Shown here: in pieces, positions 1-64,000 of the stretch
How the letters are laid out: each line of letters opens with the position of its first letter
Position numbering within the stretch: position 1 is the first letter of the stretch
Notes under the pieces: generated by a model
The model's input: the letters and a program-made list of their open reading frames with translations, nothing else
Told to the model about the DNA's origin: nothing
Database searches by the model: none
Origin: an uncultured archaeon
Lineage (GTDB): Archaea > Aenigmatarchaeota > Aenigmatarchaeia > QMZP01 > QMZT01
Direction: 5' to 3'
Assembly: GCA_964346665.1 (NCBI GenBank)
Contig: CAYFVC010000026.1
Span: 18,197 to 82,196 of the forward strand
Length of the DNA stretch: 64,000 nucleotides
Position numbers and translations under genes: made by a program

Positions 1-57
1 CCTCCGAAGCCAGAAGCCTTGATACAAGCGATTGTTAAGGTCATGGAGAAGATGTGA
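1..57 (+). CDS. C-terminal fragment of a NuoB-like protein (complex I 20 kDa subunit / energy-converting hydrogenase small-subunit family); 5' end lies outside the window
   Basis: Frame 1 is open from the window edge to TGA at 55-57. The tail PPKPEALIQAIVKVMEKM resembles the conserved NuoB C-terminus (..CPP.PEAL..). The next gene starts 2 nt after the stop. Confidence 0.4.
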   Translation, partial: PPKPEALIQAIVKVMEKM

Positions 58-58
58 T

Positions 59-448
59 ATGCACATAGAAAATTATATTAAACGCTTAAAGCCGAAAAGT
101 GAAGGAAATAATTTATGGATTTCCATCGAGAGGGGTAAATTTCGGAAAGTTCTTAAGGATCTGAAATCCCTTGGTCTGTCAAGGATATCCTCCATAACAG
201 GGGTTGATGAAGGAAAAAGGATAGACGTTATTTATCATTTCATCCACAAAAAGAAAACAATAAACATAAAGCTATCTGTTAATAAAAAAGACGGTGTTGT
301 TGACACGATAACTGACATGTACCCTGGGGCGAACCTCTTCGAGAGGGAATTATCCGAAATGTTGGGGGTCCAGGTGAAAAATCACCCAAACCTGAAAAAG
401 CTGTTTCTAGCGAAGGGTTCGCCTAAAAGTCCTCTGAGAAGATCTTAA
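59..448 (+). CDS. NuoC-like 30 kDa subunit (complex I / membrane-bound hydrogenase family)
   Basis: An in-frame stop at 20-22 rules out the TTG start at 32; ATG at 59 gives MHIENYIK... The motif YPGANLFERELSEMLGVQ matches the NuoC/30-kDa signature (..WFERE.YDMFG..). Confidence 0.55.
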   Translation: MHIENYIKRLKPKSEGNNLWISIERGKFRKVLKDLKSLGLSRISSITGVDEGKRIDVIYHFIHKKKTINIKLSVNKKDGVVDTITDMYPGANLFERELSEMLGVQVKNHPNLKKLFLAKGSPKSPLRRS

Positions 449-470
449 ATTCTTCACGTAATTTTTTGAA

Positions 471-1277
471 TCACTTGAACCCTATTGCGTAATACGAAAC
501 GACAGAGGAAAAATCGCCTGTTGAATCCCCTGAATTTGTTTGTTGTATTACCTTCGCTGTTTTGAGGTTGAGGGATTTCGCTACGTACATAAGTACGGCG
601 ATAGGTCCGTATCCGCATACAGATGCGTCAATCTCTTCGAGCGTTCGAAACAGTCCTTTGGTGTCGAGTTTATGAATTCTTTCGATAGCTTTCTCATCCT
701 TTTCCTTCGCGACCTCTTTCGGAAGGTAGTGGGAAAAGTCAGAGGAGGCGATAACATCGATGTTCTTCCCATTTATGGTTTTGGCAATGTGTTTTCCGAG
801 AGTTTCGCATTTACCTAGGAATTCTTCTGAGTAATCAATGTTCGCTATGCTTATCGGGACAAAGCGAAGGTCCTTGAATCTATGCTGAAGAAATGGGAGC
901 TGAACTTCAATAGAATGCTCGTGTGTATGCGAAAGGTAATCTTCCCGAACGACCTCGCACTTTTTGATTTCATTCGCAAGTTCCGAGTCTATTTCTACCC
1001 CTCCCATGGGGGTTTCCCATTCACCCGATCCCATTATTGAGAATTCGCTTCCTATCATGTTGTGGTTCGGACCTAAAATTATGAAACTTTTTGCTGGCCT
1101 CAGCGATTGTATCGCATAAGCGGCGGTCTTTCCGGAATATTCATAGCCAGCGTGTGGCGAAACTACGCAAATAAAATCGTTAGCTTTCGTGGATTCAAAG
1201 AGTTTCGAGAGCATTTTCGCTAGCGAATCCCTGCTGAACGGGTAAAACATCCCTGCAACTATGGGCTTTCTTTTCAT
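471..1277 (-). CDS. MEMO1-family protein (AmmeMemoRadiSam system protein B)
   Basis: VAGMFYP N-terminus, SPHAGYEYSG, and HEHSIEVQLPFLQ are hallmark Memo motifs. Confidence 0.8.
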   Translation of the reverse strand: MKRKPIVAGMFYPFSRDSLAKMLSKLFESTKANDFICVVSPHAGYEYSGKTAAYAIQSLRPAKSFIILGPNHNMIGSEFSIMGSGEWETPMGGVEIDSELANEIKKCEVVREDYLSHTHEHSIEVQLPFLQHRFKDLRFVPISIANIDYSEEFLGKCETLGKHIAKTINGKNIDVIASSDFSHYLPKEVAKEKDEKAIERIHKLDTKGLFRTLEEIDASVCGYGPIAVLMYVAKSLNLKTAKVIQQTNSGDSTGDFSSVVSYYAIGFK

Positions 1278-1307
1278 GATTTCTAATTGGCTTCAAGGTT
1301 AAAAAAT

Positions 1308-2126
1308 TTAAATGTAAGAGACCTTGAGCTGCTTTCTTATGTGTTTCAAAGGACTCAGGAAATAGAAATCGAAATCACACGTTAGTTCACTCCTCACCTT
1401 GTATTGGTTCTTTGTTGTCCTTATCCTGAATTCCGTTGTTTCCCCGGGGTCCAATTTCTCAACTTCTATTAGCCATGTCTTGGATTCCAGTGAAAAGAAC
1501 GAGGTGTATATCGTGTAATCATCACTTTCGAATTTGTTTTCGTAACCTAATTCCTTATACCCCTCAAGGATCTCAACCCTGTCCGCATCTATGCTGTCTA
1601 TTTTGTGTTTAGTCGCGGAATCCGTGCAGTTATAGGTTGCGCGAATGTTTCGGATTTCCGTGTTACTTGCTGTTATGTTAAGGTAGAAATCCGGCTTCTT
1701 ATCGGTTTCGTTGCTTCCTGTGTGTATGAACACGAAAGTATCTCCTTCCATGTAATCTGGACCACCATATCGGTGGAAGAAATCCGTCATATCTATCACC
1801 ATGCAATCTTGCGGGCATTCATTAGCGAGTTCTTCGCTTTTATCACATACCCCATTCCCACAGCATGGCTTTATTATGTCGTGTTTGCATTCGAAATTAG
1901 TATGTAAGGAACAGGAATCCTTTGTGCAGGGGTTGGAATCATCGCACGATTCCGGACATTCTTTCTCGTCTATATCGCACACGCCATTATTATCCTCGTC
2001 AAAACAACATCTTCCGCCTATGAGTTTTTCGGGATCCACGCATGTAGGTACTGTCTCCTCTTCGAATGTTAAGCACCCTGCAATCAGAATTACAAAAATA
2101 ATTGCAAATGGAAAAAATTTCCTCAT
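1308..2126 (-). CDS. Cysteine-rich secreted protein or lipoprotein, function unknown
   Basis: N-terminal hydrophobic signal ending in a lipobox-like IAGC. More than 20 Cys in the first 110 aa with CxxxC / CC spacing, and several N-x-S/T sequons. Confidence 0.5.
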   Translation of the reverse strand: MRKFFPFAIIFVILIAGCLTFEEETVPTCVDPEKLIGGRCCFDEDNNGVCDIDEKECPESCDDSNPCTKDSCSLHTNFECKHDIIKPCCGNGVCDKSEELANECPQDCMVIDMTDFFHRYGGPDYMEGDTFVFIHTGSNETDKKPDFYLNITASNTEIRNIRATYNCTDSATKHKIDSIDADRVEILEGYKELGYENKFESDDYTIYTSFFSLESKTWLIEVEKLDPGETTEFRIRTTKNQYKVRSELTCDFDFYFLSPLKHIRKQLKVSYI

Positions 2127-2163
2127 ACTTTAAATTATCGTTACGGGTTAATAAAAATTTGGT

Positions 2164-3858
2164 CTACATCCTCTCCAGAGCCTCTATACCGAGCAGATTA
2201 AGGGCATTTTTCAAAACAATGGAAACAGCCTTGACTAGGGCTAGCCTAGCAGATCTCATTTCTCCCTTCGCCTTCAAAACAGGCAGAAACTGGTAAAACT
2301 CGTTGAATTTGGTCGAAATTTCGTAACAGAAATTCGCGATGTAGTGCGGTCTCATGTCATCCCCCGATTTCCTCACAACATACGGAAACTTCGATATCAT
2401 TTGAAGGAGATGTTTCTCGTGAGGTTCTTTGAGCAGGGACATGTTGAATCTCTTCGGGAATCCCTTTGCCTTTCTAAGAATAGAATTCGCGCGAGCGCAT
2501 GTATATTGTAGGTAAGGGGCGTTGTTTCCTTCGAAAGACAAAGCGTCTTCGACTCTGAAAGCATATGTTTTTTCAGGGGAAACCTTTATCATTGCGTATT
2601 TTAATGCTCCAACGCCAACACTTTCAGCTATTTTCTTTTTCTCTTTCTTCGAGTACTTCGGCATCTTTTCATTAACCGTTTTCATTGCGGTATCAATTGC
2701 TTTTTTGATCAAATCGTCCACGGATACGAATTTTCCTTCTCTCGTGGACATCGATCCCTCAGGTAATTTCAAAAACTCGTAGAAAAGGATTTCGTAATTT
2801 TTCGCCTTCTCGGGCATTATCAACTTTAGGGTGGAAACGATCTGATCGAAATACAGTTTTTGGTCACCACCCATGACGTTTATGTTGAAATCTGATTTCG
2901 ATAGTTTGTAGTTGTGGTAGGCGAGATCCCTGAGCGTGTACATTGAAGTTCCGTCAGACCTTGTCAGGTTGAATTCCCTTTCGATTCCGAATTCCTTGAG
3001 ATCAACCCATACCCTTTTCCCATCTATCTTTGCTTTGCCTGTCTTTTTTACTCTTTCAAGAATTTTCTGAACATCTTTGTTGAAAATATATTTGCTCTCA
3101 GGGGAATAATTATCTACCTTTATTCCGAGTTTATCAAAGGTTTTTTTGTGTCCTTCCAAGCATTTTTTTGTTAAAAAAGTGAAATATTTTCGTAAGGTTT
3201 TGTCTCCTTTCTCGAACCTCTGTATTATCTTCTTTACCTCTTCTTCGAGATTTTCATTTGCTTTCAGCTCTTTGTTTCCTTTTAAATAGAGGTCGAGTAC
3301 CCACCAATCTGGCTTTCCCTTAACTTTTGGTTTTTTCTTAATGTATTCCATAACGGCTATCGCAATCTGCCTTCCTGTATCGTTTACCAGGAAATCTGTT
3401 TTTACCTTGTTTCCCGCGAAGGACAGTATTCTCGCAAGGGAATCTCCAATCACGGTGTTTCTGAAGTGTCCTAAATGCAAAGGGCCGTCTGGGTTTGCTG
3501 AGGTGTGTTCCACAAGAATTCTAATCCCTTTCTTTCCTGACCCGTATTTTTTTCCCTCTTTCAGAACCTGCCCAACAACCTTCTGCCCGATCTTGTCCCA
3601 ATTCGCAGAGAAATTAAGATACCCTCCCTTTGGCTCGACCTTTGCAATCATACCGGAGGGTTTGATTTTCGAAGAGAAGTCTTTCGCTATCACGTCTGGG
3701 GGTTTTCTTAGTTTTTTCGAGACTATGAAGCAGGGGAAGGCGAGGTCCCCGAATTCGGGCTGGGGAGGTTTTTCGAGGATTATATCTTCTTTTTTGATCT
3801 TCGACTCTTTAGCTATCTTCTTCTTTACTTCATCTTTGAATTCCTCAAAAAGGTTCAT
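2164..3858 (-). CDS. argS: Arginyl-tRNA synthetase
   Basis: 564 aa with a class I HLGH motif and C-terminal anticodon-binding domain sequence typical of ArgRS (..QYTCARANSILRKA..). Confidence 0.9.
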   Translation of the reverse strand: MNLFEEFKDEVKKKIAKESKIKKEDIILEKPPQPEFGDLAFPCFIVSKKLRKPPDVIAKDFSSKIKPSGMIAKVEPKGGYLNFSANWDKIGQKVVGQVLKEGKKYGSGKKGIRILVEHTSANPDGPLHLGHFRNTVIGDSLARILSFAGNKVKTDFLVNDTGRQIAIAVMEYIKKKPKVKGKPDWWVLDLYLKGNKELKANENLEEEVKKIIQRFEKGDKTLRKYFTFLTKKCLEGHKKTFDKLGIKVDNYSPESKYIFNKDVQKILERVKKTGKAKIDGKRVWVDLKEFGIEREFNLTRSDGTSMYTLRDLAYHNYKLSKSDFNINVMGGDQKLYFDQIVSTLKLIMPEKAKNYEILFYEFLKLPEGSMSTREGKFVSVDDLIKKAIDTAMKTVNEKMPKYSKKEKKKIAESVGVGALKYAMIKVSPEKTYAFRVEDALSFEGNNAPYLQYTCARANSILRKAKGFPKRFNMSLLKEPHEKHLLQMISKFPYVVRKSGDDMRPHYIANFCYEISTKFNEFYQFLPVLKAKGEMRSARLALVKAVSIVLKNALNLLGIEALERM

Positions 3859-4171
3859 AATAATTCTATTATCATAAGCAATTATTAAATTAACAGTTTT
3901 GAGCTACCTTCTATCTTTCTCTACAGATTTAAGGTAGTCGCCAATAACATTTTTAAAAAAACTGTCATATTCAATACCTTTGGGATTGCCGTCAATATTA
4001 TATGAACTACCAAAGAAATCAAGAATTACGTCACCTGGAGGGCCATGCTTCAGGTTTGTTAGCCCCGATGTTTTCGATTTCATTCCACTTTCTATAGAAA
4101 GAAGTGTTTATATAGTTTTCGTTGTATTTATAACATTATGGAACATTTTTGTTCCATTTGGGACTGATAGT

Positions 4172-4762
4172 ATGCCGAGCATTTCAGAGAATGTCTGGCT
4201 GTACGTAAAAGGGAAACCTTACCTTCAGGAAGCCTTGGAGAAGGGGATAGTCAACTACTCCGCACTCGCAAGGATGATAGACAGGGAAATGGACGGAAGG
4301 AATTTCGATGCTGTAAAGGCAGCGCTGAGGAGGTTGAATGAGAGGTTGGGAAAGGAGAGGAGGAATGTGGAGCAGAAAGTTCTGAAGGTTATAAAGGCTA
4401 GCATACTCGAGATGCGTGACAAAATAGCCGTGATAATATCGAACAGAAAACTTGATATGCCTGTTATAGCTAGCGCGAAAAGCAAAAGCGGTTACACTTA
4501 TATTGTGGAGGGGAATGTTATCGAAAGGGTTGAACACAAGGATTTCCTAAAAATCCAAAAGAACCTCAGCATGATAACGATAATAAGTCCAGAGAGCCTT
4601 GAGGATACACCAGGGGTTCTATCCTATTTGCTGTCTTCGCTTGTGGCTGAAAACATAAACGTCGTTGAATTCGTATCCTGTTACAAGGACACGTTGCTGG
4701 TTTTCAAGGATGCTGATATAACGAAAGCATTCGAAATCTTATCGGAAAGGTTAAGGGTTTAG
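4172..4762 (+). CDS. ACT-domain-containing regulatory protein (archaeal conserved)
   Basis: Start moved to the internal ATG at 4172 (MPSISENVW...); the upstream part of the long ORF is AT-rich promoter-like sequence. The C-terminal ..NVVEFVSCYKDTLLVFKDADITKAFEILS.. resembles an ACT fold. Confidence 0.45.
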   Translation: MPSISENVWLYVKGKPYLQEALEKGIVNYSALARMIDREMDGRNFDAVKAALRRLNERLGKERRNVEQKVLKVIKASILEMRDKIAVIISNRKLDMPVIASAKSKSGYTYIVEGNVIERVEHKDFLKIQKNLSMITIISPESLEDTPGVLSYLLSSLVAENINVVEFVSCYKDTLLVFKDADITKAFEILSERLRV

Positions 4763-5532
4763 CGGCTCAAAACCTTCAACATTTTCTTATGCAAATATTT
4801 GTTCGCTGCAAGAATGCTTGATCTCTTCATTTCGAGTGGCTTCCCTTCAGTGGTTGTAACGATTCCGCCTGCCTCTTTCGCTATTGAGGAAGCGGCAGCG
4901 AAGTCCCATGGTTTTAGAACAAATTCCCAGTAACCATCAACCCTTCCGCACGCTACGTAACATAAATCAAGTGCTGCCGATCCTGATCTCCTTATGCCAT
5001 GGATACCCTCATAAAAAAATTCACCTATCTTCTTTAGTGTAATATTCATCTTTTGATCTCTGAAGTAATAAAACCCCGTATTTAGAAGTGAATTTTTAAG
5101 GTCTTTGTTTTTCGAAACTCTTATCCTTTTTCCGTTGAGGTACGCTCCTTTTTTCGCAAGAGAATGGAACATCTCCTTTCGCAAAGGATCGTAAACAACC
5201 CCCAGTTCCTGTTTGTTCTTCCTTACCAAGGCAATGGAAACGCAGAAGAATGGATAGCCGTGCATGAAATTCGTCGTCCCGTCAAGTGGATCGATTATCC
5301 AAAGGTTTTCGGAGTCACCTTCGCTTCTCGTTCCCTCTTCCGAAATTATTCCGTGACTTGGGAAATTCTTTCTTATTAGGGAGGTTATCAGTTTCTCTGA
5401 ATTCTTGTCCGTGTTTGTAACGAAGTCTATCTTTGTTTTGAAGTTTATTATCCTCCTTGTTTTGAATTGATTTGTTATCAACTTTCCGGCTTCTTTCGCC
5501 GCATGCATAGCGACTGAAAGCTCACGTGGCAT
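4759..5532 (-). CDS. suhB: Inositol monophosphatase / fructose-1,6-bisphosphatase family protein
   Basis: WIIDPLDGTTNF and the following GYP..SIAL motif are the IMPase/FBPase-IV metal-binding signature. The start was chosen at MPRELSVAMHAAKEAG to avoid overlap with cutA. Confidence 0.8.
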   Translation of the reverse strand: MPRELSVAMHAAKEAGKLITNQFKTRRIINFKTKIDFVTNTDKNSEKLITSLIRKNFPSHGIISEEGTRSEGDSENLWIIDPLDGTTNFMHGYPFFCVSIALVRKNKQELGVVYDPLRKEMFHSLAKKGAYLNGKRIRVSKNKDLKNSLLNTGFYYFRDQKMNITLKKIGEFFYEGIHGIRRSGSAALDLCYVACGRVDGYWEFVLKPWDFAAASSIAKEAGGIVTTTEGKPLEMKRSSILAANKYLHKKMLKVLSR

Positions 5533-5563
5533 GTAACGCATACTTGGTATGCGTCTTTTGAAA

Positions 5564-5875
5564 TTATTTTGTTTCATCCTCGATCCACTTCGTGTACTCT
5601 TTCGAACCTCCGATAATGGGGAGAGCGATGATCTCAGGGTTTTCGTATTGATGTACTTGCTTAACCCTTTTTATGAGTTTCCTCAAAACCCTTTTCTTCG
5701 TCTTCACCATAAGAAGGACTTCATCGCTTTCGTGTATCTTACCGCTCCACCAGAAAAGGGATGTGAGATTTGGAAGGATGTTCACACAAGCTGCCAGCCT
5801 TTCTTTCAACAAGATATCGGCTATCTTTTTCCCGTCCTTCGCATCAGGACACGTTATAAAAACAACTAGGTACAT
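5564..5875 (-). CDS. cutA: Divalent-cation tolerance protein CutA
   Basis: 103 aa; ..AACVNILP...S.FWW.GKI..E.L.VKT.. is the CutA1 pattern. Confidence 0.8.
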   Translation of the reverse strand: MYLVVFITCPDAKDGKKIADILLKERLAACVNILPNLTSLFWWSGKIHESDEVLLMVKTKKRVLRKLIKRVKQVHQYENPEIIALPIIGGSKEYTKWIEDETK

Positions 5876-5883
5876 GACAAAAC

Positions 5884-6567
5884 CTATTCTATTAGAGTTC
5901 CCACAAATTTTTTCCTATTTATCGCATTTTTAATGTTCTTGAAATCCTTTCCGTTAAGCACGATCGTTTTGATCCTGATATGTTCAAGAAGTTTCGCCGC
6001 AACGGGGTCCATTATGGTAATGGGACCTGCCCTGTGTTTTTTAACCTTCACCATTTTATGAAGTTCTTTTGCGCTTATTTTCTTTAGCATTTTCGCACCC
6101 TTGTGTTTGTCAGGATCCTTGTTGTAAATTCCCTTCACATCAGTTCCGATTATTATCAGATCCGCTTTGAAGAATTCACCTGCCGCTACGCTTACAGCAT
6201 CCGTTGTCTGTCTTAGAACAGTTCCTCCCATCACGATTACCTTCCCTGATTTTATCGCTTCTTCCAGGCGCTCTTTGTTCTTCACAAGTCTGTTGTATGC
6301 GTGTTTACCCAGAGCGGAGATAAGGATCATCGCATTCATCCTCGTCCCGAGTATGCCTATGAAATCGAGTGTGTCCTCGTCTGGTTTGAAAGTCCTTGCA
6401 GCCTCTATGTAACTCTTCGCCACCATTCCTCCGCCTGTCACCACTATAATCCTGTGTTTTTTTCTTTTCAGGTCAATGATGAATTTCGAGAACTTCTTCA
6501 TGTAATTAAGGTCTGGCGTTCCTTCAGGACACAAAACCGATCCGCCTATGTCGAAAACTATCCGCAT
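5884..6567 (-). CDS. pyrH: Uridylate (UMP) kinase, archaeal type
   Basis: MRIVFDIGGSV N-terminus and VVTGGG, amino-acid kinase fold; start taken at the second Met (MRIV). Confidence 0.85.
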   Translation of the reverse strand: MRIVFDIGGSVLCPEGTPDLNYMKKFSKFIIDLKRKKHRIIVVTGGGMVAKSYIEAARTFKPDEDTLDFIGILGTRMNAMILISALGKHAYNRLVKNKERLEEAIKSGKVIVMGGTVLRQTTDAVSVAAGEFFKADLIIIGTDVKGIYNKDPDKHKGAKMLKKISAKELHKMVKVKKHRAGPITIMDPVAAKLLEHIRIKTIVLNGKDFKNIKNAINRKKFVGTLIE

Positions 6568-6620
6568 GCAAATCACCTTGTTAATAATATATGTTTTTAG
6601 TATTTATTGTTCAATTTTTA

Positions 6621-7124
6621 TTATTTTCTGAGACCACGCATTTTCTTTCCAGAAGATGTCAGACCCCGGAAAACCCTTCCTTTATGCTTTTTCTCGGAAA
6701 TCCATTTCCTTTCCTTATCTCTCGAAACGTTCGGGTTTTTGGGGTCGAGAAGGACGACTTCGAACCATTCATGTTGACCGTCTTCCCCGACGTAATACGA
6801 ATTGAGAACCTCAAGATTCGTGAACTTTCTTGCGACTTTTTCTTCACCTATCAACTGGTTTGATTTGGCTGGGGGGAAGAACCTACCCATTTTTTTCGGG
6901 ACTCTCCCACCCTTGAACTTCGGGCGCTTTCTTTTCCCCTTCCTAACGCGAACCCTAGCGATAACGAAACCCTGTTTTGCTTTGTAGCCTAGGGTTTTCG
7001 CGCGATCAAGTCTTGTTGGCCTTTCGATCTTCTTTACGACACTTTCCTTTCTCCATCCAACAAGCCTTTTTTTCTGTATTTCCTTAAGGTTCTTATTTTT
7101 TCTTACGCTGAAGTTTTTGATCAT
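6621..7124 (-). CDS. rpl15e: 50S ribosomal protein L15e
   Basis: [28 protein letters not shown] matches the L15e core (..[19 protein letters not shown]..). Confidence 0.85.
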
Positions 7125-7215
7125 TTTATCACTTTACGGGTGATTTAGATATTTAAACATAAAAAGATATAAAAAGTTATAAATTCAAATTAACTTTATA
7201 AGGGGTGTAAAACAT

Positions 7216-7479
7216 ATGCATGCAGCAGTTAAAATCATAATAGGGCTGATCTTGATCCTCATTGGTCTGGGATTGTTCGTTGATTCAGTTTACCCAATCT
7301 TCGGTTCTACAGGTTTTTTCCCAGGTGACTGGCTTAAAAACTTCGTCGTAGTGTTGACAGGTGTGATACCGATATTCCTCATTCTTCTGGGGCTGTTCAT
7401 AGTGTGGCTTGAGGCGGATGAGCTGAAAACATCGAAGGAATTCGAGGAACCGAAGGAAGAGAAGCCTGAGGAGAAGTAG
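7216..7479 (+). CDS. Small membrane protein, two predicted TM helices, acidic C-tail
   Basis: Hydrophobic ORF with ATG start 16 nt after an AT-rich region; no recognisable family. Confidence 0.4.
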   Translation: MHAAVKIIIGLILILIGLGLFVDSVYPIFGSTGFFPGDWLKNFVVVLTGVIPIFLILLGLFIVWLEADELKTSKEFEEPKEEKPEEK

Positions 7480-7526
7480 ATCACAACTCGATTCTTTGAA
7501 TCAAAGAGTCTTTAATATCTGTGTTT

Positions 7527-8030
7527 TTATTCTTTTTTTCCAGCCTTTTCTCGTTTCAGCATATTCTTGAGCTTTCCGTCTATCTCTTCGCTGTATTCGA
7601 TTTCGAGGGATTTCCTGTAACTTTTCTTCGCTAGCTCGTAATCCTTTATCTTTTCGCTAGCCTTTCCTATAATGTTGTAACACCATTGTACAATGTACAT
7701 GGAATTGGATTTAGAAAAATATTTTTTCGCTTTCATCGCGAAGTTTATCGCATTGTTGAAGTCGTTGAAAGCGAAAGAATGATCAGCAGCACATTTGTAG
7801 GACCATCCAGCTTTGAAATTATTCCCCAGTTTCAGGCTGTATCTTGCCGCATCCATGGAGAAGTCCACCGCTCGCTTGTCGTTAATCGAGCCCGCAAGCC
7901 TAGCGGACTCCTGATATAGAGAAACCGCTTTCGAATAATCCTCTCTATCAACCGCTCTCTTTGCTTTCTTCACCAGCTTTTCTATTTCCTTTTCTATCCT
8001 CTTCCTATCTTTCTCATTCGTTTCAGGCAT
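7527..8030 (-). CDS. TPR-like repeat protein
   Basis: Repeated A/Y/W-rich helical 34-residue-like units (..AVSLYQESARLAG.., ..KAGWSYKCAADHSFAFNDFNNAINFAMKA..); charged N-terminus. Confidence 0.45.
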   Translation of the reverse strand: MPETNEKDRKRIEKEIEKLVKKAKRAVDREDYSKAVSLYQESARLAGSINDKRAVDFSMDAARYSLKLGNNFKAGWSYKCAADHSFAFNDFNNAINFAMKAKKYFSKSNSMYIVQWCYNIIGKASEKIKDYELAKKSYRKSLEIEYSEEIDGKLKNMLKREKAGKKE

Positions 8031-8074
8031 AACAATAAAATATTAACCTAATAATTCAAAAACCTTATTCTGGC

Positions 8075-9211
8075 TTACATCCCAAGCTGTTCTCCCCATT
8101 CCTCGTATTTTCGAATGGTTTTCTCGTCCACCGTTCTCTTCACCTTGGAGAAGGAGCGATCAAAATCTTCCTTTGTGAGCGATCTGTAATTCATGGCATA
8201 TTTTTCGATTTGCGCAGGCGTCAGCTCCTCAAGCTTCGGGTTTTGTTCCCTAACCATGAGCATTATCGCTTCCCTGCAGACACTTGCTATGTCCCTTCCA
8301 GAATACCCCTCGCCCATTTCAGCTAGTTTATTTATTGTGATCTCAGCAAGCGAAACCCCTTTCAAATGGATTTCAAAAATCTGCTTTCTTGCTTCCAAAT
8401 CCGGGAGGGGAGTGTAAATCCTTCTTTGGAACCTCGAAACCATAGCATCGTCGAGGTCCCATGGTTTGTTCGTGGCCGCTATCAGTATGACCTTTTCATC
8501 GGGTTCGGTGGCGAAACCCTCTATCTCCATGAGCAATTGGGAGACAACTCTCCTTGTGGATTCTTGAATGCCCGAATCCCTGCTAATCATCACAGAATCA
8601 AACTCATCCATGAAGATTATCGAAGGCTGGCTCTTTCGAGCCTTTTCGAACAACATACTCACTATTTTAGAGGACTCCCCGAAGTACTTCGAAAGCAAAG
8701 TGGAAGTTCTCGCCTCGAAAAAGTTAGCTTGCAGGGTGTTGCTCGCCGCTTTTGCCAGCAATGTTTTCCCGGTTCCCGGAGGGCCGTAAAGAAGAATGGT
8801 TCGGGGGGCTTCCACGAAATCTGGTTTTTTGTGTATCATGGGGAGTATTATTGCTTCCTTTACCTCCCTTTTCACTTCCTCCAAACCCCCTATATCATCC
8901 CACTTAACCGTGGGTTTTTCTGAGATAACCATACTGTCTATCGCCTCCGGAGACTTCGCACGTGTATAAGGGGTGGTCGAGCTAATCACATTGCTCATTG
9001 TCTCGTATTGGGAGGCAGATTGAAAGAAAGATTCTGCGTATTCCCTCGGGGCGACATAAGCAAGCCTTCTGTAGATCGAGGCCGCTCGTTGGTAATGAGC
9101 TACCGCCTGCTTGGATTTCCCCTCTGATTCGAGCTTTTTCGCGGTATCGATTTCGTGCTGTAATTGTTGCTTTAAAAGTGAATGCCTAAGTTCTCCCATA
9201 AATATCACCAA
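8075..9211 (-). CDS. cdvC: Vps4-type AAA+ ATPase with N-terminal MIT-like domain (CdvC-like)
   Basis: Walker A ILLYGPPGTGKT, Walker B IIFMDEFD, and an N-terminal three-helix MIT-like segment (..QAVAHYQRAASIYRRLAYVAP..). Confidence 0.8.
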   Translation of the reverse strand: MVIFMGELRHSLLKQQLQHEIDTAKKLESEGKSKQAVAHYQRAASIYRRLAYVAPREYAESFFQSASQYETMSNVISSTTPYTRAKSPEAIDSMVISEKPTVKWDDIGGLEEVKREVKEAIILPMIHKKPDFVEAPRTILLYGPPGTGKTLLAKAASNTLQANFFEARTSTLLSKYFGESSKIVSMLFEKARKSQPSIIFMDEFDSVMISRDSGIQESTRRVVSQLLMEIEGFATEPDEKVILIAATNKPWDLDDAMVSRFQRRIYTPLPDLEARKQIFEIHLKGVSLAEITINKLAEMGEGYSGRDIASVCREAIMLMVREQNPKLEELTPAQIEKYAMNYRSLTKEDFDRSFSKVKRTVDEKTIRKYEEWGEQLGM

Positions 9212-9221
9212 AGAGAAAAAA

Positions 9222-9842
9222 TCACTCTGTTTCCTTCTCTGCGGATTCCTCTGTCATCTTCTTCGCTTTCTCTCCAGCTATCTTCAAAGCTGTCTCTTCA
9301 TCGACTTTTTCTAAATCGTCTATCGCATGTATAAGTTCCTGTGATTCCTCATCGACCAAGACCTCTTCTTTTCCGAAAACCCTTTCCAGTTTCTCCTTTA
9401 CCTTGTCCAGCCTTCCCTCTTCCAAAGCTTCCTTTACGTCCTCGTCCGTTAGAACCTCATTGAGCTTGTTCATGTCACAATTAAGTATATCTTTTGTAAG
9501 TTCTGACTCTTTCTCCGTTTTCTCTCTTTCTTTCATGGCCTGTACGAGCATGATGAGCTGGAGTTCGCGCAGGAAGTGACAAGCTTCCATCTGCTTCGTT
9601 CGAGATTCGAGCCTCAATGCCTTTATCTTCTGCACATTCAGCATTTTCAGCGTGGTGGGCTGCCCTTTCGCTTCAAGCATTAACTTCTGGATTTTCTCCG
9701 CTATGCCTTTCAGATCATCCGAAATCCTCTCAACTTCCTTTTCTATCCTTACCCTCTCCTTAAAGAGATCGTCGTCCTTTATCGAAAAAACATCCTTCCC
9801 GAACCTCGACATGATGAATTTTTTAAGATCCATAATCCTCAC
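9222..9842 (-). CDS. cdvB: ESCRT-III / Snf7-family protein (CdvB-like)
   Basis: About 200 aa, predicted helical, basic N-half and acidic C-half (..EEVLVDEESQELIHAIDDLEKVDEE..) as in Snf7/CHMP proteins; lies directly upstream of the Vps4 gene on the same strand. Confidence 0.55.
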   Translation of the reverse strand: MRIMDLKKFIMSRFGKDVFSIKDDDLFKERVRIEKEVERISDDLKGIAEKIQKLMLEAKGQPTTLKMLNVQKIKALRLESRTKQMEACHFLRELQLIMLVQAMKEREKTEKESELTKDILNCDMNKLNEVLTDEDVKEALEEGRLDKVKEKLERVFGKEEVLVDEESQELIHAIDDLEKVDEETALKIAGEKAKKMTEESAEKETE

Positions 9843-9887
9843 CTTTTTACCTTGATATTTATTTTGACAAGTTTTAAATATAAAAGT

Positions 9888-12800
9888 ATGAAAAAAGCGT
9901 TTCTACTCTCTCTTGACGCTATAGCCGCCATAACATTGTTATTTGTGATCTCGCTGTTTCTAGCAGGTTTGTCATTCACTTATGCCTCTCCAGAACTACG
10001 CTATCAAAGGTATTATTACGCAGGGAAAGACTTGGCAAATATCCTTGAAGAAACGAGAATAAAAGCAGTTTCCGATATAGTGAATCTCGGTGACTACGGA
10101 TTGGGTGAGGATGATATGAACAGGACTATCTTGGATGTAATAGGCTCTTTCTGGGCAGAAGGAAACATAAGTTACGCGAGGAATCTCACGAAGGAGATAT
10201 TCGAAAATGTCATGAACAGGACAGGACTCAGTTACGAGATTATGTTCGATGGGGACTCGATATACTCGAGTGGGGAATATTCGGACTTTCTTTCGAGACT
10301 CTCCACGATAGTTTCGGGTTATGAGAAAACCAAGCCTGTGAACGGTTATCTTGCAAAGGTTTACCTCACAAAGGTTAGTAAGTCCAATTCATATTTTTCG
10401 TATTTCGGAGGTTATGTGGGCGACGGTAACGTAACGAAAATCATAATGCTTCCTTCGGACGTGAACGTAACTAATTTTTACATGGAGATGAATGTGGGAA
10501 ACAACTTCACACTCTACATTAACGGGAACTTTTCTGGGAACTACGAAAAAACGAAAGTTAACTTCTCCGCGGACAACTGGACTGTATGCTCCGTAACGAT
10601 CAACCCCGCGTATTGCTCGTATTTCACAGGAGGGAACAACACGGTGGAGATAAAATTCAAGGAAAATGTAACCAACTACATAGGAGGAGGGTATTTGAAA
10701 ATCAAATACAAAACCTCGGAGTTGACAGAAGGTGAATACATTTACAGCGGGGATACAAGGATTGGCAAATATTATTTCCCCGGGATAAATGGCCTGATCA
10801 ACCTCTATTCCTCATTTTACATACCCGGTACGCTGAACAACATAAGCGTACGCCTCCACTACTTCAACAACCTGAGCTTTAACAATGTAGGGATCCCTGT
10901 GTATTTCGTGATAGGAGCGGAAGAAGTCTATAAAAGCAACGAGACCGGAGAACAAGACATATATATAAACGATTCTAACATATCCGAGATCTTCGGAGGT
11001 AAAACAACTCTAATAGAAATATTAAGCAACGCCACGATCCCAATAAGATTCGGAACGGAAACATTCGCTTTCCTAGGAGGTAAGGGCTCTAGCGATTCAG
11101 TTTTAATAACTGATGTTTCGGGGAGTATGAATATGACATGTGATGTTCAAACCACTGCATGCCTACACCCTGACTGCAACTCAGGGACAAGTGGCTGTCA
11201 GAACTGGAGAATAGATGTAGCGAAAGATGTTGATAAGGAATTTGTTGACACCATTATCAACTACACAGGTTGTAGGGTTGGTCTTGTAAATTATTCCACA
11301 AGTGTTCAAGAAACCCATCCCTTAAGCAATGACAGTGCTTCCCTAATATCCCACATAGACGGGTATAGGGCATCGGGGATGACATGTATATCATGTGGTA
11401 TAGCAAGTGCAACGAATATGTTAGTAAATTCAAAAGTCGTTAAAACCGTTATCCCTTCCAAATCATCTTGGCTATACAACACAAGCTTCCCTTCAAGTGA
11501 TCCTCCAGACATTAACGGCACCAATTGGACTTGGCATAACTACACAGATTCAGGATGGAATCAAGGACAGGCGATACTTGGTTTCGAGAATGACCCTTAT
11601 TCCCCGAACATTAACACAAATATAGGAAACAACGGAGGAAATTATTACTTCAGGAAACATTTCAACATAAGCGATCCAAATGATATAGATTTCGGAGAAC
11701 TATACGTCCTTTCTGATGATAACGCTGAAGTTTATCTTAACGGGAATCTAATAAATAACGATACAGAGGAGCACAACGCAACCTATTGGAACAAGGGAGG
11801 GACCCTTTTCTATGATGACTTCGAGAGTTATTACGGGCCTGGAGCATACCAAGTTGACGGAACTGATCTTAACATGTCTCCTGGCTACTGGTTCATAGAT
11901 GACACAGGGGAGGAAGTTTTCATGATGTGTGATCAGTCAGACTACCCATCACATAGCGGAACAGATGTTCTGGTTTTCAGGCAAATGGATTCATATGGTT
12001 ATGCGGAAACTCATTTGAACCTGTCTGGTAAATCGAACCTTGTGTTTTCTTATTGGTGGAGGGCTGGAACCAACCGATTCGAAAGCAGCGAGTACGGTGA
12101 TGTCTGGATATGGGATGGTAGTTGGCAAAGAGTCAGGAGGTATTCCAGAGAGGAAAATTACGGTGAATACCATCACGATGAAATAGATTTATCTGGTTAC
12201 AATATGATAGAGAACTTCACAATAAGATTCGGTTCAAGATCGAGTTATGATAGTGAAAGGTTTTACGTGGATGATGTTAAAATAAGGGAAAGTATAATTG
12301 TGGATAAAACATATCTTCGAAAAGGGGACAACGTCATAGCAGTGAAACTTCGAAATAACGACAATGATAACGCGAAATTCGATCTGGAGCTTAATTTGAC
12401 TATGAAAAGGTATAAGGCGATGTTGGTTATGAGTGATGGGGAGGCGAATAGATGTGTTCCAGGAGTGAGCTGTAGCGGTCTAGCAGATAACCAAGCAATA
12501 GACAAGGCGTGTGAAGCCAGGGATAATTACAGCATAACCGTGTATTCTGTCGCTTTTGGTGATGGAGCAGACATGGACACGTTGGAGAGAATTGCATGTT
12601 GGAATTGTTCTGCGGATGATTGGATCCCTGGCTGCGACAATTTCTACAACAGCTCGAATGCAGAAGAATTGAAGGATATTTACAAGGATATAGCTGAGAA
12701 CATAGCAAATGCGACTTATGAGGCGCAGATTTTCAACATTACCGGGAACATCTCACTGGACAACATTCTCTATCCAGATTCTTTCATCTCGTTCAACTAC

Positions 12801-13640
12801 ACGCCTATTGTCAAATCACTGGAATACGGGGAGATAACTCTAGGGTTTGAATCTCCAAGGTTGAGGGAATCAACAGGCGAAACCATGATAACGGATAACG
12901 AAACGGGAACGAAAGAAGGGTGGTTCATAATTCCGAGTAACACAGAGGTTGTAACAGAGGTTCTTGATTCGAAAATAACCTCGTATTCCTCATTCTACTG
13001 GACAGACAGGTTGTGGGTGAACTCTTCAAACACGCCTAATCAGAATTGGACAAGGGTTTATTGGTTAGGGAACTATTCGGATGATTACGAAGAAGTTGGC
13101 GACCCATATATCATACAGATTCCTCCTAACTTTCTCAAACCTGGAGGTAACAATTCCTTCAAGATAGGGACAGGTATTTATCCGTCCCCTGAAGGTGGTT
13201 TAGGTGGTTCGCCAGATGATAGGGTGATTTACACCATTGGGATTATCGGAGTAACTTTAATAGAATACAGTGATATTTTTCCTAAGGCCAAAGGCTCAAG
13301 ACCAACGATATACTACGATTCGAATGGGGACAACATACCGGAGAGTTCCGTGACCGTGGAAGTGGGACCTGATCCGGATGATGTATTCGATCCTCAGAAT
13401 GATTCAATTGATAACGGATTTATGAAGCTTATGAATGCTTTGAACTTCATAAGTGATCTGAACCCGAATGTTGTTGATCTTAATCACACCAGCTCTGGTC
13501 CTACAGGAACCGGTGACGGCTCTGATAATAATCCGATTGATCTCGAAATCACAGAAGAGGTTGAATTCAAATCGGATTTCATATCCCAGATTCCGTCCAT
13601 GTGGGGTCCTGCTATAATGGAGGTGAGGATATGGGGGTAA
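9888..13640 (+). CDS. Giant (about 1250 aa) extracellular protein with vWA/MIDAS motifs, N-terminal membrane anchor or class-III-like signal, heavily N-glycosylation-sequon-rich
   Basis: MKKAFLLSLDAIAAITLLFVISLFLAG N-terminal hydrophobic segment. DxSGS MIDAS motif (VLITDVSGSMNM) near aa 410 and the second vWA half (AMLVMSDGEAN...TVYSVAFGDGAD) near aa 850. Dozens of N-x-S/T sequons. Confidence 0.7.
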   Translation: MKKAFLLSLDAIAAITLLFVISLFLAGLSFTYASPELRYQRYYYAGKDLANILEETRIKAVSDIVNLGDYGLGEDDMNRTILDVIGSFWAEGNISYARNLTKEIFENVMNRTGLSYEIMFDGDSIYSSGEYSDFLSRLSTIVSGYEKTKPVNGYLAKVYLTKVSKSNSYFSYFGGYVGDGNVTKIIMLPSDVNVTNFYMEMNVGNNFTLYINGNFSGNYEKTKVNFSADNWTVCSVTINPAYCSYFTGGNNTVEIKFKENVTNYIGGGYLKIKYKTSELTEGEYIYSGDTRIGKYYFPGINGLINLYSSFYIPGTLNNISVRLHYFNNLSFNNVGIPVYFVIGAEEVYKSNETGEQDIYINDSNISEIFGGKTTLIEILSNATIPIRFGTETFAFLGGKGSSDSVLITDVSGSMNMTCDVQTTACLHPDCNSGTSGCQNWRIDVAKDVDKEFVDTIINYTGCRVGLVNYSTSVQETHPLSNDSASLISHIDGYRASGMTCISCGIASATNMLVNSKVVKTVIPSKSSWLYNTSFPSSDPPDINGTNWTWHNYTDSGWNQGQAILGFENDPYSPNINTNIGNNGGNYYFRKHFNISDPNDIDFGELYVLSDDNAEVYLNGNLINNDTEEHNATYWNKGGTLFYDDFESYYGPGAYQVDGTDLNMSPGYWFIDDTGEEVFMMCDQSDYPSHSGTDVLVFRQMDSYGYAETHLNLSGKSNLVFSYWWRAGTNRFESSEYGDVWIWDGSWQRVRRYSREENYGEYHHDEIDLSGYNMIENFTIRFGSRSSYDSERFYVDDVKIRESIIVDKTYLRKGDNVIAVKLRNNDNDNAKFDLELNLTMKRYKAMLVMSDGEANRCVPGVSCSGLADNQAIDKACEARDNYSITVYSVAFGDGADMDTLERIACWNCSADDWIPGCDNFYNSSNAEELKDIYKDIAENIANATYEAQIFNITGNISLDNILYPDSFISFNYTPIVKSLEYGEITLGFESPRLRESTGETMITDNETGTKEGWFIIPSNTEVVTEVLDSKITSYSSFYWTDRLWVNSSNTPNQNWTRVYWLGNYSDDYEEVGDPYIIQIPPNFLKPGGNNSFKIGTGIYPSPEGGLGGSPDDRVIYTIGIIGVTLIEYSDIFPKAKGSRPTIYYDSNGDNIPESSVTVEVGPDPDDVFDPQNDSIDNGFMKLMNALNFISDLNPNVVDLNHTSSGPTGTGDGSDNNPIDLEITEEVEFKSDFISQIPSMWGPAIMEVRIWG

Positions 13641-13653
13641 GGAGGGAGATGAT

Positions 13654-14307
13654 ATGAAAAAATTAATCATTTTGTTGGTGATGGTTTTTTTGATTCCAAA
13701 CGTACTAGCGCAGGAAAACGAGGTGTGCCTTGTTTATTTCACAGGGAGCTTGTGTGGGGATGAATGCGGGTTAACTAACACCTTCATGAACGGCCTTATG
13801 GGTGAGTATTCGGCTATCTTAACAGCAATAACATATGATATTGACGCCAGTCAGGAGAATAAGGATGTATTTGAAACATATAGGGGGACGTATGGTCTGC
13901 CTTCTGGCGTGCCTCTCGTCCTATTCGGAGAGGATGATTACCTGCTGGGGAAGAATGATATTTACAGAAATACAGAAAGGAAAATATTAATTTTCTTGGG
14001 CCAGGAAGGAACCAACTGTCCTCTTGAGAGCGGGTATGTCCCTCCAAGCGATCTGGATCCTAGTGATCTCCCAGGACAGCCAGAGGTTTTCGAAAGTGAG
14101 CAGGATGAAATAGTAGAGGAGGAAACTGAGGAAGATGTAACCGAGGAAGAAACCGTCCCTGAGGGGACTGGAATAGACATAGTATCGGTCATCGAGGACG
14201 CGGCGAAATCCGAATTTTTCCCCGAGGTTGCATTGGTTACGGCGGTGTTCATCATACTAATATTTGCGATTAGCATTGCATTTGGAAGGAAAAGTAGGAT
14301 AAAATAG
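13654..14307 (+). CDS. Secreted protein with N-terminal signal peptide, acidic linker and C-terminal TM anchor with basic tail (possible sortase-type sorting signal)
   Basis: MKKLIILLVMVFLIPNVLAQ signal peptide. Cys cluster CLVYFTGSLCGDECG. C-terminal ..FFPEVALVTAVFIILIFAISIAFGRKSRIK. Starts 14 nt after the giant protein gene. Confidence 0.5.
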   Translation: MKKLIILLVMVFLIPNVLAQENEVCLVYFTGSLCGDECGLTNTFMNGLMGEYSAILTAITYDIDASQENKDVFETYRGTYGLPSGVPLVLFGEDDYLLGKNDIYRNTERKILIFLGQEGTNCPLESGYVPPSDLDPSDLPGQPEVFESEQDEIVEEETEEDVTEEETVPEGTGIDIVSVIEDAAKSEFFPEVALVTAVFIILIFAISIAFGRKSRIK

Positions 14308-14315
14308 GAAGAACT

Positions 14316-14684
14316 ATGAAAAAAGATAAGAAATTTTACATTTACCTTTCTCTTGTTATTCTTGAAACTTTCGTCCTTCTGTGGTTTTCTTTCCTGCCCT
14401 CGGTGGATTTCATTAGGACTGGTTTCCTCAGGCTGGGTGATCTCGAGCATTTCGTGGCGTATGCGGTCTACGGTTTCCTTCTCCACAGGGTTTCCAAGTA
14501 TTTTCTCGGGGGGAAGGAATCCCTTCTCTTGTCTCTTGTGATCGGGTCATTTCTAGGGGGGATGTGTGAAACCATACAGTATCTCCTTCCCTATAGGATC
14601 GGGGATGTGATTGACTGGGGGATAGACACGCTGGGATCTTTTGTAGGGGGATTCGTGAGTTCGAAATTTAAACCTTTTTCTTAA
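14316..14684 (+). CDS. VanZ-like family membrane protein
   Basis: 122 aa, 3-4 TM helices with conserved-looking D/H/AY/G positions (..GDLEHFVAYAVYGFLL..) typical of the VanZ-like domain. Confidence 0.55.
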   Translation: MKKDKKFYIYLSLVILETFVLLWFSFLPSVDFIRTGFLRLGDLEHFVAYAVYGFLLHRVSKYFLGGKESLLLSLVIGSFLGGMCETIQYLLPYRIGDVIDWGIDTLGSFVGGFVSSKFKPFS

Positions 14685-14710
14685 ATAAATTAAAAACCCT
14701 AAGTGATTGT

Positions 14711-15208
14711 ATGAAGGCTCCTATATGTGAAGTCTGCCTGAATTCAGATATACTGTGTATGGCATGCAAGAAGAAATTGGATGAGGGGAAGGTAACAGAA
14801 AACGATATCAAGGTTTCGAAGATTGTAAACGAAATTGCGAAAACCTTCAAGCCGTTGGATGGAATTGAAATAAAAAAAGTGATTGAGGGGAAGAACATAT
14901 CGGTTATCGTGTGCAAGAAGGGGGATGGTCCGAGGCTTGTGGGGAAGGACGGGGTTATGATAAAGAAACTTTCGAAACTGCTCGGAAAACCCCTCAGGGT
15001 TGTGGAGGAGTCAGAGGACGTGAAAGAGTTCGTGCAAAACCTGATACAACCAATCCCTGTGATCGGATTGAACATAATATACAAACCTGAAAAAGAGGTT
15101 TTGAAGGTCATAATACCTAAGGGGAGGAAAATCCCCATGTCAAAAGAATCCTTTGCTGAAGTGATGAATAGAATGTTCGGAAAGGATGCGATTGTGGCAA
15201 ATGAATAA
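14711..15208 (+). CDS. RNA-binding protein with N-terminal zinc ribbon and KH domain
   Basis: CEVC...CMAC zinc ribbon, then a KH-like GxxG segment (VGKDGVMIKKLSKLLGKPLRVV). Confidence 0.5.
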   Translation: MKAPICEVCLNSDILCMACKKKLDEGKVTENDIKVSKIVNEIAKTFKPLDGIEIKKVIEGKNISVIVCKKGDGPRLVGKDGVMIKKLSKLLGKPLRVVEESEDVKEFVQNLIQPIPVIGLNIIYKPEKEVLKVIIPKGRKIPMSKESFAEVMNRMFGKDAIVANE

Positions 15209-15225
15209 CTGATTCTGGTGTTAGG

Positions 15226-17004
15226 ATGGGGAAAAAGAGGATAGTGGTCCATGACAAGGAGTTATGTAGGTATGACAGCTGTGGGTACAAGTGCGTGAAA
15301 ATCTGTCCGATCAACAGGTCTGGGGAGGAGTGTGTAGTGGAAGGCGAGGATAGGTATCCAATATTCAACGAGGAGTTGTGTATAGGATGTGGTATATGCT
15401 CGAAAGCGTGCGAGAAACTCGGCTTCAACGCGATATCTGTTGTGAATCTTCCTAAAGAACTGGAGGAAGACCCCATACACAGATATGGAAAAAACCAATT
15501 CGCCCTCTACAAGCTTCCCATTCCAAAGAAAAATGTCGTGAATGGTCTGATCGGCCCGAACGGGGTGGGGAAGACAACCGTTCTAAACATTCTCTCTGGG
15601 AACATAAAACCGAATATTGGTTTGTTCAGGAAAAAGGTCCCTTGGGATTTCATAATAGATAAGTTCAAGGGAACAGAACTGCAGGAATATCTCGAAATGC
15701 TTTCAGGGAAAGGATTCGAAATAGGGTACAAACCACAGCATGTTGATCTCATCCCGAACATGTGGAAGGGGAAGGTGAAAGATTTGCTCAGTAAATACAG
15801 AGGTTATGAAAAGGTTGTCGAAAGATTAGGGATGAATGAAATGCTGGAAAAGGGTGTGAAAACCTTATCGGGGGGCGAACTCCAATTACTTGCGATAGCC
15901 GCTGTTTTGTCGAAAGAGCATGACTTTTACTTCTTCGATGAGCCTTCTAGCTACCTTGATGTGAAACAACGATTGCTAGTTGCAAAGGAAATCCGTAAGC
16001 TTTCCGAAAACAAGGAGGTTATGGTGGTTGAGCACGATCTTGCGATACTGGATTACCTGAGCGATCATGTTCACATACTCTACGGAAAGCCGGGGACGTT
16101 CGGGGTTGTTTCAAACCCTTATGGCGTGAGGGTCGGGATAAACACGTATCTGGAAGGTTACATAAAGGAGGAAAATGTCCGTTTCAGAGACAAGCCCATT
16201 TTCTTCTCGAAAAGTGCTCGTGTCCCTGGAAAGGATCAACTGCTTCTCGAGTTCTCGGGATTTGAGAAATCCTTCGAGGATTTTTTTCTTAAAACGGAAC
16301 CGGGTGAAATTCACAAGGGAGAGGTTATAGGGATATTGGGGGCGAACAGTATTGGAAAAACCACGTTCATACGTATGTTGGTGGGCGAATTGAAACCGAA
16401 TAAAGGGGAGTTCGTGAAGATGAGGTTATCCTATAAACCACAGAGACTGGTCTTGGAAAAGGAGGAGAAGAAGCTTGAAGTTAAAGAGTACATAAAAATA
16501 AATGTGGGAAAGAGACTCCAAAACACAGAATTCAAAAGGATACTCTCATCACTCGGGATTGAAAGGAACCTTGAAAAAAAGATGAAAACCCTCTCCGGAG
16601 GGGAATTGCAGGCTGTGTTCATTGCGTGTTCGCTTGGGAAAGAACACGATATTCTCCTTCTCGATGAGCCTTCTGCTTTCCTGGATGTGGAACAAAGGCT
16701 TAAGATCTCGAAAATAATAAGGAATCACGTCGAAAGTAACGAAATCTCCGCTTTCGTGGTGGACCACGATCTTCAGGTTATAGATTCGATAGCGGACAGG
16801 ATAATGGTGTTCGAGGGTGAAGGAGGGAAGGAAGGTCTAGGGAGGAAGCCCTGCGAAATAAAGGACGGGATGAACAATTTCTTACGAAAACTCGAAATCA
16901 CTTTTCGGAGGGATCCGCAGACGGGGAGGGCAAGGGCGAATAAGCCTGATTCCCAGAAGGACAGGGAACAGAAAGAAATGGGGGAATATTATTATTCTGG
17001 TTGA
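15226..17004 (+). CDS. abcE1: ABCE1 / RNase L inhibitor (ribosome recycling factor) with N-terminal 4Fe-4S domains and twin ABC cassettes
   Basis: N-terminal C..C..C...CP and CIGCGICSKAC ferredoxin motifs; two Walker A sites (GPNGVGKTT, GANSIGKTT) and two LSGGE signatures. Confidence 0.9.
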   Translation: MGKKRIVVHDKELCRYDSCGYKCVKICPINRSGEECVVEGEDRYPIFNEELCIGCGICSKACEKLGFNAISVVNLPKELEEDPIHRYGKNQFALYKLPIPKKNVVNGLIGPNGVGKTTVLNILSGNIKPNIGLFRKKVPWDFIIDKFKGTELQEYLEMLSGKGFEIGYKPQHVDLIPNMWKGKVKDLLSKYRGYEKVVERLGMNEMLEKGVKTLSGGELQLLAIAAVLSKEHDFYFFDEPSSYLDVKQRLLVAKEIRKLSENKEVMVVEHDLAILDYLSDHVHILYGKPGTFGVVSNPYGVRVGINTYLEGYIKEENVRFRDKPIFFSKSARVPGKDQLLLEFSGFEKSFEDFFLKTEPGEIHKGEVIGILGANSIGKTTFIRMLVGELKPNKGEFVKMRLSYKPQRLVLEKEEKKLEVKEYIKINVGKRLQNTEFKRILSSLGIERNLEKKMKTLSGGELQAVFIACSLGKEHDILLLDEPSAFLDVEQRLKISKIIRNHVESNEISAFVVDHDLQVIDSIADRIMVFEGEGGKEGLGRKPCEIKDGMNNFLRKLEITFRRDPQTGRARANKPDSQKDREQKEMGEYYYSG

Positions 17005-17918
17005 TGTACGACTTTAGCGGAAACGACCTTGTACATCGCAAAAAGCAATAAAACTGTTCCCAACCACTGACCTGGCAAGAGAGTTTCCCCGTAAATAAGG
17101 AATTCTCCTATTATCACTGTAGCGGGCATTGCGAGCTCATAGATAGTTGACTTCGAGGCCGGAACTCTTTTAAGACCGTAGTAATATATGAATATCGCAA
17201 CCCCTCCGGTTGTGAAAGCGATAAGTAGTAGGGTTAAAAGATTTATCTGCGTTACGTCTGCGAAGTATGATAACTTATTCATGGAAATGACTACTATGAA
17301 CATTATGAGTGTTGTCATACCAAATCTGAGGTATGTTCCCACCCTGAAGTTGACTTTCTCTATTGCGCGCTTGCTGAAAACGGTTGAAGAACCCCATGCG
17401 AAGGCTGCCAGCAGAGAGAGCATGGCAGCAATAAATGTTGCATTCGCGGGGTCGGGCGGTGAAAATCCAAAAGTAAGGAAGTAGCTTCCGATTATTGCAA
17501 CAGCAGCCCATAAAAAGAAATTCTTTCTTGGTCTTTCCCTCAGAACTATAGCTGCGACTGTTATTGCGAATAAAGGCTGGAGTTTTTGCAGGAGGATTAC
17601 GACTGAAAGTTTTACGAATTGGACCATAAAAAGAGCGGAGGTTATCGCCATAGTTCCTATCGCCCCTCCGAACAAGCCGACCCAGAAGAATGCTCCCCAG
17701 TCCCTTAGATTGAGTTTCTTAAGCTCCTTTCTCTCGTAAACCAGAAGGGTTGACATGTAAGCAAAAGCGATGGCATGCTCAAGGAAAACAACGACAGCAA
17801 CGTCCAGATGGTAGAGAGAGGGACGAAGTAGAACGCCGTCAATCCCCCACAACATGGCAGCGAAGGCTATCGCTAACGCTCCTAATACAGGGATAGAGAT
17901 TGATTTCCTGTCTAACAT
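16992..17918 (-). CDS. EamA/DMT-superfamily transporter (about 10 TM)
   Basis: Two internally repeated 5-TM halves rich in G/A/L with short loops; start chosen at MLDRKSISIPVLGALAIAF to avoid overlap with ribK. Confidence 0.65.
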   Translation of the reverse strand: MLDRKSISIPVLGALAIAFAAMLWGIDGVLLRPSLYHLDVAVVVFLEHAIAFAYMSTLLVYERKELKKLNLRDWGAFFWVGLFGGAIGTMAITSALFMVQFVKLSVVILLQKLQPLFAITVAAIVLRERPRKNFFLWAAVAIIGSYFLTFGFSPPDPANATFIAAMLSLLAAFAWGSSTVFSKRAIEKVNFRVGTYLRFGMTTLIMFIVVISMNKLSYFADVTQINLLTLLLIAFTTGGVAIFIYYYGLKRVPASKSTIYELAMPATVIIGEFLIYGETLLPGQWLGTVLLLFAMYKVVSAKVVHQPE

Positions 17919-17922
17919 CCTG

Positions 17923-18579
17923 TCACGCCCTAAGCTCCACGTGCACGTAATCGCCGTCTTTGAGGGAAAGCTCTTTTCTAATGTTGACTGGTGAGATGAT
18001 TTCGATAACATCAGAAGGGTGATGTGTTCTTTCAGGGATCACCACCACTCCTCTTATCTTCCTGTTCACAACACAAGGGTAGCATTTTATGTCTCCGAAC
18101 GTCCTCTTTTCTTTCTTGAATCCTTCCACAACGATTGGTTTTACCTTCTCCATTTCGTTTTTCGCATTTATGTCGTGGGTTGATTTCAGCCTGATGTTCA
18201 AGGTCCCCAAGAAAGGACGTAAACCCAGTTTGTCGTGAAACTGCAGGAAATACTCATCCTGCCCTACGTAATACCCCCCTTCACCAGAGCCGGATATAAG
18301 GTTCCCCCCAAAGGAAATACCTTCATCTTTCGAGCGTTCAATTAATTCTCTCAATTCAAGGTATCTTTTTCTTAGGAATTTCGTTCCGTTTTCGGTTAGG
18401 TTTATGATCTGGCCCTTTGGGTGTGTGGTCCTGCTTATCATACCAAGGTTTTCGAGTTCCCTGATCTTCCTAGAAACGGTCTGCTGGGAAGAATCAAGTT
18501 TCTTCGCGAGAATGCTCGTGGTGACCTTTCCCTTCTTCTTGGAAAGTTCAATTAGAACATCAAGAATCTCTGCCTTCAT
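17923..18579 (-). CDS. ribK: CTP-dependent riboflavin kinase (archaeal RibK) fused to an N-terminal winged-HTH domain
   Basis: N-terminal wHTH (..TSILAKKLDSSQQTVSRKIRELENLGMISR..), then the archaeal RFK core (..GSGEGGYYV...FLGTLNIRL...GVVVIPERTHH..). Confidence 0.7.
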   Translation of the reverse strand: MKAEILDVLIELSKKKGKVTTSILAKKLDSSQQTVSRKIRELENLGMISRTTHPKGQIINLTENGTKFLRKRYLELRELIERSKDEGISFGGNLISGSGEGGYYVGQDEYFLQFHDKLGLRPFLGTLNIRLKSTHDINAKNEMEKVKPIVVEGFKKEKRTFGDIKCYPCVVNRKIRGVVVIPERTHHPSDVIEIISPVNIRKELSLKDGDYVHVELRA

Positions 18580-18641
18580 AGAAGTTATTTGTTCTGAGTT
18601 ACTTAAAAATGTTATGCTTAACAGAAATGAGTAAAATGGAA

Positions 18642-19139
18642 TCACTCAACTTCCAATGAGCCCATGCTGTATATCTCCTTTATCACGGCTATGAACCTTT
18701 CAGCCATTTGTTTACAACGTTCTACCATGCTTTGCCGTACGGTGTTGTAAAACAAATGCCAGTACACCCACCACATGAACATTACAAAGCGATTACCTTC
18801 GAATTCGTGCCTCACGGTTGGCTCGACTTCTAGTCTGAAAGTCCCTTCGTTTTTCGCTTTTGCCTTGAAACCGACCATGCGGACCGAAAGTATTATTTTC
18901 GCGAATCTTCCTGATGTCTTATCGTGCATGGCCATCCTGTGGTAATACATCTGTATGGGATCGCCAGTCCAGTCCCACATCCATCTCGGCTCGCCAGTAC
19001 TCGTTGTGGTGACCTCCCAGACCGAACGAAGGATAGCGGTCGCCTCTCTTGTCCAGGCAAGCGGGTCAGGTCCTGAATAATTTATCCACCTGCTCCTTCT
19101 AGGAGCGAAACAGTCGTCATCTATCTGAAACTTCCCCAT
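18642..19139 (-). CDS. Hypothetical protein, paralogue A of a tandem pair
   Basis: Co-linear motifs shared with the adjacent ORF: I.DDCF.PRR.RWINYSGPDP here versus IQEDCYRERPERVTINYVGPSP; a W/Y-rich middle; a helical C-terminus containing Cys. Confidence 0.5.
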   Translation of the reverse strand: MGKFQIDDDCFAPRRSRWINYSGPDPLAWTREATAILRSVWEVTTTSTGEPRWMWDWTGDPIQMYYHRMAMHDKTSGRFAKIILSVRMVGFKAKAKNEGTFRLEVEPTVRHEFEGNRFVMFMWWVYWHLFYNTVRQSMVERCKQMAERFIAVIKEIYSMGSLEVE

Positions 19140-19154
19140 TTTTCCACCTTAGAA

Positions 19155-19673
19155 CTACCCGCTCTCTTCTCTGAGCTGCCTCAAGAATTCATGGATATTT
19201 CTGGTGAATATTGAAACCATGTTCCTACAGTCTTCTGTGTATTCCTCCCTTTTCCTGTAGTAAAATGACCTGTGCCAAAAAACCCTTAGCATTTCATAGA
19301 ATAGGGATCGCTGCCATACGGTGTCTTGTGGGTATTCTGTTCTCATAACCGGCTTTATATTGATCTCAGCCTTCCCTGATTTCTCATCCCCGTAACCGGA
19401 AACATCAACCCTTATGTAGAGATACGTATAAACATCCATGTCTTTATGTAGATACCAACGAACCTTGAACTTCTCTTTTTCGCCTTTACCCCAGCTTAGC
19501 TTCTCCTCTTGGATATCTGAATCGGCCGCCCTGAATATCGCTTTTATCAGTTCATATACTTTGTAATAGAGCTTCGTCGGACTAGGTCCTACATAATTTA
19601 TGGTTACCCTCTCTGGTCTCTCCCTGTAACAATCCTCCTGTATGAGCATTTTAGTTCGGGCGAACTGCGGCAT
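19155..19673 (-). CDS. Hypothetical protein, paralogue B of a tandem pair
   Basis: See paralogue A; same strand, 15-nt spacer, 172 aa. Confidence 0.5.
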   Translation of the reverse strand: MPQFARTKMLIQEDCYRERPERVTINYVGPSPTKLYYKVYELIKAIFRAADSDIQEEKLSWGKGEKEKFKVRWYLHKDMDVYTYLYIRVDVSGYGDEKSGKAEINIKPVMRTEYPQDTVWQRSLFYEMLRVFWHRSFYYRKREEYTEDCRNMVSIFTRNIHEFLRQLREESG

Positions 19674-19736
19674 GCGAATCTCCTCTTTATATTTATATTT
19701 TCATTGCGAAATTATAAATTAGTATCTTAAGCACAA

Positions 19737-19949
19737 ATGGTGTTTTATATGCTTTGGTGGCTGGTTTTCAAAATACTGGGCGTCATAATGATATTCATCG
19801 GGGGTTTTCTAGTCATATTCTTCCCAGGGATAATACACCATCAGGAGACAGGGTCAAAAAGAGCTCCACAAACCAGTTTTGGTCTGGGTGGAATCGTCGT
19901 TGGATTGATACTGATAATAGTTGGTGGTTTCATTTTATTCAGTCCGTAA
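19737..19949 (+). CDS. Small two-TM membrane protein
   Basis: 70 aa with two hydrophobic helices separated by a charged loop; the alternative-frame ORF 19754..19954 is less protein-like. Confidence 0.35.
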   Translation: MVFYMLWWLVFKILGVIMIFIGGFLVIFFPGIIHHQETGSKRAPQTSFGLGGIVVGLILIIVGGFILFSP

Positions 19950-19998
19950 AATAAACCAAGGAAAAGGTATTTTTATCTTTTGGTCTCAATAATTAAAT

Positions 19999-21714
19999 AT
20001 GGCAGAAGTAGAAAAACCACTAGAAAGGTTTGAGGAGGAGGACAAGGAGAGGGAAAAGGAGGAAAAGGCTAGGGAGAAGTATGAAAGGAAAAAGGCTAAA
20101 TGGGAAGAAATACTCAAACCTTTTGATACGGTCATAGACTACTTCTTGGATCAGGCAAGGAATAAAGGGGGTATTTATGGAGAAGTTGTCATCAGCCCTG
20201 CTTTGCTAGACCAGATCGTAACCTTGAACCCTGTAACCCTTGAAGGACAGGCTGAGATAATCTACAACATCTTTATTTATAGAGTTGCGAAGTGGCATTA
20301 CAACGTTGAGAAAGCGGACGAGTATATAAAATTAACGCCGACCGCACCTCCTGCATTCGCCCCGCTGCTTTCGCAGAAGGAAAGGCTGGAAGGTTATATA
20401 AAGTCGGGTTTGGCTTCCGCAGCCCAGGCCGTCGCTGATTACGAACTTCTGAAGCACGACGAAAGGAAGTACAGGGAAATCCTGGATTATTTCAACATGG
20501 GCAAAAAGGACGAACACGTACTGAGGGCGTTATACGTGGACAGGGTTGATGCTTACACAGGTGAAGGATATTCGATGGTAACGATGGCGAAGCGCTGGCC
20601 AACAATAATTTCGGATTTCATAAAGATGAGGAGTGGATGGATGGATGTGGATACAATAAGGAAGAAATTGAAGGTTTCAAAGGCAGAGGCCGTCGTTTTG
20701 AAAACGAAGAATGAATTGTTCGTGGAATGGAAAAGGTTATTCTTCCCAGACGTAAGAGATCGCTACGTGAGGATAAAAAACCTCCTCGAATCCAGGAGGA
20801 GATCGATTCATGAATACAGGGAGTGGTTAAAACCTCATTTGAACAGGCTGAAGAGGATAAGGGAGCAGGCGGAAATAGCGGACGCTGCATCTGATCTCAC
20901 GGAGATCACAAAACTCATGTTCACCCCTCAGGGAGAGGTTGAAGCGAAACTCTGGTTCTGGAAGCCTATCAAACCGGAGGAGGTTGGAAAACCTGTGATG
21001 GTTTCCGGGTGGGGGGAGATTCCCTTATTCGATGACTGGGTGAAGGAGAAAATAATACTCCTGGAGGCAAAGTACGGCGTTGAACTTTCTGAAAATGAGA
21101 TAAAGAATTGTGTGAAAGGGCATAAATTGGGCGGGAAGCTTTACGGTAAACGCAGGGAAATCCTTGCTGTTCATCCGGGTCCTTACATAGATGAGAGATT
21201 CATTTATTATTTTTTCATAGACCTCGATTACGTATGTCAATACAAAAAGGGTTCAACAGGACCCATGGTAATCGAGGACCAGTACTGGCATTTCCACCCT
21301 TTCCTGGTTTCAAAGAACTTCCTGCTTTTGTCACTGCTGGAACTGGAGTACAAGAAAAAAAAGCTTAGGGAGGAGATAGAGAGATTGATAGGCGTCACAA
21401 CAGAGGAGGAGAAGATAGGGGAGGAGGTCAGAAGGAAATGGCCAAGGGAAGGTGAGAAGGAGAGAAAGGAGAGATCAAGAGAAAGGTGGAAGGAGTCTTT
21501 GAGTAAAACAAAGGCGAGCTGGATTAGAAGGAGGAGGAAGCTGAAAAATGTACTGAATCCTTTATTCAAATTTTTCATAAGGGCTGGCCCTTACGAGATC
21601 AATGTTGCTGAAAGGATCTCGAAAACTTATGGTTTATATTTCGGTGGCCAGGTCGCTGAACTCAGGGATCTTATAAAGGAGACTTCTTACAGGATAAGCG
21701 GGCAAAGGCCGTAG
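19999..21714 (+). CDS. Large hypothetical protein (571 aa) with K/E-rich coiled-coil-like N- and C-terminal segments
   Basis: Long ORF with good codon usage, charged coiled-coil-like N-terminus (EEDKEREKEEKAREKYERKKAKWEE) and a basic/acidic C-terminal segment; no family recognised. Confidence 0.5.
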   Translation: MAEVEKPLERFEEEDKEREKEEKAREKYERKKAKWEEILKPFDTVIDYFLDQARNKGGIYGEVVISPALLDQIVTLNPVTLEGQAEIIYNIFIYRVAKWHYNVEKADEYIKLTPTAPPAFAPLLSQKERLEGYIKSGLASAAQAVADYELLKHDERKYREILDYFNMGKKDEHVLRALYVDRVDAYTGEGYSMVTMAKRWPTIISDFIKMRSGWMDVDTIRKKLKVSKAEAVVLKTKNELFVEWKRLFFPDVRDRYVRIKNLLESRRRSIHEYREWLKPHLNRLKRIREQAEIADAASDLTEITKLMFTPQGEVEAKLWFWKPIKPEEVGKPVMVSGWGEIPLFDDWVKEKIILLEAKYGVELSENEIKNCVKGHKLGGKLYGKRREILAVHPGPYIDERFIYYFFIDLDYVCQYKKGSTGPMVIEDQYWHFHPFLVSKNFLLLSLLELEYKKKKLREEIERLIGVTTEEEKIGEEVRRKWPREGEKERKERSRERWKESLSKTKASWIRRRRKLKNVLNPLFKFFIRAGPYEINVAERISKTYGLYFGGQVAELRDLIKETSYRISGQRP

Positions 21715-21782
21715 ATCGGATGTTGCATACATAGTATGCAACGCAGGAAGTCATGTTTACACGTGTTGTAAGGTCGTTATAT

Positions 21783-23579
21783 ATGATAAAGGTTGGAATT
21801 ACAACCGGTTTGTATTACATTGCAAGGGCGGAGGAGCTGGCGACGTCCCTTAAGAAAATAGGTTACGGTCTGACGAGGGGGACGGATGCTATCGAAATCT
21901 CAGGGGATACGCCGCACGAAATCGATTACACCATCGGGAAGGAGATACGCCACCTAGCTGAAAAGCAGGGACTGGATCTGTGTTTCCATGGTTCTTTGAC
22001 AATCCCCATGGGTATTCCCGAGCGTTCTGACTGGAGGGACGGACAAGACCACATAGAAAAATCAATACGCTCCGCCGTCTTCTCCGGGTGCAAATACGTT
22101 TTGTTCCATGCGTGCCTGCACTTCTGGCTCGAGATGATAACGTACACATCGCAGAAGCTCGAAATCATCATGTGCGATCATGATGGGGATTTTGTTTCAG
22201 AGGTTTTCTACAATAATGAAAAACTCAGAGAATGGTTTCTGTGGAAAATGTGGGATTATGAGAGACCCTATCCACAGCAGATAGTGGACGAAGATGACTA
22301 TCAGGATGCCAACGGTAAGGCGCAAACAGAAAGGGAGATTATGTGGAGGAAATTGAAAGAGGAAAAGTGGAAAAAATATTTAATCTCAAAGGGCTATATT
22401 GATGAAAAGGGGAATCAAATAAAGCAGATGCCCCCGGATGTTAAGGAAAGAATAGAAGGAGAGATAGACAGGGAAGTATCAGAAGAGAGTGGGTTGTTTT
22501 TCTCAAAAAAAGTCAGGGAATACATGACGAAGTACGCAAGAAAGAAGATGCTACAGAAGGAGTATCCAAAAAGAAGGTGGAGGGTTGATTGCTACGGAAA
22601 ACTTACGGATGCTTACGAAATCATGGCGCATTACATGTTCTACAACAAAGACCCAATATGGGTTGCGATGTCAGAAGTTTACAAGGATGTGACCGCCCCA
22701 TACAAAATGGACTACAGTGATGATCGGTGGCTTGACAAAGCATATACAAGGGCACAGGAAACGAATGACAGGGAATTCAAAAGGTTTTATTATGCAGTTG
22801 TTGCGGCGAAATTCTTGGAAGGGCATATGAAATCGGCTTTGAAATTTATAAACGGTAAGTTGATAAAAGAACTGAAACAATATCCTGATTCTGACAAACT
22901 CATAGAGAATGCGAAGAACCTGAAAATAACGATCGAGATGCCCGATGCAAGGGATCCTAAATACGCTGGATTGTATTTGCTTTGGCATCCTAAACAGATA
23001 TACGCTGCAATAAAAACCATTCGAAATACTTTGAAAACAAATCGTATTTTTATGACTATCGATTGGGAACACATAGCAGGACAGGGTATTGACCCGCTGG
23101 TGGAGATAGATAATTTGGAGAAAATCGCTCCTGACTTTGGAAGATACGTTCTTTCCGTTCATTCCAACACCCCGAACCCTTTGCATGCACATTATCCGAT
23201 TGAACTCGGTGATATGGAGATATACAGGCTTAATTGGTTCTTGAGGAAAACGGGTTTTGGGAAACAGCCCGAATATAATGTTTACCTCTGGTTTGAAAGG
23301 GGTGGAGGGGACGATCCTTTCAGGCAGGCTGTTGATGCTTTAAAATTATGCGCGAAATTCCTTGAGCAGGATGTCCCTCCGGATGAACTGCCCAATGAGT
23401 ATTTCGGGATAAAGCATACAGGTATGGATTTTTGGAGGCAGGAACAGATAATGAGGGATCATAGATTCGAACCCTTAAAGGATTTGCTAGAGATACCTGA
23501 AGAGGAATGGGGTATGCTTTCGACTGCAGCCACTAAAAAGGGGAAAACCAAGGAGTTCAAGAAAGAGGAGATGAAATAA
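21783..23579 (+). CDS. Xylose-isomerase-like (AP-endonuclease-2 fold) TIM-barrel protein with an inserted domain of about 330 aa
   Basis: N-terminal barrel strands (MIKVGITTG..., ..DAIEISGDTPHEI.., ..LDLCFHGS.., ..KYVLFHAC..) and C-terminal strands (..ITIEMPDARDP.., ..FMTIDWEHIAGQG.., ..LSVHSNTP..LHAHYPIELGD.., ..LWFERGGGDDP..), separated by a long charged/aromatic insert. Confidence 0.5.
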   Translation: MIKVGITTGLYYIARAEELATSLKKIGYGLTRGTDAIEISGDTPHEIDYTIGKEIRHLAEKQGLDLCFHGSLTIPMGIPERSDWRDGQDHIEKSIRSAVFSGCKYVLFHACLHFWLEMITYTSQKLEIIMCDHDGDFVSEVFYNNEKLREWFLWKMWDYERPYPQQIVDEDDYQDANGKAQTEREIMWRKLKEEKWKKYLISKGYIDEKGNQIKQMPPDVKERIEGEIDREVSEESGLFFSKKVREYMTKYARKKMLQKEYPKRRWRVDCYGKLTDAYEIMAHYMFYNKDPIWVAMSEVYKDVTAPYKMDYSDDRWLDKAYTRAQETNDREFKRFYYAVVAAKFLEGHMKSALKFINGKLIKELKQYPDSDKLIENAKNLKITIEMPDARDPKYAGLYLLWHPKQIYAAIKTIRNTLKTNRIFMTIDWEHIAGQGIDPLVEIDNLEKIAPDFGRYVLSVHSNTPNPLHAHYPIELGDMEIYRLNWFLRKTGFGKQPEYNVYLWFERGGGDDPFRQAVDALKLCAKFLEQDVPPDELPNEYFGIKHTGMDFWRQEQIMRDHRFEPLKDLLEIPEEEWGMLSTAATKKGKTKEFKKEEMK

Positions 23580-23615
23580 AAATAGGTTTAAAAATAAAAA
23601 GAAACGCTTTCGCTT

Positions 23616-24410
23616 TTACTCCGCCCAAGCAATGTTGAAGAATGGTTCCACAAAGCTTCTTATTGCATGTTGTGATTGCGCCCAGAATGCAACGTCCTGT
23701 GTTTGATGAACTTTCTTGTCGTCAGTTAGGGCGAAAAGCATGTGCTTGTCATCGACTGTGTAAACCCTGTTCAAGGGTTTCTTGACGTTTTTCATGTCTG
23801 CTATCTCTGAAAACGCCTTTACAGGGCTCGTGTCGCTTAAGGGAGCGAGTATTCTAAGTTTCACGCCCCTCTTTGTGATCCTCTTGAGCGAATTGTAGTG
23901 GTTTGAGTAGAGTTCGTTCAAACCCCCTTCAGTTGTTATTATACGTATTTCCTTTGCTGCCTTCTTGAAAAGCGAGTTCAAATGCTGGTTTATCGAATGC
24001 CTTCCTTTCAAAGTTCCTGTCATCTCGAACGGTTGAACTAAGTTCAGCCCTTCCTTGTATATCGCTTCAAGTTCTGCCATAACGGGCGAGTTTTTCATGG
24101 AGTCTATCCTTTCTATCATTTCATCGTGCTTTTTCTTAAGATTTTCCTTTGTCCTCTCCATCGCGTCTTTGGGTGCGAGCGCAACGTATCTTATCGGTTT
24201 TGATGGTTGTACGACCACGAATCCTTTCTCTGCGAGGGATTCCAAAATATCATATGATCTGGATCTCGGAACGTTCGCTATCTGAGAAAGTTCGCCCGCT
24301 GTTGCTACGCCTCTTGCTAGCAAAGCCACAAATATCTTCCTTTCATACAGGTTTAAACCGATGCTCTTCAACGCATCCAACGTCTTTGTTGTTGCTACCA
24401 TTTTTTTCAC
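23616..24410 (-). CDS. trmB: TrmB-family transcriptional regulator
   Basis: N-terminal wHTH (..LYERKIFVALLARGVATAGELSQIANVPRSRSYDILESLAEKGFV..) plus a C-terminal effector-like domain, 264 aa. Confidence 0.7.
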   Translation of the reverse strand: MKKMVATTKTLDALKSIGLNLYERKIFVALLARGVATAGELSQIANVPRSRSYDILESLAEKGFVVVQPSKPIRYVALAPKDAMERTKENLKKKHDEMIERIDSMKNSPVMAELEAIYKEGLNLVQPFEMTGTLKGRHSINQHLNSLFKKAAKEIRIITTEGGLNELYSNHYNSLKRITKRGVKLRILAPLSDTSPVKAFSEIADMKNVKKPLNRVYTVDDKHMLFALTDDKKVHQTQDVAFWAQSQHAIRSFVEPFFNIAWAE

Positions 24411-24548
24411 CTAATTGATAGTTAATTACAATCTTGTCTTTATAAATATTATATTTGTCGGTTTGTGATGATATTAATTGGTCGAAAGCTTTATATATGT
24501 TTATTACTTAACAGTGAATATATTTAAAGGATAATTGTTCCCAAAAAA

Positions 24549-26258
24549 TCAGGTTTTTCTCCCTCTTTGTCGGTGATAAAGCTTCTCTATTCTTTCAACG
24601 TCATCCACATCTTTTGGGGATTTATCGAATCTTATCCTCAACAACCTCGGGAATCTCAAAGCGAAGCCTGATGAATAATTCGGGGATTTTTGAATCTCTT
24701 CATATGCGACTTCGACAACGACCTTCGGTTTTATCTTGACGGATTTGCCCTTTTCTTTTTCTATGAATGGTTTCAATTGTTTTGTTAGGTCTTCGAAAGT
24801 CACGCCTTCTCCCTTCTCCTTGATCCCTGTTCCCATCATTCCACATTCAAGGAATTCATCCCCTTTCTTGGAGGAGAGAACGAACGACCCAAACCAGCTC
24901 GCCCGCTTTCCAGTCCCCCATTCCGCCCCCGTTATAACCAAATCGAGGGTCTCCATTATCGGTTTAACTTTCAGCCAATACCCAACCCTTCTTCCAGGCT
25001 GGTATTTGGCATCGAGATTCTTAACGATTACGCCTTCCTGTTTCGCCTTCAAAGCTCGTTTGTAGAATTTTTCAGCTTTTTTCAGATCTTTGGTAACAAG
25101 CATTTCAGCCAATTGGAACTTCTTGGGTATGGGCTTCACTATTTTTTCAAGGATATTCCTTCTTCTTTCCAAAGGTTCCGAAAATAATTGCTTCCCGTTA
25201 TGGTAGACCACGTCAAAAAGGTTAACCTGTATTGGGATTTCTTTCGTAATCTTCTCGATGTCATACTTCCTCTTAATCCTTTGCGAAAGCATCTGAAAGG
25301 GTAAGGGACTTCGCGTTTTCGGGTTTATCCCGAGCATTTCCCCCTCGATTATGCACTCCTTTGCTTTAATCCCCTTTCTCGCGAGATCGAGAAGGTCAGG
25401 GAATTGTTTCGTGATGTTTTCGAGTCTTCTCGTATAGAACCAGAATTCATCGCCCTTTTTGTGTATGCACACGCGAGCTCCATCGTACTTGAATTCGAGC
25501 GAAGGCCTCTCGAACTTTTCAAGTGCTTCCTTTAGATCTTTCGCTTTCTCGGAGAGAAGAACATGATAAGGTTTGCCGATTTCTATCGAAACCTTTCGTA
25601 ACCCGTTCAAACCCTTTTCCTTCGCTATCCTCGCTATCTCGGAATAATCCGGTCTCAAAAACCACGCCCACTCTATAGTTTGGACGATTTCCTTCTTCTC
25701 TTCTCCTTCTTTCCCTGGAAAGAAAGCTTCAGCGATAGAATCACGTAAAACCCCCTCAGCAACACCTATCCTCAACTGCTCGAGGACCGTTCGAATGATG
25801 TACTTCGCCTCCTTCGGTTTTGCATGTGAAATCAGCTCTTTAACTAACGAAATCTTCACCTCTTGCGATCCTTTGCCTTCTACATACGCTAGCTTTCGTA
25901 GGTTTTCAAAGACTTTTTCTATCCCAAGTTCTTTCGAAATCAGGGTGGTCTGCTTCCTTTTTTTCATCAACTCTTCCACCGAGAGTCCGAGATCTCCTGT
26001 CTCCTTGAATTCCTTAATAACGTCTTTTTCAGCGAACCCCGTTGAGGAGGATATGACCTTCACCATCATTTTGTCCGCGACCCCTATCTCCCTTTCAGAA
26101 TATGAAGGGAAGACCCTTCCTTGGACTAGAAGTGTAACCTTCTCGAGAACAGAGGTTTCTGATTTTCTTAAGAAATCCGCTATCTTTTCGATCTTCTTCA
26201 ACCTCGATGAAGTTTGTTCCAGGTATTCGTAGAGATCGACCAGTTTCGAATATTTCAT
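24549..26258 (-). CDS. lig: ATP-dependent DNA ligase
   Basis: Adenylation motif I EFKYDGARV (KxDG), OB domain, about 570 aa, archaeal/eukaryotic ligase architecture. Confidence 0.9.
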   Translation of the reverse strand: MKYSKLVDLYEYLEQTSSRLKKIEKIADFLRKSETSVLEKVTLLVQGRVFPSYSEREIGVADKMMVKVISSSTGFAEKDVIKEFKETGDLGLSVEELMKKRKQTTLISKELGIEKVFENLRKLAYVEGKGSQEVKISLVKELISHAKPKEAKYIIRTVLEQLRIGVAEGVLRDSIAEAFFPGKEGEEKKEIVQTIEWAWFLRPDYSEIARIAKEKGLNGLRKVSIEIGKPYHVLLSEKAKDLKEALEKFERPSLEFKYDGARVCIHKKGDEFWFYTRRLENITKQFPDLLDLARKGIKAKECIIEGEMLGINPKTRSPLPFQMLSQRIKRKYDIEKITKEIPIQVNLFDVVYHNGKQLFSEPLERRRNILEKIVKPIPKKFQLAEMLVTKDLKKAEKFYKRALKAKQEGVIVKNLDAKYQPGRRVGYWLKVKPIMETLDLVITGAEWGTGKRASWFGSFVLSSKKGDEFLECGMMGTGIKEKGEGVTFEDLTKQLKPFIEKEKGKSVKIKPKVVVEVAYEEIQKSPNYSSGFALRFPRLLRIRFDKSPKDVDDVERIEKLYHRQRGRKT

Positions 26259-26366
26259 AATAGAATATTGGATTCGGAATTTTAATTTAAATCTTGGATT
26301 TTGGTGTAATAAGCGTTTATAAATTTAATATCTAATGGTCAATATCCGATAATTTAAGGTGATGGT

Positions 26367-26648
26367 ATGGTTAAAATCAAGGAAAAGAAAATAACCAAAA
26401 CTATTCGTAAAGACTATAGACACCAAATAGAAAACCCCGCAGAAAGTGGTACTCTTGCTCTTACTAAAACAGGTAATATAAGTTTAAGTGAGCTTTCTGC
26501 AGGCTTGGAAAAAGATAATCCTGGAGTTAAAAAAGTATATTTAGACAGAGTAGGCAGAAGGTATCAAAAATTGAAAATAGTATTTGAATTTGAAAAGGGC
26601 TACAAGGGAGAGTTTGATCTTTCATCAATAAAAGAATATGTAAAATAA
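26367..26648 (+). CDS. Small hypothetical protein, first gene of a pilus-like operon
   Basis: 93 aa, basic N-terminus; sits after a divergent AT-rich promoter region and 37 nt upstream of the pilin-like gene. Confidence 0.4.
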   Translation: MVKIKEKKITKTIRKDYRHQIENPAESGTLALTKTGNISLSELSAGLEKDNPGVKKVYLDRVGRRYQKLKIVFEFEKGYKGEFDLSSIKEYVK

Positions 26649-26684
26649 TCTCAATTTAATTAAATCCTCGTTCATATTATTTAT

Positions 26685-27878
26685 ATGAGGGGTCAGTTTT
26701 ATTCTGCCATAGCGATCGCAATCACCATACCCATTGTTTTATTCATCTCCTATTATGTCATGTCCCATGGAGGGGAGACCGGGATATACGAGAATATCGT
26801 TGCGGATCAGATACACCAAGTTGAAAGGAGCGTTGAAAAAGATTTCGGAAAAGCAATGGTAACGTCGGGGAAGCGAGCGTTAATAGCAGGAGATGATTAC
26901 GTTGTGATGAACGGGGAACCGATTAGTGATGCAATTTCCGGAATCAAAGAACTCATGGAAAACGGGACGGTAGAAGGGAATGAGAGCCTGCTAATGGTCA
27001 ACAACACCCTAATCAACTGGACGAATAAGATTCTTGATGTTCCTGTGAATTTTTATGTTAACATAAGTTTCGCAAATCTCGAAATTTCGAACTACAATTC
27101 ATTCAACATACACGCATCCGCCGATCTTAACGTTTCGGTTGCGGATGAGTTGGGGATCGCGAGAATTGATAAAAGGGATATGCATTACGAAACGTTGGTA
27201 CCTGTTAAGGGGGCGGAAGACCCCATATTCACCCTGAAAACAAACGGTGTTCTCACAAGAAGCATAAAGATTTCGCCATATCCGTACAGAGCTAAAAAAC
27301 TCGTGGAAGGCGGGGCGAATTCTTCTGGGAACTGTTCGGGTGAGGTAACATTCAACAAATCAGAATGCGATTCGAAAATATTGGTTGCTGAGAATATAAC
27401 AGGAGTGAGTTTCGGGTGTTTTTCGGGGTTCGTCATAGAGGATTCCGTTGATCTTAGCGGGAGTTCGGATTGCTATGTAACGGGGAACGGAAGCGCGATT
27501 GAGATAATAAGCCAGGCAATTTCAGAAACGAATTATGAAAAAGTCTATATCGACAGTGATACGAAATCTGTTTGGCACCTGCCCATACGGGAGGAAATCG
27601 ATAGTAAATATTATTTCCCCGGGAACGGGCCGAACTTCCTGAAAAGGTTGGAAGGCGATCTGAATTCCTCCTCCGATGGGATGGAAACATTCGTGAACCT
27701 CCCCGAATTCCAGAGCTATCAATTACCGATAAAGGAGGATGTGATTTCGCTTGCCTATATATATTTCAGAGACCAAGACTATATTGGGTATCCAGTAAGG
27801 GGCTTGCAAAGCTGGTTTAGGACAAACCAAACGTTTGCGGACAAATACGGTTTAACGGAATTGTGTGATGGATGTTGA
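26685..27878 (+). CDS. Large pilin-like protein with class III (type IV prepilin-like) signal peptide
   Basis: MRGQFYSAIAIAITIPIVLF: a K/R-G-Q then hydrophobic stretch typical of archaeal prepilin signals. The remainder is rich in N-x-S/T sequons and beta-like. Confidence 0.55.
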   Translation: MRGQFYSAIAIAITIPIVLFISYYVMSHGGETGIYENIVADQIHQVERSVEKDFGKAMVTSGKRALIAGDDYVVMNGEPISDAISGIKELMENGTVEGNESLLMVNNTLINWTNKILDVPVNFYVNISFANLEISNYNSFNIHASADLNVSVADELGIARIDKRDMHYETLVPVKGAEDPIFTLKTNGVLTRSIKISPYPYRAKKLVEGGANSSGNCSGEVTFNKSECDSKILVAENITGVSFGCFSGFVIEDSVDLSGSSDCYVTGNGSAIEIISQAISETNYEKVYIDSDTKSVWHLPIREEIDSKYYFPGNGPNFLKRLEGDLNSSSDGMETFVNLPEFQSYQLPIKEDVISLAYIYFRDQDYIGYPVRGLQSWFRTNQTFADKYGLTELCDGC

Positions 27879-28539
27879 TATGGTCAACAAACGGAAAAAA
27901 GAGGGGTATGTGGATTTGAATAAGGTTGGGGGGAAAGATTCTGGTGAAAAAATGGCCGAGGAACTCGAAAGTAATACCCCTGATGAAAATGAAAAGAAAA
28001 CGGAAACTAAACCAAAGAGGAAGAAATCACGTGCAAAGGTGAAGACGCACCTCGAAACAAATATTGACAGATTATATGAACTGGTCAGGAAAAAAGGGTT
28101 TGTAAAGGTGGCTGAAGTTTCCAAGGAACTCGGGATTGATAAAGATCAGATTGAGGAATGGGGAAGAATACTTGAAGATCACAAACTCTTGAAACTGCAT
28201 TATCCTCCTGTTGGAGATCCCGTATTTGTATTGAAGAAATTCAAATCTGATACAAAAGAGGTAAAAAAGTTGAAAGGGAGGAAGAGATTGAAAGCTGGTA
28301 AAAAGGCTTTTTTGATCAACCTTGTCATCCTGTTTGGATTCATTGGGTTCGTTGCCTACTATACTAGAATAATCCCTTTGAGATTTCCACAAGTAGATTC
28401 TTTTTTCATTGAAATATCAAATATTCTCAAAACACCAACAATTCGAATTTCTTACGTAGAAGCTTATTTAGGAGTGATTATTATAATAATTATAGTAGTT
28501 GCCTTAATTTTAATAGTAAGAAGGTGGAGAAGGAAATAA
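27865..28539 (+). CDS. Hypothetical protein with HTH-like domain and two C-terminal TM helices (pilus operon component)
   Basis: ..IDRLYELVRKKGFVKVAEVSKELGIDKDQIEEWGRILEDHKLL.. resembles a wHTH. C-terminal hydrophobic helices end in RRWRRK. Overlaps the neighbours by 14 nt and TAATG. Confidence 0.5.
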   Translation: MMDVDMVNKRKKEGYVDLNKVGGKDSGEKMAEELESNTPDENEKKTETKPKRKKSRAKVKTHLETNIDRLYELVRKKGFVKVAEVSKELGIDKDQIEEWGRILEDHKLLKLHYPPVGDPVFVLKKFKSDTKEVKKLKGRKRLKAGKKAFLINLVILFGFIGFVAYYTRIIPLRFPQVDSFFIEISNILKTPTIRISYVEAYLGVIIIIIIVVALILIVRRWRRK

Positions 28540-30074
28540 TGGTGAAAAAGAAGGGGAGAAAGGTTGCGAAAAAAAAAGTCGAGGAAAAGAAAGTTAATCT
28601 TAAGGTTTTAGAAGAATACACCGTTCTCTATCAGAATGTCGCGGCCAGTGTTAAGATTTACCAAGACCCGGATGAATACGTTCCAGTCTACGATATCAGG
28701 TATCCTAAAATAGAGGAAGCTACCAGGGCGGTTCTCGATTCTATAAGGGAAAAGATAGTTACCGAGCTTGCTTTTCGCACGGATGATATTCTTAACCCGG
28801 AAGAGACGGGCAAGATCAGAAACAAATTCATAAACAAGGCCACGAATCTTGTTGAAGAGGAGCTCCCCAATATTTCCAAAAGTGATGCGGGTATACTTGT
28901 TGGAATCCTCTCGCAGGAATCCCTAGGCTTGGGACCGATAGAGTTCATGCTCAAGGATCAGGGCCTTGAGGAAATAGTAATCAACGGCCCCAAGGAACCT
29001 GTATGGGTATATCACAGGACGTATGGGTGGCTGAAGACGAGCATAACCGTTAAAGATGATGCAAAGGTTTACAATTACGCAGCTCAGATAGGGAGGAGGG
29101 TCGGGACGCAGATAACAAATCTCAGTCCTTTGATGGATGCATATCTAACAACGGGGGACCGTGCGAATGCAACGTTGTTCCCGATATCATCAGGGGGTAA
29201 TACGCTCACCATAAGGAAATTCGCAAGGAGGCCGTGGACCATAACTGACTTCATAGAAATGAATACCATATCCCCTGAAGTCGCTGCTTTTCTATGGCTG
29301 GCGATACAATTCGAAATGAACATTGTGTGTACGGGAGGAACGGCCTCAGGGAAAACCTCATTCCTCAATGTGTTGACCATGTTCATACCTCCCACCCAAC
29401 GAATTATTTCAATAGAGGATACAAGGGAAATACAGCTGCCACCTTTCCTTCACTGGGTTCCGCTCACTACAAGGCCTCCTAATATTGAAGGGAAAGGGGA
29501 GGTTACGATGTTGCAATTGATGATCAATGCCCTTAGGATGAGGCCTGACAGGATGATAGTGGGGGAAATACGAAGATCGAAGGAGGCGGAAGTCTTGTTC
29601 GAGGCTATAAATACAGGGCATTCTGTATATTCCACACTTCACGCAAACACCGCAGAGGAAACCTTGAAACGTTTGATAAACCCACCGATAAACATACCCA
29701 TCTCTTTGCTCACATCGCTTCAACTGATAGCGGTCATGCACAGGGACAGGAGGAGGAATATAAGGAGAGTTTTGGAGATATCAGAACTCATACCTTCGGG
29801 TGGCCTCGCCGAAATGAAAATCGAGCTTAACAATATTTTCAGGTGGGTTCCATCAAAGGATCGTATTATGGAGTGGGGGAAATCGAACAGGGCATGGAAC
29901 GATATAAAACTTTTCTCGGGTATGGGTGAAGACGAGGTGAAGAGGAATCTGGAGGAGAAAAAGAACATACTGCTTTGGATGGTGAAAAACAATATAAAGG
30001 ACATAGACAAGGTTGGAAGGATAATATCAGATTATTATAAAAATCCAGAAAGTGTCCTTAGAATGATAAAATAA
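28539..30074 (+). CDS. Type IV pilus / archaellum-type secretion ATPase (FlaI/UpsE/TadA family)
   Basis: Walker A CTGGTASGKTSF, Walker B/Asp box (..RMIVGEIR..), His box; the N-terminal domain resembles FlaI. ATG at 28539 overlaps the previous stop (TAATG); the ORF-track start at 28524 is GTG. Confidence 0.85.
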   Translation: MVKKKGRKVAKKKVEEKKVNLKVLEEYTVLYQNVAASVKIYQDPDEYVPVYDIRYPKIEEATRAVLDSIREKIVTELAFRTDDILNPEETGKIRNKFINKATNLVEEELPNISKSDAGILVGILSQESLGLGPIEFMLKDQGLEEIVINGPKEPVWVYHRTYGWLKTSITVKDDAKVYNYAAQIGRRVGTQITNLSPLMDAYLTTGDRANATLFPISSGGNTLTIRKFARRPWTITDFIEMNTISPEVAAFLWLAIQFEMNIVCTGGTASGKTSFLNVLTMFIPPTQRIISIEDTREIQLPPFLHWVPLTTRPPNIEGKGEVTMLQLMINALRMRPDRMIVGEIRRSKEAEVLFEAINTGHSVYSTLHANTAEETLKRLINPPINIPISLLTSLQLIAVMHRDRRRNIRRVLEISELIPSGGLAEMKIELNNIFRWVPSKDRIMEWGKSNRAWNDIKLFSGMGEDEVKRNLEEKKNILLWMVKNNIKDIDKVGRIISDYYKNPESVLRMIK

Positions 30075-30075
30075 T

Positions 30076-30645
30076 TTATTTTTGCGTTCTTTCGAATCTA
30101 GGTACGAAAATCCTGTATTTGTCCTTGTCCTCCAGTTCTTCAAGTATCCTTTTTATGATCATTTTTTCAGGGTCAGGAAGCATGCTGACCCGTTTTTTCA
30201 AATCATCGAAACTTTCGAATGACTTCTCCTTTTTAGCCGCTATTATCGCCCAGAGATGTTTTTTCCCTATTCCGGGGAGTAATTCAAGCTGATGTAATCT
30301 CGTCGTTATCGGACCTGCATTGTTGAAGAACTCAAGGAATTTCTGTGGTTTTATTTTCACTATTTTCTCAACCACATCCGCCACTTCTTCCTTCGCCGCT
30401 GCGGTGAGGTCCTTGAATTCTATCCTCCTCTTGATGAATTTAACTTCTTCCCTCTTCCCATCACCTATATACACACGGGATCCTACCTTCAAATGAATAC
30501 CCTCCCTGACTATCACCTCTAGTAAGGAAAAGTATTCCTCGCCGACAACTTGGGACACGGGTTGAGAAATACGCATTCCATAATATCCGTGGGGTAGATA
30601 ATCCAAGACTATCGCCCATTCGTCCTTTTTTATGTCCTTTTTCAT
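30076..30645 (-). CDS. Conserved archaeal HhH-containing nucleic-acid-binding protein (COG1491 / DUF655-like)
   Basis: Helix-hairpin-helix LELLPGIGKKHLWAIIAAK; conserved position next to rpoF and rpl21e. Confidence 0.55.
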   Translation of the reverse strand: MKKDIKKDEWAIVLDYLPHGYYGMRISQPVSQVVGEEYFSLLEVIVREGIHLKVGSRVYIGDGKREEVKFIKRRIEFKDLTAAAKEEVADVVEKIVKIKPQKFLEFFNNAGPITTRLHQLELLPGIGKKHLWAIIAAKKEKSFESFDDLKKRVSMLPDPEKMIIKRILEELEDKDKYRIFVPRFERTQK

Positions 30646-30689
30646 GCTAACCAGCTTGATTATAATAAAGAAATTGTATTTATAAAATG

Positions 30690-31016
30690 CTATTTGTTCT
30701 CCTTAACTATTTTCAGAATTTTTTTCTTGTCGTCATCAGTTAACACCAATCTCTCGTTTGCGAACAAAACCCTTAATTCATCTTGTGTTTCGGGCAGGAA
30801 GTTTATGATACTTGCTATGTGTTTATCCTTAAGCTTTTCGATACTTTTCAATTCACCGAGCATTTTATTGTATTTCTTTTCTGAAATTTTGCAGAATTTC
30901 CGCAAATGTTCTAATGCATTCTTCTGTTCATAAACAAGTTCCTTTTTCTTTTCCTTCTCCATCAAAATCTTCTTGGCGTCAAGCCAACTCACCGCTTTTT
31001 CATCCTTTATATCCAT
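30690..31016 (-). CDS. rpoF: DNA-directed RNA polymerase subunit F (Rpo4/Rpb4-like)
   Basis: 108-aa helical protein between COG1491 and rpl21e, the conserved archaeal gene order; K/E-rich Rpb4-like helices. Confidence 0.6.
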   Translation of the reverse strand: MDIKDEKAVSWLDAKKILMEKEKKKELVYEQKNALEHLRKFCKISEKKYNKMLGELKSIEKLKDKHIASIINFLPETQDELRVLFANERLVLTDDDKKKILKIVKENK

Positions 31017-31024
31017 ATGACCAC

Positions 31025-31327
31025 CTATTTCTTCAAGACAAGATGTTCGGGTTTTGATATCACCTCTTTTATTTTCTTGCCAATCTTGATTTTAATTACA
31101 TATGAACTTCCCTTTTTTTCTTTCACTTCCCCTACCTTCCCTTTGAACTTCGGAAAGGGCATGCCCTTTTGGGAAGAGGGGTCTATCTTTATAACCACCT
31201 TGTCCTTTGGTTTGAATTCCTTGAGATAGGATGTAACCTTAAACTTCTGTCTAACCTTTTTCTTCAGCCTACTCCTCGTTGATCTCCTGAATCCCTTGCT
31301 CGCCTTCACCATGTCATCAATCCTCAA
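31025..31327 (-). CDS. rpl21e: 50S ribosomal protein L21e
   Basis: ..KASKGFRRSTRSRLKKKVRQKFKVTSYLKEFKPKDKVVIKIDPSSQKGMPFPKFKGKVGEV.. matches L21e (SH3-like fold). Confidence 0.85.
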   Translation of the reverse strand: MRIDDMVKASKGFRRSTRSRLKKKVRQKFKVTSYLKEFKPKDKVVIKIDPSSQKGMPFPKFKGKVGEVKEKKGSSYVIKIKIGKKIKEVISKPEHLVLKK

Positions 31328-32483
31328 GACCTATCAAATCGAATTCCTTCACATTTGCATGGTTCCCGAGGATTTTCGAGATAGATGGGTTCGTTCTCCC
31401 CGAATCCCCGGAAATCAGTTCTTTGATGTACAAACCCGATTCCGTTTTAATTTCGAATAAGTATCTTTTATTATTAATCCTTTTCCATTTTATACTTTTA
31501 ACCTTTTTGTTCTTTGTCTTTTCCGGTTTAGAAGTCAAAACCCTCTTAGGGGTTCTCTGCTTGATAACGCCTACCAATTTCTTAACCTTCTCAATTTTTT
31601 CGACTTTTTTATCGAAGTCGGCAACAACCTTGTAAACTTTGTAGGGTCTTTTTGATTTCAATCTCGAAACCTCTTCCTTGTCAGAAATTCGAAGTCCCCT
31701 AACCTTGACCCCCTTTCGTATGTTTATCTGTTTTTTTATTTCCTTGAGATTCATTTTCCTCCTAATCGGCTGCTTGATTTCGAGGATGAATGGCCTCCAA
31801 ACCAAACACCTCGCATCCTTGTCTTCCCTCCCTAGAGCGTGGAGGGTGTGGGAAGAAGCGAAAGTGACCTTCATGAAAGGTCTCGCCATTATGTCCTGAA
31901 CCGTTTGTTTGTAGCGTGGCGAATGTGTTTGTGGGAGGCCGCGAACGAATTTCTTGTATTCCCCATAAACAAAAAGCGAATTTGAAAATATCTCCGTTCC
32001 TTCGTTCTGGATATCAAAGATTATTATTACATCGGGTTTCTTGTGGTCAATCCTTTTCCCTGTCCTTTCAATTATCATCTTCCCTAGCTCCCTGCTTATC
32101 TCGGATTTTATCGGTTCGGAGTATTTCATCCCCATCTTTTCCCATAAAGTCTCCTCGTTCATGACGAGGGAATCGCTCATCTTAACCCCGATCAGAAAAG
32201 TTTCGAATTCCATGGATCTCGATGTTTTCAGAATTTTATCTGAGATTTTCGGGAGATTATCGAAAAGGTCTTCGCATACAACGCATTTCTCCTTCCCTTT
32301 TGCGAAGTTTGATGGGTCAGCCTTTATTTTTCCAGCTTCGTACTCCATTGCCAGGAATTTTCGTATTGTTTTTCCCCTCTCCCTGTTGGAGTAACCACTA
32401 AGCAGTTTTGTGAATTGCCTACCCAAGCAGGAATCGCATACATACCCTAAACTCAATATTTTAATTGCTGTTTCCTCTATCAT
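31317..32483 (-). CDS. pus10: tRNA pseudouridine synthase Pus10
   Basis: N-terminal zinc ribbon CDSCLGR...CVVCED, THUMP-like middle, and catalytic ..GREDKDARCLVWRPF.. motif. Confidence 0.8.
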   Translation of the reverse strand: MIEETAIKILSLGYVCDSCLGRQFTKLLSGYSNRERGKTIRKFLAMEYEAGKIKADPSNFAKGKEKCVVCEDLFDNLPKISDKILKTSRSMEFETFLIGVKMSDSLVMNEETLWEKMGMKYSEPIKSEISRELGKMIIERTGKRIDHKKPDVIIIFDIQNEGTEIFSNSLFVYGEYKKFVRGLPQTHSPRYKQTVQDIMARPFMKVTFASSHTLHALGREDKDARCLVWRPFILEIKQPIRRKMNLKEIKKQINIRKGVKVRGLRISDKEEVSRLKSKRPYKVYKVVADFDKKVEKIEKVKKLVGVIKQRTPKRVLTSKPEKTKNKKVKSIKWKRINNKRYLFEIKTESGLYIKELISGDSGRTNPSISKILGNHANVKEFDLIGLED

Positions 32484-32497
32484 AATACCAATTATGT

Positions 32498-33250
32498 CTA
32501 TGCTATTTTTAAATCAAAAATACGAATAGCGTTCTCTTTCGCCTTCTCTAGAACTTCGTCCTTAGGGATTCCTTTTATCTCCGCGATCTTCTCGGCCGAG
32601 AATTTGATATTCCAGGGATAGTTTCTTGGGTCCTCCTCCTTGTTCGGGGATAGGAAAGGCGAATCTGTTTCAAGAAGTAGCCTGCTTAAAGGAACATCTT
32701 TTGCTATCTTTCGGATGTTCTTGGAGAATAAAACCATCGTGGAGATCGAAATGTAGAATCCCTTCGAGATGATCTCTTTCGCGAGATCTCTTCCTCCTGA
32801 AAAACAGTGGAATATCACCTTCACGTTCGAATCCCTCACCATCTCAAAACATTCGTTTTCCGCGTCCCAAGAGTGTATCACAAGAGGTTTCGAAAGCTTT
32901 TCTGCGAGTTCGATGAATTTCGAAAATCTTTCATTCTGGATTTTTTGCTTTTCGTTGTCCTTCTCCCAATGGTAATCCATACCAACTTCACCCACCCCGA
33001 CTATCTTTTCCGAATTAGATTTTATCAGCTCAATGATTTTTTCTGGGTCCTTTCCGCCCTCTGTGGGGTGGAAGCCAAGTGTGGGAAATAAGAAGCCCGG
33101 ATGTTTGCTAGCGAGAGAAAGAACTTTCAGTCCTTCGTCATAACGAGCGGAACTAACAATCACCCCTGCTAATTCCTTTTTACATTTCGCTATTACTTGG
33201 TCCATATCCCTGTCGTAATCACCAAAACATAAGTGAGCATGTATATCTAT
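32498..33250 (-). CDS. tatD: TatD-family metal-dependent hydrolase (DNase)
   Basis: MIDIHAHL (HxH), ..GEVGMDY.., ..VIHS.. and ..ETDSP.. motifs of the TatD TIM-barrel hydrolases. Confidence 0.85.
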   Translation of the reverse strand: MDIHAHLCFGDYDRDMDQVIAKCKKELAGVIVSSARYDEGLKVLSLASKHPGFLFPTLGFHPTEGGKDPEKIIELIKSNSEKIVGVGEVGMDYHWEKDNEKQKIQNERFSKFIELAEKLSKPLVIHSWDAENECFEMVRDSNVKVIFHCFSGGRDLAKEIISKGFYISISTMVLFSKNIRKIAKDVPLSRLLLETDSPFLSPNKEEDPRNYPWNIKFSAEKIAEIKGIPKDEVLEKAKENAIRIFDLKIA

Positions 33251-33254
33251 CATA

Positions 33255-34064
33255 TCATTCCTCAAAAAAGAAATGCTCCAGAGCTTCCTGAATGTTCTCC
33301 ACTTCTATTACCTCTATCCCCGCTTCTTCGGAGATGTCTACTTTCTTCGGGATCTTCTCAGTCGTGCAGATTTGGGCTGGGCCTATCTGTTCGCAATATC
33401 TCCTGGTTTTGTACATGACTTCCTGCGATTGTAAGAGAGGGACGAGGAACAAGCGAGCTCCCACATCTTTCGCGGCCTTAGCTTTCGGAAGGATTTGCCC
33501 TACTGGTCCTATTGTTCCGTCATGATTGATAGCCCCTGTTATCATAACTTTGGGGTCGATCATTTTATGTTCAAGTGCTGCAATAGTCGCGATGGCAAGA
33601 GATGCCCCGGCAGATGGACCTTCGACAGCTGTTGCGTTCGTTTTTATAGTGTATATTATGTCATAATTCGAGAGATTTATACCGGTTATGTTGGATGCAA
33701 CCTTGCTTGAAGTACGAATAGAGTTTTGCGTATCTGTCCAGAACAGGAGTTTGTCTATATTCGCGAGAACTCTTCCCTCCCCCGGGATTATCTGGACCGT
33801 GAGCACGGTAGTAATCCCTTCTCCTTCCTCGGTGATAGCCGGTATGATTATCGAAGCGAAAGAAACATTTGAATAAGATTCATTGACAACGTAAGGAATA
33901 TAAGTTACGACATTCGCAGTTCTTGTCTCATTGTGATAAATGATGATGGTCTCGTTCATACCCCCTATGTAATAGCCCACGTAAAAAACAAGCATTGCGA
34001 AAATCAGGTAGCTAAGTATTTTTAGCCACCTCCTCTCTTTGCGGGGTCTTCTGTATCTATACAT
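33255..34064 (-). CDS. Membrane-anchored Lon-like S16 peptidase domain protein without AAA+ module
   Basis: Ser-Lys dyad context GPSAGASLAIATIAAL ... ILPKAKAAKDVGARLFLVP. A single N-terminal TM helix. Start set at the ATG at 34064 (MYRYRRPRK...). Confidence 0.7.
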   Translation of the reverse strand: MYRYRRPRKERRWLKILSYLIFAMLVFYVGYYIGGMNETIIIYHNETRTANVVTYIPYVVNESYSNVSFASIIIPAITEEGEGITTVLTVQIIPGEGRVLANIDKLLFWTDTQNSIRTSSKVASNITGINLSNYDIIYTIKTNATAVEGPSAGASLAIATIAALEHKMIDPKVMITGAINHDGTIGPVGQILPKAKAAKDVGARLFLVPLLQSQEVMYKTRRYCEQIGPAQICTTEKIPKKVDISEEAGIEVIEVENIQEALEHFFFEE

Positions 34065-34138
34065 GCGAACACAATCGGTATATAATTGTTTTTTAACTTT
34101 TATATTATCCTTTGGCGTAAAATGTAGAAGGTTAATTA

Positions 34139-34146
34139 ATTTAAAT
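34139..34146 (+). promoter_or_regulatory. TATA-box-like element (TTTAAATA) about 25 nt upstream of the predicted SRP RNA 5' end
   Basis: An AT-rich octamer at the spacing archaeal promoters use relative to the start of the GC-rich structured RNA. Confidence 0.3.
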
Positions 34147-34168
34147 ACATGCTCTCGGATTATTAAAT

Positions 34169-34447
34169 GCAGGGAGCCTCCAGCCACGGGGTTAGGCCTA
34201 CCGTGCCTTCGGGCGGCAAATGGTCTTCATGGCCGGTTGTAGTTTACGGGTGGCTCTGTGATAGCCTGCAAGCCCAACCTGCCAACTGAGAAGCCTTGTC
34301 CTTCAGGGTCATCTTCATGGTGAACTGGGTCAGGGTCGGAAAGTTCGACACGTTTAGCGTGTCTTTCCCGAAAGATAGCAGCCCTAAACTATGTTGTTGA
34401 TGCTTGAAGGGTTGCAGGGTGGAGGAGGTAGATTGGATAACTTGCAG
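34169..34447 (+). ncRNA. ffs: Signal recognition particle RNA (7S RNA)
   Basis: GC-rich non-coding island about 280 nt long. Helix-8-like motif GGUGAACUGGGUCAGGGUCGGAAAG...GAUAGCAGCCCUAAAC (compare the conserved GGUCAGGUCCGGAAGGAAGCAGCC). Long-range complementarity CCUGCAAGCCC / GGGUUGCAGG (helix 5). Ends at an oligo-T run (34448-34452). Confidence 0.65.
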
Positions 34448-34534
34448 TTTTTCATGAAGTCTACTGTGAACATGCTCCCTGTTTTTTGTTTCAAAAGTTT
34501 AGAATATTTTATATGCAAGAGATAATATTTTAAT

Positions 34535-35413
34535 ATGCTGCCCTTTTACAAAAAACTATCCCTGTTTTTCTTCGGGGAATTGGTCGAGAAGTACATTGAT
34601 TCTTTCAGGCCCTTGGAACCCCATATAAAAAATGCAAACATAAAGATATTGCTGAAGACTTGGGTAAGTATGCTGTTCTTCTCAACATTCATTTCATTCG
34701 TAGTTTCGCTTATTTCGATATACACCATCCTTTCGTTTCTTATAGAGGTTGAATTTTACATATACATATTCAGTGTTATTTTCTTCCCAGTGTTTGTAGC
34801 ATCAATAGTTTTCATAATCTTTTATCTCTATCCCGTTCAGATGGAGAACGCGAGACGAAAATCCATAGAGAACAACCTCCCCTTCGCTATAACCCATATG
34901 GCGGCAATCGCCTCATCCGGGATACCCACTGAGTTCATGTTCGAACTGCTCACAGGCTTCAAAGAATACGGGGAGATATCAGAAGATTCGAAGTTGATAA
35001 TGAGGAATATGAAGACCTTTGGGATGAGTTCTGTTGATTCGCTAAAGGATATCGCTGAGCGGACGCCCTCGCAGGATTTCAGAGAAATTTTGCTAGGGAT
35101 AGTGTCAACCGTAGAATCCGGGGGGAATATCGTTGAATATTTGAGGGAAATGGCGGACAAAGCTTTATTCAGTTACAGGATCAAGAGGGAAAAGTATCTG
35201 AAAACGTTGTCAACGTATGCTGACATATACACCGCCCTGCTGGTCGCTGCCCCACTCATGATGCTTTCTTTGCTAGCGACGATGAGTATAATAGGCGGGA
35301 GCGTGATGGGTCTGACCATAAATGAATTGATGTTGTTGATAACGTGGGTCATACTTCCGGTGCTTAACGTTGGTTTCCTCATATTCGTACACACTACATA
35401 TCCGGGTGTTTAA
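34535..35413 (+). CDS. FlaJ/TadB-like pilus-assembly platform protein, N-terminal-type half (one T2SS-F domain)
   Basis: Membrane protein with a cytoplasmic T2SSF-like domain (..NNLPFAITHMAAIASSGIPTEFMFELL...SKLIMRNMKTFGMS...ILLGIVSTVESGGNIVEYL..) flanked by TM helices. Confidence 0.65.
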   Translation: MLPFYKKLSLFFFGELVEKYIDSFRPLEPHIKNANIKILLKTWVSMLFFSTFISFVVSLISIYTILSFLIEVEFYIYIFSVIFFPVFVASIVFIIFYLYPVQMENARRKSIENNLPFAITHMAAIASSGIPTEFMFELLTGFKEYGEISEDSKLIMRNMKTFGMSSVDSLKDIAERTPSQDFREILLGIVSTVESGGNIVEYLREMADKALFSYRIKREKYLKTLSTYADIYTALLVAAPLMMLSLLATMSIIGGSVMGLTINELMLLITWVILPVLNVGFLIFVHTTYPGV

Positions 35414-35414
35414 A

Positions 35415-36266
35415 ATGGAGATGAGCAAAACATTCGTGTTTGAAGTCATTTTCATAGTCTTAGGGATCACGCTTCTGGCCCTTAACTTCCTTTTCATATC
35501 TGTTGTCTTTCCCTTCATAGCACCTCTTATCAACGTGCTGGGAGCGCTGATAGCGATCATCCCGCCATTTCTAATTTTTTACGGAAGGTATATGGTAAGC
35601 AGGGAAATAGAGGAGCAGTTCATAATTTTCATAACAGATCTCACGGGATCGATAGATTCCGGGATGACGTTGCCCATCGCTCTGAAACATGCCTCAAGAA
35701 AGGATTACCGTTCGCTAACGAAATACGTCAAGGAAATAGAGAGTAAGGTTGAGTGGGGAGTTCCGTTCGAAAAAGCACTCAAGATATTCTCTGACAAGGT
35801 GAGGTCCATGCCCATAAAAAGATCCGTGAGCACGATAATAGAGACTTATAAAGTCGGGGGTAAGATTTCCGATACGCTGCGTGCGATAGGACAGTCCCTG
35901 ATCGAAATAAACAAAATAAAGCAGGAACGTTCAGCCTCGGTGCAAGCGCAACTCGTGACTTCTTATTTGATATTCTTCGTTTTTATTTTCATTTTGTTGA
36001 TCTTGAAAACTTTTTTAATACCTGCCCTGGGAACGATGGAGGCTCCCGCACTCGGGGAGGTGACAGGGGAACCAACTATCCCCGCGGAACTTTACACGCA
36101 GACCTTCATAAACTTCATACTCGTCCAAGGATTCTTCGCCGGTCTCGCAACCGGTAAGATGGCGGAGGGTTCGCTAATGGCAGGATTGAAACACAGCATA
36201 GTTCTGATAGTTATAGGGTATACGATTTTCTCGCTTCTAGGTCAGTTCGAAATAGCAATGTTTTAA
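35415..36266 (+). CDS. FlaJ/TadC-like pilus-assembly platform protein, second half (one T2SS-F domain)
   Basis: Second T2SSF-like domain (..FITDLTGSIDSGMTLPIALKHASRKDY...VKEIESKVEWGVPFEKAL...IETYKVGGKISDTLRAIGQSL..). ATG at 35415, one nt after the TAA of the upstream gene, in a different frame. Confidence 0.65.
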   Translation: MEMSKTFVFEVIFIVLGITLLALNFLFISVVFPFIAPLINVLGALIAIIPPFLIFYGRYMVSREIEEQFIIFITDLTGSIDSGMTLPIALKHASRKDYRSLTKYVKEIESKVEWGVPFEKALKIFSDKVRSMPIKRSVSTIIETYKVGGKISDTLRAIGQSLIEINKIKQERSASVQAQLVTSYLIFFVFIFILLILKTFLIPALGTMEAPALGEVTGEPTIPAELYTQTFINFILVQGFFAGLATGKMAEGSLMAGLKHSIVLIVIGYTIFSLLGQFEIAMF

Positions 36267-36305
36267 ATATTCGTTGGGAATAAGTATTATTTGCGCGGTG
36301 TGAAT

Positions 36306-36506
36306 ATGGGAAGGATAAAAACCATTTCGATCAAAATGCTTGGTAACCAATTGATAAGGGAACATAGCAATAAGTTCACCGATGATTTTGAGAAGAATAA
36401 GGAGATTTTGGCAGAAATAAAGGACATAAAATCGAAAAAGATAAAGAATGTTCTCGCAGGTTACATAACGAAGGAGATGAAGAAGATAAGCAAAACCGGC
36501 CTGTGA
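36306..36506 (+). CDS. rps17e: 30S ribosomal protein S17e
   Basis: MGRIKTISIKMLGNQLIREHSNKFTDDFEKNKEIL...KKIKNVLAGYITKEMKK matches S17e (..KFT.DFE.NK....RNK.AGY.T..). Confidence 0.8.
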   Translation: MGRIKTISIKMLGNQLIREHSNKFTDDFEKNKEILAEIKDIKSKKIKNVLAGYITKEMKKISKTGL

Positions 36507-36510
36507 TTTT

Positions 36511-37596
36511 ATGAAATTGGAAAATGTGATTGAAGAAGCTTTTCTCGTGAAGCCGGATGATACCCTCTCGCATGTTGCATCCAGAATGGCTGAAGCGAAA
36601 AAATATGAGGCATTCGTATTTGATGGGGGATTGAAAGGTATCGTCACGCTTGATGATATGGTGAAAAGGAGGGTTAGCGAACCGAAGAAAACGAAGGTTT
36701 CACATTTCATGAAACCATTAAATCCATTCCCCATCGATACGTCTGTTGAGGACATAATCAACTACATGCTGGTCAGCGAATACAGATCGCTTCCTATCGA
36801 GAAGGAAGGGAAGATCTATGCTGTTTCTAAACCCAGATTGCTTAAATTCGTGAAGGACGAGGTGTTCGAGAGGGAGAAAGCGAAAGATGTGATGCAATTC
36901 CCTTATTGTGCAAGCGAAGATGATACGATTTTGACTGTGATCTCCGTAATGAAGGATACAGGGTTAAACAGGATACCAATTCTGGATAAGAAAGGGGAGT
37001 TTGCTGGTCTCGTTGACAGCCTGAGCCTCGCAAGCGTATTGATCGACGAGCGAAGATCGAAGCGTGGGGATAGATTTGGGGATAGAACGAAACTGGGGGA
37101 CATCGGAATAAACAGATTTCTTAGAACCGATATAATAAAAGTGGAACCTAACACCGAAGTGAAACAAATCGTTAGGGAAGTTTCGAAAGAAGGTGTTTGC
37201 GCGGTTATTGTGGAGAAAAACGAAAGGTTTCTGGGGATGATCACCATCAAGGACCTCTTCAAGCTAATAGGGAAATCGCTAGAAACCGTTTACGTGAGGG
37301 TCACCGGCCTGGACGGTGAGGATGATTTCATAAAGATGAAAATAGACGAGATGGTAGAGAATACTATATCGAAACTCCTGAAATTCGTAACCGTAACCTA
37401 CGTGGCGATACATGCTGAAACCCATAAGAGCGGAGGCAAACGAAAGAAGTATTCCGTACAGGGAAGAATAGTCACGGAAAAGGGAAGCTTCTACGCAAGC
37501 GATCACGAATGGGACCCAACAAAGGCAATGAAACTGTTCCTAGCGAAAGTGGAAAGGGAGATTCACAAGCGCATTGAGAAGGGACGGAGGTATTAG
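36511..37596 (+). CDS. CBS-domain protein (two CBS pairs) with an additional C-terminal domain
   Basis: Four CBS-like units (..ASRMAEAKKYEAFVFDG.KGIVTLDDM.., ..RIPILDKKGEFAGLVDSLSL.., ..AVIVEKNERFLGMITIKDL..) plus a roughly 90-aa C-terminal extension. Confidence 0.6.
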   Translation: MKLENVIEEAFLVKPDDTLSHVASRMAEAKKYEAFVFDGGLKGIVTLDDMVKRRVSEPKKTKVSHFMKPLNPFPIDTSVEDIINYMLVSEYRSLPIEKEGKIYAVSKPRLLKFVKDEVFEREKAKDVMQFPYCASEDDTILTVISVMKDTGLNRIPILDKKGEFAGLVDSLSLASVLIDERRSKRGDRFGDRTKLGDIGINRFLRTDIIKVEPNTEVKQIVREVSKEGVCAVIVEKNERFLGMITIKDLFKLIGKSLETVYVRVTGLDGEDDFIKMKIDEMVENTISKLLKFVTVTYVAIHAETHKSGGKRKKYSVQGRIVTEKGSFYASDHEWDPTKAMKLFLAKVEREIHKRIEKGRRY

Positions 37597-39074
37597 AATA
37601 TCTTTTTCTCTTGGAAGAAATCATTTATTTTCGATTCCAAATCCTTTATTTTCACACGTATCTGTTTCATGGAATCCCTATCTCGTAATGTCACATCCTG
37701 CTTTTTCAAGGAATCGTAATCCACTGTTATCGCAAGCGGGATTCCTAGTTGGTCATAGATAACATAACGTTTGCCTATCGATTGCTTTTCATCGTATCTT
37801 GTTTCGAAGTTCGTCTTCAAAATATCGTGTATTTCCTTCGCTTTACTATCGACTCCATCTTTTCTAACGAGCGGGAGTATAACAACATCCAAGGGCGTAA
37901 GCTCTCGGGGGAATTTTAAAACGGGTTTTCCGCCCCTTTCCGTTAACGAATTCTCCAGAACAGCGTAAAATATACGATCGAGTCCCATTGATATCTCGAA
38001 TATGTGGGGGATGAATTTTTCTTCGTCTTCCACAACCGAAAGGTCTGAACCGGAAACCTTTGAATGGGAGGAGAGGTCGAAATCCATCCGGTAGTTGCAG
38101 GCTACGAGCTCGAGCCATCCCACACTCGTTTTCACCTCGAAATCCCATGTCTCTTTCGAATAGAAGGCCTTTGCCTTATCCTCTAGTTCGCGTAAGCGGA
38201 TGTCCTTCGAATCAAATCCACATTTCTCGAAAAACTCTTGGGTTACCGCTAAATAATAACCTATAAGCTTGCCTGATACCATTTTTTTCTTCACTGCCTT
38301 TTCCAGAGTAAGGTTTTCTGTTTTTTTCTTTCCCAAAAGTTTCAATCGGAGCTTGAAATTCTTGTACTTGCCGAACTCAGGAACGTTGTTTATCTTTTTC
38401 GGGTTGAAAAAAACCTCTGTTTCGAGCTGAGTGAACTCCCTCGTTCTTATCAATCCCTGTCTGGGGGAGATTTCGTTTCTGAATGCCCTGCCCACTTGAG
38501 AAATTCCAAGTGGTAGAGAAACCCTTGAAGTTTTATAGATTTTCTGAAATGCGGTAAAAATGTTCTGGCATGTTTCCGGCCGAAGGTAGGCATTTAGTTC
38601 TTTGGATAAGGGTCCGATTGAAGTCCCTATCATCATGTTGAATTTCTTAACTTTCGAAAGACTTCCTTTGCACTCGGGGCAGTGAATTTTGAATTTCTTT
38701 ATCAATTTGTTGAACTCGGAAATGTCCAAGGCTTCCGGTGTTTCCTTTTTCGTTTTTTCCTCTATCAGTTTATCCGCCCTGAATATCTTATGGCATTTTC
38801 TGCATTGTATTAAGGGGTCAACGAAGCCTTTAAGGTGTCCTGAGGCCTCGAAATTTCTTTTAGGAAGTATTAAACAACCTTCTATTTCAAGGGAATCCGT
38901 TTTTCTAACGAGCTCTTTCCTCCACAAATCGATTATTTTCCTTCTTAGTATCGTTCCTAAGTGGCCGAAATCCCAGAACCCTGAGGGTGGTGAATGTATC
39001 TCGGCTGAGGGGAAAAACAAACCCCTTTGATCAGCGAGTTCCTGTATGCGAAGGAACTTGTCCATGGACATCAC
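37593..39074 (-). CDS. glyS: Glycyl-tRNA synthetase (archaeal/eukaryotic alpha2 type)
   Basis: ..GLFFPSAEIHSPPSGFWDFGHLG.. N-terminal signature of class II GlyRS, a zinc-binding insertion, and the anticodon-binding C-terminus. Confidence 0.9.
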   Translation of the reverse strand: MMSMDKFLRIQELADQRGLFFPSAEIHSPPSGFWDFGHLGTILRRKIIDLWRKELVRKTDSLEIEGCLILPKRNFEASGHLKGFVDPLIQCRKCHKIFRADKLIEEKTKKETPEALDISEFNKLIKKFKIHCPECKGSLSKVKKFNMMIGTSIGPLSKELNAYLRPETCQNIFTAFQKIYKTSRVSLPLGISQVGRAFRNEISPRQGLIRTREFTQLETEVFFNPKKINNVPEFGKYKNFKLRLKLLGKKKTENLTLEKAVKKKMVSGKLIGYYLAVTQEFFEKCGFDSKDIRLRELEDKAKAFYSKETWDFEVKTSVGWLELVACNYRMDFDLSSHSKVSGSDLSVVEDEEKFIPHIFEISMGLDRIFYAVLENSLTERGGKPVLKFPRELTPLDVVILPLVRKDGVDSKAKEIHDILKTNFETRYDEKQSIGKRYVIYDQLGIPLAITVDYDSLKKQDVTLRDRDSMKQIRVKIKDLESKINDFFQEKKIF

Positions 39075-39109
39075 ATATAAATTTATTGTAATCGCTTTAA
39101 TAAGATAGT

Positions 39110-39781
39110 ATGTCTCCGAAAACGTTCGAAAGAAGCTTGAAGGTTGATTTCCATATACATTCTAGCTTTTCGCCTGATGGCGACATGTCTCCAAGGGAGA
39201 TCGTAAGTCTAGCGAAAAAACTCGGTTTCGATGCGATAGCGGTCACCGATCACAACACCATAGAAGGTGGGAAAGAAACCGAAAAACTCGCTAGGAATTT
39301 GATCGTTTTTGTTGGTTCGGAGATTCGAACGGAGGAAGGAGAGATCATAGGTTTGAATTTGGAAAGGGATATACCTGGGGATCTCCCGCTCATACAAACA
39401 TGCAAACTAGTAAAGGAGCAGGGAGGCTTCATAATCGTTCCTCACCCCTTCGACAGGATGAGGAGGGGAGTTGTGAATGGTTTGAAAAAAATAGTTAAAT
39501 ATACAGATGCGGTGGAGGTTTTCAACGCGAGGACATTGTTTTATAAGTTCAACAGGGATTCACTAGAGTTTGCAGAAAAACACGGGATTCCGAAGGTCGC
39601 CGGCTCAGATGCACATTTCGGGAACGAAATTGGTTCGGCCTACACATTTGTGGATTCTGAGAAAAGTAAGAATGCTATACTGGAAGCCGTAAAAAGAAAA
39701 AGAACAAGAATATTTGGGGAGAAAACAGGCATTCGTCCACACTGGAAAACATTCGTAACGAAAATGGGCAAAAAGTTTTAA
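39110..39781 (+). CDS. PHP-family metal-dependent phosphoesterase
   Basis: [13 protein letters not shown]...AVTDHNT and ..GSDAHF.. PHP motifs. Confidence 0.75.
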
Positions 39782-40785
39782 GTTGGCAAAGACTCTGTTA
39801 TGTTTTCTAAACCCTCCTTTATTTCCTCTTCTATATCTTCAAGGGTTTCGTATTTCTTCAATTCATCCGTTAGGTTTTCTATCGGTTCTTTTATGGTTTC
39901 AGGCACGTCTTCCATCAAATCCTCCGTATACGTATCAATCGTATTCGCCATCTTCTCATTTGCCTGACCTACAACCGGTATCGTGAGTATGATGAAGGAT
40001 ATTATAACGACAGGGAGAAGGAGGTATTCAATCACTATCATGTTGTTTATTCTGTGAAATTCTATATCCATTTGTTTGAACAGCAAAAGCACGAATAATG
40101 GTATGGTTACGAGGAGTATCATGCTGAGCGGGAAGCCGTATTGAATGAATGACAATACGTATGAAACCACACCTATAATTCCTAGACCTATGAACAGTTT
40201 TTTCTTGTTCTTTATTGTTCCGCCCTTGAATTTGAATTTGTATATGAGATAACTGGTTGTGTAAACTATTGAAAAAGCGAAAAAAAGCCAGAAAGGAAAT
40301 TTAATTAGATTGGTTGTGAGCGCGAACCACCCGCAGGAAAATTTAAGGAATTCTATCGCCGTTATGTTTACCGTTGTTTTACGCAAACTTTTTTTGAACC
40401 TCGTGTACGGGGAGGAATGCAGGAAATTAAGGAACAACATGGCGAAAATTATGAGGAAAAACCACCTGCTTATAATGAAGGCTAAAGCCAAACCCAAACC
40501 TGCAAAAAACAAAGCTAAAGCTTTCGCTGAGTTCGTTCCCATATGACCTCCTGCCACCAATTTCCACTTCAATTTTTCCCTGTCCTTTCTGTCTTCCCTA
40601 TGATCAACCATATCGTTGTATAGGTAAACAGAGGAATATGCGATAAGAAAACTGGATAAAGCTAGGAAGGTTGTATACATATCGGGTACGCCCACCAAGA
40701 ACCAAAAAAGAACAACACCTAGTGAGAATTGAACAACATTCTTTGGCAAACTTATCGTCACGCTGTTGAAAAGCAATTTTCTCAT
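39778..40785 (-). CDS. UbiA-family prenyltransferase with acidic C-terminal extension
   Basis: Polytopic membrane protein with an Asp-rich motif [15 protein letters not shown] (NDxxDxxxD); the C-terminal roughly 60 aa are E/D-rich. Confidence 0.7.
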
Positions 40786-40803
40786 GATCTCACAGTTATA
40801 TAT

Positions 40804-41571
40804 TCAAACCCGTCCTTTTTTATTTGTTTTCTTTTGCTTTCTCGCTTTCACGACCAACGTTGATGCCAAGGAAGCCCTTTTGGCGAAAACTGAATCCACC
40901 TTATTCCATAAACTCTCCTTCCACTTACTTCGCGTACCGTCAGCGAGGACCGGGCTCCCGATGACCTTTTCTATTGAAAATCCCTTAAACCTAAGGAGTT
41001 CTGTTAGCGAACGTCTGGTGAATGCGTGAATGTGTCCCACGCCCTCTTTAATGAGCGGGTTCCCCGTATACGTTTTTAAGGAGGATTCGATCCACGTGGG
41101 CATGAAACCGAACAAAAGAAAAACCCGATTATACCAGGAAGCTATGTTCGGGACTGAAACTATCAGATACCCATTCGTTTTCAGAGCTTTTCTCACGTTC
41201 TCTAGGAGATTTTCTGTATCGTACAAATGTTCAAGCAAATCCCCGCAAAACACCATATCGAAACTGTTTTTTCCGAAAGGGAATTTTTGTTTGTCAACGT
41301 CAATAACCTTCGCTACTATTCCTCTTTTCCTCGCTTTCTCTACAGCCATTGGACTTATGTCCACCCCGTAAACCTTCGCTCCCGTCGCATTTGCTATCAA
41401 GGTGGATATGAGACCGTCACCGCAGCCAACATCCAGAACCTTTCCCTTTTCGTGTTTTTCCGATAAACTCAACACTGTATTTATCTTCTTTCTCTGTATT
41501 TTGTAGTACCTTTTCGCTTCCTTATCGAATATATTTGAATAGAATTTTCTGTTATATTCGCTCGTGTCCAT
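40804..41571 (-). CDS. Class I SAM-dependent methyltransferase
   Basis: Motif I VLDVGCGDG, then the acidic loop ..VYGVDISP.. and ..FDMVFCGDLLEH... Confidence 0.75.
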   Translation of the reverse strand: MDTSEYNRKFYSNIFDKEAKRYYKIQRKKINTVLSLSEKHEKGKVLDVGCGDGLISTLIANATGAKVYGVDISPMAVEKARKRGIVAKVIDVDKQKFPFGKNSFDMVFCGDLLEHLYDTENLLENVRKALKTNGYLIVSVPNIASWYNRVFLLFGFMPTWIESSLKTYTGNPLIKEGVGHIHAFTRRSLTELLRFKGFSIEKVIGSPVLADGTRSKWKESLWNKVDSVFAKRASLASTLVVKARKQKKTNKKGRV

Positions 41572-41620
41572 GTAGAGATTTGAACTTCAAAATTATAAAA
41601 ATGGAATACCATATTAATTT

Positions 41621-43129
41621 ATGAGCTTACAAAAACTTCTTGAAACCTTGAGTCCAATGGAAAGGAATGTGCTCCCATTTCTCAAAGACAGGATCGAACT
41701 ACGGGAAATCGCGAAACTTTCGAAACTCAAGGATGTTGAAGCGATGAGGGCTTTACAGTGGCTGGAGAACAAAGGCGTGTTGAAGATAAAATCCTCATCG
41801 AGGGATATCATAGAACTCGGCAAGAACGGGGAGATTTACGAAAGGGCTGGTCTGCCGGAAAAAAGGTTTCTTTCCGCTCTTCAGGATAAGATGAGTCTGG
41901 ATGAATTGAAGGAGAAAACCAAGCTTAATGAGAACGAAATCAAAATATGCATGGGTTTACTGAAATCTCGATACGCAATAACGATACTGGGGGATGAAAT
42001 AGAACCTACAGGCGAAAGGGGTAAACTTCTTGAAAAGGGCTTTCCTGAGGAAGATCTTCTTAAGAAATTGCCCAAGCCCCTTGACGAATTGAGTGGGGAG
42101 GAAAAAATTGTCGTGAAGAAATTGCTAAAGAGAAAGGATATTGTGAAGAAAAACGTAACCAAGCTTAAATACGTTGAACTCACGGGTCTTGGGAAAAAAA
42201 TTATTGAGAAAGCCGAATACAAGAAACTTGATTTTGTGGAGAAGTTGACGCCAAAGATGTTGAAAGGGAAAGCATGGGTAGGAAAAAGGTTTAGGAGGTA
42301 TGATATAGAAACAAGTGTTCCTAAAATTCATTCAGGCAAAAGACAGCCATACAGCGAATTTCTTCAAGATGTCCGTGATAAGCTTCTCTCACTTGGTTTC
42401 AAGGAAATGAGAGGTCCGATAATCGAATTGGAGTTCTTCAACTTCGATTCCCTGTTTCAACCTCAGAATCATCCCGCAAGGGACTGGAGTGCAAGCTATC
42501 GGGTAAAGGAACCCAGATATGGAAGGCTTCCGGATAAAAAGATCGTGCTCGCGGTGAAAAAAGCGCATGAAAGGGGGATTCCGGGGTCTTCAGGATGGGG
42601 ATACGAATGGAGCGAAAAGATAGCTTCGCAGTTAATGCCTAGGGCGCATGATACTGCGATATCCCCTCGTTACCTTGCAAAAGGCGTCGAAATCCCAGGA
42701 AAATATTTTACCCTGGTTCGTTGCTTCAGGCCGGATGTGATAGATTCAACGCATGCCGTTGAATTCAGTCAGCTAGGAGGATTCGTGATTGATAAAGGTC
42801 TTTCGTTCAGACATTTGCTTGGTTTGCTAAAACAGTTCGTTTTTGAAACCACGGGGATTGAGGAAACGAAGTTCGTTCCTGATTACTTCCCTTTCACAGA
42901 GCCTTCTGTCCAGATTTCAGCCAAACACCCGAAATTCGGTTGGGTTGAGCTAGCGGGGGCGGGCGTTTTCAGGCCAGAGCTAACGGAACCTCTTGGCGTG
43001 AAGGAGCCTGTAATAGCCTGGGGTTTCGGGATAGACAGGCTGGCGATGATGAAGCTGAATATCAAGGATATACGAAACCTATTTTCGCAAGATCTCGAAT
43101 TTTTAAGAAAATCCAGGAGGGTATTCTGA
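41621..43129 (+). CDS. pheS: Phenylalanyl-tRNA synthetase alpha subunit (archaeal form with N-terminal wHTH-like repeats)
   Basis: Class II catalytic core (..FNFDSLFQPQNHPARD.., ..FRPD..) and the N-terminal extension typical of archaeal PheS. Confidence 0.9.
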   Translation: MSLQKLLETLSPMERNVLPFLKDRIELREIAKLSKLKDVEAMRALQWLENKGVLKIKSSSRDIIELGKNGEIYERAGLPEKRFLSALQDKMSLDELKEKTKLNENEIKICMGLLKSRYAITILGDEIEPTGERGKLLEKGFPEEDLLKKLPKPLDELSGEEKIVVKKLLKRKDIVKKNVTKLKYVELTGLGKKIIEKAEYKKLDFVEKLTPKMLKGKAWVGKRFRRYDIETSVPKIHSGKRQPYSEFLQDVRDKLLSLGFKEMRGPIIELEFFNFDSLFQPQNHPARDWSASYRVKEPRYGRLPDKKIVLAVKKAHERGIPGSSGWGYEWSEKIASQLMPRAHDTAISPRYLAKGVEIPGKYFTLVRCFRPDVIDSTHAVEFSQLGGFVIDKGLSFRHLLGLLKQFVFETTGIEETKFVPDYFPFTEPSVQISAKHPKFGWVELAGAGVFRPELTEPLGVKEPVIAWGFGIDRLAMMKLNIKDIRNLFSQDLEFLRKSRRVF

Positions 43130-44799
43130 TGCCGACCATTGAAATCTCTTTGAAGGACCTCAACAAACTCGTTGGGAAGAAATTCAGTCCTAAACAGTTG
43201 GAAGAAGCATTGGAATACGTTAAAGGAGAGATAGAATCGAGGGAGGGAGATAGACTAAGGATTGAAATCGCCGACACGAACAGGCCTGATTTGTGGTCGG
43301 TGGAGGGAGTAGCGAGGGAATTGCGATCGAAATACACGAGAGATAAGGGTGTGATCAAATACAAAACTAAGAAATCAGGCCTTAAGGTGGTAATTGACAG
43401 GAATTTGAAAAACATAAGGCCGAGAACTGTCTGTGCCGTGGTGAAAAGTTTGAAGATTAACGATGAGGTCTTATTTCAAATGATACAACTGCAGGAAAAG
43501 ATATGTGAAACGTTCGGGAGAAACCGAAGGGAAGTTGCCCTTGGCATTTACGATTACCATAAGATTTCTCCTCCAATTCACTTTCGTGCGTACAAACCGG
43601 ATGGAATAAAATTCACTCCCTTGGAGTTCGATAAGGAATTGAATTTGAGGCAGATCCTCTCGCAACACCCGAAAGGGAAGGAATACGGGTATTTGCTAGC
43701 GAATTTTGAAAAGTATCCAATATTCATAGATTCGAAAAATCAGGTTCTTTCAATGCCACCGATCATAAACTCGGATTACACTGGAAAGGTAACGGAAAAA
43801 ACGAAGGATGTGTTTATAGAGTGTTCGGGATTCGATATGAAGTTCTTGTCGCCTGCATTGAACATAATGGTTTCATCCCTCGCCGACAGGGGAGGGGAGA
43901 TCGAAACTGTTGATGTTGTTTTCCCCGGTGGGAAAATCGAAACGCCTGATCTGAAACCTAAAAAAATAGTTGTGGTTTCAGAAAAAATAAGAAAACTCTC
44001 AGGGCTGGATTTGAAATCTAATCAAGTCAAAGAACTACTTTTGAGGTCAAGGTATGATGTCGAAAGCAAAGAGGGGAAATTCCTTGTTTCCTATCCTGCA
44101 TACAGACAGGATATCATGCACCAGATTGACGTGATAGAGGATATGATGATTTCTTATGGTTACAACCGAATCGAACCGGTTATACCAAAAATAGCCAGCA
44201 TGGGAAAGTTAACGAATATAAATGAATTTTCAAAAAAGGTCTCTGATATAATGGTGGGTTTGGGTTCGCAAGAAATTCTTTCATATGTACTCACAAATAA
44301 GGACGACCTCGTAAAAAAGATGAATTTGGAGGATATGAAAGCTATAGAAGTTGATAATCCTGTCTCCAAGAATTGGAGTGTATTTCGAACGTGGATAATT
44401 CCATCGCTTATAGAATTTCTTGGTAAGAACACGAACAGGGAATATCCTCAAAACATATTCGAGATAGGCGAGGTCGTGATTTTAGATGAAAAAGCGGAAA
44501 CGAAAACCAAGAATCCCGTGAGGCTTGCATGGGCTTTTACGGATTCTGAGGCAAATTTCACAAAAGCAAAGCAGAGCTTCGACTTCTTCATGAGAAATCT
44601 CGGTGTTGATTATAAGATTAGCGAAGCTGATCACCATTCTTTCATACCCGGAAGGGTGGGGAGGGTTTCAGCGAAGGGGAAGAAAATCGCGTACATAGGT
44701 GAAATCCATCCTCAGGTTCTGGACAACTTCGGATTGGAACAGCCTGCTTGCGCTTTCGAGGTGAACCTAAGCGATTTGCTCGGAATTCTGAAAAAATAA
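43129..44799 (+). CDS. pheT: Phenylalanyl-tRNA synthetase beta subunit (archaeal)
   Basis: B3/B4 editing-domain-like N-terminus and B5 region; about 556 aa; start codon overlaps the pheS stop (ATGA). Confidence 0.9.
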   Translation: MPTIEISLKDLNKLVGKKFSPKQLEEALEYVKGEIESREGDRLRIEIADTNRPDLWSVEGVARELRSKYTRDKGVIKYKTKKSGLKVVIDRNLKNIRPRTVCAVVKSLKINDEVLFQMIQLQEKICETFGRNRREVALGIYDYHKISPPIHFRAYKPDGIKFTPLEFDKELNLRQILSQHPKGKEYGYLLANFEKYPIFIDSKNQVLSMPPIINSDYTGKVTEKTKDVFIECSGFDMKFLSPALNIMVSSLADRGGEIETVDVVFPGGKIETPDLKPKKIVVVSEKIRKLSGLDLKSNQVKELLLRSRYDVESKEGKFLVSYPAYRQDIMHQIDVIEDMMISYGYNRIEPVIPKIASMGKLTNINEFSKKVSDIMVGLGSQEILSYVLTNKDDLVKKMNLEDMKAIEVDNPVSKNWSVFRTWIIPSLIEFLGKNTNREYPQNIFEIGEVVILDEKAETKTKNPVRLAWAFTDSEANFTKAKQSFDFFMRNLGVDYKISEADHHSFIPGRVGRVSAKGKKIAYIGEIHPQVLDNFGLEQPACAFEVNLSDLLGILKK

Positions 44800-44841
44800 T
44801 TTCAATCTCAAATTTTTAATACCGAAAATTATACAGAGATT

Positions 44842-45087
44842 ATGAATGTAAATTTCTGGCTTTTGAAGACAAGCAGAATTAGCGCATATGTCTTGATTGT
44901 TTTAATGTTGGTTTATCTTATCACAGGTTTCTCCATGATAGGTCTTTATGATATGCACAGAATTGTTGACAAGAACTTTGCAATATACATGCATGTGAAC
45001 CTTTTTTTGTATTTAATTATTTTCCTTGTTTTACACTGCGGGATAGACGTATATTTCGCGCTGAAAAGGTGGAAGATTATAAAGTGA
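44842..45087 (+). CDS. Small membrane protein (two TM)
   Basis: Hydrophobic 81-aa ORF with an ATG start after an AT-rich spacer; no family recognised. Confidence 0.35.
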   Translation: MNVNFWLLKTSRISAYVLIVLMLVYLITGFSMIGLYDMHRIVDKNFAIYMHVNLFLYLIIFLVLHCGIDVYFALKRWKIIK

Positions 45088-45104
45088 ATTCTATGGGGAA
45101 GGAT

Positions 45105-45866
45105 CTATCTCATCAGCCAGCCGAACAAGCGAAAACCCCAAGGTATTTTTGGGGTATATTCCTCTCCGATAAGCGAAGCTGCTATCGACTTTATGTGCTG
45201 TGCTGCAGGTGATTTCGGATTGTAAGAAACGACAGGCTCTTTTAAAGCTATCGCCTTTCGAACTTCCCTGTCTTCTGGGATTTTCCCTATCACGGGCAAA
45301 CCGAGCATTTTTTCTATGTGATCTATAGGGACTTCGTGTGATTCCTTTTTTATCCTGTTCACAACCACTCCTAAATTATGAGTGGTGTACTTGTTTGCGA
45401 TAAGGCTGAGTTTGAGTGCATCAGTTATCGCGGGGAGTTCGGGGTTGGTTACGGTTATCAATTCGTCCGCTGCCTCTATTGCTGCATGTGAATCCTTTCC
45501 GAGCCCTGCAGGAGAATCGATCAGTATGAAGTCGTTTCCCTCAATTAGTTTGTAGAAGATATTGATGTATTCATAGGATTTCACGTCCCTGATCTTTCTC
45601 ATGGATATGTCTGCGGGGACTATTTTAAAACCTGTTTTATGCATATAGGTCACGTCATTTATCCTCGCCCTTCCCTCAAACACATCGTGTAATGTTTTAG
45701 GATACAGGTGCATGCCCAAGTGAATCGCAAGGTTAGAAGTGGTGAGATTTGAATCCAAGGCAACGACTGACTTCCCGTATTGCGCAAGAGCAGAAGAAAG
45801 GTTCGCGACAAGTGTTGTCTTCCCTACGCCACCTTTTCCAGAAGATATTGTAATTATCCTCGACAT
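45105..45866 (-). CDS. minD: MinD/ParA-family P-loop ATPase (archaeal MinD-like)
   Basis: Deviant Walker A ITISSGKGGVGKTT and MinD-like switch regions; 253 aa. Confidence 0.85.
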   Translation of the reverse strand: MSRIITISSGKGGVGKTTLVANLSSALAQYGKSVVALDSNLTTSNLAIHLGMHLYPKTLHDVFEGRARINDVTYMHKTGFKIVPADISMRKIRDVKSYEYINIFYKLIEGNDFILIDSPAGLGKDSHAAIEAADELITVTNPELPAITDALKLSLIANKYTTHNLGVVVNRIKKESHEVPIDHIEKMLGLPVIGKIPEDREVRKAIALKEPVVSYNPKSPAAQHIKSIAASLIGEEYTPKIPWGFRLFGWLMR

Positions 45867-45946
45867 AATTATAGTTTATTCGCGAAAAGTTATAAATCTA
45901 TGTAGTTTCGGTGGACTCAGGCATAACCTGAGTCATACGCTGTTTA

Positions 45947-46061
45947 CGGGCCTGGGGGGATTCGAACCCCCGACCTTTAGCTTAGGAGGCTACTGCTCTA
46001 ATGTCGATCGTCAAGGATACAAATCCTTGACATTTGAAACTTCCAACTGAGCTACAGGCCC
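45947..46061 (-). tRNA. tRNA-Arg (anticodon CCU) with a putative intron of about 41 nt in the D-loop
   Basis: On the minus strand: GGGCCUG-UA-GCUC-AGUUGG[intron]UA-GAGC-A-GUAGC-CUCCUAA-GCUAA-AGGUC-GGGGG-UUCGAAU-CCCCC-CAGGCCC-G. Acceptor and T arms are perfect, U33 and A37 are present, and removing AAGUUUCAAAUGUCAAGGAUUUGUAUCCUUGACGAUCGACAU restores a canonical D-arm GCUCAGUUGGUAGAGC. Position 27:43 is a G.A mismatch. Confidence 0.6.
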
Positions 46062-46150
46062 ATATTTCGAGGGACGCAGGCGAAGCCTACGTCAAATGCT
46101 CTTTGGGAAAGATGCACATTAAAGTGTGCATCAACTTATCAGGTTTTTAT

Positions 46151-47617
46151 TTATAGATTGAACAGGTTTTTAAAGAAATTGATTATGCTTTCTATAAAAG
46201 TGGAAAACCAGTTTCCTTCGCTTTTCGAGACTATCTGAGCTGTTGGTATATTTATTTTGCTTTCGGATTCGTTACCTTCGGATTCATTGTATTTTGTTTT
46301 GTTCTCCTTTTCAGTGGTTTGGTTCACTGGTTCTAGTTCCTCAGGTTCTTTTATCAGGATATCCCTAGTTATATCATGTTTCTTGTCGTCGAGCCATATT
46401 CTCACCCTCAGCTTGTATTGACCTGGTTCTGTATCGTTAGCAATCCTGTTTATCAAGGTAAGGGTAAAGGAGGAATTTCTCGATATGCTGACGTTCTGTT
46501 TGTTAGCGTTCCATGTGTTGACCCATTCATTTCCATCAAAACCCAAGGATAATGGTTTATTTCCTTCATAAACATAAGAGTAAACTGTGTAATTTTTCCT
46601 GTCATGTGAGGGGTTTTTCATGCTTATCTTTATTTCGATCTCGTCGTCCTTTTCAATTTCACTTGGACAGGAAAGTATTTCGAACTCCTTCTTTTCTGAA
46701 ACCTCCTTTTCCGGAATGGACTTACATGAACAGGATTTCTCTACTTCTATTATCTCTGGTTCGCATGAACATTCCCGTTCAGAATACGGTTTGTCTCCTT
46801 TAACGATAATTAACTTTTCTGCAGCGTTGTTAGAGAGGTTTGTGTCGTTACATACTTCATTCGTTATCACCACGTGTATAACGTATGCTTCGGTCCCAGT
46901 GATTTCGGGTGGAGTCCAGGATTTAGCGGTATTCGTGTTGTTGGTCCTGAATCTGGATCTAACAATGTTGCCGAATAAGTCCTTTATCCAGTATTCAACC
47001 TCTGGTTCAAAATCCCCTCCTTCTAAATCCTCAACCATCGGGTAGTATTTGTTGCTGCCCATTCCGAAGGTTTCATTGCATTTTATCCATACATATAAAT
47101 CGCACGTGTTGTTCGTAGTGGTTTGGTTTTCTTTAGTTTCATTCGTATCTTTCGAATCGCATATGTTAGGGAACCCGGGAGTTGAGGTGTTCTGGGGAAC
47201 GAAAATAGAATCACACAAGCCGTATGATCTGTTATTCTCCGAACTTTTGTATTCAACTTTCTGCAAAATTTCAGAACCATTATAAATAGTGATGTTATCT
47301 CCTTTGTTTCTAATGCTCATCTTTTTATTCTCAAAAATCGTTACCTCTGAATTCCATATTTCTGAAAATGCGCTCGAATTTTTCGTAATTATTATGAATT
47401 CATTTGCTTGTATTGAACCGTTCAGGGTTATCGGGTATTCACCGGTATCCACCGTGATGTTTTCAAGGAAGGAATTTACATAGCTAGTGATCTCTATCCA
47501 CTCAGAACAATCACCGCAACCATCATCCGGATCTGGCATAAACTCGTTTATTGTGATTGCTTGGACATTGTACGCTACCAAGAATAACAGGGTTAAAAAT
47601 ATAAAATGAATTTTCAT
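46151..47617 (-). CDS. Secreted surface protein with N-terminal lamin-tail-domain (LTD)-like module
   Basis: Signal peptide MKIHFIFLTLLFLVAYNVQA. ITINEFMPDPDDGCGDCSEWIEITSY resembles the LTD signature. Many N-x-S/T sequons; hydrophobic C-terminal segment. Confidence 0.55.
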   Translation of the reverse strand: MKIHFIFLTLLFLVAYNVQAITINEFMPDPDDGCGDCSEWIEITSYVNSFLENITVDTGEYPITLNGSIQANEFIIITKNSSAFSEIWNSEVTIFENKKMSIRNKGDNITIYNGSEILQKVEYKSSENNRSYGLCDSIFVPQNTSTPGFPNICDSKDTNETKENQTTTNNTCDLYVWIKCNETFGMGSNKYYPMVEDLEGGDFEPEVEYWIKDLFGNIVRSRFRTNNTNTAKSWTPPEITGTEAYVIHVVITNEVCNDTNLSNNAAEKLIIVKGDKPYSERECSCEPEIIEVEKSCSCKSIPEKEVSEKKEFEILSCPSEIEKDDEIEIKISMKNPSHDRKNYTVYSYVYEGNKPLSLGFDGNEWVNTWNANKQNVSISRNSSFTLTLINRIANDTEPGQYKLRVRIWLDDKKHDITRDILIKEPEELEPVNQTTEKENKTKYNESEGNESESKINIPTAQIVSKSEGNWFSTFIESIINFFKNLFNL

Positions 47618-47662
47618 AAAAAAATCTGAATTTTAACATTAAAAAATCTATATTGTTCAAAC

Positions 47663-48217
47663 CTATGTCTCCCTGCAATCCGGGCAGAACCATCTTCCTT
47701 CGATGTTCCTCAAATCATCTGAATATTCCCCACATTTCTCGCAAAGTCCTGAGATCCTCTGTTCCGGTCTAGCGACAGCATCCACTCTTGCTTTAAGTCT
47801 TTCTGAAAGTATCTCTATTAGTTCTGGGGAAACGAGAAGTATTTCCTTGGTTGACACTATCCCTTTCAGCTTACCATCTTCTATAACAGGGAATCTCTTT
47901 ATACCTGTCTTTATCATCTTTTTCGTAACCTTCATGATGCTCTCATTCGGGGGAACTGTTAGAAATGGTCTTTTTCTCTCTTTCCAGTATTTCCCTGCCT
48001 TTACCTTTTTAGGGTCTCTATCCTTCGCTATCAGTGTGACTATATCGTTGGTTGTTACCATACCGATTGGTTTCCCTTTGTTAACTATGACTACCGCTCC
48101 TATCCTATTGTTGGTCAAGATTTTGGAAATGACTGACATGTTCATATTCGGGTCCACTGTGACTACATGCCTCTTCATCACATCCTTTACTTTCATGCTA
48201 ATCTCCTTTACTACCAA
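47663..48217 (-). CDS. CBS-pair protein with C-terminal zinc ribbon
   Basis: Two CBS-like units (..ISKILTNNRIGAVVIVNKGKPIGMVTTNDI.., ..KTGIKRFPVIEDGKLKGIVSTKEIL..) and CEKCGEYS...CPDCRE. Confidence 0.6.
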   Translation of the reverse strand: MVVKEISMKVKDVMKRHVVTVDPNMNMSVISKILTNNRIGAVVIVNKGKPIGMVTTNDIVTLIAKDRDPKKVKAGKYWKERKRPFLTVPPNESIMKVTKKMIKTGIKRFPVIEDGKLKGIVSTKEILLVSPELIEILSERLKARVDAVARPEQRISGLCEKCGEYSDDLRNIEGRWFCPDCRET

Positions 48218-48256
48218 TTATAATGATTTGCAAGGATTTTTAAATGTTAACTCTAT

Positions 48257-50866
48257 TTATCCGTATTTTATTTTTGCCTGCGCTGCTGCAAGCTTCGCTA
48301 TTGGGATACGGAACGGTGAACAGGAAACGTAATCAAGTCCTATCATGTGGCAAAACTCGACCGAATTTGGTTCGCCTCCGTGTTCCCCGCAAATGCCTAT
48401 CTCTGTTTTTGGTTTTGCCTTCCTAATGAGTTTTGTGCATATTTTCATTAACGAGCCCACACCCTCCCTGTCGATTACTTGGAAAGGATCTTCTTTCAAA
48501 ACACCCCTTTCTATGTATTCTGGTATGAACTTCCCTGCATCATCCCTTGAAAATCCATAAACTGTTTGCGTTAAATCGTTTGTTCCGAAAGAGAAGAAAT
48601 CTAAGAACTCCGCTAGTTTGTCCGCAACCACGCACGCCCTTGGCAATTCTATCATGGTTCCAACTTTGTATTCAACTTTAATCCTTGATTTTCTGATCAA
48701 ATCTTTAGTAACCCTGTCAATTATTTCCTTCATTTCCTTTGCTTCTTCTATGTTGCCCAAAACGGGTATTTCTATCTCTGGTAATGCCTTTCCTCCGCTT
48801 TTGTTGACCTTTATCGCGGCCCTTATTATCGCTTCCACTTGCATTTCAGGTATCTCTGGGTAAACAATCCCTAGCCTACACCCCCTAAACCCAAGCATGG
48901 GGTTGAATTCGCTTAGAGATTCAACCTTGTTCTTTAGTTTTTCGAAATCTATCTTCATATCCTTCGCCAGCTCTTTTATCTCCTCTTCCTCCTTAGGAAG
49001 AAACTCATGGAGTGGTGGGTCGAGCAAACGTATGGTTACTGGTAAGCCATTCATCTCCTTGAATATCTTAACAAAATCATTCATCTGCATTTTAAGGATT
49101 TTCTTCAAGGCGAATCTCCTTCCCTTTTCATCCTCGGCCAGTATCATCTCCCTCACAGCGAATATCCTTTCTTCTTTAAAAAACATGTGCTCTGTCCTCG
49201 TTAAACCTATGCCTTCCGCCCCGAAGTTCCTTGCCCTTCTCGCGTCTTTGGGTGTGTCCGCATTAGTCCTAACACCCAGCCTTCTGATATCGTCAACCCA
49301 TTTCATAAGGATTTTGAACTCCCCTTTCAATTCAGGGTCAACAACAGGGATTTTTCCAAGCATCACCTCACCTGTTTCTCCATCAAGCGTTAACCAGTCA
49401 CCTTCCTTGATTGTAATACCATCAACTCTGAACATCCTCCTTTCCTCGTTTATGTTTATTTTGTTACAACCTGCAACACAACATTTGCCCATTCCTCTTG
49501 CAACAACTGCTGCATGCGAAGTCATCCCGCCCCTCGCTGTCAATATCCCCTTGGAAACGGACATCCCTCCTATATCTTCTGCGGACGTTTCTCTCCTGAC
49601 GAGTATTACATGTTTACCTTTGTCAGCCAGTTCTTCCGCTCTATCTGCCGTGAAGCAAACAATGCCTACAGCAGCTCCTGGAGAGGCAGGCAAACCCTTC
49701 GCTATAATTTTTGCTTTTTCTTTCTCCTTGAGATCGAGTTGTTTGTGGAGCAAATGGTTAATTTGTTCGGGCTCTATCCTCATCACCGCCTCTTCTTTCT
49801 TTATCGCCCCCTCCTTCACCAAATCCACCGCTATCTTCATCGCAGCCTGCGCCGTTCGCTTTCCCGTCCTTGTTTGGAGAACGAAGAGTCTTCCCTTCTC
49901 TATCGTGAACTCGAAATCCTGCATGTCCCTGTAATGTTTGTCGAGGAGTTTGTAAACCTTGGTCAATTCCCTGTAAACCTTCGGGAGGTCTTTTTTCAAT
50001 TCTGTTATGGGTTTTGGCGTTCTTAGTCCAGCGACGACATCTTCTCCTTGGGCGTTAAGTAAATATTCACCGTAGGGTTTGTTTTCGCCGGTTGAGGGGT
50101 TTCTCGTGAATCCAACCCCTGTCCCAGAATTCCATCCCAGGTTTCCGAAAACCATTGCCTGAACATTCACGGCGGTTCCCACATCATCCGGTATTCCGTG
50201 AATCTTTCTGTAAATCTTCGCTCGTTTGTTGTTCCAAGAGTTGAATACCGCATCTATCGACATCTTTAATTGTTCGCCCGGGTCATCAGGAAAGTCCTTG
50301 CCCGTATCCTTCTTCACGAGTTTTTTGTAATCATCGACTATCCTCTTCAACTCCTCGGTTTTCAGATCGGTGTCCTTCCTCCTCTTTTTATATCTGTCAA
50401 GGATTTTTTCGAACTTTGAGTGTTCAATCCCAAGAACCACGTTTCCAAACATGTGAATGAACCTTCTGTAGGAATCCCATGTGAACCTTGAATCTCCGCT
50501 TTCCTTTTCAAGTCCCCTTATCGTTCTGTTGTTGAGACCAAGATTCAAAACGGTGTCCATCATTCCAGGCATCGAGACTGGCGCGCCAGACCTCACTGAT
50601 ATAAGCAAAGGGTTCTTTTCATCACCGAATTTCCTTCCGATTTTTCTTTCGAGCTTTTCAAGGTTCGAATTTATCTCCTTTTCCAGACCTTTCGGATATT
50701 TCCTTGTTTTCAAGAAATTCATGCAGACCTTTGTCGAAATGGTGAAGCCAGGCGGGACAGGCAAGCCTATCTTTGTCATTTCACCCAAATTCGATCCCTT
50801 TCCTCCTAAAAGGTTTTTGCTTTCCTTCCCCCTCTCCCCGAAAAAGTAAACCATTTTTTCTTTCAT
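48257..50866 (-). CDS. ppdK: Pyruvate, phosphate dikinase
   Basis: 869 aa. N-terminal ..GGKGSNLGEMTKIGLPVPPGFTIST.., phosphohistidine region ..GGMTSHAAVVARGMGK.., and PEP-utilising C-terminal TIM barrel. Confidence 0.9.
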   Translation of the reverse strand: MKEKMVYFFGERGKESKNLLGGKGSNLGEMTKIGLPVPPGFTISTKVCMNFLKTRKYPKGLEKEINSNLEKLERKIGRKFGDEKNPLLISVRSGAPVSMPGMMDTVLNLGLNNRTIRGLEKESGDSRFTWDSYRRFIHMFGNVVLGIEHSKFEKILDRYKKRRKDTDLKTEELKRIVDDYKKLVKKDTGKDFPDDPGEQLKMSIDAVFNSWNNKRAKIYRKIHGIPDDVGTAVNVQAMVFGNLGWNSGTGVGFTRNPSTGENKPYGEYLLNAQGEDVVAGLRTPKPITELKKDLPKVYRELTKVYKLLDKHYRDMQDFEFTIEKGRLFVLQTRTGKRTAQAAMKIAVDLVKEGAIKKEEAVMRIEPEQINHLLHKQLDLKEKEKAKIIAKGLPASPGAAVGIVCFTADRAEELADKGKHVILVRRETSAEDIGGMSVSKGILTARGGMTSHAAVVARGMGKCCVAGCNKININEERRMFRVDGITIKEGDWLTLDGETGEVMLGKIPVVDPELKGEFKILMKWVDDIRRLGVRTNADTPKDARRARNFGAEGIGLTRTEHMFFKEERIFAVREMILAEDEKGRRFALKKILKMQMNDFVKIFKEMNGLPVTIRLLDPPLHEFLPKEEEEIKELAKDMKIDFEKLKNKVESLSEFNPMLGFRGCRLGIVYPEIPEMQVEAIIRAAIKVNKSGGKALPEIEIPVLGNIEEAKEMKEIIDRVTKDLIRKSRIKVEYKVGTMIELPRACVVADKLAEFLDFFSFGTNDLTQTVYGFSRDDAGKFIPEYIERGVLKEDPFQVIDREGVGSLMKICTKLIRKAKPKTEIGICGEHGGEPNSVEFCHMIGLDYVSCSPFRIPIAKLAAAQAKIKYG

Positions 50867-50952
50867 GTCCCCTCACAATTGGATTAAATCTTTGTTGATT
50901 TATATTTAAAAATATATATTAAGTAAGCTAAACTTATATATAATATATGGGC

Positions 50953-51426
50953 ATGAAAGGGATATCTCCAGTGATAGCTGCTGTTTTGCTGGTAGCGATA
51001 AGCGTTGCTGTTGGGGTGCTGTTATCATCATGGATAACCCATTGGGTGAGTACAAGAACACAACAAGCGAGTAGTGCATGCGTGACCAACACGAATTACA
51101 GGATTGACTCAGCGACTTTCGATTCGTCCACAAACAACCTCACCATCTTGCTGACAAACTTGGGAAACGTTGGACTGTACGGATTCAGCGTTCAAGTGCT
51201 CAACGGGACAAATGTGGAAGTTTACAATTCGACCGATCAGAAGGTGAGTATAAGTCCGAACGTAACCGAAACGAACCCCCTGAAAGAGCAGAGATCGGCT
51301 ATTATAATAATAAACATGAATGGTGCTTACCACTCAGGTCTTGGAAGCACCGCTGATCATATAAAGGTTCTGAACAAGGCATGCCCGACATTTTCAGCTG
51401 AAACCTTGACTATAATAAAGGAGTGA
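50953..51426 (+). CDS. Archaeal type IV pilin-like protein (class III signal peptide)
   Basis: MKGISPVIAAVLLVAISVAVGVLL: a short basic leader, G, then a long hydrophobic helix as in crenarchaeal-type pilins; 158 aa with N-x-S/T sequons. Confidence 0.6.
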   Translation: MKGISPVIAAVLLVAISVAVGVLLSSWITHWVSTRTQQASSACVTNTNYRIDSATFDSSTNNLTILLTNLGNVGLYGFSVQVLNGTNVEVYNSTDQKVSISPNVTETNPLKEQRSAIIIINMNGAYHSGLGSTADHIKVLNKACPTFSAETLTIIKE

Positions 51427-51430
51427 TTTA

Positions 51431-51868
51431 ATGAGAAAGGGTATATCTCCCCTGATCGCAGTCATAATGCTTATAGCATTTACTATGATTGTGGCAGGGA
51501 TTCTCGCTGGTTGGGCCACACAGTTCGTAACACAGAGCCGTTCAGAGCTTCAATTCTGTGCGAGGGCGCAGCTGCTCATACAGAGAGCGTACTACGATAA
51601 CTCCACCCAGGAACTCACACTTGCTTTGTTCAACACAGGCGATGTCCCTTTGAGGGGTTTTGCCGTTAGGCTTGTGTACCAAAATGAATCAATAACCTCA
51701 ACCAAATTCGAGAACCTGAACATCTCTTATCAGGACATAGAAACTGTGACTTTAACAACAGATGATACCTTGAAACAGGTTGTTGTCCAGTCACTGGAAT
51801 GCAGGGGAGCACAAGATTTGGTAGGCAGATATGATATACAGGGTTTGGGATTCCGACCGTATGGATAA
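51431..51868 (+). CDS. Archaeal type IV pilin-like protein (class III signal peptide), second copy
   Basis: MRKGISPLIAVIMLIAFTMIVAGIL; 4 nt downstream of the first pilin gene. Confidence 0.6.
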   Translation: MRKGISPLIAVIMLIAFTMIVAGILAGWATQFVTQSRSELQFCARAQLLIQRAYYDNSTQELTLALFNTGDVPLRGFAVRLVYQNESITSTKFENLNISYQDIETVTLTTDDTLKQVVVQSLECRGAQDLVGRYDIQGLGFRPYG

Positions 51869-51918
51869 CCGTATACCCAACACCTTGTTTTTTATTTCTC
51901 TTAATTGTAAATCTTTTT

Positions 51919-52329
51919 ATGAAATACAAGTTCATTGAGGACCTGACTTCGGACGTTGTTTTCGAGGCGTATGGAAAGGATTTAGAAGAGCTTTTTGAGA
52001 ACGCTGCTTTTGCTCTCTTCAGTGTGATATGTCAAATTGAAAAAGTCGAGCCAAAATTCGAAAAACAGATCGAAGTTGAAGGGAAAGACACGAAAGACCT
52101 TATGTTCAATTGGTTGCAAAAGCTAATAGAACTGGTTGATCTCGAAAACGTATTTCTTTCGAAATTCAAAGTGAAGGAAATCGGGGATATGCATTTGAGA
52201 GCGATATGTAACGGGGAATATGCTGATCCAAAGAAAGGAGGAACGTTAGTCAAGGCCGTGACATATTATAAATTCAACCTTGAAAAAATAGATAAAGGAT
52301 ACAAGGTAACTGTCAGCTTGGATATTTAG
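51919..52329 (+). CDS. Archease (RtcB activator/chaperone)
   Basis: ..EDLTSDVVFEAYGKDLEELFENAAFALFSVI.. is the archease N-terminal signature (ADVAFEA.G..LE.LF). 136 aa, convergent with rtcB. Confidence 0.8.
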   Translation: MKYKFIEDLTSDVVFEAYGKDLEELFENAAFALFSVICQIEKVEPKFEKQIEVEGKDTKDLMFNWLQKLIELVDLENVFLSKFKVKEIGDMHLRAICNGEYADPKKGGTLVKAVTYYKFNLEKIDKGYKVTVSLDI

Positions 52330-52349
52330 ATTATTTTGCACCCTTCATT

Positions 52350-53765
52350 TTATCCTTTGCATACGCCTATCGGAATCGCTCTGGCGACTTTCAATGAAAT
52401 CCCGATTCCGTGAACACTCTCTATCACGTCATCCACATTCTTATAAGCGTTAGGGGCTTCCTCGGCAAGAACCTTTGGGTGGGTGGATTGCGCTATGATT
52501 CCCTTCTTCGCGAGGTCTTCTTTGATTTTCCCTCCCCAAAACCTACGAATAGCAGCGTGCCTTGACATCGCACGCCCTGCCCCGTGTACCGTTGACCCAA
52601 AAGTTTTCTCCATCGCTGTTTCGTTTCCTTTCAGAATATAGCTTGATGTCCCCATTGTTCCGGCTATGAGGACTGGATCGCCTGGGAAGGAGCGTGTGCT
52701 TCCTTTTCTGTGAACATAGACTTTTCGCTTCTCCCCGTTTATTTCGTGTTCTTCTAGCTTAACAACGTTGTGACACAATCCGTATATCGTATGTAAATCC
52801 ATTGATTCCCAATCCTTTCTGAAAACCTTTTCGAACGTCTCACGGATCCACTGGGTCATGACCAAACGATTCGTAAACGAATAATTCACAGCGCATTTCA
52901 TCGCGGAAAAATAATCCTGGCCTTCCTGGGATTTCGCAGGGGCACAGGCCAATTGCCTGTCAGGCAACCAAATCTTGTATTTTTCCACTGCTTTTTCCTG
53001 TATCTTCAGGTAATCCGTTGCGACTTGGTGCCCTAAACCGCGTGAACCGCAGTGAAGCATTATCAAAACCTGATTCTCGTTTTCAATTCCCCATTTGCCA
53101 GCGACATCCTTCTCGTAGATATCCGAAACCCTCTGTATTTCAAGGAAGTGGTTACCAGCTCCCAGCGTGCCTAACTGCTGGAGACCGCGTTTCTTCGCAA
53201 GGTCTGAAACCTTCGAAGGGTCTCCCCCCTCCATTCGTCCTTTCTCTTCCATGTGTTCCTTGTCTTTTAAAACTCCATATCCATTTTCTATTGTCCATTC
53301 AACCCCTCTAACCAAAACCTGATCAAGTTGTTCGTTAGTGAGTTTCAATTTCCCCTTTGCTCCAACACCGCACGGTACCGCCTTGAAAATATTCGAGATA
53401 AGTTCGTTCAATTTTGGTTTGACTTGATCATAAGTGAGATTCGTTCTTATCGAATTCACCCCGCAGTTTATGTCGAAACCGCAGAGACCGGAGGATATTA
53501 TGCCTCTTTCAAAATCAAACGCTGAAACTGCTCCCATCGGCAAACCATATCCCCAGTGCATGTCTGGAAGTCCTATCACGGGTTCTATCACGCCCGGTAA
53601 ACATGCTACGTTCGTTAACTGCTCGATAGCGGCGTCCTCAAGAATGTTAACCACTTTTTTGTTACCTATGATCTTAGCCTTGACGTTCATCTTAGGTCTA
53701 ACGTTTTTGTCGAGTTCCCATTCATATGCTGACACCTGTTTCAATTTCTCTTTCATCCAAGACAC
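52350..53765 (-). CDS. rtcB: tRNA-splicing ligase RtcB
   Basis: 471 aa. The conserved metal/GMP-site His residues lie in ..HGAGR.. and ..HNVV.. contexts, and the ..GTMGT.. segment is present; no intein insertion. Confidence 0.9.
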   Translation of the reverse strand: MSWMKEKLKQVSAYEWELDKNVRPKMNVKAKIIGNKKVVNILEDAAIEQLTNVACLPGVIEPVIGLPDMHWGYGLPMGAVSAFDFERGIISSGLCGFDINCGVNSIRTNLTYDQVKPKLNELISNIFKAVPCGVGAKGKLKLTNEQLDQVLVRGVEWTIENGYGVLKDKEHMEEKGRMEGGDPSKVSDLAKKRGLQQLGTLGAGNHFLEIQRVSDIYEKDVAGKWGIENENQVLIMLHCGSRGLGHQVATDYLKIQEKAVEKYKIWLPDRQLACAPAKSQEGQDYFSAMKCAVNYSFTNRLVMTQWIRETFEKVFRKDWESMDLHTIYGLCHNVVKLEEHEINGEKRKVYVHRKGSTRSFPGDPVLIAGTMGTSSYILKGNETAMEKTFGSTVHGAGRAMSRHAAIRRFWGGKIKEDLAKKGIIAQSTHPKVLAEEAPNAYKNVDDVIESVHGIGISLKVARAIPIGVCKG

Positions 53766-53860
53766 CTTTTTGTGGAGCTATTAATATGATGTATTAATAT
53801 TTAAATTGATTTTTCTTATATAGAAACTAGTCTAAATATAAATTGTTAGGTGAGGGGTAG

Positions 53861-54115
53861 ATGACGAAAAAACGGTTTTACAGAAGAGGCTGGCATCACA
53901 CAAAGGCCAGAGGTAAAGAAACATTGGTGACTTGTGGTTTTTGCGGAAGGAAGGTTCCGAAATACAAAACATTCGCTATGTATAGGGGTTTATCCATATC
54001 CGACCCTTCTCTCAGGAAGGAGCTCGGAAGGGGAAGGTTTTCATTATCCTCAACAAAGGTTTACGCATGCCCTGCATGTGCTAGGCATAGAAAGATCGTG
54101 AAGAAGAAGAGATAA
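53861..54115 (+). CDS. rps26e: 30S ribosomal protein S26e
   Basis: ..VTCGFCGRKVPKYKTF...STKVYACPACARHRKIV.. matches S26e (C..C...VPK.K ... Y.S..CA.H.K.V) including the basic N-terminus. Confidence 0.65.
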   Translation: MTKKRFYRRGWHHTKARGKETLVTCGFCGRKVPKYKTFAMYRGLSISDPSLRKELGRGRFSLSSTKVYACPACARHRKIVKKKR

Positions 54116-54127
54116 AGGGTGTTTTAA

Positions 54128-55813
54128 ATGGGTTTGAGGGGGGCGTTAAGGAAAAAGATAGATAGAATAAGAAATATAGGGAAAGTAAAATACCCCACTG
54201 TTGAAATCAAAGAGCCCAAACATCTCATAATTTTCCCCTCATTAAAAAAGACTACAGAAATCGATATAAGATATCCTCTTCTAGAGCCTTTCGTTTACGG
54301 TCACATAAAGTGGGATCCCAAAAAGAAGGGTCTGGTTTATCGCGTGATAGAACCTGATCTCTCAAAGAAAGAAAAGGATATCCTCGAAACAGTAAAGAAG
54401 GATTTGCTTGAGCTAATAGATGTTGAACTTTCTGCAGTTAGAGAGAAGGGAAAGGTTTTTGAATACATACAGGGAAAGCTCAAGAAGATATTGGAGGATG
54501 AGAATCTTATTTTGCCTTCAGAAACCTATGTGAAGATAACGTATTACATATACAGGGACTTTGTGGGGTTCAATGAAATTGAAGGACTCCTTCACGACCC
54601 CTATATAGAGGATATAGGTTGCCCTGGATTGAACATACCTGTTTTCTTGGTTCACAGAAAATTCGGATCTATCGAGACTGATATAATATTCAAGGACAGC
54701 GGTTATCTGAACAACTTTGTGATAAAGCTAGCGGAAAGATGTGGAAGATATATATCCTATGCGAAACCCCTACTTGATGGATCACTCCCGGACGGCTCGA
54801 GGGTGCAGGCTACTCTCGCTAAGGATGTTACCACAAAAGGTCCTACTTTTTCGATACGTAAGTTCCGCGTGGAACCATTCTCACCCATAGATGTTCTGAA
54901 TTTCAAAACCGCTTCTTCGGAATTGATGGCGTACCTATGGTTGATGGTGGAAGCAAGGGCTTCAACACTTGTATGCGGAGGGGTTTCCACAGGAAAGACG
55001 ACGTTTTTGAACGTTATGAGCATGTTCATCGCACCCGAAGACAAGATAGTTTCAATTGAGGATACCCGTGAGTTGAATCTTCCACATGAAAACTGGATAC
55101 CGAGCGTGTCTAGGGTGGGGTTTGGTGTTCCTGAAATCGGGGGTAAAAGATATGGAGAGGTCACGCTCTTCGAACTTCTTAAGGAATCTTTCAGGCAAAA
55201 TCCTGATTACGTGATAGTGGGCGAGATTAGGGGGAAGGAAGCTTACGTTATGTTTCAAGGCATGGCTTCTGGTCACTCATCTCTGGGAACTATACACGCG
55301 GGATCGATAGAAGATGTTATCAAAAGGTTGGAAACGCCTCCGATCGAACTTTCGCCTACGTTGGTTGAAACCCTTGACCTCGTTGTGGTTATGATCCATG
55401 CAAAGGAAAAGGGGAAATCAGCAAGGAGGGTGAAAGAGGTTGACGAGATAGAATCCATTGATCCGAAAACAGGGACACCTCACAGCATAAAGGTTTTTGG
55501 CTGGAGCCCCTCTACGGATACGTATTCCGCGAATTTGGAAGAGTCCTACCTCCTAAAAAAGATGGCATTCGATAAAGGAATAACATATGAGGAAATTATA
55601 AAAGAGTTGAAAACACGAGCGAAAATTTTGGAATGGATGAAGAAATTCGGGGTGACGAATTTCAATGAGGTCTGTAAGCTTATCAACCTCTATCATAAAG
55701 AACCCTCGATAATTATGGAATGGGTTGAGAAGGATATCCCTCCATACAAAACAAAAGCAAAGAAAGCGACAAAGGCTCTGGAATCATACACAGGACTCAG
55801 GGTTATAGAATAG
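54128..55813 (+). CDS. Second FlaI/UpsE/TadA-family secretion ATPase
   Basis: Walker A CGGVSTGKTTF. FlaI-like N-terminal domain (..YYIYRDFVGFNEIEGLLHDPYIEDIGCPG..). ..YVIVGEIRG.. and His-box ..SGHSSLGTIHA... Confidence 0.85.
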   Translation: MGLRGALRKKIDRIRNIGKVKYPTVEIKEPKHLIIFPSLKKTTEIDIRYPLLEPFVYGHIKWDPKKKGLVYRVIEPDLSKKEKDILETVKKDLLELIDVELSAVREKGKVFEYIQGKLKKILEDENLILPSETYVKITYYIYRDFVGFNEIEGLLHDPYIEDIGCPGLNIPVFLVHRKFGSIETDIIFKDSGYLNNFVIKLAERCGRYISYAKPLLDGSLPDGSRVQATLAKDVTTKGPTFSIRKFRVEPFSPIDVLNFKTASSELMAYLWLMVEARASTLVCGGVSTGKTTFLNVMSMFIAPEDKIVSIEDTRELNLPHENWIPSVSRVGFGVPEIGGKRYGEVTLFELLKESFRQNPDYVIVGEIRGKEAYVMFQGMASGHSSLGTIHAGSIEDVIKRLETPPIELSPTLVETLDLVVVMIHAKEKGKSARRVKEVDEIESIDPKTGTPHSIKVFGWSPSTDTYSANLEESYLLKKMAFDKGITYEEIIKELKTRAKILEWMKKFGVTNFNEVCKLINLYHKEPSIIMEWVEKDIPPYKTKAKKATKALESYTGLRVIE

Positions 55814-55866
55814 GATTTAAACATAAACTTTTATAACTAATTTTCAATTCTTATTCAAGGTTTGGT

Positions 55867-56880
55867 ATGTTCTCTCTGGAAAACATAGTGAAGGAGATCT
55901 CGAAGGCGTCTGATCTTCCGGAAGAGGAGGTTAAAAAGAAGATCGAGGAAAAACAAATCGAGCTTTCTGGGCTGGTATCGCCCGAGGGAGCGGCGTACAT
56001 TGTTGGGAAAGAACTCGGAGTCAACCTTCTCAAGGAATCCGCGAAACGGAGTCTCAAGATAAGGAACGTGCTCCCTGGGATGAGATCCGTGGATGTGACA
56101 GGAAGAATAGTGAGCATATCGGAAAAGAGGGATTTCGAAAAGAAGGGGAGAAAGGGAAGTGTTGTTAACATTGTAATCGGGGATGATACGGGCATTGCAA
56201 GACTCTCCCTATGGGACAATGAAATAGAACTCATCGAAAAGCTTGGCGTGGATGAAGGAGGCGTAGTGAATATTACAGGAGGGTACGTGAAGGAGGATGG
56301 AAGAGGAGGAAGCGAAATAAGACTTGGAAAGGCGGGGAAGCTCGAGAAATCAGATATGGAAATACCCGAAATCGGGGACGTGAAGAGCGATTTCGATAAA
56401 GCTGAGGAGGAAAATATCAGTGATTTGAAAGAAGGAGGATATAACGAGGTGAGGGCCTCGCTAGTTCAGGTGTTCAGGAGGAATCCATTTTTTGAGGTAT
56501 GTCCTACATGCGAAACACGTTTGGAAAAGGAAGGTGATGTGTGGAAATGCAAAGATCATGGTCACATCGAACCAAAATACAATCTAATCCTTTCGGGCGT
56601 GATAGATGACGGTTCTGGGAATATGCGCGTTGTGTTTTTCCGTGATCTTGCAGAGAAGGTTTTTGGAAAGGACATGAACGAATTAAAAAAGTTCGTTCAC
56701 GATGACCCGTTGAGGATATATGAAAGTCTAAAGTTGGGTGAGGAGTTCGTAATTCGTGGGAGAGTCAAGAAGAACCAGTTCACAGATAGAATAGAGTTTA
56801 TAGCTAGTGGGGTTGAAAGGATCGACCCTAAGAAAGAGGTTGAAAAAGTCCTTAAAAAGATAGAAGGGGTTAAAGATTAA
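55867..56880 (+). CDS. rpa: Replication protein A-like ssDNA-binding protein (OB folds plus zinc ribbon)
   Basis: Two OB-fold-like regions (..VDVTGRIVSISEKRDF...GSVVNIVIGDDTGIARLSLWD..) and CPTCETRLEKEGDVWKCKDHGH zinc ribbon; lies upstream of radA. Confidence 0.65.
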   Translation: MFSLENIVKEISKASDLPEEEVKKKIEEKQIELSGLVSPEGAAYIVGKELGVNLLKESAKRSLKIRNVLPGMRSVDVTGRIVSISEKRDFEKKGRKGSVVNIVIGDDTGIARLSLWDNEIELIEKLGVDEGGVVNITGGYVKEDGRGGSEIRLGKAGKLEKSDMEIPEIGDVKSDFDKAEEENISDLKEGGYNEVRASLVQVFRRNPFFEVCPTCETRLEKEGDVWKCKDHGHIEPKYNLILSGVIDDGSGNMRVVFFRDLAEKVFGKDMNELKKFVHDDPLRIYESLKLGEEFVIRGRVKKNQFTDRIEFIASGVERIDPKKEVEKVLKKIEGVKD

Positions 56881-56922
56881 AATATTAAAATGAAATATAA
56901 ATGCTGATAAAGGGGATTTTAT

Positions 56923-57858
56923 ATGACAAAGGGTATCGCAGATCTTCCGGGCGTGGGAGATAAAACACTGGAAAAGATGAAAGAGTCTGGTTATGATAAT
57001 CTAATGAGCATAGCGGCCGCTTCTGCAGGTGAACTTTCGGCTGCGAGCGGACTTGGTGTGGAGACCGCGAATAAGATAATAGCTGGTGCAAGGCAAAATC
57101 TAAAAATGGGTTTTGAACCTGCAAGCGAGGTTCTGAAAAAGAGAGAGCAAATAGGCAAGATCACAACCGGTTCCAAGGCTTTAGATACGTTACTTGGTGG
57201 AGGCATCGAAACTCAGGCAATAACAGAAATGCATGGTGCGTATGGTTCAGGGAAATCGCAACTTGCGCATCAGCTTGCCGTTAGTGTCCAGCTCCCGAAA
57301 GAAAAGGGTGGATTAGGAGGGAAAGCGATATTCATAGATACTGAACAGACGTTCAGACCTGAAAGAATAAGGCATATGGCAGAGGCCATTGGGCTAGATC
57401 CGAAGAAGGCGATGGAAAATATATTTGTTGCGAGGGCATACAACTCGGATCATCAGGTTCTTCTGGCTGAAAAAACCGAGGATATCCTTAAAAAAGAGAA
57501 TGTCAAACTCCTAATAGTTGATTCTGTCACATCCTCGTTCCGTTCGGATTATACAGGAAGGGGAACGTTAGCTGACCGCCAGCAGAAATTGAACAGACAT
57601 CTGCATAAATTACAGAGGTTGGCTGATGTCTACAATATAGCGATATACGTGACCAACCAGGTTATGGCGAGACCTGATGTTCTCTTTGGAGACCCGACTG
57701 CCCCGATAGGTGGTCACATCCTTGGCCATCAAGCGACATTCAGGGTTTATCTGAGGAAATCCAAAGGTGAGAAGAGAGTAGCAAAACTGATAGACTCTCC
57801 GAACATGCCAGAAGGCGAAGCTGTATTCAGGTTGATAACAGAGGGTGTGAGAGATTAA
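56923..57858 (+). CDS. radA: DNA repair and recombination protein RadA
   Basis: N-terminal HhH (..[17 protein letters not shown]..) and Walker [14 protein letters not shown] with the RecA/Rad51 core. Confidence 0.9.
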
Positions 57859-58214
57859 AAAGTGAGACTTCGTAATTTCAGGAATCTCAAAACCTGCTCC
57901 TTAGTCATGCTGGGGTCCTTCAATTTAACGAATTTTATTCTCAAACCAATGTCTTCAAAGCCTTCGGGAACGAGAATTTCGACGTAGGGCGACATATATA
58001 AATCCAAAGTTCTGGAAACGGTCCATTTGTGGAGACCTGTTAGTTTCGATATTTTGGAAACTGTCAGCAATTCGCCTGTTTTTCCTGATTTTTTTAATAA
58101 ATTGAAGATCTGCATAACGTTTTTTAGCGTGTTTTTGTAGTAATTTTTATTTGTCATGATTAATATATTGACGGGGTCAAATTTATACCTATCAAAAACA
58201 GGAGATGAAAACAA
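57855..58214 (-). CDS. Hypothetical protein with wHTH-like segment
   Basis: ..[26 protein letters not shown].. resembles an HTH; 119 aa; weak call. Confidence 0.35.
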
Positions 58215-58220
58215 TGGAAC

Positions 58221-58481
58221 TTAAATTATGTCCTTTTCCGTTACTATTACGAAATCTCCTACTGATTTCACTGCAGAGAACGGAACGAGAACCCTTCCTT
58301 TGTCATCTTCCTGCAGATTGAGCTCGGTTGTGTGCTTGGTTGGCTGTACGAGAACTAGGTTTATGAGCTCACCCGATTCTATAATGTAATCAAGATCTCC
58401 TACAACTCCAAATTTCTTCCCGCTTTCCTCCGAAACGAGAATTTTTCCTACGAGGTCCCTGCTTCTTATTCTCTCTTCCAT
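58221..58481 (-). CDS. PRC-barrel domain protein
   Basis: 86 aa with ..LVGKILVSEESGKKFGVVGDLDYIIESGELINLVL.. typical of PRC/RimM-like barrels. Confidence 0.5.
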   Translation of the reverse strand: MEERIRSRDLVGKILVSEESGKKFGVVGDLDYIIESGELINLVLVQPTKHTTELNLQEDDKGRVLVPFSAVKSVGDFVIVTEKDII

Positions 58482-58538
58482 AAAAACCCTCCCCTTGATA
58501 AAGATATTGTATATTATGAAAATAAACTATTTAAAAAT

Positions 58539-59618
58539 TTATGCATCCACCATCAATGTCCTAATCTTATCTGATAACGTGTATTGATAGCTTTTTCCCC
58601 TCTTTTTCCTCATCACCATGCCCTCTTTCACGAGCCTTTTGACTATGTTGTTTATTGATCTTATTGCATTGTCCCTGCTCTTGTAGCCTTCCAAATTCAT
58701 TTTCTCAACTATTTCCTTTGGCGTCGACTCCCCGTATTTACCTAGTATCTCAAGGATGTCCCTCTGTTTTGAAGGCAGAGATTTCACGGATTCAAGTGAA
58801 ACCCTTTTAGGCGAAGTGATTTCAGAATCCTTGAGGAAATTCATGTCTATGGTTGATATGTTGTTTTCCATCGCCTTCTGAACGAGGTCGTTACACATCC
58901 TTATGACCTCCCTAGGGAAGCCTCCTGTCTTTTCATATATACGTTCGATAGTCTCTGAGGTGAATGGTTTTATATCATCCCCTCCTGCCCATTCTATCCT
59001 TTTTTTAATTAATTCTCTTGTTTCCGATTTTGTTAGACTTGCGAGCTCAACCCTTGTATTCACTCTTCTCCTGAAAGTTTCAAGGTTATCATTAAGGGTG
59101 GATTCCAGAACGGGCAGACCTGTGATGACAACAGAGAGGTTATCTATTTGGTCCGTTAGCGTTCTTAGCCATTCAAGCGTCTCTATGCCTGCCTCGTGAC
59201 TTTCGTCCACAAGCATAACCACGTTCGAATTCTTCATTTTTTTGTTCACCCATTCACTCAAATTGTATAGATTGATATCTTTTCTGCGTGAAAATAATCT
59301 TTCAAATACCCCTAACCCTATGAAGTTTGCGAAGACCTTCACCCAATCCTCGGGGTCATTTGGAGGTTTGGAAAGGTAAAAAATTATCCTATCCTTTTCA
59401 AAGTTTTTCATCAAAAACTTCAGGAGTGTCGTCTTGCCTGAACCCGTGGGACCGATAAGAAGGGATAACTTATCGTTGTTCTGTATGCCGGTTAGTATTC
59501 TTTCTGTTTCCTTCATGTATCCTACGAAAAGATCAGGCAATATCTTGAAACTGAATGGATTCTCTCTCCAGTTGAATATCTTCACATACCTTTCATTGAA
59601 ATTCATTTCCGAATTCAT
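58539..59618 (-). CDS. AAA+ ATPase with C-terminal winged helix (Orc1/Cdc6-like or related)
   Basis: Walker A LLIGPTGSGKTTL, Walker B VVMLVDESHE, and a C-terminal wH (..ILEILGKYGESTPKEIVEKMNLEGYKSRDNAIRSINNIVKRLVKEGMV..); the N-terminal ..ENPFSFKILPDLFVGYMKETERI.. resembles the Orc1 N-terminal region. Confidence 0.45.
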   Translation of the reverse strand: MNSEMNFNERYVKIFNWRENPFSFKILPDLFVGYMKETERILTGIQNNDKLSLLIGPTGSGKTTLLKFLMKNFEKDRIIFYLSKPPNDPEDWVKVFANFIGLGVFERLFSRRKDINLYNLSEWVNKKMKNSNVVMLVDESHEAGIETLEWLRTLTDQIDNLSVVITGLPVLESTLNDNLETFRRRVNTRVELASLTKSETRELIKKRIEWAGGDDIKPFTSETIERIYEKTGGFPREVIRMCNDLVQKAMENNISTIDMNFLKDSEITSPKRVSLESVKSLPSKQRDILEILGKYGESTPKEIVEKMNLEGYKSRDNAIRSINNIVKRLVKEGMVMRKKRGKSYQYTLSDKIRTLMVDA

Positions 59619-59707
59619 AATTTCATATAATCAAGAAACTATTTAAATGTTTTTGTGAAGTTAATGTGAAACGAGTGATTTATATATACATTTTCACAAT
59701 ATCTCTT

Positions 59708-60259
59708 ATGAGGTGTTTTATTTCGATTGATCTCGACGAAATATTGATAAAGAAGGTGATAGAGATACAGAAAAATTTGCAAAATCTAGACATAGACGTG
59801 AAATTTGTTGAACCTGAAAACCTCCATTTCACAGTGAAATTTCTCGGTAATGTGAATGAAAATGAAGTTAATGATATAAAGGATTCCCTTAAGGAATGCC
59901 TTAAAGGGGAAAGCGAATTTAAAGTAAATGTTAATGGTATTGGTTATTTCGGAAGTACTTCTTATATAAGAACGCTGTGGCTTGGTGTAAATCAAGGTGA
60001 AGATGAACTAGTCAAGTTAATGAAAAGGGTGAATGATTGTGTGAAAATAGGTGAAGGTAATTTTTCACCACATTTGACAATAGGAAGGGTTAGATCAGGT
60101 AAAAATAGGGAAATTTTGCTGAGATTCGTAAACGAATCAAAGAACGTGGATATAGGTGAAATGTTCGTGAATAAAGTGAATTTGAAGTCAAGTGCATTGA
60201 CCAAAAAAGGTCCTATATACAACGATTTGGCTGTTTTTAAACTGGGGTCACGAAAATGA
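59708..60259 (+). CDS. thpR: RNA 2',3'-cyclic phosphodiesterase (LigT/ThpR, 2H phosphoesterase)
   Basis: Two H-x-T-x motifs (HFTVKFLG and HLTIGRV) at the spacing typical of the 2H family; start moved to MRCFISIDLD. Confidence 0.75.
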   Translation: MRCFISIDLDEILIKKVIEIQKNLQNLDIDVKFVEPENLHFTVKFLGNVNENEVNDIKDSLKECLKGESEFKVNVNGIGYFGSTSYIRTLWLGVNQGEDELVKLMKRVNDCVKIGEGNFSPHLTIGRVRSGKNREILLRFVNESKNVDIGEMFVNKVNLKSSALTKKGPIYNDLAVFKLGSRK

Positions 60260-60639
60260 ACGAAAGGAGTTTGATGAAGATATCCGTAATTGGAGTTTCT
60301 ATAAGCCTTGTTATTTTGTATATAATCACCAGCCAGAGTTTCTCCTTTCACGTGAAGATTGGTGATATTGATAAATCATTCATAGGGAAAACCGTGAACG
60401 TAACGGGCGAGATAACCGGGATGTTTAAGAGTAAGGGTCATGTCTTTTTTGATCTAAAAGATGATACGGGGAATATAAAGGTTGTGCTCTGGAATGATAC
60501 GCTGGAGTTGCTCGATATCAATAACGTGAATATAAGCGAGATAAGGGACGGTAAAAGAATCAACATCATAGGAAATATTCAGCTGTATAAAGGTGAATTA
60601 GAGGTATTACCAATACGTGGAAATGTGAATATAATGTGA
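60256..60639 (+). CDS. Membrane-anchored OB-fold (tRNA_anti-like) nucleic-acid-binding protein
   Basis: N-terminal TM helix, then ..GKTVNVTGEITGMFKSKGHVFFDLKDDTGNIKVVLW.. OB-fold pattern. Confidence 0.45.
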   Translation: MNERSLMKISVIGVSISLVILYIITSQSFSFHVKIGDIDKSFIGKTVNVTGEITGMFKSKGHVFFDLKDDTGNIKVVLWNDTLELLDINNVNISEIRDGKRINIIGNIQLYKGELEVLPIRGNVNIM

Positions 60640-60641
60640 AA

Positions 60642-61673
60642 TTAAAAATGTTTATGAGCTGATTTCACGAGTTCTGTAACGAGTTTTACAGAATTCTTCA
60701 CGTCATTCATGTCTACAATCTCAACTGGAGTGTGTAAGTAACGTGAAGGTGTTAATATCGAAATTGACGGGATACCCTCCCTTATCATCGGGGTTACAGA
60801 GGCGTCTGTCGCTCCTGCTGAAAGGATGTCGAATTGTAACTTTATCTTGTTTTTCCTTGCAATATCCTGAACCCATTTCTTTGTATCGCTCTGCACTATG
60901 CTTATGGCGTCCTTAATCGTGAGTGCGGGACCTTCGCTTATTTTCCCTGTGGCTTCATGGGGCTTCAATTCAGGCGTATCACCGCTTATGGTGGCATCAA
61001 GTGCTATGACAATATCGGGGTTTATACCGAATGCTGGTCCTCTTACCCCCACCAAACCTATCTCCTCCTTCACGGTCCCAACTGCGTAAACCGTTCCCTT
61101 GAACTTTTTGAGATTTTTCATGACCTCTATTAATACCAGGCAACCAACCCTGTCATCGAATCCGTACCCTGTCACTCTAGAACCGCCGAGTTTGTTGAAT
61201 TCTCCGTAATTCGTTATGAAGTCTCCCACATTCACGCCCATTCTTTCAGCTTCTTTTCTGTTTTTCGCTCCTATATCCATGAACATGTCGCTTATCTTCA
61301 CGGGCTTCTTTTCCTCTTCTTTCTCTTGCAAGTGAATGGGTTTCGATCCTATAACTCCAACAACAGGCCCTTTAGAGCCGTGTATCTTGAACTTCTGGGC
61401 AGTTAAGATTTTCGGATCCCACCCGCCAACAGGCTCGAATCTTATGAAACCCTTTTCATCTATATACTTCACCACTAAGCCCAATTCATCCATATGCGCG
61501 GCTAACATGATCTTAGGAGAACCAGAACCCTTTCTGCATATCAAATTTCCGATTTTATCGACTTTAATTTCATCAACATGGGTTTTGATCTCCTTGGATA
61601 TCAAATCCCTTATGTTCTTTTCATAACCTGAAATTGAAGGGGATTCAACAAGTTTTTTAAGCAAATCCTCCAT
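60642..61673 (-). CDS. M42-family aminopeptidase (TET / FrvX / CelM-like)
   Basis: ..MLAAHMDELGLVV.. and ..GYGFDDRVGC.. metal-binding motifs of M42 peptidases; 343 aa. Confidence 0.8.
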   Translation of the reverse strand: MEDLLKKLVESPSISGYEKNIRDLISKEIKTHVDEIKVDKIGNLICRKGSGSPKIMLAAHMDELGLVVKYIDEKGFIRFEPVGGWDPKILTAQKFKIHGSKGPVVGVIGSKPIHLQEKEEEKKPVKISDMFMDIGAKNRKEAERMGVNVGDFITNYGEFNKLGGSRVTGYGFDDRVGCLVLIEVMKNLKKFKGTVYAVGTVKEEIGLVGVRGPAFGINPDIVIALDATISGDTPELKPHEATGKISEGPALTIKDAISIVQSDTKKWVQDIARKNKIKLQFDILSAGATDASVTPMIREGIPSISILTPSRYLHTPVEIVDMNDVKNSVKLVTELVKSAHKHF

Positions 61674-61726
61674 ACTCTCACCTAACCTATTGTCTGATAA
61701 ATAATTGACTTTGTAGTTATATTAAT

Positions 61727-62926
61727 TTATGTGAGGTCTTGTTTCGACAGGATTTTAACAGGGGATTTTATGTTTTCCTTTTCCATCCCGACCAAAAACT
61801 TTATCCCCTTCCTCCTTGCTATCATGTCTAGTTTGTAGTCAACCCTTCCGTCAAATATCACCGCATAGGGATTGTCAACTGTTTTTAGCGTGTTTTGCAG
61901 CTCTTTCACGGGAACCTTACCAAGAAGATTAAACGTTGAATCAAAGATACAAGCAGCTCGCGTTCCTATTAGTTCCTCAAGTGTTTTTTTGAATGTCTTT
62001 TTCTGATCTTCTGTAAGCTTCGTGACCTTTGGCTTGGTGAATACTTTAGGTTGAGGTTTGGTGAATTCGATTTTGGGTCTTTCCCTTTTTTCTTCATGAT
62101 TGAGCTTCTCCAATTTGAACTGGGAAGCCGAAACCTTTTCTCTGAGTGCTTTGAATACCTCTTTTTTTGAAAGCTCCTCCACTTCTTTGCCTTCGGGGGC
62201 GACAGCAACGTAATCCAAATCCGTTGTCTCCAACAGGCTTTTCAGGTTAAGGTTGCCTCCCCTGTCGCCGTCGACGAAGGCTGTGGTTATCTTCTCCTTT
62301 GACAAGCCTATTATTTGTTGGGGGATCGAACTGCCTTGTATCGCTATGACATTCTTGATTCCGTATTTCACGAGGTTTATAACATCCGCTCGACCCTCTA
62401 CTATGATTATCTCCTCCGAATCTAGCAGGCTCGGGCCGCACGGAAGGCTTTGATAACTTGTTATCTCGTATGTCTTAATCTCCTCTTTTATTTCCTCTGC
62501 TATCTTTGATGTGTCTTGTATCCCTTTGTCTAGCAACTCCTTCAAAATGGTCTTTGCCTTGTCCACTACAAACTTCCTCTTCATCTCCCTTGTGTCTTCG
62601 ACTGATTTTAGTATTATCTTGGCCGAACATGGACCAACCCTTTCTATCGTTTCTAATGTAGCTGCTATTAATGCTGTCTCCGCCGAATCCAGAGAAGAAG
62701 GGATAGCGACCTCGCCGTGTGATTTTCCTTTTTCAGATTTTATATTGACTTCAATCCTTCCTATCCTTCCTGTTCTTTGAAGTTCCCTTAAATCGAGATC
62801 AGACCCGAGCAGACCTTCTGTCTGCCCGAATATAGCTCCTATAACATCAGGTTTCTCTATTACTCCTTTTGCGTCTATTTCCGCCTTTATCACGTATTTT
62901 ATTGAAGTTGGCGCAAGTTTTGACAT
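61727..62926 (-). CDS. dnaG: Archaeal DnaG primase (TOPRIM)
   Basis: N-terminal ..IKYVIKAEIDAKGVIEKPDVIGAIFGQTEGLLGSDLDLRELQ.. signature of archaeal DnaG and a TOPRIM core (..IIIVEGRADVINL..DGD..). Confidence 0.85.
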   Translation of the reverse strand: MSKLAPTSIKYVIKAEIDAKGVIEKPDVIGAIFGQTEGLLGSDLDLRELQRTGRIGRIEVNIKSEKGKSHGEVAIPSSLDSAETALIAATLETIERVGPCSAKIILKSVEDTREMKRKFVVDKAKTILKELLDKGIQDTSKIAEEIKEEIKTYEITSYQSLPCGPSLLDSEEIIIVEGRADVINLVKYGIKNVIAIQGSSIPQQIIGLSKEKITTAFVDGDRGGNLNLKSLLETTDLDYVAVAPEGKEVEELSKKEVFKALREKVSASQFKLEKLNHEEKRERPKIEFTKPQPKVFTKPKVTKLTEDQKKTFKKTLEELIGTRAACIFDSTFNLLGKVPVKELQNTLKTVDNPYAVIFDGRVDYKLDMIARRKGIKFLVGMEKENIKSPVKILSKQDLT

Positions 62927-63308
62927 GAACATCAACCTCCTTAAACAAATGAGGGTTCGGACTATTCAAATTTCCGAAATCCTCAATCTTGTTTTTTCCT
63001 AAATTCATCACTTTCCACCTTAATTTCGAATTTGGGTGTTTTCCATATGTCTGGAGCAGGTGTTTCAATCGTTTTTCGATTGCCCTGCCTTTTTTATCGA
63101 AATCCGTCAATATGACTATCTCCTTTTTCGTTTTTGACACGATTTCCGCCACTTTGTAAAGCGGTCTTCCATTGATAGCAATAATATCTTTCACGCCTAG
63201 GCTTTTTAAAGCTTTTTTGTCTTTTTTTCCTTCAACTATGATCAGTTTTTCCTCTAATTGCCTTAAAATCCTGTCCAGTTTTTCTTCGTCTATTACCTTT
63301 CGATTCAT
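62847..63308 (-). CDS. Small TOPRIM-domain protein (COG1658-like)
   Basis: ..LIIVEGKKDKKALKSLG...VILTDFDKKGRAIEKRL.. TOPRIM E and DxD motifs; the 3' end overlaps the dnaG 5' end by about 80 nt in another frame. Confidence 0.55.
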   Translation of the reverse strand: MNRKVIDEEKLDRILRQLEEKLIIVEGKKDKKALKSLGVKDIIAINGRPLYKVAEIVSKTKKEIVILTDFDKKGRAIEKRLKHLLQTYGKHPNSKLRWKVMNLGKNKIEDFGNLNSPNPHLFKEVDVHVKTCANFNKIRDKGGNRRKRSNRET

Positions 63309-63961
63309 AGCAATACATCCAATATGTCTCTTTCTGTTATTAACCCAACGAGCTCGTCTTCCTCAACAACAGGCAATCCTCCTACGCGTTTGCTCCTCAT
63401 AATACTGACTGCTGAGAACAAATCCGCATCATCTCGAATGGTAACAGGTTCCATGTTCATCACTTTTTCTATCCATGTTTTGTCTAAAACGAACTTGTCC
63501 TCGATTCCATTTTTGCGAATGTGAAGCAAAATGTCGGTTGGCGTTACAATCCCTAGGAGTATGTTATCTTCGACTATCGGAAGTCTCCTAAATCCTCCCC
63601 TACACATCATCTTTCCGACTTCATATACACTGTATTTCCTTCGGACAAAAATGGGCCTTTCAACCATTATTTCATAAACCTTGATTCCAACTGGCCTGTT
63701 CACCTGCTTCACGAAGTCCCATTCTGAAACCACCGAAAGCAATTTTTTGGAATCCATAACAGGGAGAAGCCCGAAACCTTCTCTTTTGAATATCTCAAGC
63801 GATTTCTTTATGCTTGTTTTGAAGTTTATTTTTTTCACACGTCTTGTCATGAATTTTCCCACACGTAAACCCATGCTCCTTTTGTGTTTCTTGAATAGGT
63901 TGTATTTTTCCCCTCCTCCGAGGAGGTCAAGCAAATCGATGGAGGTGATTATTCCCTTCAA
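63305..63961 (-). CDS. CBS-domain protein (two CBS pairs); the N-terminus may extend beyond the window
   Basis: Four CBS-like units (..GLLPVMDSKKLLSVVSEWDF.., ..RRLPIVEDNILLGIVTPTDIL.., ..GGLPVVEEDELVGLITERDIL..). Confidence 0.55.
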   Translation of the reverse strand: MKGIITSIDLLDLLGGGEKYNLFKKHKRSMGLRVGKFMTRRVKKINFKTSIKKSLEIFKREGFGLLPVMDSKKLLSVVSEWDFVKQVNRPVGIKVYEIMVERPIFVRRKYSVYEVGKMMCRGGFRRLPIVEDNILLGIVTPTDILLHIRKNGIEDKFVLDKTWIEKVMNMEPVTIRDDADLFSAVSIMRSKRVGGLPVVEEDELVGLITERDILDVLL

Positions 63962-64000
63962 ATGGAATGATTTATCGACAACAGGGATCTTTCTGAATTT

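Follow-up and report, generated by a model that had tools for sequence, protein, structure and literature searches.

Positions 8075..9842 of the window, the 64-kb stretch of DNA analysed here, hold two open reading frames which, as the initial annotation had it, are real and lie on the same (minus) strand. The upstream gene, hereafter X (9222..9833, minus strand), encodes an all-helical protein of 203 aa that is a candidate for a strongly diverged ESCRT-III-like subunit, and the downstream gene (8075..9199, minus strand) encodes a 374-aa Vps4-like AAA ATPase of the meiotic clade. Thirty-two homologues set the start of X at the ATG at 9833 (MDLKKF...) rather than at the GTG at 9842 listed for the ORF, giving 203 aa instead of the 206 aa annotated initially, and homologues likewise place the ATPase start at an internal ATG at 9199, for a product 100% identical to P0148. 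Since both true starts are internal ATGs, the spacer between the genes (9200..9221, minus strand, read from the sequence) measures 22 nt, not 10 nt as first reported. The junction reads TGA-TTTTTTCTCTTTGGTGATATTT-ATG, with a run of six T directly after the X stop codon and a Shine-Dalgarno-like GGTGA motif 5 nt before the ATPase ATG, and the two genes form an operon. On the other side of X, a short, AT-rich region (9834..9887, read from the sequence) separates it from a divergent gene for a VWA-domain protein. This region carries a GGTGAGG Shine-Dalgarno sequence 3 nt before the X ATG and a TATA-like TTTATATTT, and is a putative bidirectional promoter.

The ATPase matches the Pfam models AAA (6.6e-40), AAA_lid_3 and Vps4_C. 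Its Vps4_C-type C-terminal helix region (8081..8242, minus strand) scores 34.1 bits against a cutoff of 21.3 on PF09336, a model that gives katanin and spastin references 30-34 bits. The AAA core (8405..8797, minus strand) contains the Walker A motif GPPGTGKT and the pore loop SKYFGES. The SRH, ATNKPWDLDDAMVSRFQRRIYTPLPD, belongs to the Vps4/katanin type and lacks the RPGR.D insertion of the classical clade; 'PW..SRF' is found in 116 of the 117 family members, a serine replacing the first arginine finger. Residues 1-74 (8978..9199, minus strand) form an MIT-like three-helix domain, the model superposing on the MIT domain of Sulfolobus acidocaldarius CdvC at 1.8 A over 73 of 74 residues. Among single-domain PDB matches katanin scores highest (228 bits), followed by Vps4 (207 bits); Cdc48-D2 reaches 177 bits. 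The best NCBIfam model is CdvC, aligned over its full length with 257 bits (Cdc48: 248 bits); the 650-bit cutoff of the CdvC equivalog NF041006, on which a genuine CdvC reference scores 698.7 bits, is not reached. In a small neighbour-joining tree built with references validated by HMM at family level only, the ATPase groups with Vps4, CdvC, katanin and spastin (85% bootstrap), apart from p97, PAN and FtsH, and branches outside CdvC.

The protein thus combines the traits of the Vps4 family: an MIT-like N-domain, a single meiotic-clade AAA domain, Vps4_C and an SRH free of RPGR.D. The initial annotation of a Vps4-type AAA ATPase with an MIT-like N-domain is upheld by Vps4_C, the SRH, the MIT model and the tree. 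It had named a grouping with Cdc48-type or proteasome-activating AAA proteins as an outcome that would refute it; given Vps4_C, the SRH and the 85% grouping, this is not the case. Makarova et al. (2024) define the Vps4 family, arCOG01307, by an MIT domain or by ESCRT neighbours (PMC10936438).

Protein X has a mildly basic N-terminal half (net charge +5, residues 1-107) and a strongly acidic C-terminal half (-16, residues 108-203), with family means of +6.8 and -13.3. Its AF2 model (pLDDT 71) is all-helical, so that the basic-to-acidic helical protein initially described is indeed what we find. The modelled order is an N-terminal helix, a hairpin of 36+45 residues, short helices and two conserved C-terminal helices, the middle portion (residues 110-162) being of low confidence. 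Proteins of the ESCRT-III superfamily, at about 200-240 aa, place shorter alpha3-alpha5 helices after a long alpha1-alpha2 hairpin core, an order to which the X model may correspond. The N-terminal basic/hydrophobic segment MDLKKFIMSRFGK (9795..9833, minus strand), identified from invariant columns, global hhalign alignment and a motif table, contains the invariant residues F11 and G12 and aligns globally with the N-terminal 'M..LFGK/R' motif of ESCRT-III. A basic N-half with this ..FGK motif, joined to an acidic C-half, is a trait of the ESCRT-III superfamily, and a membrane-binding role is predicted for it. The modelled long alpha1-alpha2 hairpin (9522..9776, minus strand; residues ~20-55 and ~60-104) bears a conserved 'AKGQP' tip at Gly57. 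The conserved acidic C-terminal helix pair QELIHAIDDLEKVDEETALKIAGEKAK (9252..9350, minus strand; residues ~162-194) shows a conservation of 0.85-0.87 per 10-aa block, a hydrophobic moment of 0.45 and a pLDDT of ~85, with the patterns LxxAIxxL and VDEETAxxxAxEKAK, and is a candidate for alpha5 or an MIT-interacting region. The X C-terminus contains neither a canonical MIM1 (the central Arg is missing) nor a proline-rich MIM2, and the AF2 model has no C-terminal winged helix of the CdvB type, the element by which CdvB binds CdvA.

Are these features sufficient to relate X to a known family? A family search returned 242 matches, all of them 'hypothetical' proteins of Aenigmatarchaeota, some labelled UPF0335 by JGI. 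An exhaustive HMMER search of 1.84e9 proteins produced only 27 cluster representatives, with no annotated ESCRT-III and no annotated bridge to a known family among them. The Snf7 model (PF03357; gathering score 27.3 bits, 60-198 bits for six reference ESCRT-III sequences) does not match X at E<=1, nor any of 32 family members at E<=10; PspA_IM30 (PF04012) is equally silent for the 32 at E<=10, 10 distant relatives do not match Snf7 either, and NCBIfam likewise gave no Snf7 or PspA match. The initial label 'Snf7-like' is not confirmed by family HMMs: Snf7 profile detection, whose failure the initial annotation had named as refuting, fails in 32 of 32 members. Searching PDB sequences with three X profiles retrieved no ESCRT-III; the best matches (GapR, Rpt1, designed repeats and EF-hands) were rejected as spurious. 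Foldseek of the X model against the PDB gave nothing significant.

Profile-profile comparison with hhalign, using ESCRT-III references likewise validated at family level only, gave probabilities that vary with the template and the alignment. For a divergent subgroup of X they range by template from 10 to 81% in local mode and reach 85% in global mode (195 columns); for the whole family they span 1-67%, again depending on the template, with 41-67% in the comparisons that favour the match; they drop to 1-31% when the same sequences, or more, are aligned differently, and for the close family alone they stay under 1%. A 96-sequence ESCRT-III template dominated by CHMP2A lowered the probability instead of raising it. 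The alignments are always colinear and in register, with a probability never above 90%. Reversed and rotated decoys, which served as null, scored at most 18 (probability <1%) against 34-40 for the real alignments. A comparison with E. coli PspA gave 0.2-0.4%, an uninformative control that consists of a single sequence. Three landmark motifs of X fall in register with ESCRT-III, according to hhalign and the motif table: FGK at the N-terminus, a KGQ hairpin tip at residue 57 (54-58 in the references) and D.DKL where alpha4 begins. Taken together, the architecture, the motifs, the hhalign results and the conserved pairing with the ATPase suggest that X is probably a very divergent protein of the ESCRT-III superfamily.

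This pairing is conserved down to ~20% identity in X. In 36 of 54 informative Aenigmatarchaeota loci, spanning 48-93% identity in X, the ATPase comes after X; the pair is also found in L009, in a different context, and recurs for X relatives of ~20% identity in L072 and L074, in unrelated contexts. In one clade of Aenigmatarchaeota no ATPase adjoins X, and unlinked X and ATPase genes are both kept in the same MAG (L008, L056). The module is single-copy and phylum-wide, with housekeeping genes (L15e, UMP kinase, CutA) as its conserved neighbours. In some loci 500-800 nt separate X and the ATPase; we rejected these inserts as components of the system, since they hold unrelated genes (methyltransferase, NUDIX hydrolases and others).

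The TPR protein reported initially beside the pair is present at 7527..8030 (minus strand; 167 aa, TPR_8 24.6 bits). It is a truncated version of a 571-582-aa protein that follows the ATPase in relatives and consists of a TPR/alpha-SNAP-like module, two Ig-like domains and a C-terminal domain; the 167-aa form is 56% identical to residues 6-161 of the long form in L004 (BLASTP). The alpha-SNAP similarity of this downstream TPR-like module is weak (E 2e-4 in L008, under the Pfam threshold). Synteny in relatives makes the TPR protein a probable third component or adaptor. Across the putative promoter lies the gene for a ~1250-aa VWA-domain protein (9888..13640, plus strand), divergently transcribed, with an N-terminal hydrophobic anchor and a Pfam VWA match of 2.2e-07. 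This giant gene stands divergent upstream of X in 37 of 55 informative loci, 11 of which show no ATPase adjacency, and X adjoins it at least as often as it adjoins the ATPase. The giant VWA protein is a conserved neighbour of X whose membership in the module is uncertain. A pilus operon after it was considered and rejected: the genes downstream are VanZ, a KH protein and ABCE1.

No CdvA (PRC barrel plus coiled coil) adjoins the X-ATPase pair, in agreement with the initial annotation, and the stand-alone PRC-barrel gene it had listed is confirmed at 58221..58481 (minus strand; 86 aa, Pfam PRC 25 bits against a cutoff of 21.2). It lies 48 kb from the pair and is the only PRC-barrel gene found.

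Could X be unrelated to ESCRT-III? It would then be a lineage-specific coiled-coil or helical-hairpin protein dedicated to a Vps4/katanin-like unfoldase as its substrate, adaptor or regulator, for instance a filament or scaffold apart from membrane scission, and its likeness to ESCRT-III would come from generic hairpin geometry and compositional bias. We consider this unlikely: the hhalign alignments are colinear, in register and far above reversed decoys, three position-matched motifs are shared, including the glycine of the hairpin tip, and size, charge polarity and helix order all fit ESCRT-III. The partner ATPase, moreover, has an MIT-like domain, and what MIT domains are known to bind are ESCRT-III tails (MIT-MIM interactions). 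It is very improbable that X is a nucleoid-associated DNA-binding protein of the GapR/UPF0335 type with the ATPase next to it by chance. Such a protein is hinted at by the NCBIfam GapR model (E 0.017), by PDB entry 6cfx (E 0.054), by Pfam GapR_DNA-bd matches in 9 of 32 X members (best E 0.0023) and by the JGI UPF0335 labels, but none of these matches reaches its family threshold, and all are confined to ~44 residues about the 'AKG' turn. On PF10073 and NF052541, X reaches at best 15.3 bits against a cutoff of 140, and the best Pfam E-value is below GA; hhalign gives 4-4.5% for the X family and 0.8% for the divergent subgroup, far under the ESCRT-III signal. X is also more than twice as long as GapR (~89 aa), and its conserved pairing with an MIT-AAA ATPase would be left unexplained.

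Is the pair, then, the cytokinetic scission machinery of this organism, an archaeal Cdv module (CdvB/CdvC) as the initial annotation proposed? A Vps4-type ATPase does adjoin an ESCRT-III-like gene, CdvC is the top-scoring NCBIfam model for the ATPase, and scans of the 64-kb window and of 0.69 Mb from related loci revealed no FtsZ signature, a result uninformative for whole genomes. We nevertheless regard this identification as improbable, and a division role for the pair as unlikely: CdvA is absent, X lacks the CdvB winged helix, the ATPase scores 257 bits where CdvC requires 650 and branches outside CdvC, and X and ATPase genes are unlinked in one clade. The stand-alone PRC-barrel protein is small and of a type tied to FtsZ/SepF division (PMC10120694), FtsZ-based systems are reported in 93.2% of DPANN genomes (PMC8407392), DPANN are described as FtsZ dividers (PMC7617429), and ESCRT beside FtsZ machinery has been argued to serve sorting or vesiculation, not division (Makarova et al., PMC10936438). 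Least probable of all is that the X-ATPase-TPR cluster forms an anti-phage defence system, Iet-like or based on another AAA protein. The ATPase matches PADLOC IetA (144 bits) and NCBIfam IteA (138 bits), but these scores express generic AAA similarity and lie under those of CdvC and Cdc48; PADLOC returns nothing for X, the TPR proteins or the giant protein, and a single-copy, phylum-wide module in a conserved housekeeping neighbourhood is unlike a patchy defence island.

The reading we favour, and consider probable, is that of a minimal membrane-remodelling module of the ESCRT-III/Vps4 type, conserved across Aenigmatarchaeota (DPANN) and most likely with a role other than division. With moderate confidence, we regard the pair as a new and strongly diverged form of the ESCRT-III/Vps4 module, X being either a highly divergent member of the ESCRT-III superfamily or a convergent analogue. 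Its short basic/hydrophobic N-terminal segment would contact the membrane, the long alpha1-alpha2 hairpin would form the core of a polymer, and the conserved helices of the acidic tail would serve both in autoinhibition of X and in recruitment of the ATPase. The co-transcribed ATPase would act as a Vps4-like hexameric unfoldase: its MIT-like bundle would bind the C-terminal helices of X, and its pore loops (SKYFGES) would extract X subunits from the polymer, so that the polymer turns over and the membrane is constricted and cut. The TPR/alpha-SNAP-like (+Ig-like) protein encoded after the ATPase is probably an adaptor or a selector of cargo or site. Since DPANN generally have FtsZ and CdvA is absent, the module more likely remodels membranes outside primary division, and vesicle formation, membrane repair or remodelling of host contacts would be the most likely functions, rather than primary cytokinesis.

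The closest parallels are minimal archaeal ESCRT systems such as that of Thermoplasmata, which comprises Vps4, ESCRT-III and one extra protein (PMC10936438). Here too we find a 2-3-gene operon, with an ESCRT-III-like gene, an MIT-AAA ATPase of the Vps4 family and one lineage-specific third component, and, like such systems outside TACK/Asgard, it coexists with FtsZ or is independent of it. An Ig-like-domain partner also recurs, as in the 'adaptin-like IG' systems (PMC10936438). Unlike them, the module belongs to DPANN, a superphylum without reported ESCRT-III (PMC7619361, PMC10117752), X is invisible to the Snf7 HMM, the third component is TPR/alpha-SNAP-like with two Ig-like domains instead of a beta-barrel, wH, FHA or adaptin protein, and the ATPase has a serine for the first SRH arginine (116 of 117). 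Crenarchaeal Cdv (CdvA-CdvB-CdvC) shares the arrangement in which an ESCRT-III-like gene directly precedes that of an MIT-bearing, Vps4-type ATPase. Here, by contrast, CdvA is absent, X has neither a C-terminal winged helix nor a proline-rich MIM2, and the ATPase stays well under the 650-bit CdvC cutoff and branches outside CdvC.

Eukaryotic ESCRT-III proteins (Snf7/CHMP) resemble X in length (~200 aa), N-terminal 'FGK', basic N-half and acidic C-half, in the K-G-Q/N hairpin tip at residue ~55-58 and 'D.DK(L/V)' at the start of alpha4, and align colinearly with it in hhalign over as many as 195 columns; X differs in having no HMM-level similarity to them and no canonical MIM1 Arg in its C-terminal helix. 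Compared with eukaryotic Vps4, the ATPase has no Vps4 beta-domain, which archaeal Vps4-type enzymes lack as well. Bacterial and archaeal PspA/Vipp1, also of the ESCRT-III superfamily, differ: X has no PspA_IM30 match and is paired with a Vps4-type ATPase, whereas PspA systems have no such partner (PMC7619361). A TPR-like helical module of weak alpha-SNAP similarity beside an AAA ATPase also recalls NSF/alpha-SNAP and, by analogy, suggests an adaptor for the AAA unfoldase; the ATPase, unlike NSF, is single-ring and Vps4-like, and the analogy is functional only.

Current reviews place ESCRT-III homologues in all major lineages of archaea but DPANN, and state that ESCRT proteins are absent from the latter (PMC7619361, PMC10117752, PMC8970359); the fullest ESCRT survey lists only three DPANN Vps4 proteins, which are not discussed, and no DPANN ESCRT-III (PMC10936438). 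A phylum-wide operon of a Vps4-type ATPase and an ESCRT-III-shaped partner would close this gap and offer the reconstruction of the ancestral archaeal ESCRT system an independent data point that branches early. It would also mean that Snf7/PspA HMMs miss at least one family, revealed only by context, structure and profile-profile methods. More tentatively, Aenigmatarchaeota and the source organisms of L072 and L074 may possess a deep, so far unrecognised branch of the ESCRT-III superfamily, whose evolution was coupled to that of a basal Vps4-like MIT-AAA ATPase. All four archaeal superphyla would in that case have ESCRT-III/Vps4, and an ESCRT system in the last archaeal common ancestor would become more plausible. 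The persistent linkage of X to a giant VWA surface protein, together with a TPR+Ig adaptor, suggests that the module might serve the membrane of symbiont-host contacts or vesicles; remodelling of contact sites or vesicles might then be a DPANN-specific use of the ESCRT machinery. The pair would thus provide a candidate for membrane remodelling in ultra-small episymbiotic archaea, be it in vesicles, repair or host-contact structures.

The window belongs to an archaeon of the Aenigmatarchaeota (DPANN). The close homologues of X, a helical protein of 203 aa (9222..9833, minus strand), and of the Vps4-like ATPase that follows it (8075..9199, minus strand) all come from Aenigmatarchaeota MAGs. The initial annotation had described a same-strand pair of ORFs at 8075-9842, separated by a 10-nt spacer. 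Both ORFs and their shared strand stand, but alignment with homologues moves the start codons, to the ATG at 9833 for X (N-terminus MDLKKF) and the ATG at 9199 for the ATPase (374 aa, matching database protein P0148 at 100% identity), and lengthens the spacer to 22 nt. This junction reads TGA, a T6 run and GGTGA, the latter 5 nt ahead of the ATPase ATG. The T6 run (within 9200-9221, minus strand) abuts the X stop codon and precedes the ATPase ribosome-binding site; since archaeal transcription can terminate at oligo-T tracts, it could attenuate expression of the ATPase relative to X. Upstream of X, GGTGAGG lies 3 nt ahead of the ATG, and the TATA-like TTTATATTT some 45 nt ahead. Both fall in the 54 nt that separate X from a divergently oriented gene (9888-13640, plus strand) for a VWA-domain protein of ~1250 aa with an N-terminal hydrophobic anchor. 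This giant gene is followed by VanZ, a KH protein and ABCE1, a housekeeping set. On the other side, the ATPase is flanked, as first described, by a TPR protein (7527..8030, minus strand, 167 aa), then by a small membrane protein encoded on the opposite strand, ribosomal protein L15e, UMP kinase and CutA. Elsewhere in the window, Rfam calls a tRNA at 45947-46026 (minus strand; 34.7 bits, gathering score 29) and ARAGORN finds none anywhere in the 64 kb; the call may reflect an archaeal tRNA that is atypical or carries an intron.

The ATPase matches Pfam AAA (6.6e-40), AAA_lid_3 and Vps4_C (34.1 bits, cutoff 21.3). Katanin and spastin references also reach 30-34 bits on Vps4_C, so a match to this model indicates the 'meiotic' AAA clade and not specifically Vps4. 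CdvC is the top NCBIfam model, with a full-length alignment at 257 bits, far below the equivalog cutoff of 650 bits (a genuine CdvC reference scores 699 bits), whereas classical-clade domains (PAN, FtsH, p97 D1/D2) reach only 132-202 bits on this model. Among single domains in the PDB, katanin p60 scores highest (228 bits), followed by Vps4 (207 bits); Cdc48-D2 reaches 177 bits. The second region of homology (SRH), ATNKPWDLDDAMVSRFQRRIYTPLPD, follows the Vps4/katanin/CdvC pattern and lacks the two-residue RPGR.D insertion characteristic of Cdc48 and PAN. In 116 of 117 family members the arginine-finger pair, 'RR' in Vps4, reads 'SRF', with serine in place of its first arginine; this substitution (window 8405-8797 region) is a signature of the clade. 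The same serine occurs in the distant ATPases of two other loci, L072 (3636-4841) and L074 (965-2020). The initial annotation had named a grouping with proteasome-activating or Cdc48-type AAA proteins as evidence against its Vps4-type reading. In a neighbor-joining tree of the AAA region, with reference sequences validated at family level, the Aenigmatarchaeota ATPases are monophyletic (100%) and group with Vps4, CdvC, katanin and spastin, apart from p97-D1/D2, PAN and FtsH (bootstrap 85%), as a basal branch outside CdvC. At the N-terminus, comparison with MIT domains gave 9.7 for MITD1, 9.3 for LIP5/Vta1, 9.2 for katanin p60-N, 9.1 for yeast Vps4 and 9.0 for VPS4A. Sequence support for MIT is weak (E 0.0054 over the MIT region of the CdvC model; hhalign 8.7%, in the correct register), and the Pfam MIT model has no match in the ATPase. 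Makarova et al. define Vps4 by an MIT domain or ESCRT neighbours (PMC10936438). The ATPase therefore agrees with this definition, and the Vps4-type assignment is upheld.

Is X an ESCRT-III protein? The initial annotation took it to be Snf7-like and had itself named failure of profile detection as counting against this. X has no Snf7 or PspA match in Pfam or NCBIfam, nor do its distant relatives, and both families are absent from the matches of 32 family members even at E<=10; the Snf7 assignment thus fails by profile. Three family profiles retrieved no ESCRT-III from all PDB sequences, HMMER, run exhaustively over 1.84 billion representatives, returned only 27 proteins, none connecting X to a named family, and Foldseek gave no significant match. 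GapR/UPF0335 (DUF2312) recurs weakly at X residues ~31-74, where the hairpin turns at 'AKG' (NCBIfam E 0.017; PDB 6cfx E 0.054; Pfam in 9 of 32 members). These matches are probably a local coincidence, because hhalign, run as for the ESCRT-III comparison, gives GapR only 4.5% and 0.8%.

Six ESCRT-III paralogues, validated with Pfam, served as the reference for a profile-profile comparison. Under the default alignment, hhalign gave 8% for the X family and 31% for its divergent subgroup. With the template aligned among 96 homologues, the subgroup aligned colinearly over 123 columns at 74%, and over 195 columns at 85% in global mode; the whole family reached 41% and 67%, and leave-one-out templates 24-81%. 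All partial alignments are in register, X positions approximating ESCRT-III positions. Real alignments scored 33.6-39.9 (local) and 31.4-36.9 (global), against maxima of 18.1 and 14.0 for 45-47 reversed and rotated decoys; reversed templates and unrelated helical families stayed below 1%. The invariant N-terminal ..FGK of X falls in register with ESCRT-III M..LFGK/R, its hairpin tip (AKGQ, Gly57) with a glycine at 54-58 in 6/6 references (KKGQ, KQGQ, TKGN etc.), and its D.DKL with DIDKV at the start of alpha4. In the AF2 model (pLDDT 71), a short N-terminal helix precedes a hairpin of 36+45 residues at pLDDT 80-93, which is followed by low-confidence short helices and two well-conserved C-terminal helices; charge runs from +5 in the N-half to -16 in the C-half. 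X is probably ESCRT-III-like: the evidence for a remote, very distant homology is moderate and short of proof.

Genomic linkage is the strongest sign that the two proteins act together. Of 61 loci drawn from species-level genomes, the side downstream of X is informative in 54: the ATPase comes next on the same strand, within 200 nt, in 24 of these and beyond an unrelated inserted gene in a further 12 (36/54 in all, X identities 48-93%). The two are not adjacent in one clade (X identity ~54-62%), are both kept but unlinked in MAG JAFGCI01 (L008 and L056), and form a pair in a different neighbourhood at L009. Two database proteins, P0136 and P0142, are only ~20% identical to X and lie in unrelated contexts; a gene for a Vps4-like ATPase lies 15-17 nt downstream of each, its product having 41-47% identity to that of the window, SRF again in the SRH and an MIT-like N-terminus. 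We rather favor an ESCRT-III/Vps4-type mechanism for the two.

A second persistent linkage joins X to the giant VWA gene, adjacent in 37 of 55 informative loci, 11 of which lack X-ATPase adjacency. A frequent third partner, 571-582 aa long, combines a TPR/alpha-SNAP-like module with two Ig-like domains and a C-terminal domain (L004 7820-9553; L005 7870-9615; L006 7814-9529; L008 7119-8867); in many loci it comes after the ATPase, also without X (L008). The TPR protein of the window (7527-8030, minus strand) corresponds to its N-terminal TPR module alone, a truncation common to the closest relatives (L011, L013, L014). The long form ends with a duplicated 'I(I/K)DSVVQR(S/T)' motif. The third gene of L072 encodes an Ig-like domain too, and such partners are reminiscent of euryarchaeal ESCRT systems with their Ig/adaptin-like partners. 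This L072 product (4883-5746), downstream of the distant X/Vps4-like pair, is a membrane protein with Zn ribbons; its C-terminal ribbon, 'SPWCPECQKYKG.QAECPHCGN', recurs at the end of the next gene (5840-6340).

The Cdv division module initially proposed does not hold: CdvA is absent from the window, including beside the pair as first noted, and the AF2 model of X has no winged helix. The stand-alone PRC-barrel gene reported earlier is present (58221-58481, minus strand; 86 aa, Pfam PRC 25 bits), adjoining a 359-aa AAA_22/ATPase_2 and winged-helix protein of Orc/Cdc6-like architecture (58539-59618, minus strand); the PRC-barrel protein is of the FtsZ/SepF-associated kind (PMC10120694). A small PRC-barrel gene also occurs in L003, ~1.2 kb from X. 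Division in DPANN is described as FtsZ-based (PMC7617429), with FtsZ systems reported in 93.2% of DPANN genomes (PMC8407392); we found no ftsZ in the window or in 0.69 Mb of related loci, a span too small to inform on genome content. Since Makarova et al. argue for sorting or vesiculation as the task of ESCRT systems that coexist with FtsZ machinery (PMC10936438), X and the ATPase would more likely serve membrane remodelling other than division. A defence role had no support from PADLOC.

Reviews hold that ESCRT-III occurs in all major archaeal lineages but DPANN, that DPANN lack ESCRT proteins and that Cdv proteins occur in only three of four archaeal superphyla (PMC7619361, PMC10117752, PMC8970359). 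DPANN go unmentioned in the main text of Makarova et al. 2024, whose supplement has neither DPANN ESCRT-III nor Aenigmatarchaeota entries; its file 8 includes DPANN arCOG01307 Vps4 only from two Woesearchaeota and Parvarchaeum ARMAN-5, labelled 'DPANN group', among the first in tree order and undiscussed in the text (PMC10936438). These entries stand against the view of DPANN as devoid of ESCRT proteins. X would be, at best, a highly divergent, new ESCRT-III variant, and the Vps4-like ATPase is a new member of a known family, from a lineage barely noted before.

Follow-up and report, generated by a model that had tools for sequence, protein, structure and literature searches.

A candidate modular type IV pilin-like adhesin with an interrupted vWA domain in an uncultured Aenigmarchaeota archaeon

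Results

Gene 1 encodes a large, sequon-rich adhesin candidate

Within the window, that is, the whole stretch of 64,000 nucleotides that was analyzed, gene 1 runs from an ATG at 9888 to a stop codon at 13640 and encodes a protein of 1250 aa (N terminus MKKAFLLSLDAIAAITLLFV) with a mass of ~135 kDa before glycans. Every sequence feature listed in a first-pass annotation of this DNA was found where it had been placed, including the widely spaced MIDAS-bearing halves of a vWA domain: the DxSxS motif (aa 409-413, within VLITDVSGSMNM, aa 405-416) and SDG (aa 849-851, within LVMSDGEAN, aa 846-854) have ~440 residues between them, and VYSVAFGDGAD lies at ~aa 885-895. The dozens of glycosylation sequons that had been noticed amount to 47 N-x-S/T sites where composition predicts 17.4 (Poisson P = 3e-9), a density of 3.8 per 100 aa compared with 0.56 per 100 aa in the other 54 genes of the window. 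The proposal that gene 1 encodes an adhesin is supported to the extent that its product is an extracellular adhesin candidate rich in such sequons, and the protein is probably heavily N-glycosylated. Its C-terminal region (aa 946-1250) is modeled by AF2 with pLDDT values mostly of 84-93, and structure comparison of this region yielded no specific fold. No experimental work on any member of the family was found in the literature searched. The features of gene 1, its neighbors and the pilus genes of the window are collected in Table 1.

Table 1. Features of the window discussed in the text, with predicted domains of the gene 1 protein
Feature	Position	Strand	Description	Profile match
Gene 1, signal	9888..9977	+	Prepilin-like (class III-type) signal, aa 1-30: leader MKK, A at -1, FLLSLDA, ~22-residue hydrophobic helix	
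Gene 1, N-terminal module	9978..11087	+	aa 31-400: helical segment 35-108, then β-sandwich domains	
Gene 1, vWA N-terminal half	11088..11426	+	aa 401-513: β1 with DxSxS (D409, S411, S413), MIDAS T499	
Gene 1, insert	11427..12407	+	~327 aa in the α3-β4 loop of vWA, aa 514-840; outer jelly roll ~aa 528-640 and 804-840	
Gene 1, inner jelly roll	11808..12296	+	~aa 641-803, nested within the outer insert domain	
Gene 1, vWA C-terminal half	12408..12722	+	aa 841-945: β4 ending at MIDAS D850, then α4-α6	
Gene 1, C-terminal region	12723..13640	+	β-rich, aa 946-1250, and stop codon; conserved end motif IPSxWGPA..E.R.W	
Gene 2	13654..14307	+	Sec signal (cleavage near AQ/E), thioredoxin-like domain with CGDEC, acidic linker, C-terminal TM, basic tail	
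Gene 3	14316..14684	+	VanZ-family small membrane protein	Pfam VanZ PF04892, E 3e-9
Predicted partner pilus genes	26685..30074	+	p397 (MRGQFYS..., class III-like), p224 (tail-anchored), T2SSE-family assembly ATPase	
Two TadC/T2SSF-like platform genes	34535..36266	+		Pfam T2SSF, E 1e-13 and 2e-16
Two candidate major pilins	50947..51868	+	MGMKG/ISPVIA... and MRKG/ISPLIA... (/, predicted cut site)	Pilin_N at gathering score, 25.2 bits

Genes 2 and 3 are lineage-specific neighbors

Gene 2 starts 13 nt past the gene 1 stop, preceded by a Shine-Dalgarno-like site (GGAGGGAG), and gene 3 follows on the same strand after a gap of 8 nt. The assignment of gene 3 as a VanZ-like membrane protein holds, with scores above the cut-off for both Pfam VanZ (38.0 vs. 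30.1 bits) and NCBIfam vanZ_1 (33.5 vs. 20 bits, E 5e-8). As for gene 2, its product ends in ...SEFFPEVALVTAVFIILIFAISIAFGRKSRIK, in which FFPEV had been read as an archaeosortase-type sorting signal (PGF-/PEF-CTERM). We rejected this reading. The TM segment and basic tail are present, but 24 gene 2 orthologues show FPEV, FPLW, FPTL, FYDW, FNTL or nothing in place of FFPEV, gene 2 gave no match to NCBIfam/TIGRFAM sorting-domain models at E up to 0.1, and no archaeosortase/exosortase family was found among the ~58 window ORFs scanned against Pfam. As far as these ORFs show, the tail is a plain TM anchor that has no sortase to match. A search for other window proteins ending in the same motif, which the first-pass annotation had suggested, found none, the sole other tail-anchored protein (p224) being dissimilar.

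When the gene 2 family profile was compared with the PDB, it matched thioredoxins only (dozens of matches, best E 8e-4), and the alignment places CGDDC over WCGPC. Most members have the redox motif as C-G-D-[DE]-C (CxxxC) and a few as CxxC, P87 is invariant where the cis-Pro loop is expected, Pfam Thioredoxin is weakly matched by 6 of 24 members (best E 0.01), and one orthologue has been named thiol-disulfide isomerase/thioredoxin by JGI. These observations weakly suggest a Sec-secreted thioredoxin-like protein with an ordinary C-terminal tail anchor, which at most may assist disulfide handling of the Cys-rich gene 1 ectodomain. Like thioredoxin-fold extracytoplasmic oxidoreductases, it would be secreted and membrane-tethered, and the profile match covers the active-site region and the conserved Pro; it differs from them in its mostly CxxxC motif, marginal E-values (8e-4 and weaker) and C-terminal rather than N-terminal anchor, and its activity is putative.

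The three genes had been proposed to form one adhesin or cell-surface module, consisting of the vWA protein, an archaeosortase-processed (PEF/PGF-CTERM-like) partner and the VanZ membrane protein. Such a module would fit the 13- and 8-nt gaps on one strand, the Shine-Dalgarno-like site before gene 2, and the signal peptide, TM segment and basic tail of the gene 2 product, and the trio is seen again in the closest relatives (L002, L009, L010, L013 and L015). However, equally tight same-strand spacing runs on into housekeeping genes, namely a NusA-like KH gene (14711) and ABCE1 (15226), and is thus a trait of a compact genome rather than of a three-gene unit. We also surveyed the gene context of the vWA family in 77 species-level DPANN loci from Aenigmatarchaeota, Woesearchaeota, Nanoarchaeota, Parvarchaeota and Micrarchaeia. 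The vWA gene has a thioredoxin gene as its neighbor in 11 of these loci and a VanZ gene in 8, and both are missing beside every vWA homologue that is <45% identical; judged by gene order, the linkage is confined to the clade nearest the window. Together with the unconserved FFPEV, the lack of a sorting-domain match, of an archaeosortase and of a second protein with the tail motif in the window, and the thioredoxin-like character of gene 2, this leaves the proposed module largely refuted and very improbable. The thioredoxin-like and VanZ genes are lineage-specific neighbors and not a sorting-signal partner system.

The two vWA halves form one fold around a nested insert

While the first-pass annotation could only offer two explanations for the spacing of the vWA motifs, one vWA fold interrupted by a very large insertion or two separate partial domains, our analysis points clearly to the former. 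In three homologues without the insert (P0086, P0056 and P0046), the sequence corresponding to aa 1-513 runs straight into that of aa 841 onward, and structure prediction, which had been suggested as the way to decide, gives a single fold (AF2, pLDDT 87.7, pTM 0.85), a Rossmann-type α/β fold with a central six-stranded sheet. Both lines of evidence rule out two partial domains and show, within what alignment and modeling can tell, that the halves belong to one vWA fold with a nested insert. Since the Pfam VWA match is restricted to aa 405-515 (E 2e-7, profile positions 23-95), the halves are truly ~330 residues apart. The MIDAS residue set DxSxS ... T ... D is complete in gene 1; D409, S413 and D850 never vary among 61 aligned homologues, and conservation of S411 and T499 is 90% or higher. 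The vWA halves also hold 13 of the 16 Cys of the protein, including a Cys-rich hairpin (C418/425/430/437) and C500-x-x-C503 in helix α3 of the N-terminal half, and the protein is probably stabilized by disulfides or metal.

The insert occupies the α3-β4 loop, which standard vWA topology puts on the other face from the MIDAS site. It had been described as lectin/PA14-like, of which the first part stands: the insert is a lectin-like β-sandwich with Foldseek matches to CBM22, CBM4-2, MAM and the GH2 sugar-binding domain, whereas no Pfam match to PA14 was found in the insert. Two homologues show, at the level of alignment, that the inner jelly roll is nested in the outer one. In P0100, query residues 574-640 and 804-850 align to the contiguous residues 1063-1130 and 1129-1175, and in P0028 unrelated sequence replaces aa 647-775. 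Across the family, the insertion site falls into four size classes, one of 6 aa and the others of roughly 237, 330 and 500 aa, and the inserts of other homologues are unrelated in sequence. In P0076 the site is occupied by DUF2341, a domain that is also the precomputed annotation for P0080, P0084 and P0095 and is absent from the gene 1 protein. These comparisons show the α3-β4 site to be, as far as primary structure goes, a variable insertion site.

The N terminus resembles a prepilin signal and the family is linked to type IV pilus operons

The N terminus of the gene 1 protein, which had been taken for a plain hydrophobic anchor, carries at its extreme end a short basic leader ending in Ala, followed by ~20 hydrophobic residues, with a helix predicted by AF2 at residues 9-31. 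The family motif, [KR][GA]-F-x-x-[ST]-x-D followed by a hydrophobic helix, was detected in 111 of 120 homologues. Among these 111, position -1 is mostly G (93 sequences, with A in 17 others and S in a single one), K or R stands just before it in 102, F is at +1 in 85, S/T at +4 in all and D at +6 in 109, and the leader is 2-6 residues long in most. The match to known signals is nevertheless incomplete. The conserved acidic residue is at +6, whereas in bacterial pilins it is usually at +5, and the gene 1 protein does not fit the class III motif of bacteria (IPR012902-type, Glu at +5). Curated N-terminal models for class III signals, pilins and TadE in Pfam (PF04021, PF07790 and PF07811) and NCBIfam gave no match to the whole protein at E ≤0.1, nor to 26 N-terminal peptides even at E up to 10. 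No pilin fold, that is, an α1 helix packed on a β-sheet, was found after the signal, and a GxGD-K motif scan of the window and 85 loci found no prepilin peptidase. We consider that a class III (prepilin-type) signal describes this N terminus better than a plain anchor does, with cleavage presumed.

The gene context strengthens this reading and links the vWA family, by gene neighborhood, to type IV pilus operons. At least one type IV pilus gene lies near the vWA gene in 52 of the 77 loci and a pilus ATPase gene in 28; a p397 orthologue is directly downstream on the same strand in 47, with a gap of ≤40 nt in 21. Loci L006, L007 and L008 share the order three small genes, vWA gene, p397 orthologue, with overlaps of 4-10 nt among the small genes and the vWA gene. 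In L006 and L008 a T2SSE gene and two T2SSF genes come further downstream, and in L007 they lie upstream in divergent orientation, the paired T2SSF genes following the ATPase being like those of the window. Two of the small proteins of L006/L008 match Pfam Class_IIIsignal PF04021, one at 23.8 bits against a gathering score of 23.7 (E 4e-5) and the other at E 1e-3, and the third small gene upstream of distant homologues encodes x-x-F-S-S/M-D-F after K-G or S, like the vWA protein. At the level of the family, the association thus includes both the T2SSE ATPase and the TadC/T2SSF platform. The window itself holds two T2SSE genes (the assembly ATPase matching Pfam T2SSE at E 5e-35), two T2SSF genes, p397 and two Pilin_N pilins, which lie 13-45 kb from gene 1 rather than adjacent to it. 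Like the gene 1 protein, the pilus proteins of the window have a high sequon density (2.1-2.5 per 100 aa in the candidate major pilins). No pilus gene adjoins the vWA gene in the window and the clade nearest to it (≥60% vWA identity, n = 9).

This separation, the silent class III/pilin models and the missing pilin fold would all suit a pilus-independent surface adhesin, in which an uncleaved signal anchor holds the vWA/CBM ectodomain at the membrane or envelope, the large N-terminal module could serve as a stalk, and the pilus linkage reflects co-regulation only. A plain anchor, however, has no need of the near-universal K/R and G/A at 2-6 residues from Met1, and neither the translational coupling to class III-signal genes in distant loci nor p397 immediately downstream at 47 of 77 loci favors this explanation, which we regard as unlikely.

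Discussion

We favor, with moderate confidence, the interpretation that the product of gene 1 is a modular type IV pilin-like adhesin, probably located at a pilus tip, in a tiny DPANN archaeon of symbiotic type (Aenigmarchaeota). We infer its incorporation into a pilus, its location and its ligands as follows. A prepilin peptidase would remove the short basic leader, the last residue of which is Ala or Gly, and the hydrophobic N-terminal helix would allow loading into a type IV pilus by the T2SSE ATPase/TadC machinery. The protein would then be placed at the filament tip with the small minor pilins and p397, as with bacterial PilB, GspK and PilY1; because of its size, the tip is the only filament position that would fit, although it might instead stay at the pilus base. 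The exposed, MIDAS-competent vWA head would use Mg2+ or Mn2+ to bind an acidic residue in a protein ligand, and its CBM-like jelly rolls, nested in the α3-β4 loop on what standard vWA topology predicts to be the opposite face, would bind glycans. The loop would be an evolutionary swap site, being empty in some relatives and filled with unrelated modules or DUF2341 in others, and specificity for a ligand or host is plausibly set there.

A close parallel is a bacterial pilus protein of ~460 aa, in which a prepilin-type N terminus likewise precedes a bulky, MIDAS-bearing vWA adhesion module, which is likewise encoded with type IV pilus genes, and whose tip location was inferred from size. The gene 1 protein is archaeal and 1250 aa long. 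It has a 370-aa helical and β-sandwich N-terminal module instead of a small pilin domain, and differs further in the two nested jelly rolls that interrupt its vWA domain and in an extra 300-aa C-terminal region. Filament-presented vWA domains with a MIDAS, and with extra arms or domains grafted on or around them, also occur in Mfa5 (type V), RrgA, GBS104, SpaC and PitA (sortase pili), PilY1 and TadG. In these proteins the arms are short and flank the MIDAS face, in contrast to the ~327-aa nested pair predicted on the opposite face in gene 1, and their secretion and assembly (sortase, type V, non-pilin PilY1) differ.

Among these proteins, bacterial TadG, a vWA pseudopilin proposed as the Tad pilus anchor (cited in PMC4858521), raises the possibility that gene 1 encodes a part of the pilus machine, a TadG-like pseudopilin that anchors or primes the filament at the membrane, its jelly rolls contacting the cell's own S-layer or glycans. 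Conservation of the gene across DPANN beside minor-pilin-like genes would agree with such a role. A hypervariable insertion site filled with unrelated modules fits an outward-facing specificity element better, the closest structural matches point weakly to tip adhesins, and we consider a machine part clearly improbable.

Returning to the modular adhesin, a broader and more speculative proposal, doubtful at present, is that the whole family is a DPANN-wide host- or surface-attachment adhesin at the type IV pilus tip, in which the α3-β4 loop is a cassette site that swaps whole modules to retarget specificity. If true, this cassette swapping, even nested, would resemble the diversification of phage receptor-binding proteins, and the module present would predict the host range of uncultivated episymbiotic archaea.

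An archaeal counterpart may be found in the DUF2341 proteins (arCOG03508), large proteins in clade 1/Epd-type pilus loci of Methanococci, Methanobacteria and Thermococci. These loci also contain two TadC genes and several minor pilins with class III signals, and the DUF2341 proteins have been predicted to act as PilY-like adhesins of the pilus tip (Makarova et al. 2016, PMC4858521). Both families comprise large proteins from archaeal type IV pilus loci. The gene 1 family is spread over DPANN lineages, of which that census makes no mention. The gene 1 protein is vWA-centered and without DUF2341, whereas some of its homologues, such as P0076, carry this domain at the insertion site.

A single vWA fold with a nested insert

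The first-pass annotation had read gene 1 of this compact archaeal window as a surface protein whose vWA/MIDAS elements fall into two halves, and the motifs that it quoted all lie where it had placed them (see the table). Pfam detects a vWA domain for residues 405-515 only (E = 2e-7), and phmmer with the whole protein found no match among PDB sequences at E up to 1. A database search with the vWA protein retrieved 223 homologues; source records label homologues of the protein Candidatus Aenigmatarchaeota. In P0086, a homologue of 853 aa, residues 1-533 align to query residues 1-513 and residues 540-852 to 841-1249; P0056 and P0115 give the same pattern, and in P0046 the C-terminal alignment restarts only at query residue 874. 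Since these short natural homologues join the two halves, residues 514-840 are an insertion. Together with a confident AlphaFold2 model of residues 395-950 (mean pLDDT 87.7, pTM 0.85), they bear out one of the two alternatives raised earlier, a single interrupted fold. In a 61-sequence alignment, the MIDAS residues D409, S413 and D850 are invariant, and S411 and T499 are conserved in at least 90%.

Features of the window (positions in nt, except where marked aa)
Feature	Position	Strand	Remarks
Cys-rich protein	1308-2126	-	272 aa, 17 Cys; only a weak match to a Dictyostelium Cys-rich repeat
TPR protein, Vps4/CdvC-like AAA ATPase, 206-aa coiled-coil protein	7527-9842	-	clustered
Gene 1 (vWA)	ATG 9888 to stop 13640		1250 aa; N terminus MKKAFLLSLDAIAAITLLFV
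vWA-protein motif VLITDVSGSMNM	aa 405-416		
vWA-protein motif LVMSDGEAN	aa 846-854		
vWA-protein motif VYSVAFGDGAD	near aa 890		
Gene 2	13654-14307		13 nt after gene 1; preceded by GGAGGGAG site
Gene 3	14316-14684		8 nt after gene 2
Two adjacent proteins	18642-19673	-	~170 aa each; no Pfam match
571-aa protein	19999-21714	+	Lys/Glu-rich N terminus; no Pfam match
p397, p224 and T2SSE genes	26685-30074		
Two T2SSF genes	34535-36266		
tRNA	45947-46026	-	Rfam, 34.7 bits (gathering score 29)
488-aa secreted protein	46151-47617	-	weak lamin-tail-domain match; 12 Cys
Two Pilin_N pilins	50947-51868		
Second T2SSE gene	54128-55813		

The insert lies between helix α3 (residues 501-513) and strand β4 (842-849), at about positions 95 to 105 of the Pfam profile; judging by standard vWA topology, the MIDAS site and this loop would be on opposite faces. 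A Pfam search of the insert returned no PA14 or lectin family. Foldseek matched it to jelly rolls, namely CBM22, CBM4-2, CBM61, MAM, ephrin-receptor and GH2 sugar-binding domains. The stretches of P0100 that match query residues 574-640 and 804-850 adjoin each other, and P0028 has unrelated sequence in place of residues 647-775, which indicates that an inner jelly roll (~641-803) sits within an outer one, itself within the vWA domain. The vWA protein is thus a clear natural case of three-level nesting. Across 60 homologues, the insertion site holds 6, ~237, ~325-335 or ~490-530 residues. The other inserts have no detectable sequence in common with that of the window, and the one in P0076 contains DUF2341. 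In P0041 the query-type insert is present twice, in tandem. The family has a second insertion site as well, for in P0090 and P0096 it is the N-terminal vWA half, near the Cys-rich hairpin, that is longer, by ~130 residues.

The vWA protein has 47 N-x-S/T sequons versus 17.4 expected from its composition (P = 3e-9), a density of 3.8 per 100 aa against 0.56 in the other 54 window genes. The remaining sequon-dense window proteins are secreted or pilus proteins. The densest, at 4.5 per 100 aa, is the 488-aa secreted protein, likely another glycosylated surface protein.

An N terminus laid out like a prepilin signal

A strong N-terminal pattern is found in 111 of 120 homologues, usually starting 2-6 residues from Met1. 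Position -1 is Gly (93), Ala (17) or Ser (1), preceded by Lys or Arg in 102; position +1 is Phe in 85, +4 is Ser or Thr in all 111, and +6 is Asp in 109. Some 20 hydrophobic residues follow, and the whole is arranged as in a prepilin (class III) signal. However, curated class III models do not recognize it, the only Pfam matches of 26 N-terminal peptides of 50 residues, scanned at E up to 10, were chance TM-like ones, and a motif scan found no prepilin peptidase in the window or the loci. A pattern scan of the window for class III N termini picked out the vWA protein itself and both Pilin_N pilins, p397 being recognized separately.

As for the rest of the protein, we modeled an artificial construct in which residues 1-400 were joined to 945-1250, removing the vWA domain. 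The model (mean pLDDT 86.8) has helices at 9-31 and 35-55, is helical to about residue 108 and continues as β-sandwiches. The N-terminal module (residues 1-400) is always found at the protein N terminus, in 593 clusters at 50% identity, and the proteins that bear it are mostly about 850 to 1940 aa where full-length. That this module is a paralogue of the pilus-associated p397 was unsupported (BLASTP E = 0.039). p397 itself (397 aa) is class III-like, with 3.3 sequons per 100 aa.

Linkage to type IV pilus genes

Genomic context is stronger evidence for a type IV pilus link than the N-terminal motif. When one genome from each species was scanned, at least 245 matches resulted, from which 77 loci were kept, in Aenigmatarchaeota, Woesearchaeota, Nanoarchaeota, Parvarchaeota, Micrarchaeia and others. 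At least one pilus gene is present in 52 of these and an ATPase gene in 28; in 47, a p397 orthologue lies downstream of the vWA gene on the same strand, within 40 nt in 21. In three loci with distant homologues (L006, L007 and L008), the vWA gene is inside a pilus operon, in the order three small genes, vWA gene, p397 orthologue, with overlaps of 4-10 nt among the small genes and the vWA gene. The small proteins begin MKAQVSVEYL, MKSQVSIEFL and KGQVFSSDFF, and Pfam Class_IIIsignal matches two of them, one at gathering score. L006 and L008 have a gene for the assembly ATPase T2SSE and two for the TadC-like platform T2SSF downstream; in L007 these three genes are upstream and divergent. The window has a dispersed set of pilus genes of its own. 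A tblastn search of it with the three small minor-pilin genes of L006-L008 found nothing. One of its two T2SSE ATPases has a PilB3-like C terminus.

The reading that we find best supported, and fairly probable, is that the type IV pilus machinery assembles the vWA protein as a modular, pilin-like adhesin, which probably caps the filament. The MIDAS site and the swappable jelly-roll modules would be its binding surfaces. A TadG-like structural pseudopilin is improbable, as the variable inserts fit an outward-facing element better. An adhesin anchored by its signal and independent of pili is likewise unlikely, if less so: it would suit the nine loci nearest the window (vWA identity at least 60%), which have no adjacent pilus genes, and fits poorly with the 47 loci that have p397 downstream. 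Of the nine, eight have a Vps4-like/206-aa gene pair upstream, and eight have a thioredoxin-like gene downstream. It follows that the arrangement in the window is derived, by relocation.

Genes 2 and 3

The adhesin reading of the first-pass annotation holds; the partners that it proposed do not. It had joined the vWA gene to a protein with a sorting-like signal and to a VanZ protein as a three-gene module. Gene 3 is indeed a VanZ-family gene. However, equally tight spacing runs on into a NusA-like KH gene and ABCE1, so spacing alone does not define a three-gene unit. A scan for bacterial-type promoters and terminators, unsuited to archaea, found promoter-like sites at the level of shuffled sequence. 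Among the 77 loci, a thioredoxin gene flanks the vWA gene in 11 and VanZ in 8, all in the clade above 45% identity.

Gene 2 has 38 homologues, all of them in the close clade. Its product starts with a Sec-type signal (..AQ|E) and ends in a TM helix and a basic tail; in between are a domain and, after it, an acidic linker. The domain has conserved C25, C34-x3-C38 and C122 and an invariant Pro87. Its profile matches only thioredoxins in the PDB (best E = 8e-4, dozens more to ~0.3), with CGDDC aligned on the WCGPC active site, and Pfam Thioredoxin is matched weakly by 6 of 24 family members. FFPEV lacks conservation, being replaced in orthologues by FPLW, FPTL, FYDW or nothing, NCBIfam sorting-domain models do not match gene 2, no archaeosortase was seen among the ~58 window ORFs, and the tail of the sole other tail-anchored protein in the window is different. 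An archaeosortase-linked trio is consequently very improbable. Since 13 of the 16 cysteines of the vWA protein are in its vWA halves, it is possible, speculatively, that the thioredoxin-like protein helps to handle this Cys-rich ectodomain. At 13834-16834 of locus L002 (CP070809.1, from a relative with a complete genome), the thioredoxin-like gene falls into two ORFs of 63 and 152 aa, being either a pseudogene with a frameshift or misassembled, and an extra 756-aa secreted protein is encoded between it and the vWA gene.

A candidate attachment factor of DPANN archaea

Most DPANN archaea have not been cultivated, and they are thought to live attached to other cells. The vWA family, with at least 500 clusters at 50% identity, members found in at least 245 species genomes, and its gene beside type IV pilus genes in most lineages, is a concrete and credible candidate attachment factor. 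It is built from familiar parts, an adhesion domain predicted to depend on metal and glycan-binding-like modules that are interchangeable, and insert type offers a sequence feature to compare with host range. Were the pilus link wrong, this would still be a well-defined surface adhesin, heavily glycosylated by its sequons, of ordinary interest.

The closest known systems are PilB of S. sanguinis, a pilin that bears a grafted vWA module (PMC8179133), the large DUF2341 proteins of archaeal clade 1 pilus loci, predicted to be tip adhesins (PMC4858521), and the vWA-containing adhesins at the tips of type V and sortase pili. What sets the present family apart is its distribution among DPANN archaea, a signal motif that is non-canonical in having Asp at +6, the great size of its N-terminal module, and a nested, variable insert in the α3-β4 loop. 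We found no paper describing it in the literature searched; it would carry the "modular pilin" idea from bacteria into archaea.

Other features of the window

The Vps4/CdvC-like ATPase upstream has Pfam Vps4_C and matches NCBIfam CdvC at E = 2.5e-76, below the cut-off. It and the 206-aa gene are conserved in L002, L003 and L005, and between genomes whose vWA proteins share just 35-76% identity the 206-aa protein retains 63-92%. The 206-aa protein has no Pfam match and no convincing PDB match; a four-sequence profile gave a marginal GapR-like match (E = 0.016) and none to ESCRT-III in the PDB, and it could act with the ATPase as an ESCRT-III-like partner. A functional tie between this pair and the vWA protein was rejected, as the pair is confined to loci in which the vWA protein has at least ~38% identity to that of the window, pilus operons taking its place in more distant lineages. 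Finally, ARAGORN found no tRNA in the 64 kb, and the one detected by Rfam may thus be an atypical or intron-bearing archaeal tRNA.

Follow-up and report, generated by a model that had tools for sequence, protein, structure and literature searches.

A conserved five-gene module of Aenigmatarchaeota that probably encodes a membrane-tethered metallo-phosphoesterase around a split endonuclease-IV-like barrel

Endonuclease IV (Endo IV) is a compact barrel of ~280-300 aa with open DNA-recognition loops, and its constellation of metal ligands is also found in oxidative multinuclear iron enzymes. In CpEndoIV the ligand pattern is H75, H115, E153, D187, H190, H224, D237, H239 and E269 (PMC13113976), and for M. 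jannaschii the homologue predicted is MJ1311 (PMC2770678). Most members of the AP_endonuc_2 (PF01261) superfamily are sugar isomerase/epimerase-type enzymes, and one, CbiR, is a cobamide-remodelling phosphodiesterase whose substrate is a cofactor instead of nucleic acid (PMC7733943). Here we compare these proteins with the product of gene C, the last of five clustered genes (A1, A2, M, B and C; Table 1) in a 64-kb stretch of DNA, hereafter the window.

The five are genuine genes on an Aenigmatarchaeota (DPANN) chromosome. An earlier note on this DNA had delimited five open reading frames and could name a family for none of them; all five lie where it placed them and have numerous homologues (219-295 for each of B, C and A2), and its second statement holds for every protein except C, as the other four matched no named family in Pfam, NCBIfam, PADLOC, PHROG or PDB. 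An Rfam search likewise returned no match. The longest frame for C starts at 21753 and encodes 608 aa; homologues begin at the second Met, which gives the start used here. A1, A2 and B are all basic (pI ~9).

Table 1. Coordinates of the five genes, their intergenic regions and the segments of C within the window.
Feature	Position	Strand	Description
A1	18642-19139	-	165 aa; more diverged paralogue, soluble, basic; from ORF list
A2	19155-19673	-	172 aa; highly conserved paralogue; from ORF list
A2/M divergent intergenic region	19674-19736	.	63 bp; two back-to-back conserved TATA-like boxes
M	19737-19949	+	70 aa; two transmembrane helices; first gene of plus-strand unit
B	19999-21714	+	571 aa; soluble, basic, coiled-coil hairpin
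B-C spacer with palindrome	21715-21782	+	recent lineage-specific insertion, outside conserved module
C	21783-23579	+	598 aa; start at second Met, as in homologues
C N-terminal half-barrel, aa 1-120	21783-22142	+	carries H69, H109; PF01261 match
C insertion, ~255-265 aa	22143-22907	+	between barrel strands 4 and 5; from alignment
C C-terminal half-barrel, aa 376-515	22908-23327	+	E385, D427-x-x-H430, H460, H468-x-H470, E505
C C-terminal extension, aa 516-598, and stop codon	23328-23579	+	conserved; from alignment

By sequence comparison, the C family appears to belong to the PF01261 superfamily, the window protein by itself falling just under the cut-off: its residues 33-110 align with model positions 8-89 at 29.0 bits (cut-off 31.1), a match that covers the N-terminal half only. 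Of 38 family members, 36 match PF01261 with E<=0.01, the best reaching 3.5e-10. The C-terminal half was mapped through distant homologues. The C-like protein of locus L087, which aligns with window C at E=4e-37, matches PF01261 positions 105-247/248 with its own C-terminal half (66.6 bits, E=3.5e-18), and that of L086 scores 55.6 bits, both above the cut-off. The split xylose-isomerase/endonuclease-IV-like TIM barrel first described in the earlier note is thus recovered in both its halves.

The closest solved relative of C is MJ1311 (PDB 3wqo; E=7.6e-6), again reached through the L087 protein, whose alignment pairs FDFEH with FDIGH, vH with vH, GHEH with DDEH and FERGG with SIENK; an HMMER alignment of the AP endonuclease 6khy to a C homologue pairs LETPDA with LETPHN and CFDFEH with CIDTAH. 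Ligand positions were equated through HMMER alignments of the homologue to MJ1311 or 6khy and then of C to the homologue. The nine Endo IV metal-ligand positions fall, in order, on the nine C residues listed in Table 1, from H69 to E505, and each is kept in 78-83 of 83 sequences (H69 in 82, H109 in all). C thus retains, essentially invariant, an H-H-E-DxxH-H-(H/D)xH-E signature at all nine positions that hold three metals in endonuclease IV.

Relative to Endo IV, MJ1311 and Nfo-type enzymes, C has the same barrel and the same order and near-identical spacing of these positions. It differs in that the barrel is split after strand 4 by a conserved insertion of ~265 aa, in an added C-terminal extension of ~85 aa, in twice the usual length, in the Asp of the D-x-H pair, which is His (H468) in C, and in being accompanied by B (exceptions L078 and L083) and usually by A1, A2 and M. 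The NCBIfam deoxyribonuclease IV model was matched by one distant C homologue only (E=0.006, 16 bits against a 244-bit cut-off), and an hhalign comparison with an approximate sequence of E. coli Nfo was not significant (E=0.34). The insertion, present also in C variants of 25% identity, consists of a variable charged linker with a conserved helical block on either side (aa 112-152 and 266-350), and shows borderline PriL-like similarity at aa 133-202. As it sits where strand 4 ends on its C-terminal side, it probably caps the active site, and so large a cap may keep duplex DNA away from the catalytic face. The C-terminal extension has no family match; it carries invariant R552, Q553, H560, D567, E573, E574 and S580 and a basic tail, KKGKxKEFKKEE.

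Among NCBIfam models, the best match of C-like proteins is CbiR (7.7e-7, 28.9 bits), with weak matches in 4 of 38 family members. We rejected CbiR as an identity for C: the score lies far from the 105-bit cut-off, and cobamide genes are not among the recurrent neighbours. CbiR shares the superfamily with C and shows that phosphodiesterases with non-DNA substrates act there in salvage and remodelling; unlike C, it lacks the insertion and has no B, A or M partners.

The arrangement of the five genes is far beyond chance, given the number of homologues of B, C and A2 and the occurrence of all five genes together in 55 of 59 related loci (species genomes with at least 3.4 kb of upstream sequence). 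A1 lies beside A2 in 55 of these 59. C is encoded in 101 species genomes, essentially all of them Aenigmatarchaeota metagenome-assembled genomes, and the module is near-universal in this phylum of tiny symbionts and apparently single-copy. The genes remain adjacent through an inversion (L037 and L053) and at a reshuffled locus whose other neighbours have moved (L089), as do B-like/C-like pairs at 25-28% identity (L086, L087 and L090), and in most loci the B and C genes touch or overlap. The exceptions are two B-C pairs with neither A nor M nearby (L042 and L051) and two solitary C genes (L078 and L083). The earlier note had read the cluster as a single functional module and proposed neighbourhood and profile searches; this phylum-wide adjacency and strong co-occurrence bear that reading out, and the profile searches did not scatter the proteins among unrelated well-known families.

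Mean identity to the window proteins is 65% for ABCE1, 61.5% for A2, 55% for C, 49.5% for B and 42% for A1, so that A2 and C are conserved nearly at the level of ABCE1. The recurrent neighbourhood is one of information processing (ABCE1, Trm1, a TyrRS-type synthetase, DNA ligase, an HhH-GPD glycosylase and topoisomerase), within a housekeeping context that also includes RibK; the adjacency of ABCE1 and Trm1 may reflect slow genome rearrangement instead of function. Taken together, the five genes constitute a module of housekeeping type that is passed on vertically and is restricted to Aenigmatarchaeota and close DPANN relatives; no counterpart of the whole system has been described.

The divergent region between A2 and M holds two TATA-like boxes, ATTTATATTTTC (minus-strand reading, for A2-A1) and AAATTATAAATTAG (for M-B-C), both kept in relatives down to ~56-70% protein identity while the flanking bases vary. 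On the archaeal TATA consensus, both are putative promoters. A divergent promoter at 19674..19998 had been proposed earlier; the divergent region is confirmed, its extent is shorter (Table 1). The palindrome noted in the B-C spacer is real, a perfect 9-bp palindrome at 21722-21742 that is unique within the window, but functional weight for it is not supported: the spacer occurs only here and, duplicated, in L004, B and C abutting or overlapping in all other relatives, and its folding energy is unexceptional (z=-0.44). The gene at 23616-24410 is a TrmB-family regulator (PF01978, E=1e-19) convergent with C, as previously described; its supposed link to the module did not hold up, as it is adjacent in 18 of ~80 loci, all in the window's own subclade. 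A TrmB-regulated operon was set aside on these grounds.

A1 and A2 are paralogues: BLASTP aligns 160 aa of them at 24% identity (E=5e-10). The motif on which their kinship was first proposed, I-x-[DE]-D-C-[FY] ... I-N-Y-x-G-P-[DS]-P, does align. They are never fused in relatives, which argues against split pieces of one gene. A1 (pI 8.9) has no TM segment. Each paralogue carries a Cys pair, C10/C142 in A1 and Cys15/Cys149 in A2, with perfect co-variation within each pair; in A1 both Cys are present in 55 sequences and both lost in 2. Because the A2 pair has been lost in one clade and the A1 pair in two genomes, with the module retained in each, we regard the pairs as structural staples, not as the point of the system.

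A2 models as a beta-sheet with a 48-residue C-terminal helix, a putative helix-grip (START/TBP-like) fold, and A1 would share a helix-grip-like fold through its homology to A2. The best fold matches of the A2 model are Lam2 StART-like, Ups1, Aster, Bet v 1, START and polyketide cyclases, and KA1/TBP-like RNA- or DNA-binding domains are also among them. The likeness to all these proteins is one of predicted fold: START/SRPBCC superfamily models gave no Pfam or NCBIfam match to A1 or A2 at E<=1, PDB gave no sequence match, and A1 is likewise unmatched in PADLOC. Relative to START/helix-grip proteins, the helix of A2 is about twice the usual length, A1 and A2 come as obligately paired paralogues with a Cys staple that co-varies, and the conserved residues of A2 are mainly polar. 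The last include an invariant polar-aromatic run, E113-R142, with mostly polar or charged invariant residues (E113, Q116, D117, R122, E127, R130, H134 and R142), which count weakly against a hydrophobic ligand cavity.

M is the sole membrane protein among the five, its two-TM character, as previously noted, being seen in hydropathy spans at 1-36 and 43-70 (pI 9.7). It matches no family in Pfam or NCBIfam and lies directly upstream of B in ~62 loci (iterative search); it is also present in the reshuffled locus L089 (E=2e-9). B contains a long antiparallel coiled-coil hairpin with arms at 118-170 and 228-286 and an invariant tip (aa 176-207), flanked by alpha/beta parts and followed by a conserved C-terminal GPYE helix. 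The charged, coiled-coil-like termini described earlier correspond to a charged helix at the N-terminus and, close to the C-terminus, a charged stretch that is disordered. B has no fold or family match, Foldseek giving nothing at E<=1e-3. Its hairpin matches those of prefoldin, the HlyD/LipC/EmrA membrane-fusion adaptors, SMC/Rad50 arms and ESCRT-III/PspA, and nothing beyond the hairpin does; unlike these proteins, B lacks an ATPase head, a signal peptide and a TM segment, and its conserved tip loop and alpha/beta parts have no counterpart in them. Neither a family sequence model nor a full-length fold match identifies B as a prefoldin, SMC protein or membrane-fusion adaptor.

A KNTase/MntA-like nucleotidyltransferase of 400-540 aa, with an NTP_transf_2/Polbeta domain and a HEPN-like helical domain, is encoded 3' of C in the same orientation; 28 of 65 loci have it within 1.2 kb, and ~45 have it nearby. 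The order C-nucleotidyltransferase-Trm1 recurs in L086 and L089. By domain it resembles the MntA antitoxin, ANT(4')/KNTase and HalB, all scores being far below the family cut-offs. It was not found within the 64-kb window, so it is not obligatory nearby.

We propose that the module probably encodes a housekeeping, membrane-tethered, multi-protein metallo-phosphoesterase, a function that we infer from the features described above. That a multi-protein complex assembles round an active Endo-IV-type phosphoesterase seems to us reasonably probable, and the "enzyme complex" option of the earlier note is the part of its interpretation that survives, as a prediction from sequence. C would be catalytically active, a phosphoesterase with a multinuclear metal site. 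B would serve it as an obligatory scaffold or partner of coiled-coil type, with the invariant hairpin tip as docking site, and M would anchor B and C at the membrane. The helix-grip-like domains of A1 and A2, each with its Cys pair as a staple, would join in a heterodimer that binds or presents the substrate via the invariant polar-aromatic surface of A2. The nucleotidyltransferase gene just after C in many relatives suggests a two-step sequence, in which C would cut or trim a phosphoester and the nucleotidyltransferase would then nucleotidylate the product. Taken whole, from complex through both steps to a nucleic-acid substrate, the statement is tentative.

The substrate may be nucleic-acid ends or lesions (3'-phosphate, cyclic-phosphate or abasic, in RNA, tRNA or DNA), possibly in imported host nucleic acid. 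This assignment is itself doubtful, and we favour it weakly over scavenged lipids or cofactors. The lean towards nucleic acid draws on the downstream nucleotidyltransferase, the information-processing neighbours, the basic A1, A2 and B and the KA1/TBP-like matches of A2. Against it, operons for nucleic-acid repair do not usually include a membrane protein.

The same parts could instead make a salvage and remodelling machine for lipids or other hydrophobic metabolites, which we judge rather improbable. A1-A2 would then be START/Ups1-like carriers that extract archaeal lipids of host origin, or a cofactor, while M and B would hold the complex at the membrane, C would strip a phospho-linked head group in phospholipase C/D- or CbiR-like fashion, and the nucleotidyltransferase would re-activate the product. 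The membrane location of M agrees with this, as do the lipids or hydrophobic ligands bound by the best fold matches of A2, the small-molecule phosphodiesterase CbiR as best NCBIfam match and a cap that would fit small substrates; yet the invariant residues of A2 are not those of a greasy pocket, START/SRPBCC sequence models are unmatched, and lipid-metabolism genes are not among the recurrent neighbours. To our knowledge, no AP_endonuc_2 superfamily member acts on lipids. Aenigmarchaeota are without the mevalonate pathway, and hosts are thought to be the source of their lipids (PMC8407114), which counts for a lipid substrate, but every DPANN archaeon needs lipids and the module is found in one phylum only.

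It is more improbable still that C serves ordinary carbohydrate metabolism, as a sugar or sugar-phosphate isomerase, epimerase or dehydratase whose neighbours are unrelated and kept by the slow rearrangement of small genomes. Such enzymes prevail in PF01261, JGI labels many homologues "sugar phosphate isomerase/epimerase", D-tagatose 3-epimerase and hydroxypyruvate isomerase are weakly matched, and ABCE1, surely without functional link, is also a frequent neighbour. However, C holds all nine Endo IV positions, and the sugar isomerases of the superfamily that we know of work with one or two metals and do not have the additional His ligands. Among the recurrent neighbours there are no sugar kinases, transporters or other carbohydrate genes, the adjacency outlasts inversion and reshuffling, and abutting or overlapping B and C genes are typical of translationally coupled subunits.

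A stress or anti-virus defence system under the adjacent TrmB-family regulator, as the earlier note had also suggested, is very unlikely. The convergent TrmB gene, the PIN/MazE and MNT-HEPN pairs beside B-C in L090, and the combination of a nuclease-like enzyme with an MNT-like nucleotidyltransferase (weak matches including MntA and HalB) recall toxin-antitoxin and defence parts; but none of the five proteins has a PADLOC or PHROG match, IMG/VR viral contigs hold no relatives, and TrmB is adjacent in one subclade only. A near-universal, apparently single-copy module of near-ABCE1 conservation in a fixed housekeeping context is just what defence systems, patchy, fast-evolving and mobile, are not. 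Equally remote is an oxidative multinuclear-iron enzyme (MbnB/DUF692-like) that modifies the Cys pairs of A1 and A2: the ligands of C are compatible with the di- or tri-iron site of MbnB-type enzymes, each paralogue has its strictly co-varying pair, Cys131 of C is conserved in 67 of 83 sequences and one distant C-like protein bears a fused glutaredoxin-like domain, but that domain lacks a CxxC motif, Pfam-A scans of C and its family gave PF01261 and no DUF692 or related model, some lineages lost the pairs and kept the module, and MbnB-type enzymes need O2 whereas these archaea are mostly anaerobes.

Finally, the module may be the salvage apparatus so far missing from Aenigmatarchaeota, phylum-defining, membrane-tethered and without counterpart elsewhere, a reading that we offer as an unlikely one. 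Phosphodiester-linked building blocks from the host, whether nucleic acids or archaeal phospholipids and cofactors, would be held on A1-A2 and cut by the capped C on its B scaffold, the product being re-activated by the nucleotidyltransferase in most lineages. If so, B would represent a new fold, and A1 and A2 a new branch of helix-grip proteins.

The five open reading frames that the earlier note had placed in a tight cluster are all present exactly as described (see table). A1 and A2, both soluble, are true paralogues that share 24% identity over 160 aa (E=5e-10), the N-terminal motif pointed out in the earlier note aligns in both, and M, with two hydrophobic spans, is the sole membrane protein among the five. 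A1, A2 and B have a pI of ~9 and C, the TIM-barrel protein, one of 6.2. The module lies downstream of ABCE1 and a wHTH-riboflavin kinase, and a TrmB-family regulator and an ATP-dependent DNA ligase follow in convergent orientation to C. No credible match to A1, A2, M or B was obtained in Pfam, NCBIfam, PADLOC or PHROGs; PDB sequence searches with single proteins and profiles gave no match for A1, A2, B or window C; and Rfam revealed no RNA genes in the region. Matches of B to mS35 (E about 0.004) look like charged-helix noise and were discarded.

Coordinates of the module genes, associated elements and neighboring features in the window and in related loci
Feature	Sequence	Positions	Strand	Description
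339-aa ORF	window	16992-18011	-	multi-transmembrane
A1	window	18642-19139	-	165 aa
A2	window	19155-19673	-	172 aa
A2-M intergenic region	window	19674-19736		63 bp
M	window	19737-19949	+	70 aa
B	window	19999-21714	+	571 aa
B-C spacer	window	21715-21782		
Spacer hairpin	window	21722-21742		9-bp perfect hairpin
Spacer tail	window	21750-21776		27 nt, GTCATGTTTACACGTGTTGTAAGGTCG
C	window	ORF from 21753; start at second Met 21783 as in homologues	+	598 aa
First conserved block of C insertion	window	about 22179-22388		aa 133-202
397-aa ORF	window	26685-27878	+	begins MRGQFYSAIAIAITIPIVLF
Spacer unit	L004	about 2869-3000		two diverged tandem copies
Nucleotidyltransferase	L001	11543-12754	same as C	
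Nucleotidyltransferase	L086	11181-12593	same as C	
Nucleotidyltransferase	L087	11070-12431	same as C	
Nucleotidyltransferase	L089	772-2406	same as C	
Second PF01261 protein	L001	13953-14825	-	~290 aa
C-like protein	L086	9263-11116		N-terminal glutaredoxin-like domain

Two flanking genes deserve mention. The 339-aa multi-transmembrane ORF runs 13 nt into the 3' end of ABCE1 and ~90 nt into the 5' end of the riboflavin kinase ORF, and the true starts of these overlapping frames are probably further in; in L011, L012 and L016-L019 both this gene and RibK are missing and A1 is directly abutted by ABCE1. The 397-aa ORF, kept beside the ligase in 14 relatives, begins with what resembles a class-III (pilin-type) signal peptide of archaea.

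Homologues of B (295), C (219) and A2 (224), all "hypothetical" or generically named, come nearly all from Aenigmatarchaeota (DPANN) MAGs as labelled by their submitters. In a scan that took a single genome for each GTDB species, C occurred in 101 genomes; 80 loci were fetched, and the ORFs called in them were searched with the window proteins by phmmer and jackhmmer. The paralogue pair, B and the split barrel, suspected in the earlier note of forming one module, do co-occur: the recurring order is A1(-) A2(-) M(+) B(+) C(+), and among the 59 loci that extend 3.4 kb or more upstream of C, 55 also have two A genes, M and B. Of the four exceptions, L042 and L051 have B-C but neither A nor M, and L078 and L083 have only C. 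Two loci are inverted, B(-) M(-) A2(+) A1(+) C(+), with the five genes and the divergent arrangement retained. In most loci B abuts or overlaps C, and the same holds for A1 and A2, gene starts in the relatives being those of the longest ORFs.

The association extends to distant variants. A profile search of 1.84 billion cluster representatives recovered 240 B relatives, including "short B-like" proteins of 386-500 aa that match the N-terminal domain and hairpin only, and such genes lie directly upstream of a C-like PF01261 protein in L086, L087 and L090. For B the distant variants share only 28% identity with the window protein (E=6e-21), and for C 25% over the full length (E=4e-37). In the reshuffled L089 ("DPANN group archaeon"), C-like and a nucleotidyltransferase are on the other strand, beyond the A pair, and two A-like genes, an M-like gene, B and C-like are still all within 7 kb. 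Adjacency kept through inversion, reshuffling and strong divergence is strong evidence for functional coupling.

In the 17 loci where full-length ABCE1 is encoded too, identity to the proteins of the window averaged 65% for ABCE1, 61.5% for A2, 55% for C, 49.5% for B and 42% for A1, so that A2 and C are nearly as constrained as ABCE1, among the most conserved of archaeal proteins. No relatives of the module proteins were found on IMG/VR viral contigs, and a viral or mobile origin was rejected. Together with the fixed housekeeping context and the lack of PADLOC matches, this result points to a core function passed on by vertical descent and away from a defence or accessory island.

The recognizable subunit is C. 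The window protein matches PF01261 (AP_endonuc_2, the xylose-isomerase-like TIM barrel) with 29.0 bits against a cut-off of 31.1 and over its N-terminal ~80 residues only (residues 33-110 on model positions 8-89); PF01261 is matched by 36 of 38 C family members, and the C-terminal parts of distant homologues cover positions 105-248 (L087: E=3.5e-18, 66.6 bits). Matches to both model halves indicate that C is one barrel with its halves roughly 265 residues apart, which bears out the split barrel of the earlier note. The L087 homologue also matches MJ1311 in the PDB (3wqo, E=7.6e-6), which the literature lists for M. jannaschii as its predicted Endo IV homologue (PMC2770678), and the alignment pairs FDFEH/FDIGH, vH/vH, GHEH/DDEH and FERGG/SIENK. 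A weak match of the same homologue to the AP endonuclease 6khy pairs LETPDA/LETPHN and CFDFEH/CIDTAH. The nine metal ligands of Chlamydophila Endo IV are H75, H115, E153, D187, H190, H224, D237, H239 and E269 (PMC13113976); their equivalents in C are, in the same order, H69, H109, E385, D427, H430, H460, H468, H470 and E505. Spacings approximate those of Endo IV except for a 276-residue gap between the second and third positions, and the nine positions are conserved in 78-83 of 83 sequences, distant variants included. The insertion follows strand 4 on the catalytic face and holds strongly conserved blocks at aa 112-152 and 266-350. We infer that C would be an active multinuclear-metal phosphoesterase and its insertion a cap defining the substrate. 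An hhalign comparison of the C family with an approximate E. coli Nfo sequence was not significant. The top NCBIfam match of C-like proteins is the CbiR phosphodiesterase (7.7e-7, far under its cut-off), and CbiR illustrates that the AP_endonuc_2 superfamily also has phosphodiesterases for non-DNA substrates (PMC7733943). Relative to the Endo IV superfamily, the split barrel, large putative cap and obligate partners of C constitute a new architecture.

Several observations surround C and its relatives. A second PF01261 protein of ~290 aa lies 2-6 kb downstream of C in L001 and 16 other loci. It aligns weakly to Endo IV (again the approximate Nfo sequence), has seemingly lost some ligand positions, such as the H216 equivalent, and looks like a degenerate Endo-IV-like protein; hhalign between the C family and this neighbor was not significant, and it did not serve as a useful bridge. 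In the C insertion, the first conserved block (DHxGxFISEIL...LRxWF) has a borderline likeness to the N-terminal helical domain of the primase large subunit PriL (PDB profile E=0.02; one of 38 family members matches NCBIfam PriL at E=7e-4) that is not significant after multiple testing. Finally, in L086, from a complete 875-kb Aenigmatarchaeota genome (CP066684.1), three multi-transmembrane proteins precede the B-like gene instead of A1, A2 and M. The glutaredoxin-like domain fused to its C-like protein was dropped as a redox clue, as the CxxC motif of the active site is missing.

A1 and A2, a new pair of helix-grip-like paralogues, each carry a pair of Cys residues, the first following strand 1 and the second within the C-terminal helix. 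Among 57-58 orthologues, the A2 positions are Cys/Cys in 46 and both non-Cys in 11, and the A1 positions are Cys/Cys in 55, Val/Leu in two and gapped at the second position in one. Because the residues are kept or lost together, the two Cys of each pair should touch, as a disulfide or a shared metal site, which supports the modelled packing of helix on sheet. A2 has lost the pair in a single clade and A1 in two genomes, so that the losses amount to few evolutionary events. A2 carries an invariant polar-aromatic run, E113-Y-P-Q-D-T-x-W-Q-R122, then Y126, E127, R130, H134, Y138 and R142, that resembles a surface for binding or catalysis more than a hydrophobic pocket. A1 may be the "silent" half of a heterodimer, matching its much lower conservation. 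The model of B (pLDDT 74.8, pTM 0.68) begins with a charged N-terminal helix and a small alpha/beta domain, continues into a hairpin of two 53-59-residue helices with the family's most conserved residues at its tip (aa 176-207), and ends with further alpha/beta elements (a long beta-hairpin among them), a charged, disordered segment and a conserved C-terminal GPYE helix. As modelled, B is likely a new fold. A few SRPBCC proteins were among its weak Foldseek matches; B was tested for this reason as a third A1/A2 paralogue and the idea was rejected, the hhalign score between the A and B families (E=0.044, probability 1%) falling short of significance.

In many relatives, a nucleotidyltransferase of 400-540 aa (NTP_transf_2/Polbeta) lies 3' of C; 28 of 65 loci have it within 1.2 kb of C, and about 45 have it nearby. 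It combines weak KNTase/MntA/ANT/HalB likeness with a HEPN-like helical domain and, in L087, a C2H2 zinc finger; a PDB search with it returned nothing informative. Trm1 is often the next gene, and the order C-nucleotidyltransferase-Trm1 recurs in the distant L086, L087 and L089. The 64-kb window holds no homologue. The nucleotidyltransferase probably belongs to the module.

We propose, with fair but far from full confidence, that the module would act as a membrane-associated multi-protein phosphoesterase, based on the conserved catalytic site, the tight coupling of B and C, the membrane protein and the paralogue pair. For the substrate of this proposed activity we lean weakly toward nucleic-acid ends or lesions, as would suit the Endo-IV-type site, nucleotidyltransferase partner, information-processing neighbors, basic partner proteins and KA1/TBP-like fold matches of A2. 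Salvage of lipids or cofactors is the chief alternative; it draws on the START-like fold matches of A2, the membrane protein M, the CbiR-like similarity of C and the lipid auxotrophy of the phylum (PMC8407114). An ordinary sugar isomerase and an MbnB-like oxidase are both less likely. Likewise less likely is a TrmB-controlled defence system: the earlier note had tied the regulator to the module, and TrmB follows C in 18 loci, all in the window's own subclade, to which the ligase after C (16 loci) is also confined.

The palindromic spacer between B and C does not hold up as a regulatory element of the module: this small inserted unit occurs once in the window and in tandem in the closest relative, L004, and is absent from all other relatives, in which B and C abut. 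The palindrome has no second copy in the window and folds no more stably than shuffled versions of it, and the spacer may represent a miniature intergenic element that moves or duplicates. The A2-M intergenic region contains two back-to-back TATA-like boxes, ATTTATATTTTC and AAATTATAAATTAG, that are almost invariant in the window and the equivalents in L004-L019 at protein identities of only 56-70%. Such conservation is unusually strong for intergenic DNA and is consistent with a putative bidirectional archaeal promoter.

Aenigmatarchaeota are uncultured, genome-reduced symbionts unable to make their own lipids, nucleotides or amino acids (PMC8407114), and a survey of DPANN protein families delineated an Aenigmarchaeota-specific set without any function prediction (PMC8204110), which plausibly includes the families of this module. 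Literature searches found no description of the cluster. While the catalytic subunit C alone is an architectural variant of a known superfamily, the whole system is without a described counterpart, its composition being shared by no described system. The catalogue gains an Endo IV superfamily architecture, a likely fold in B and the helix-grip-like pair. Overall, the module is a sharply bounded and nearly universal piece of the phylum's functional dark matter, comprised of five, often six, genes; with one subunit recognizable and assayable as catalytic, it offers an experimental handle on a function that selection has treated as core to the lineage.
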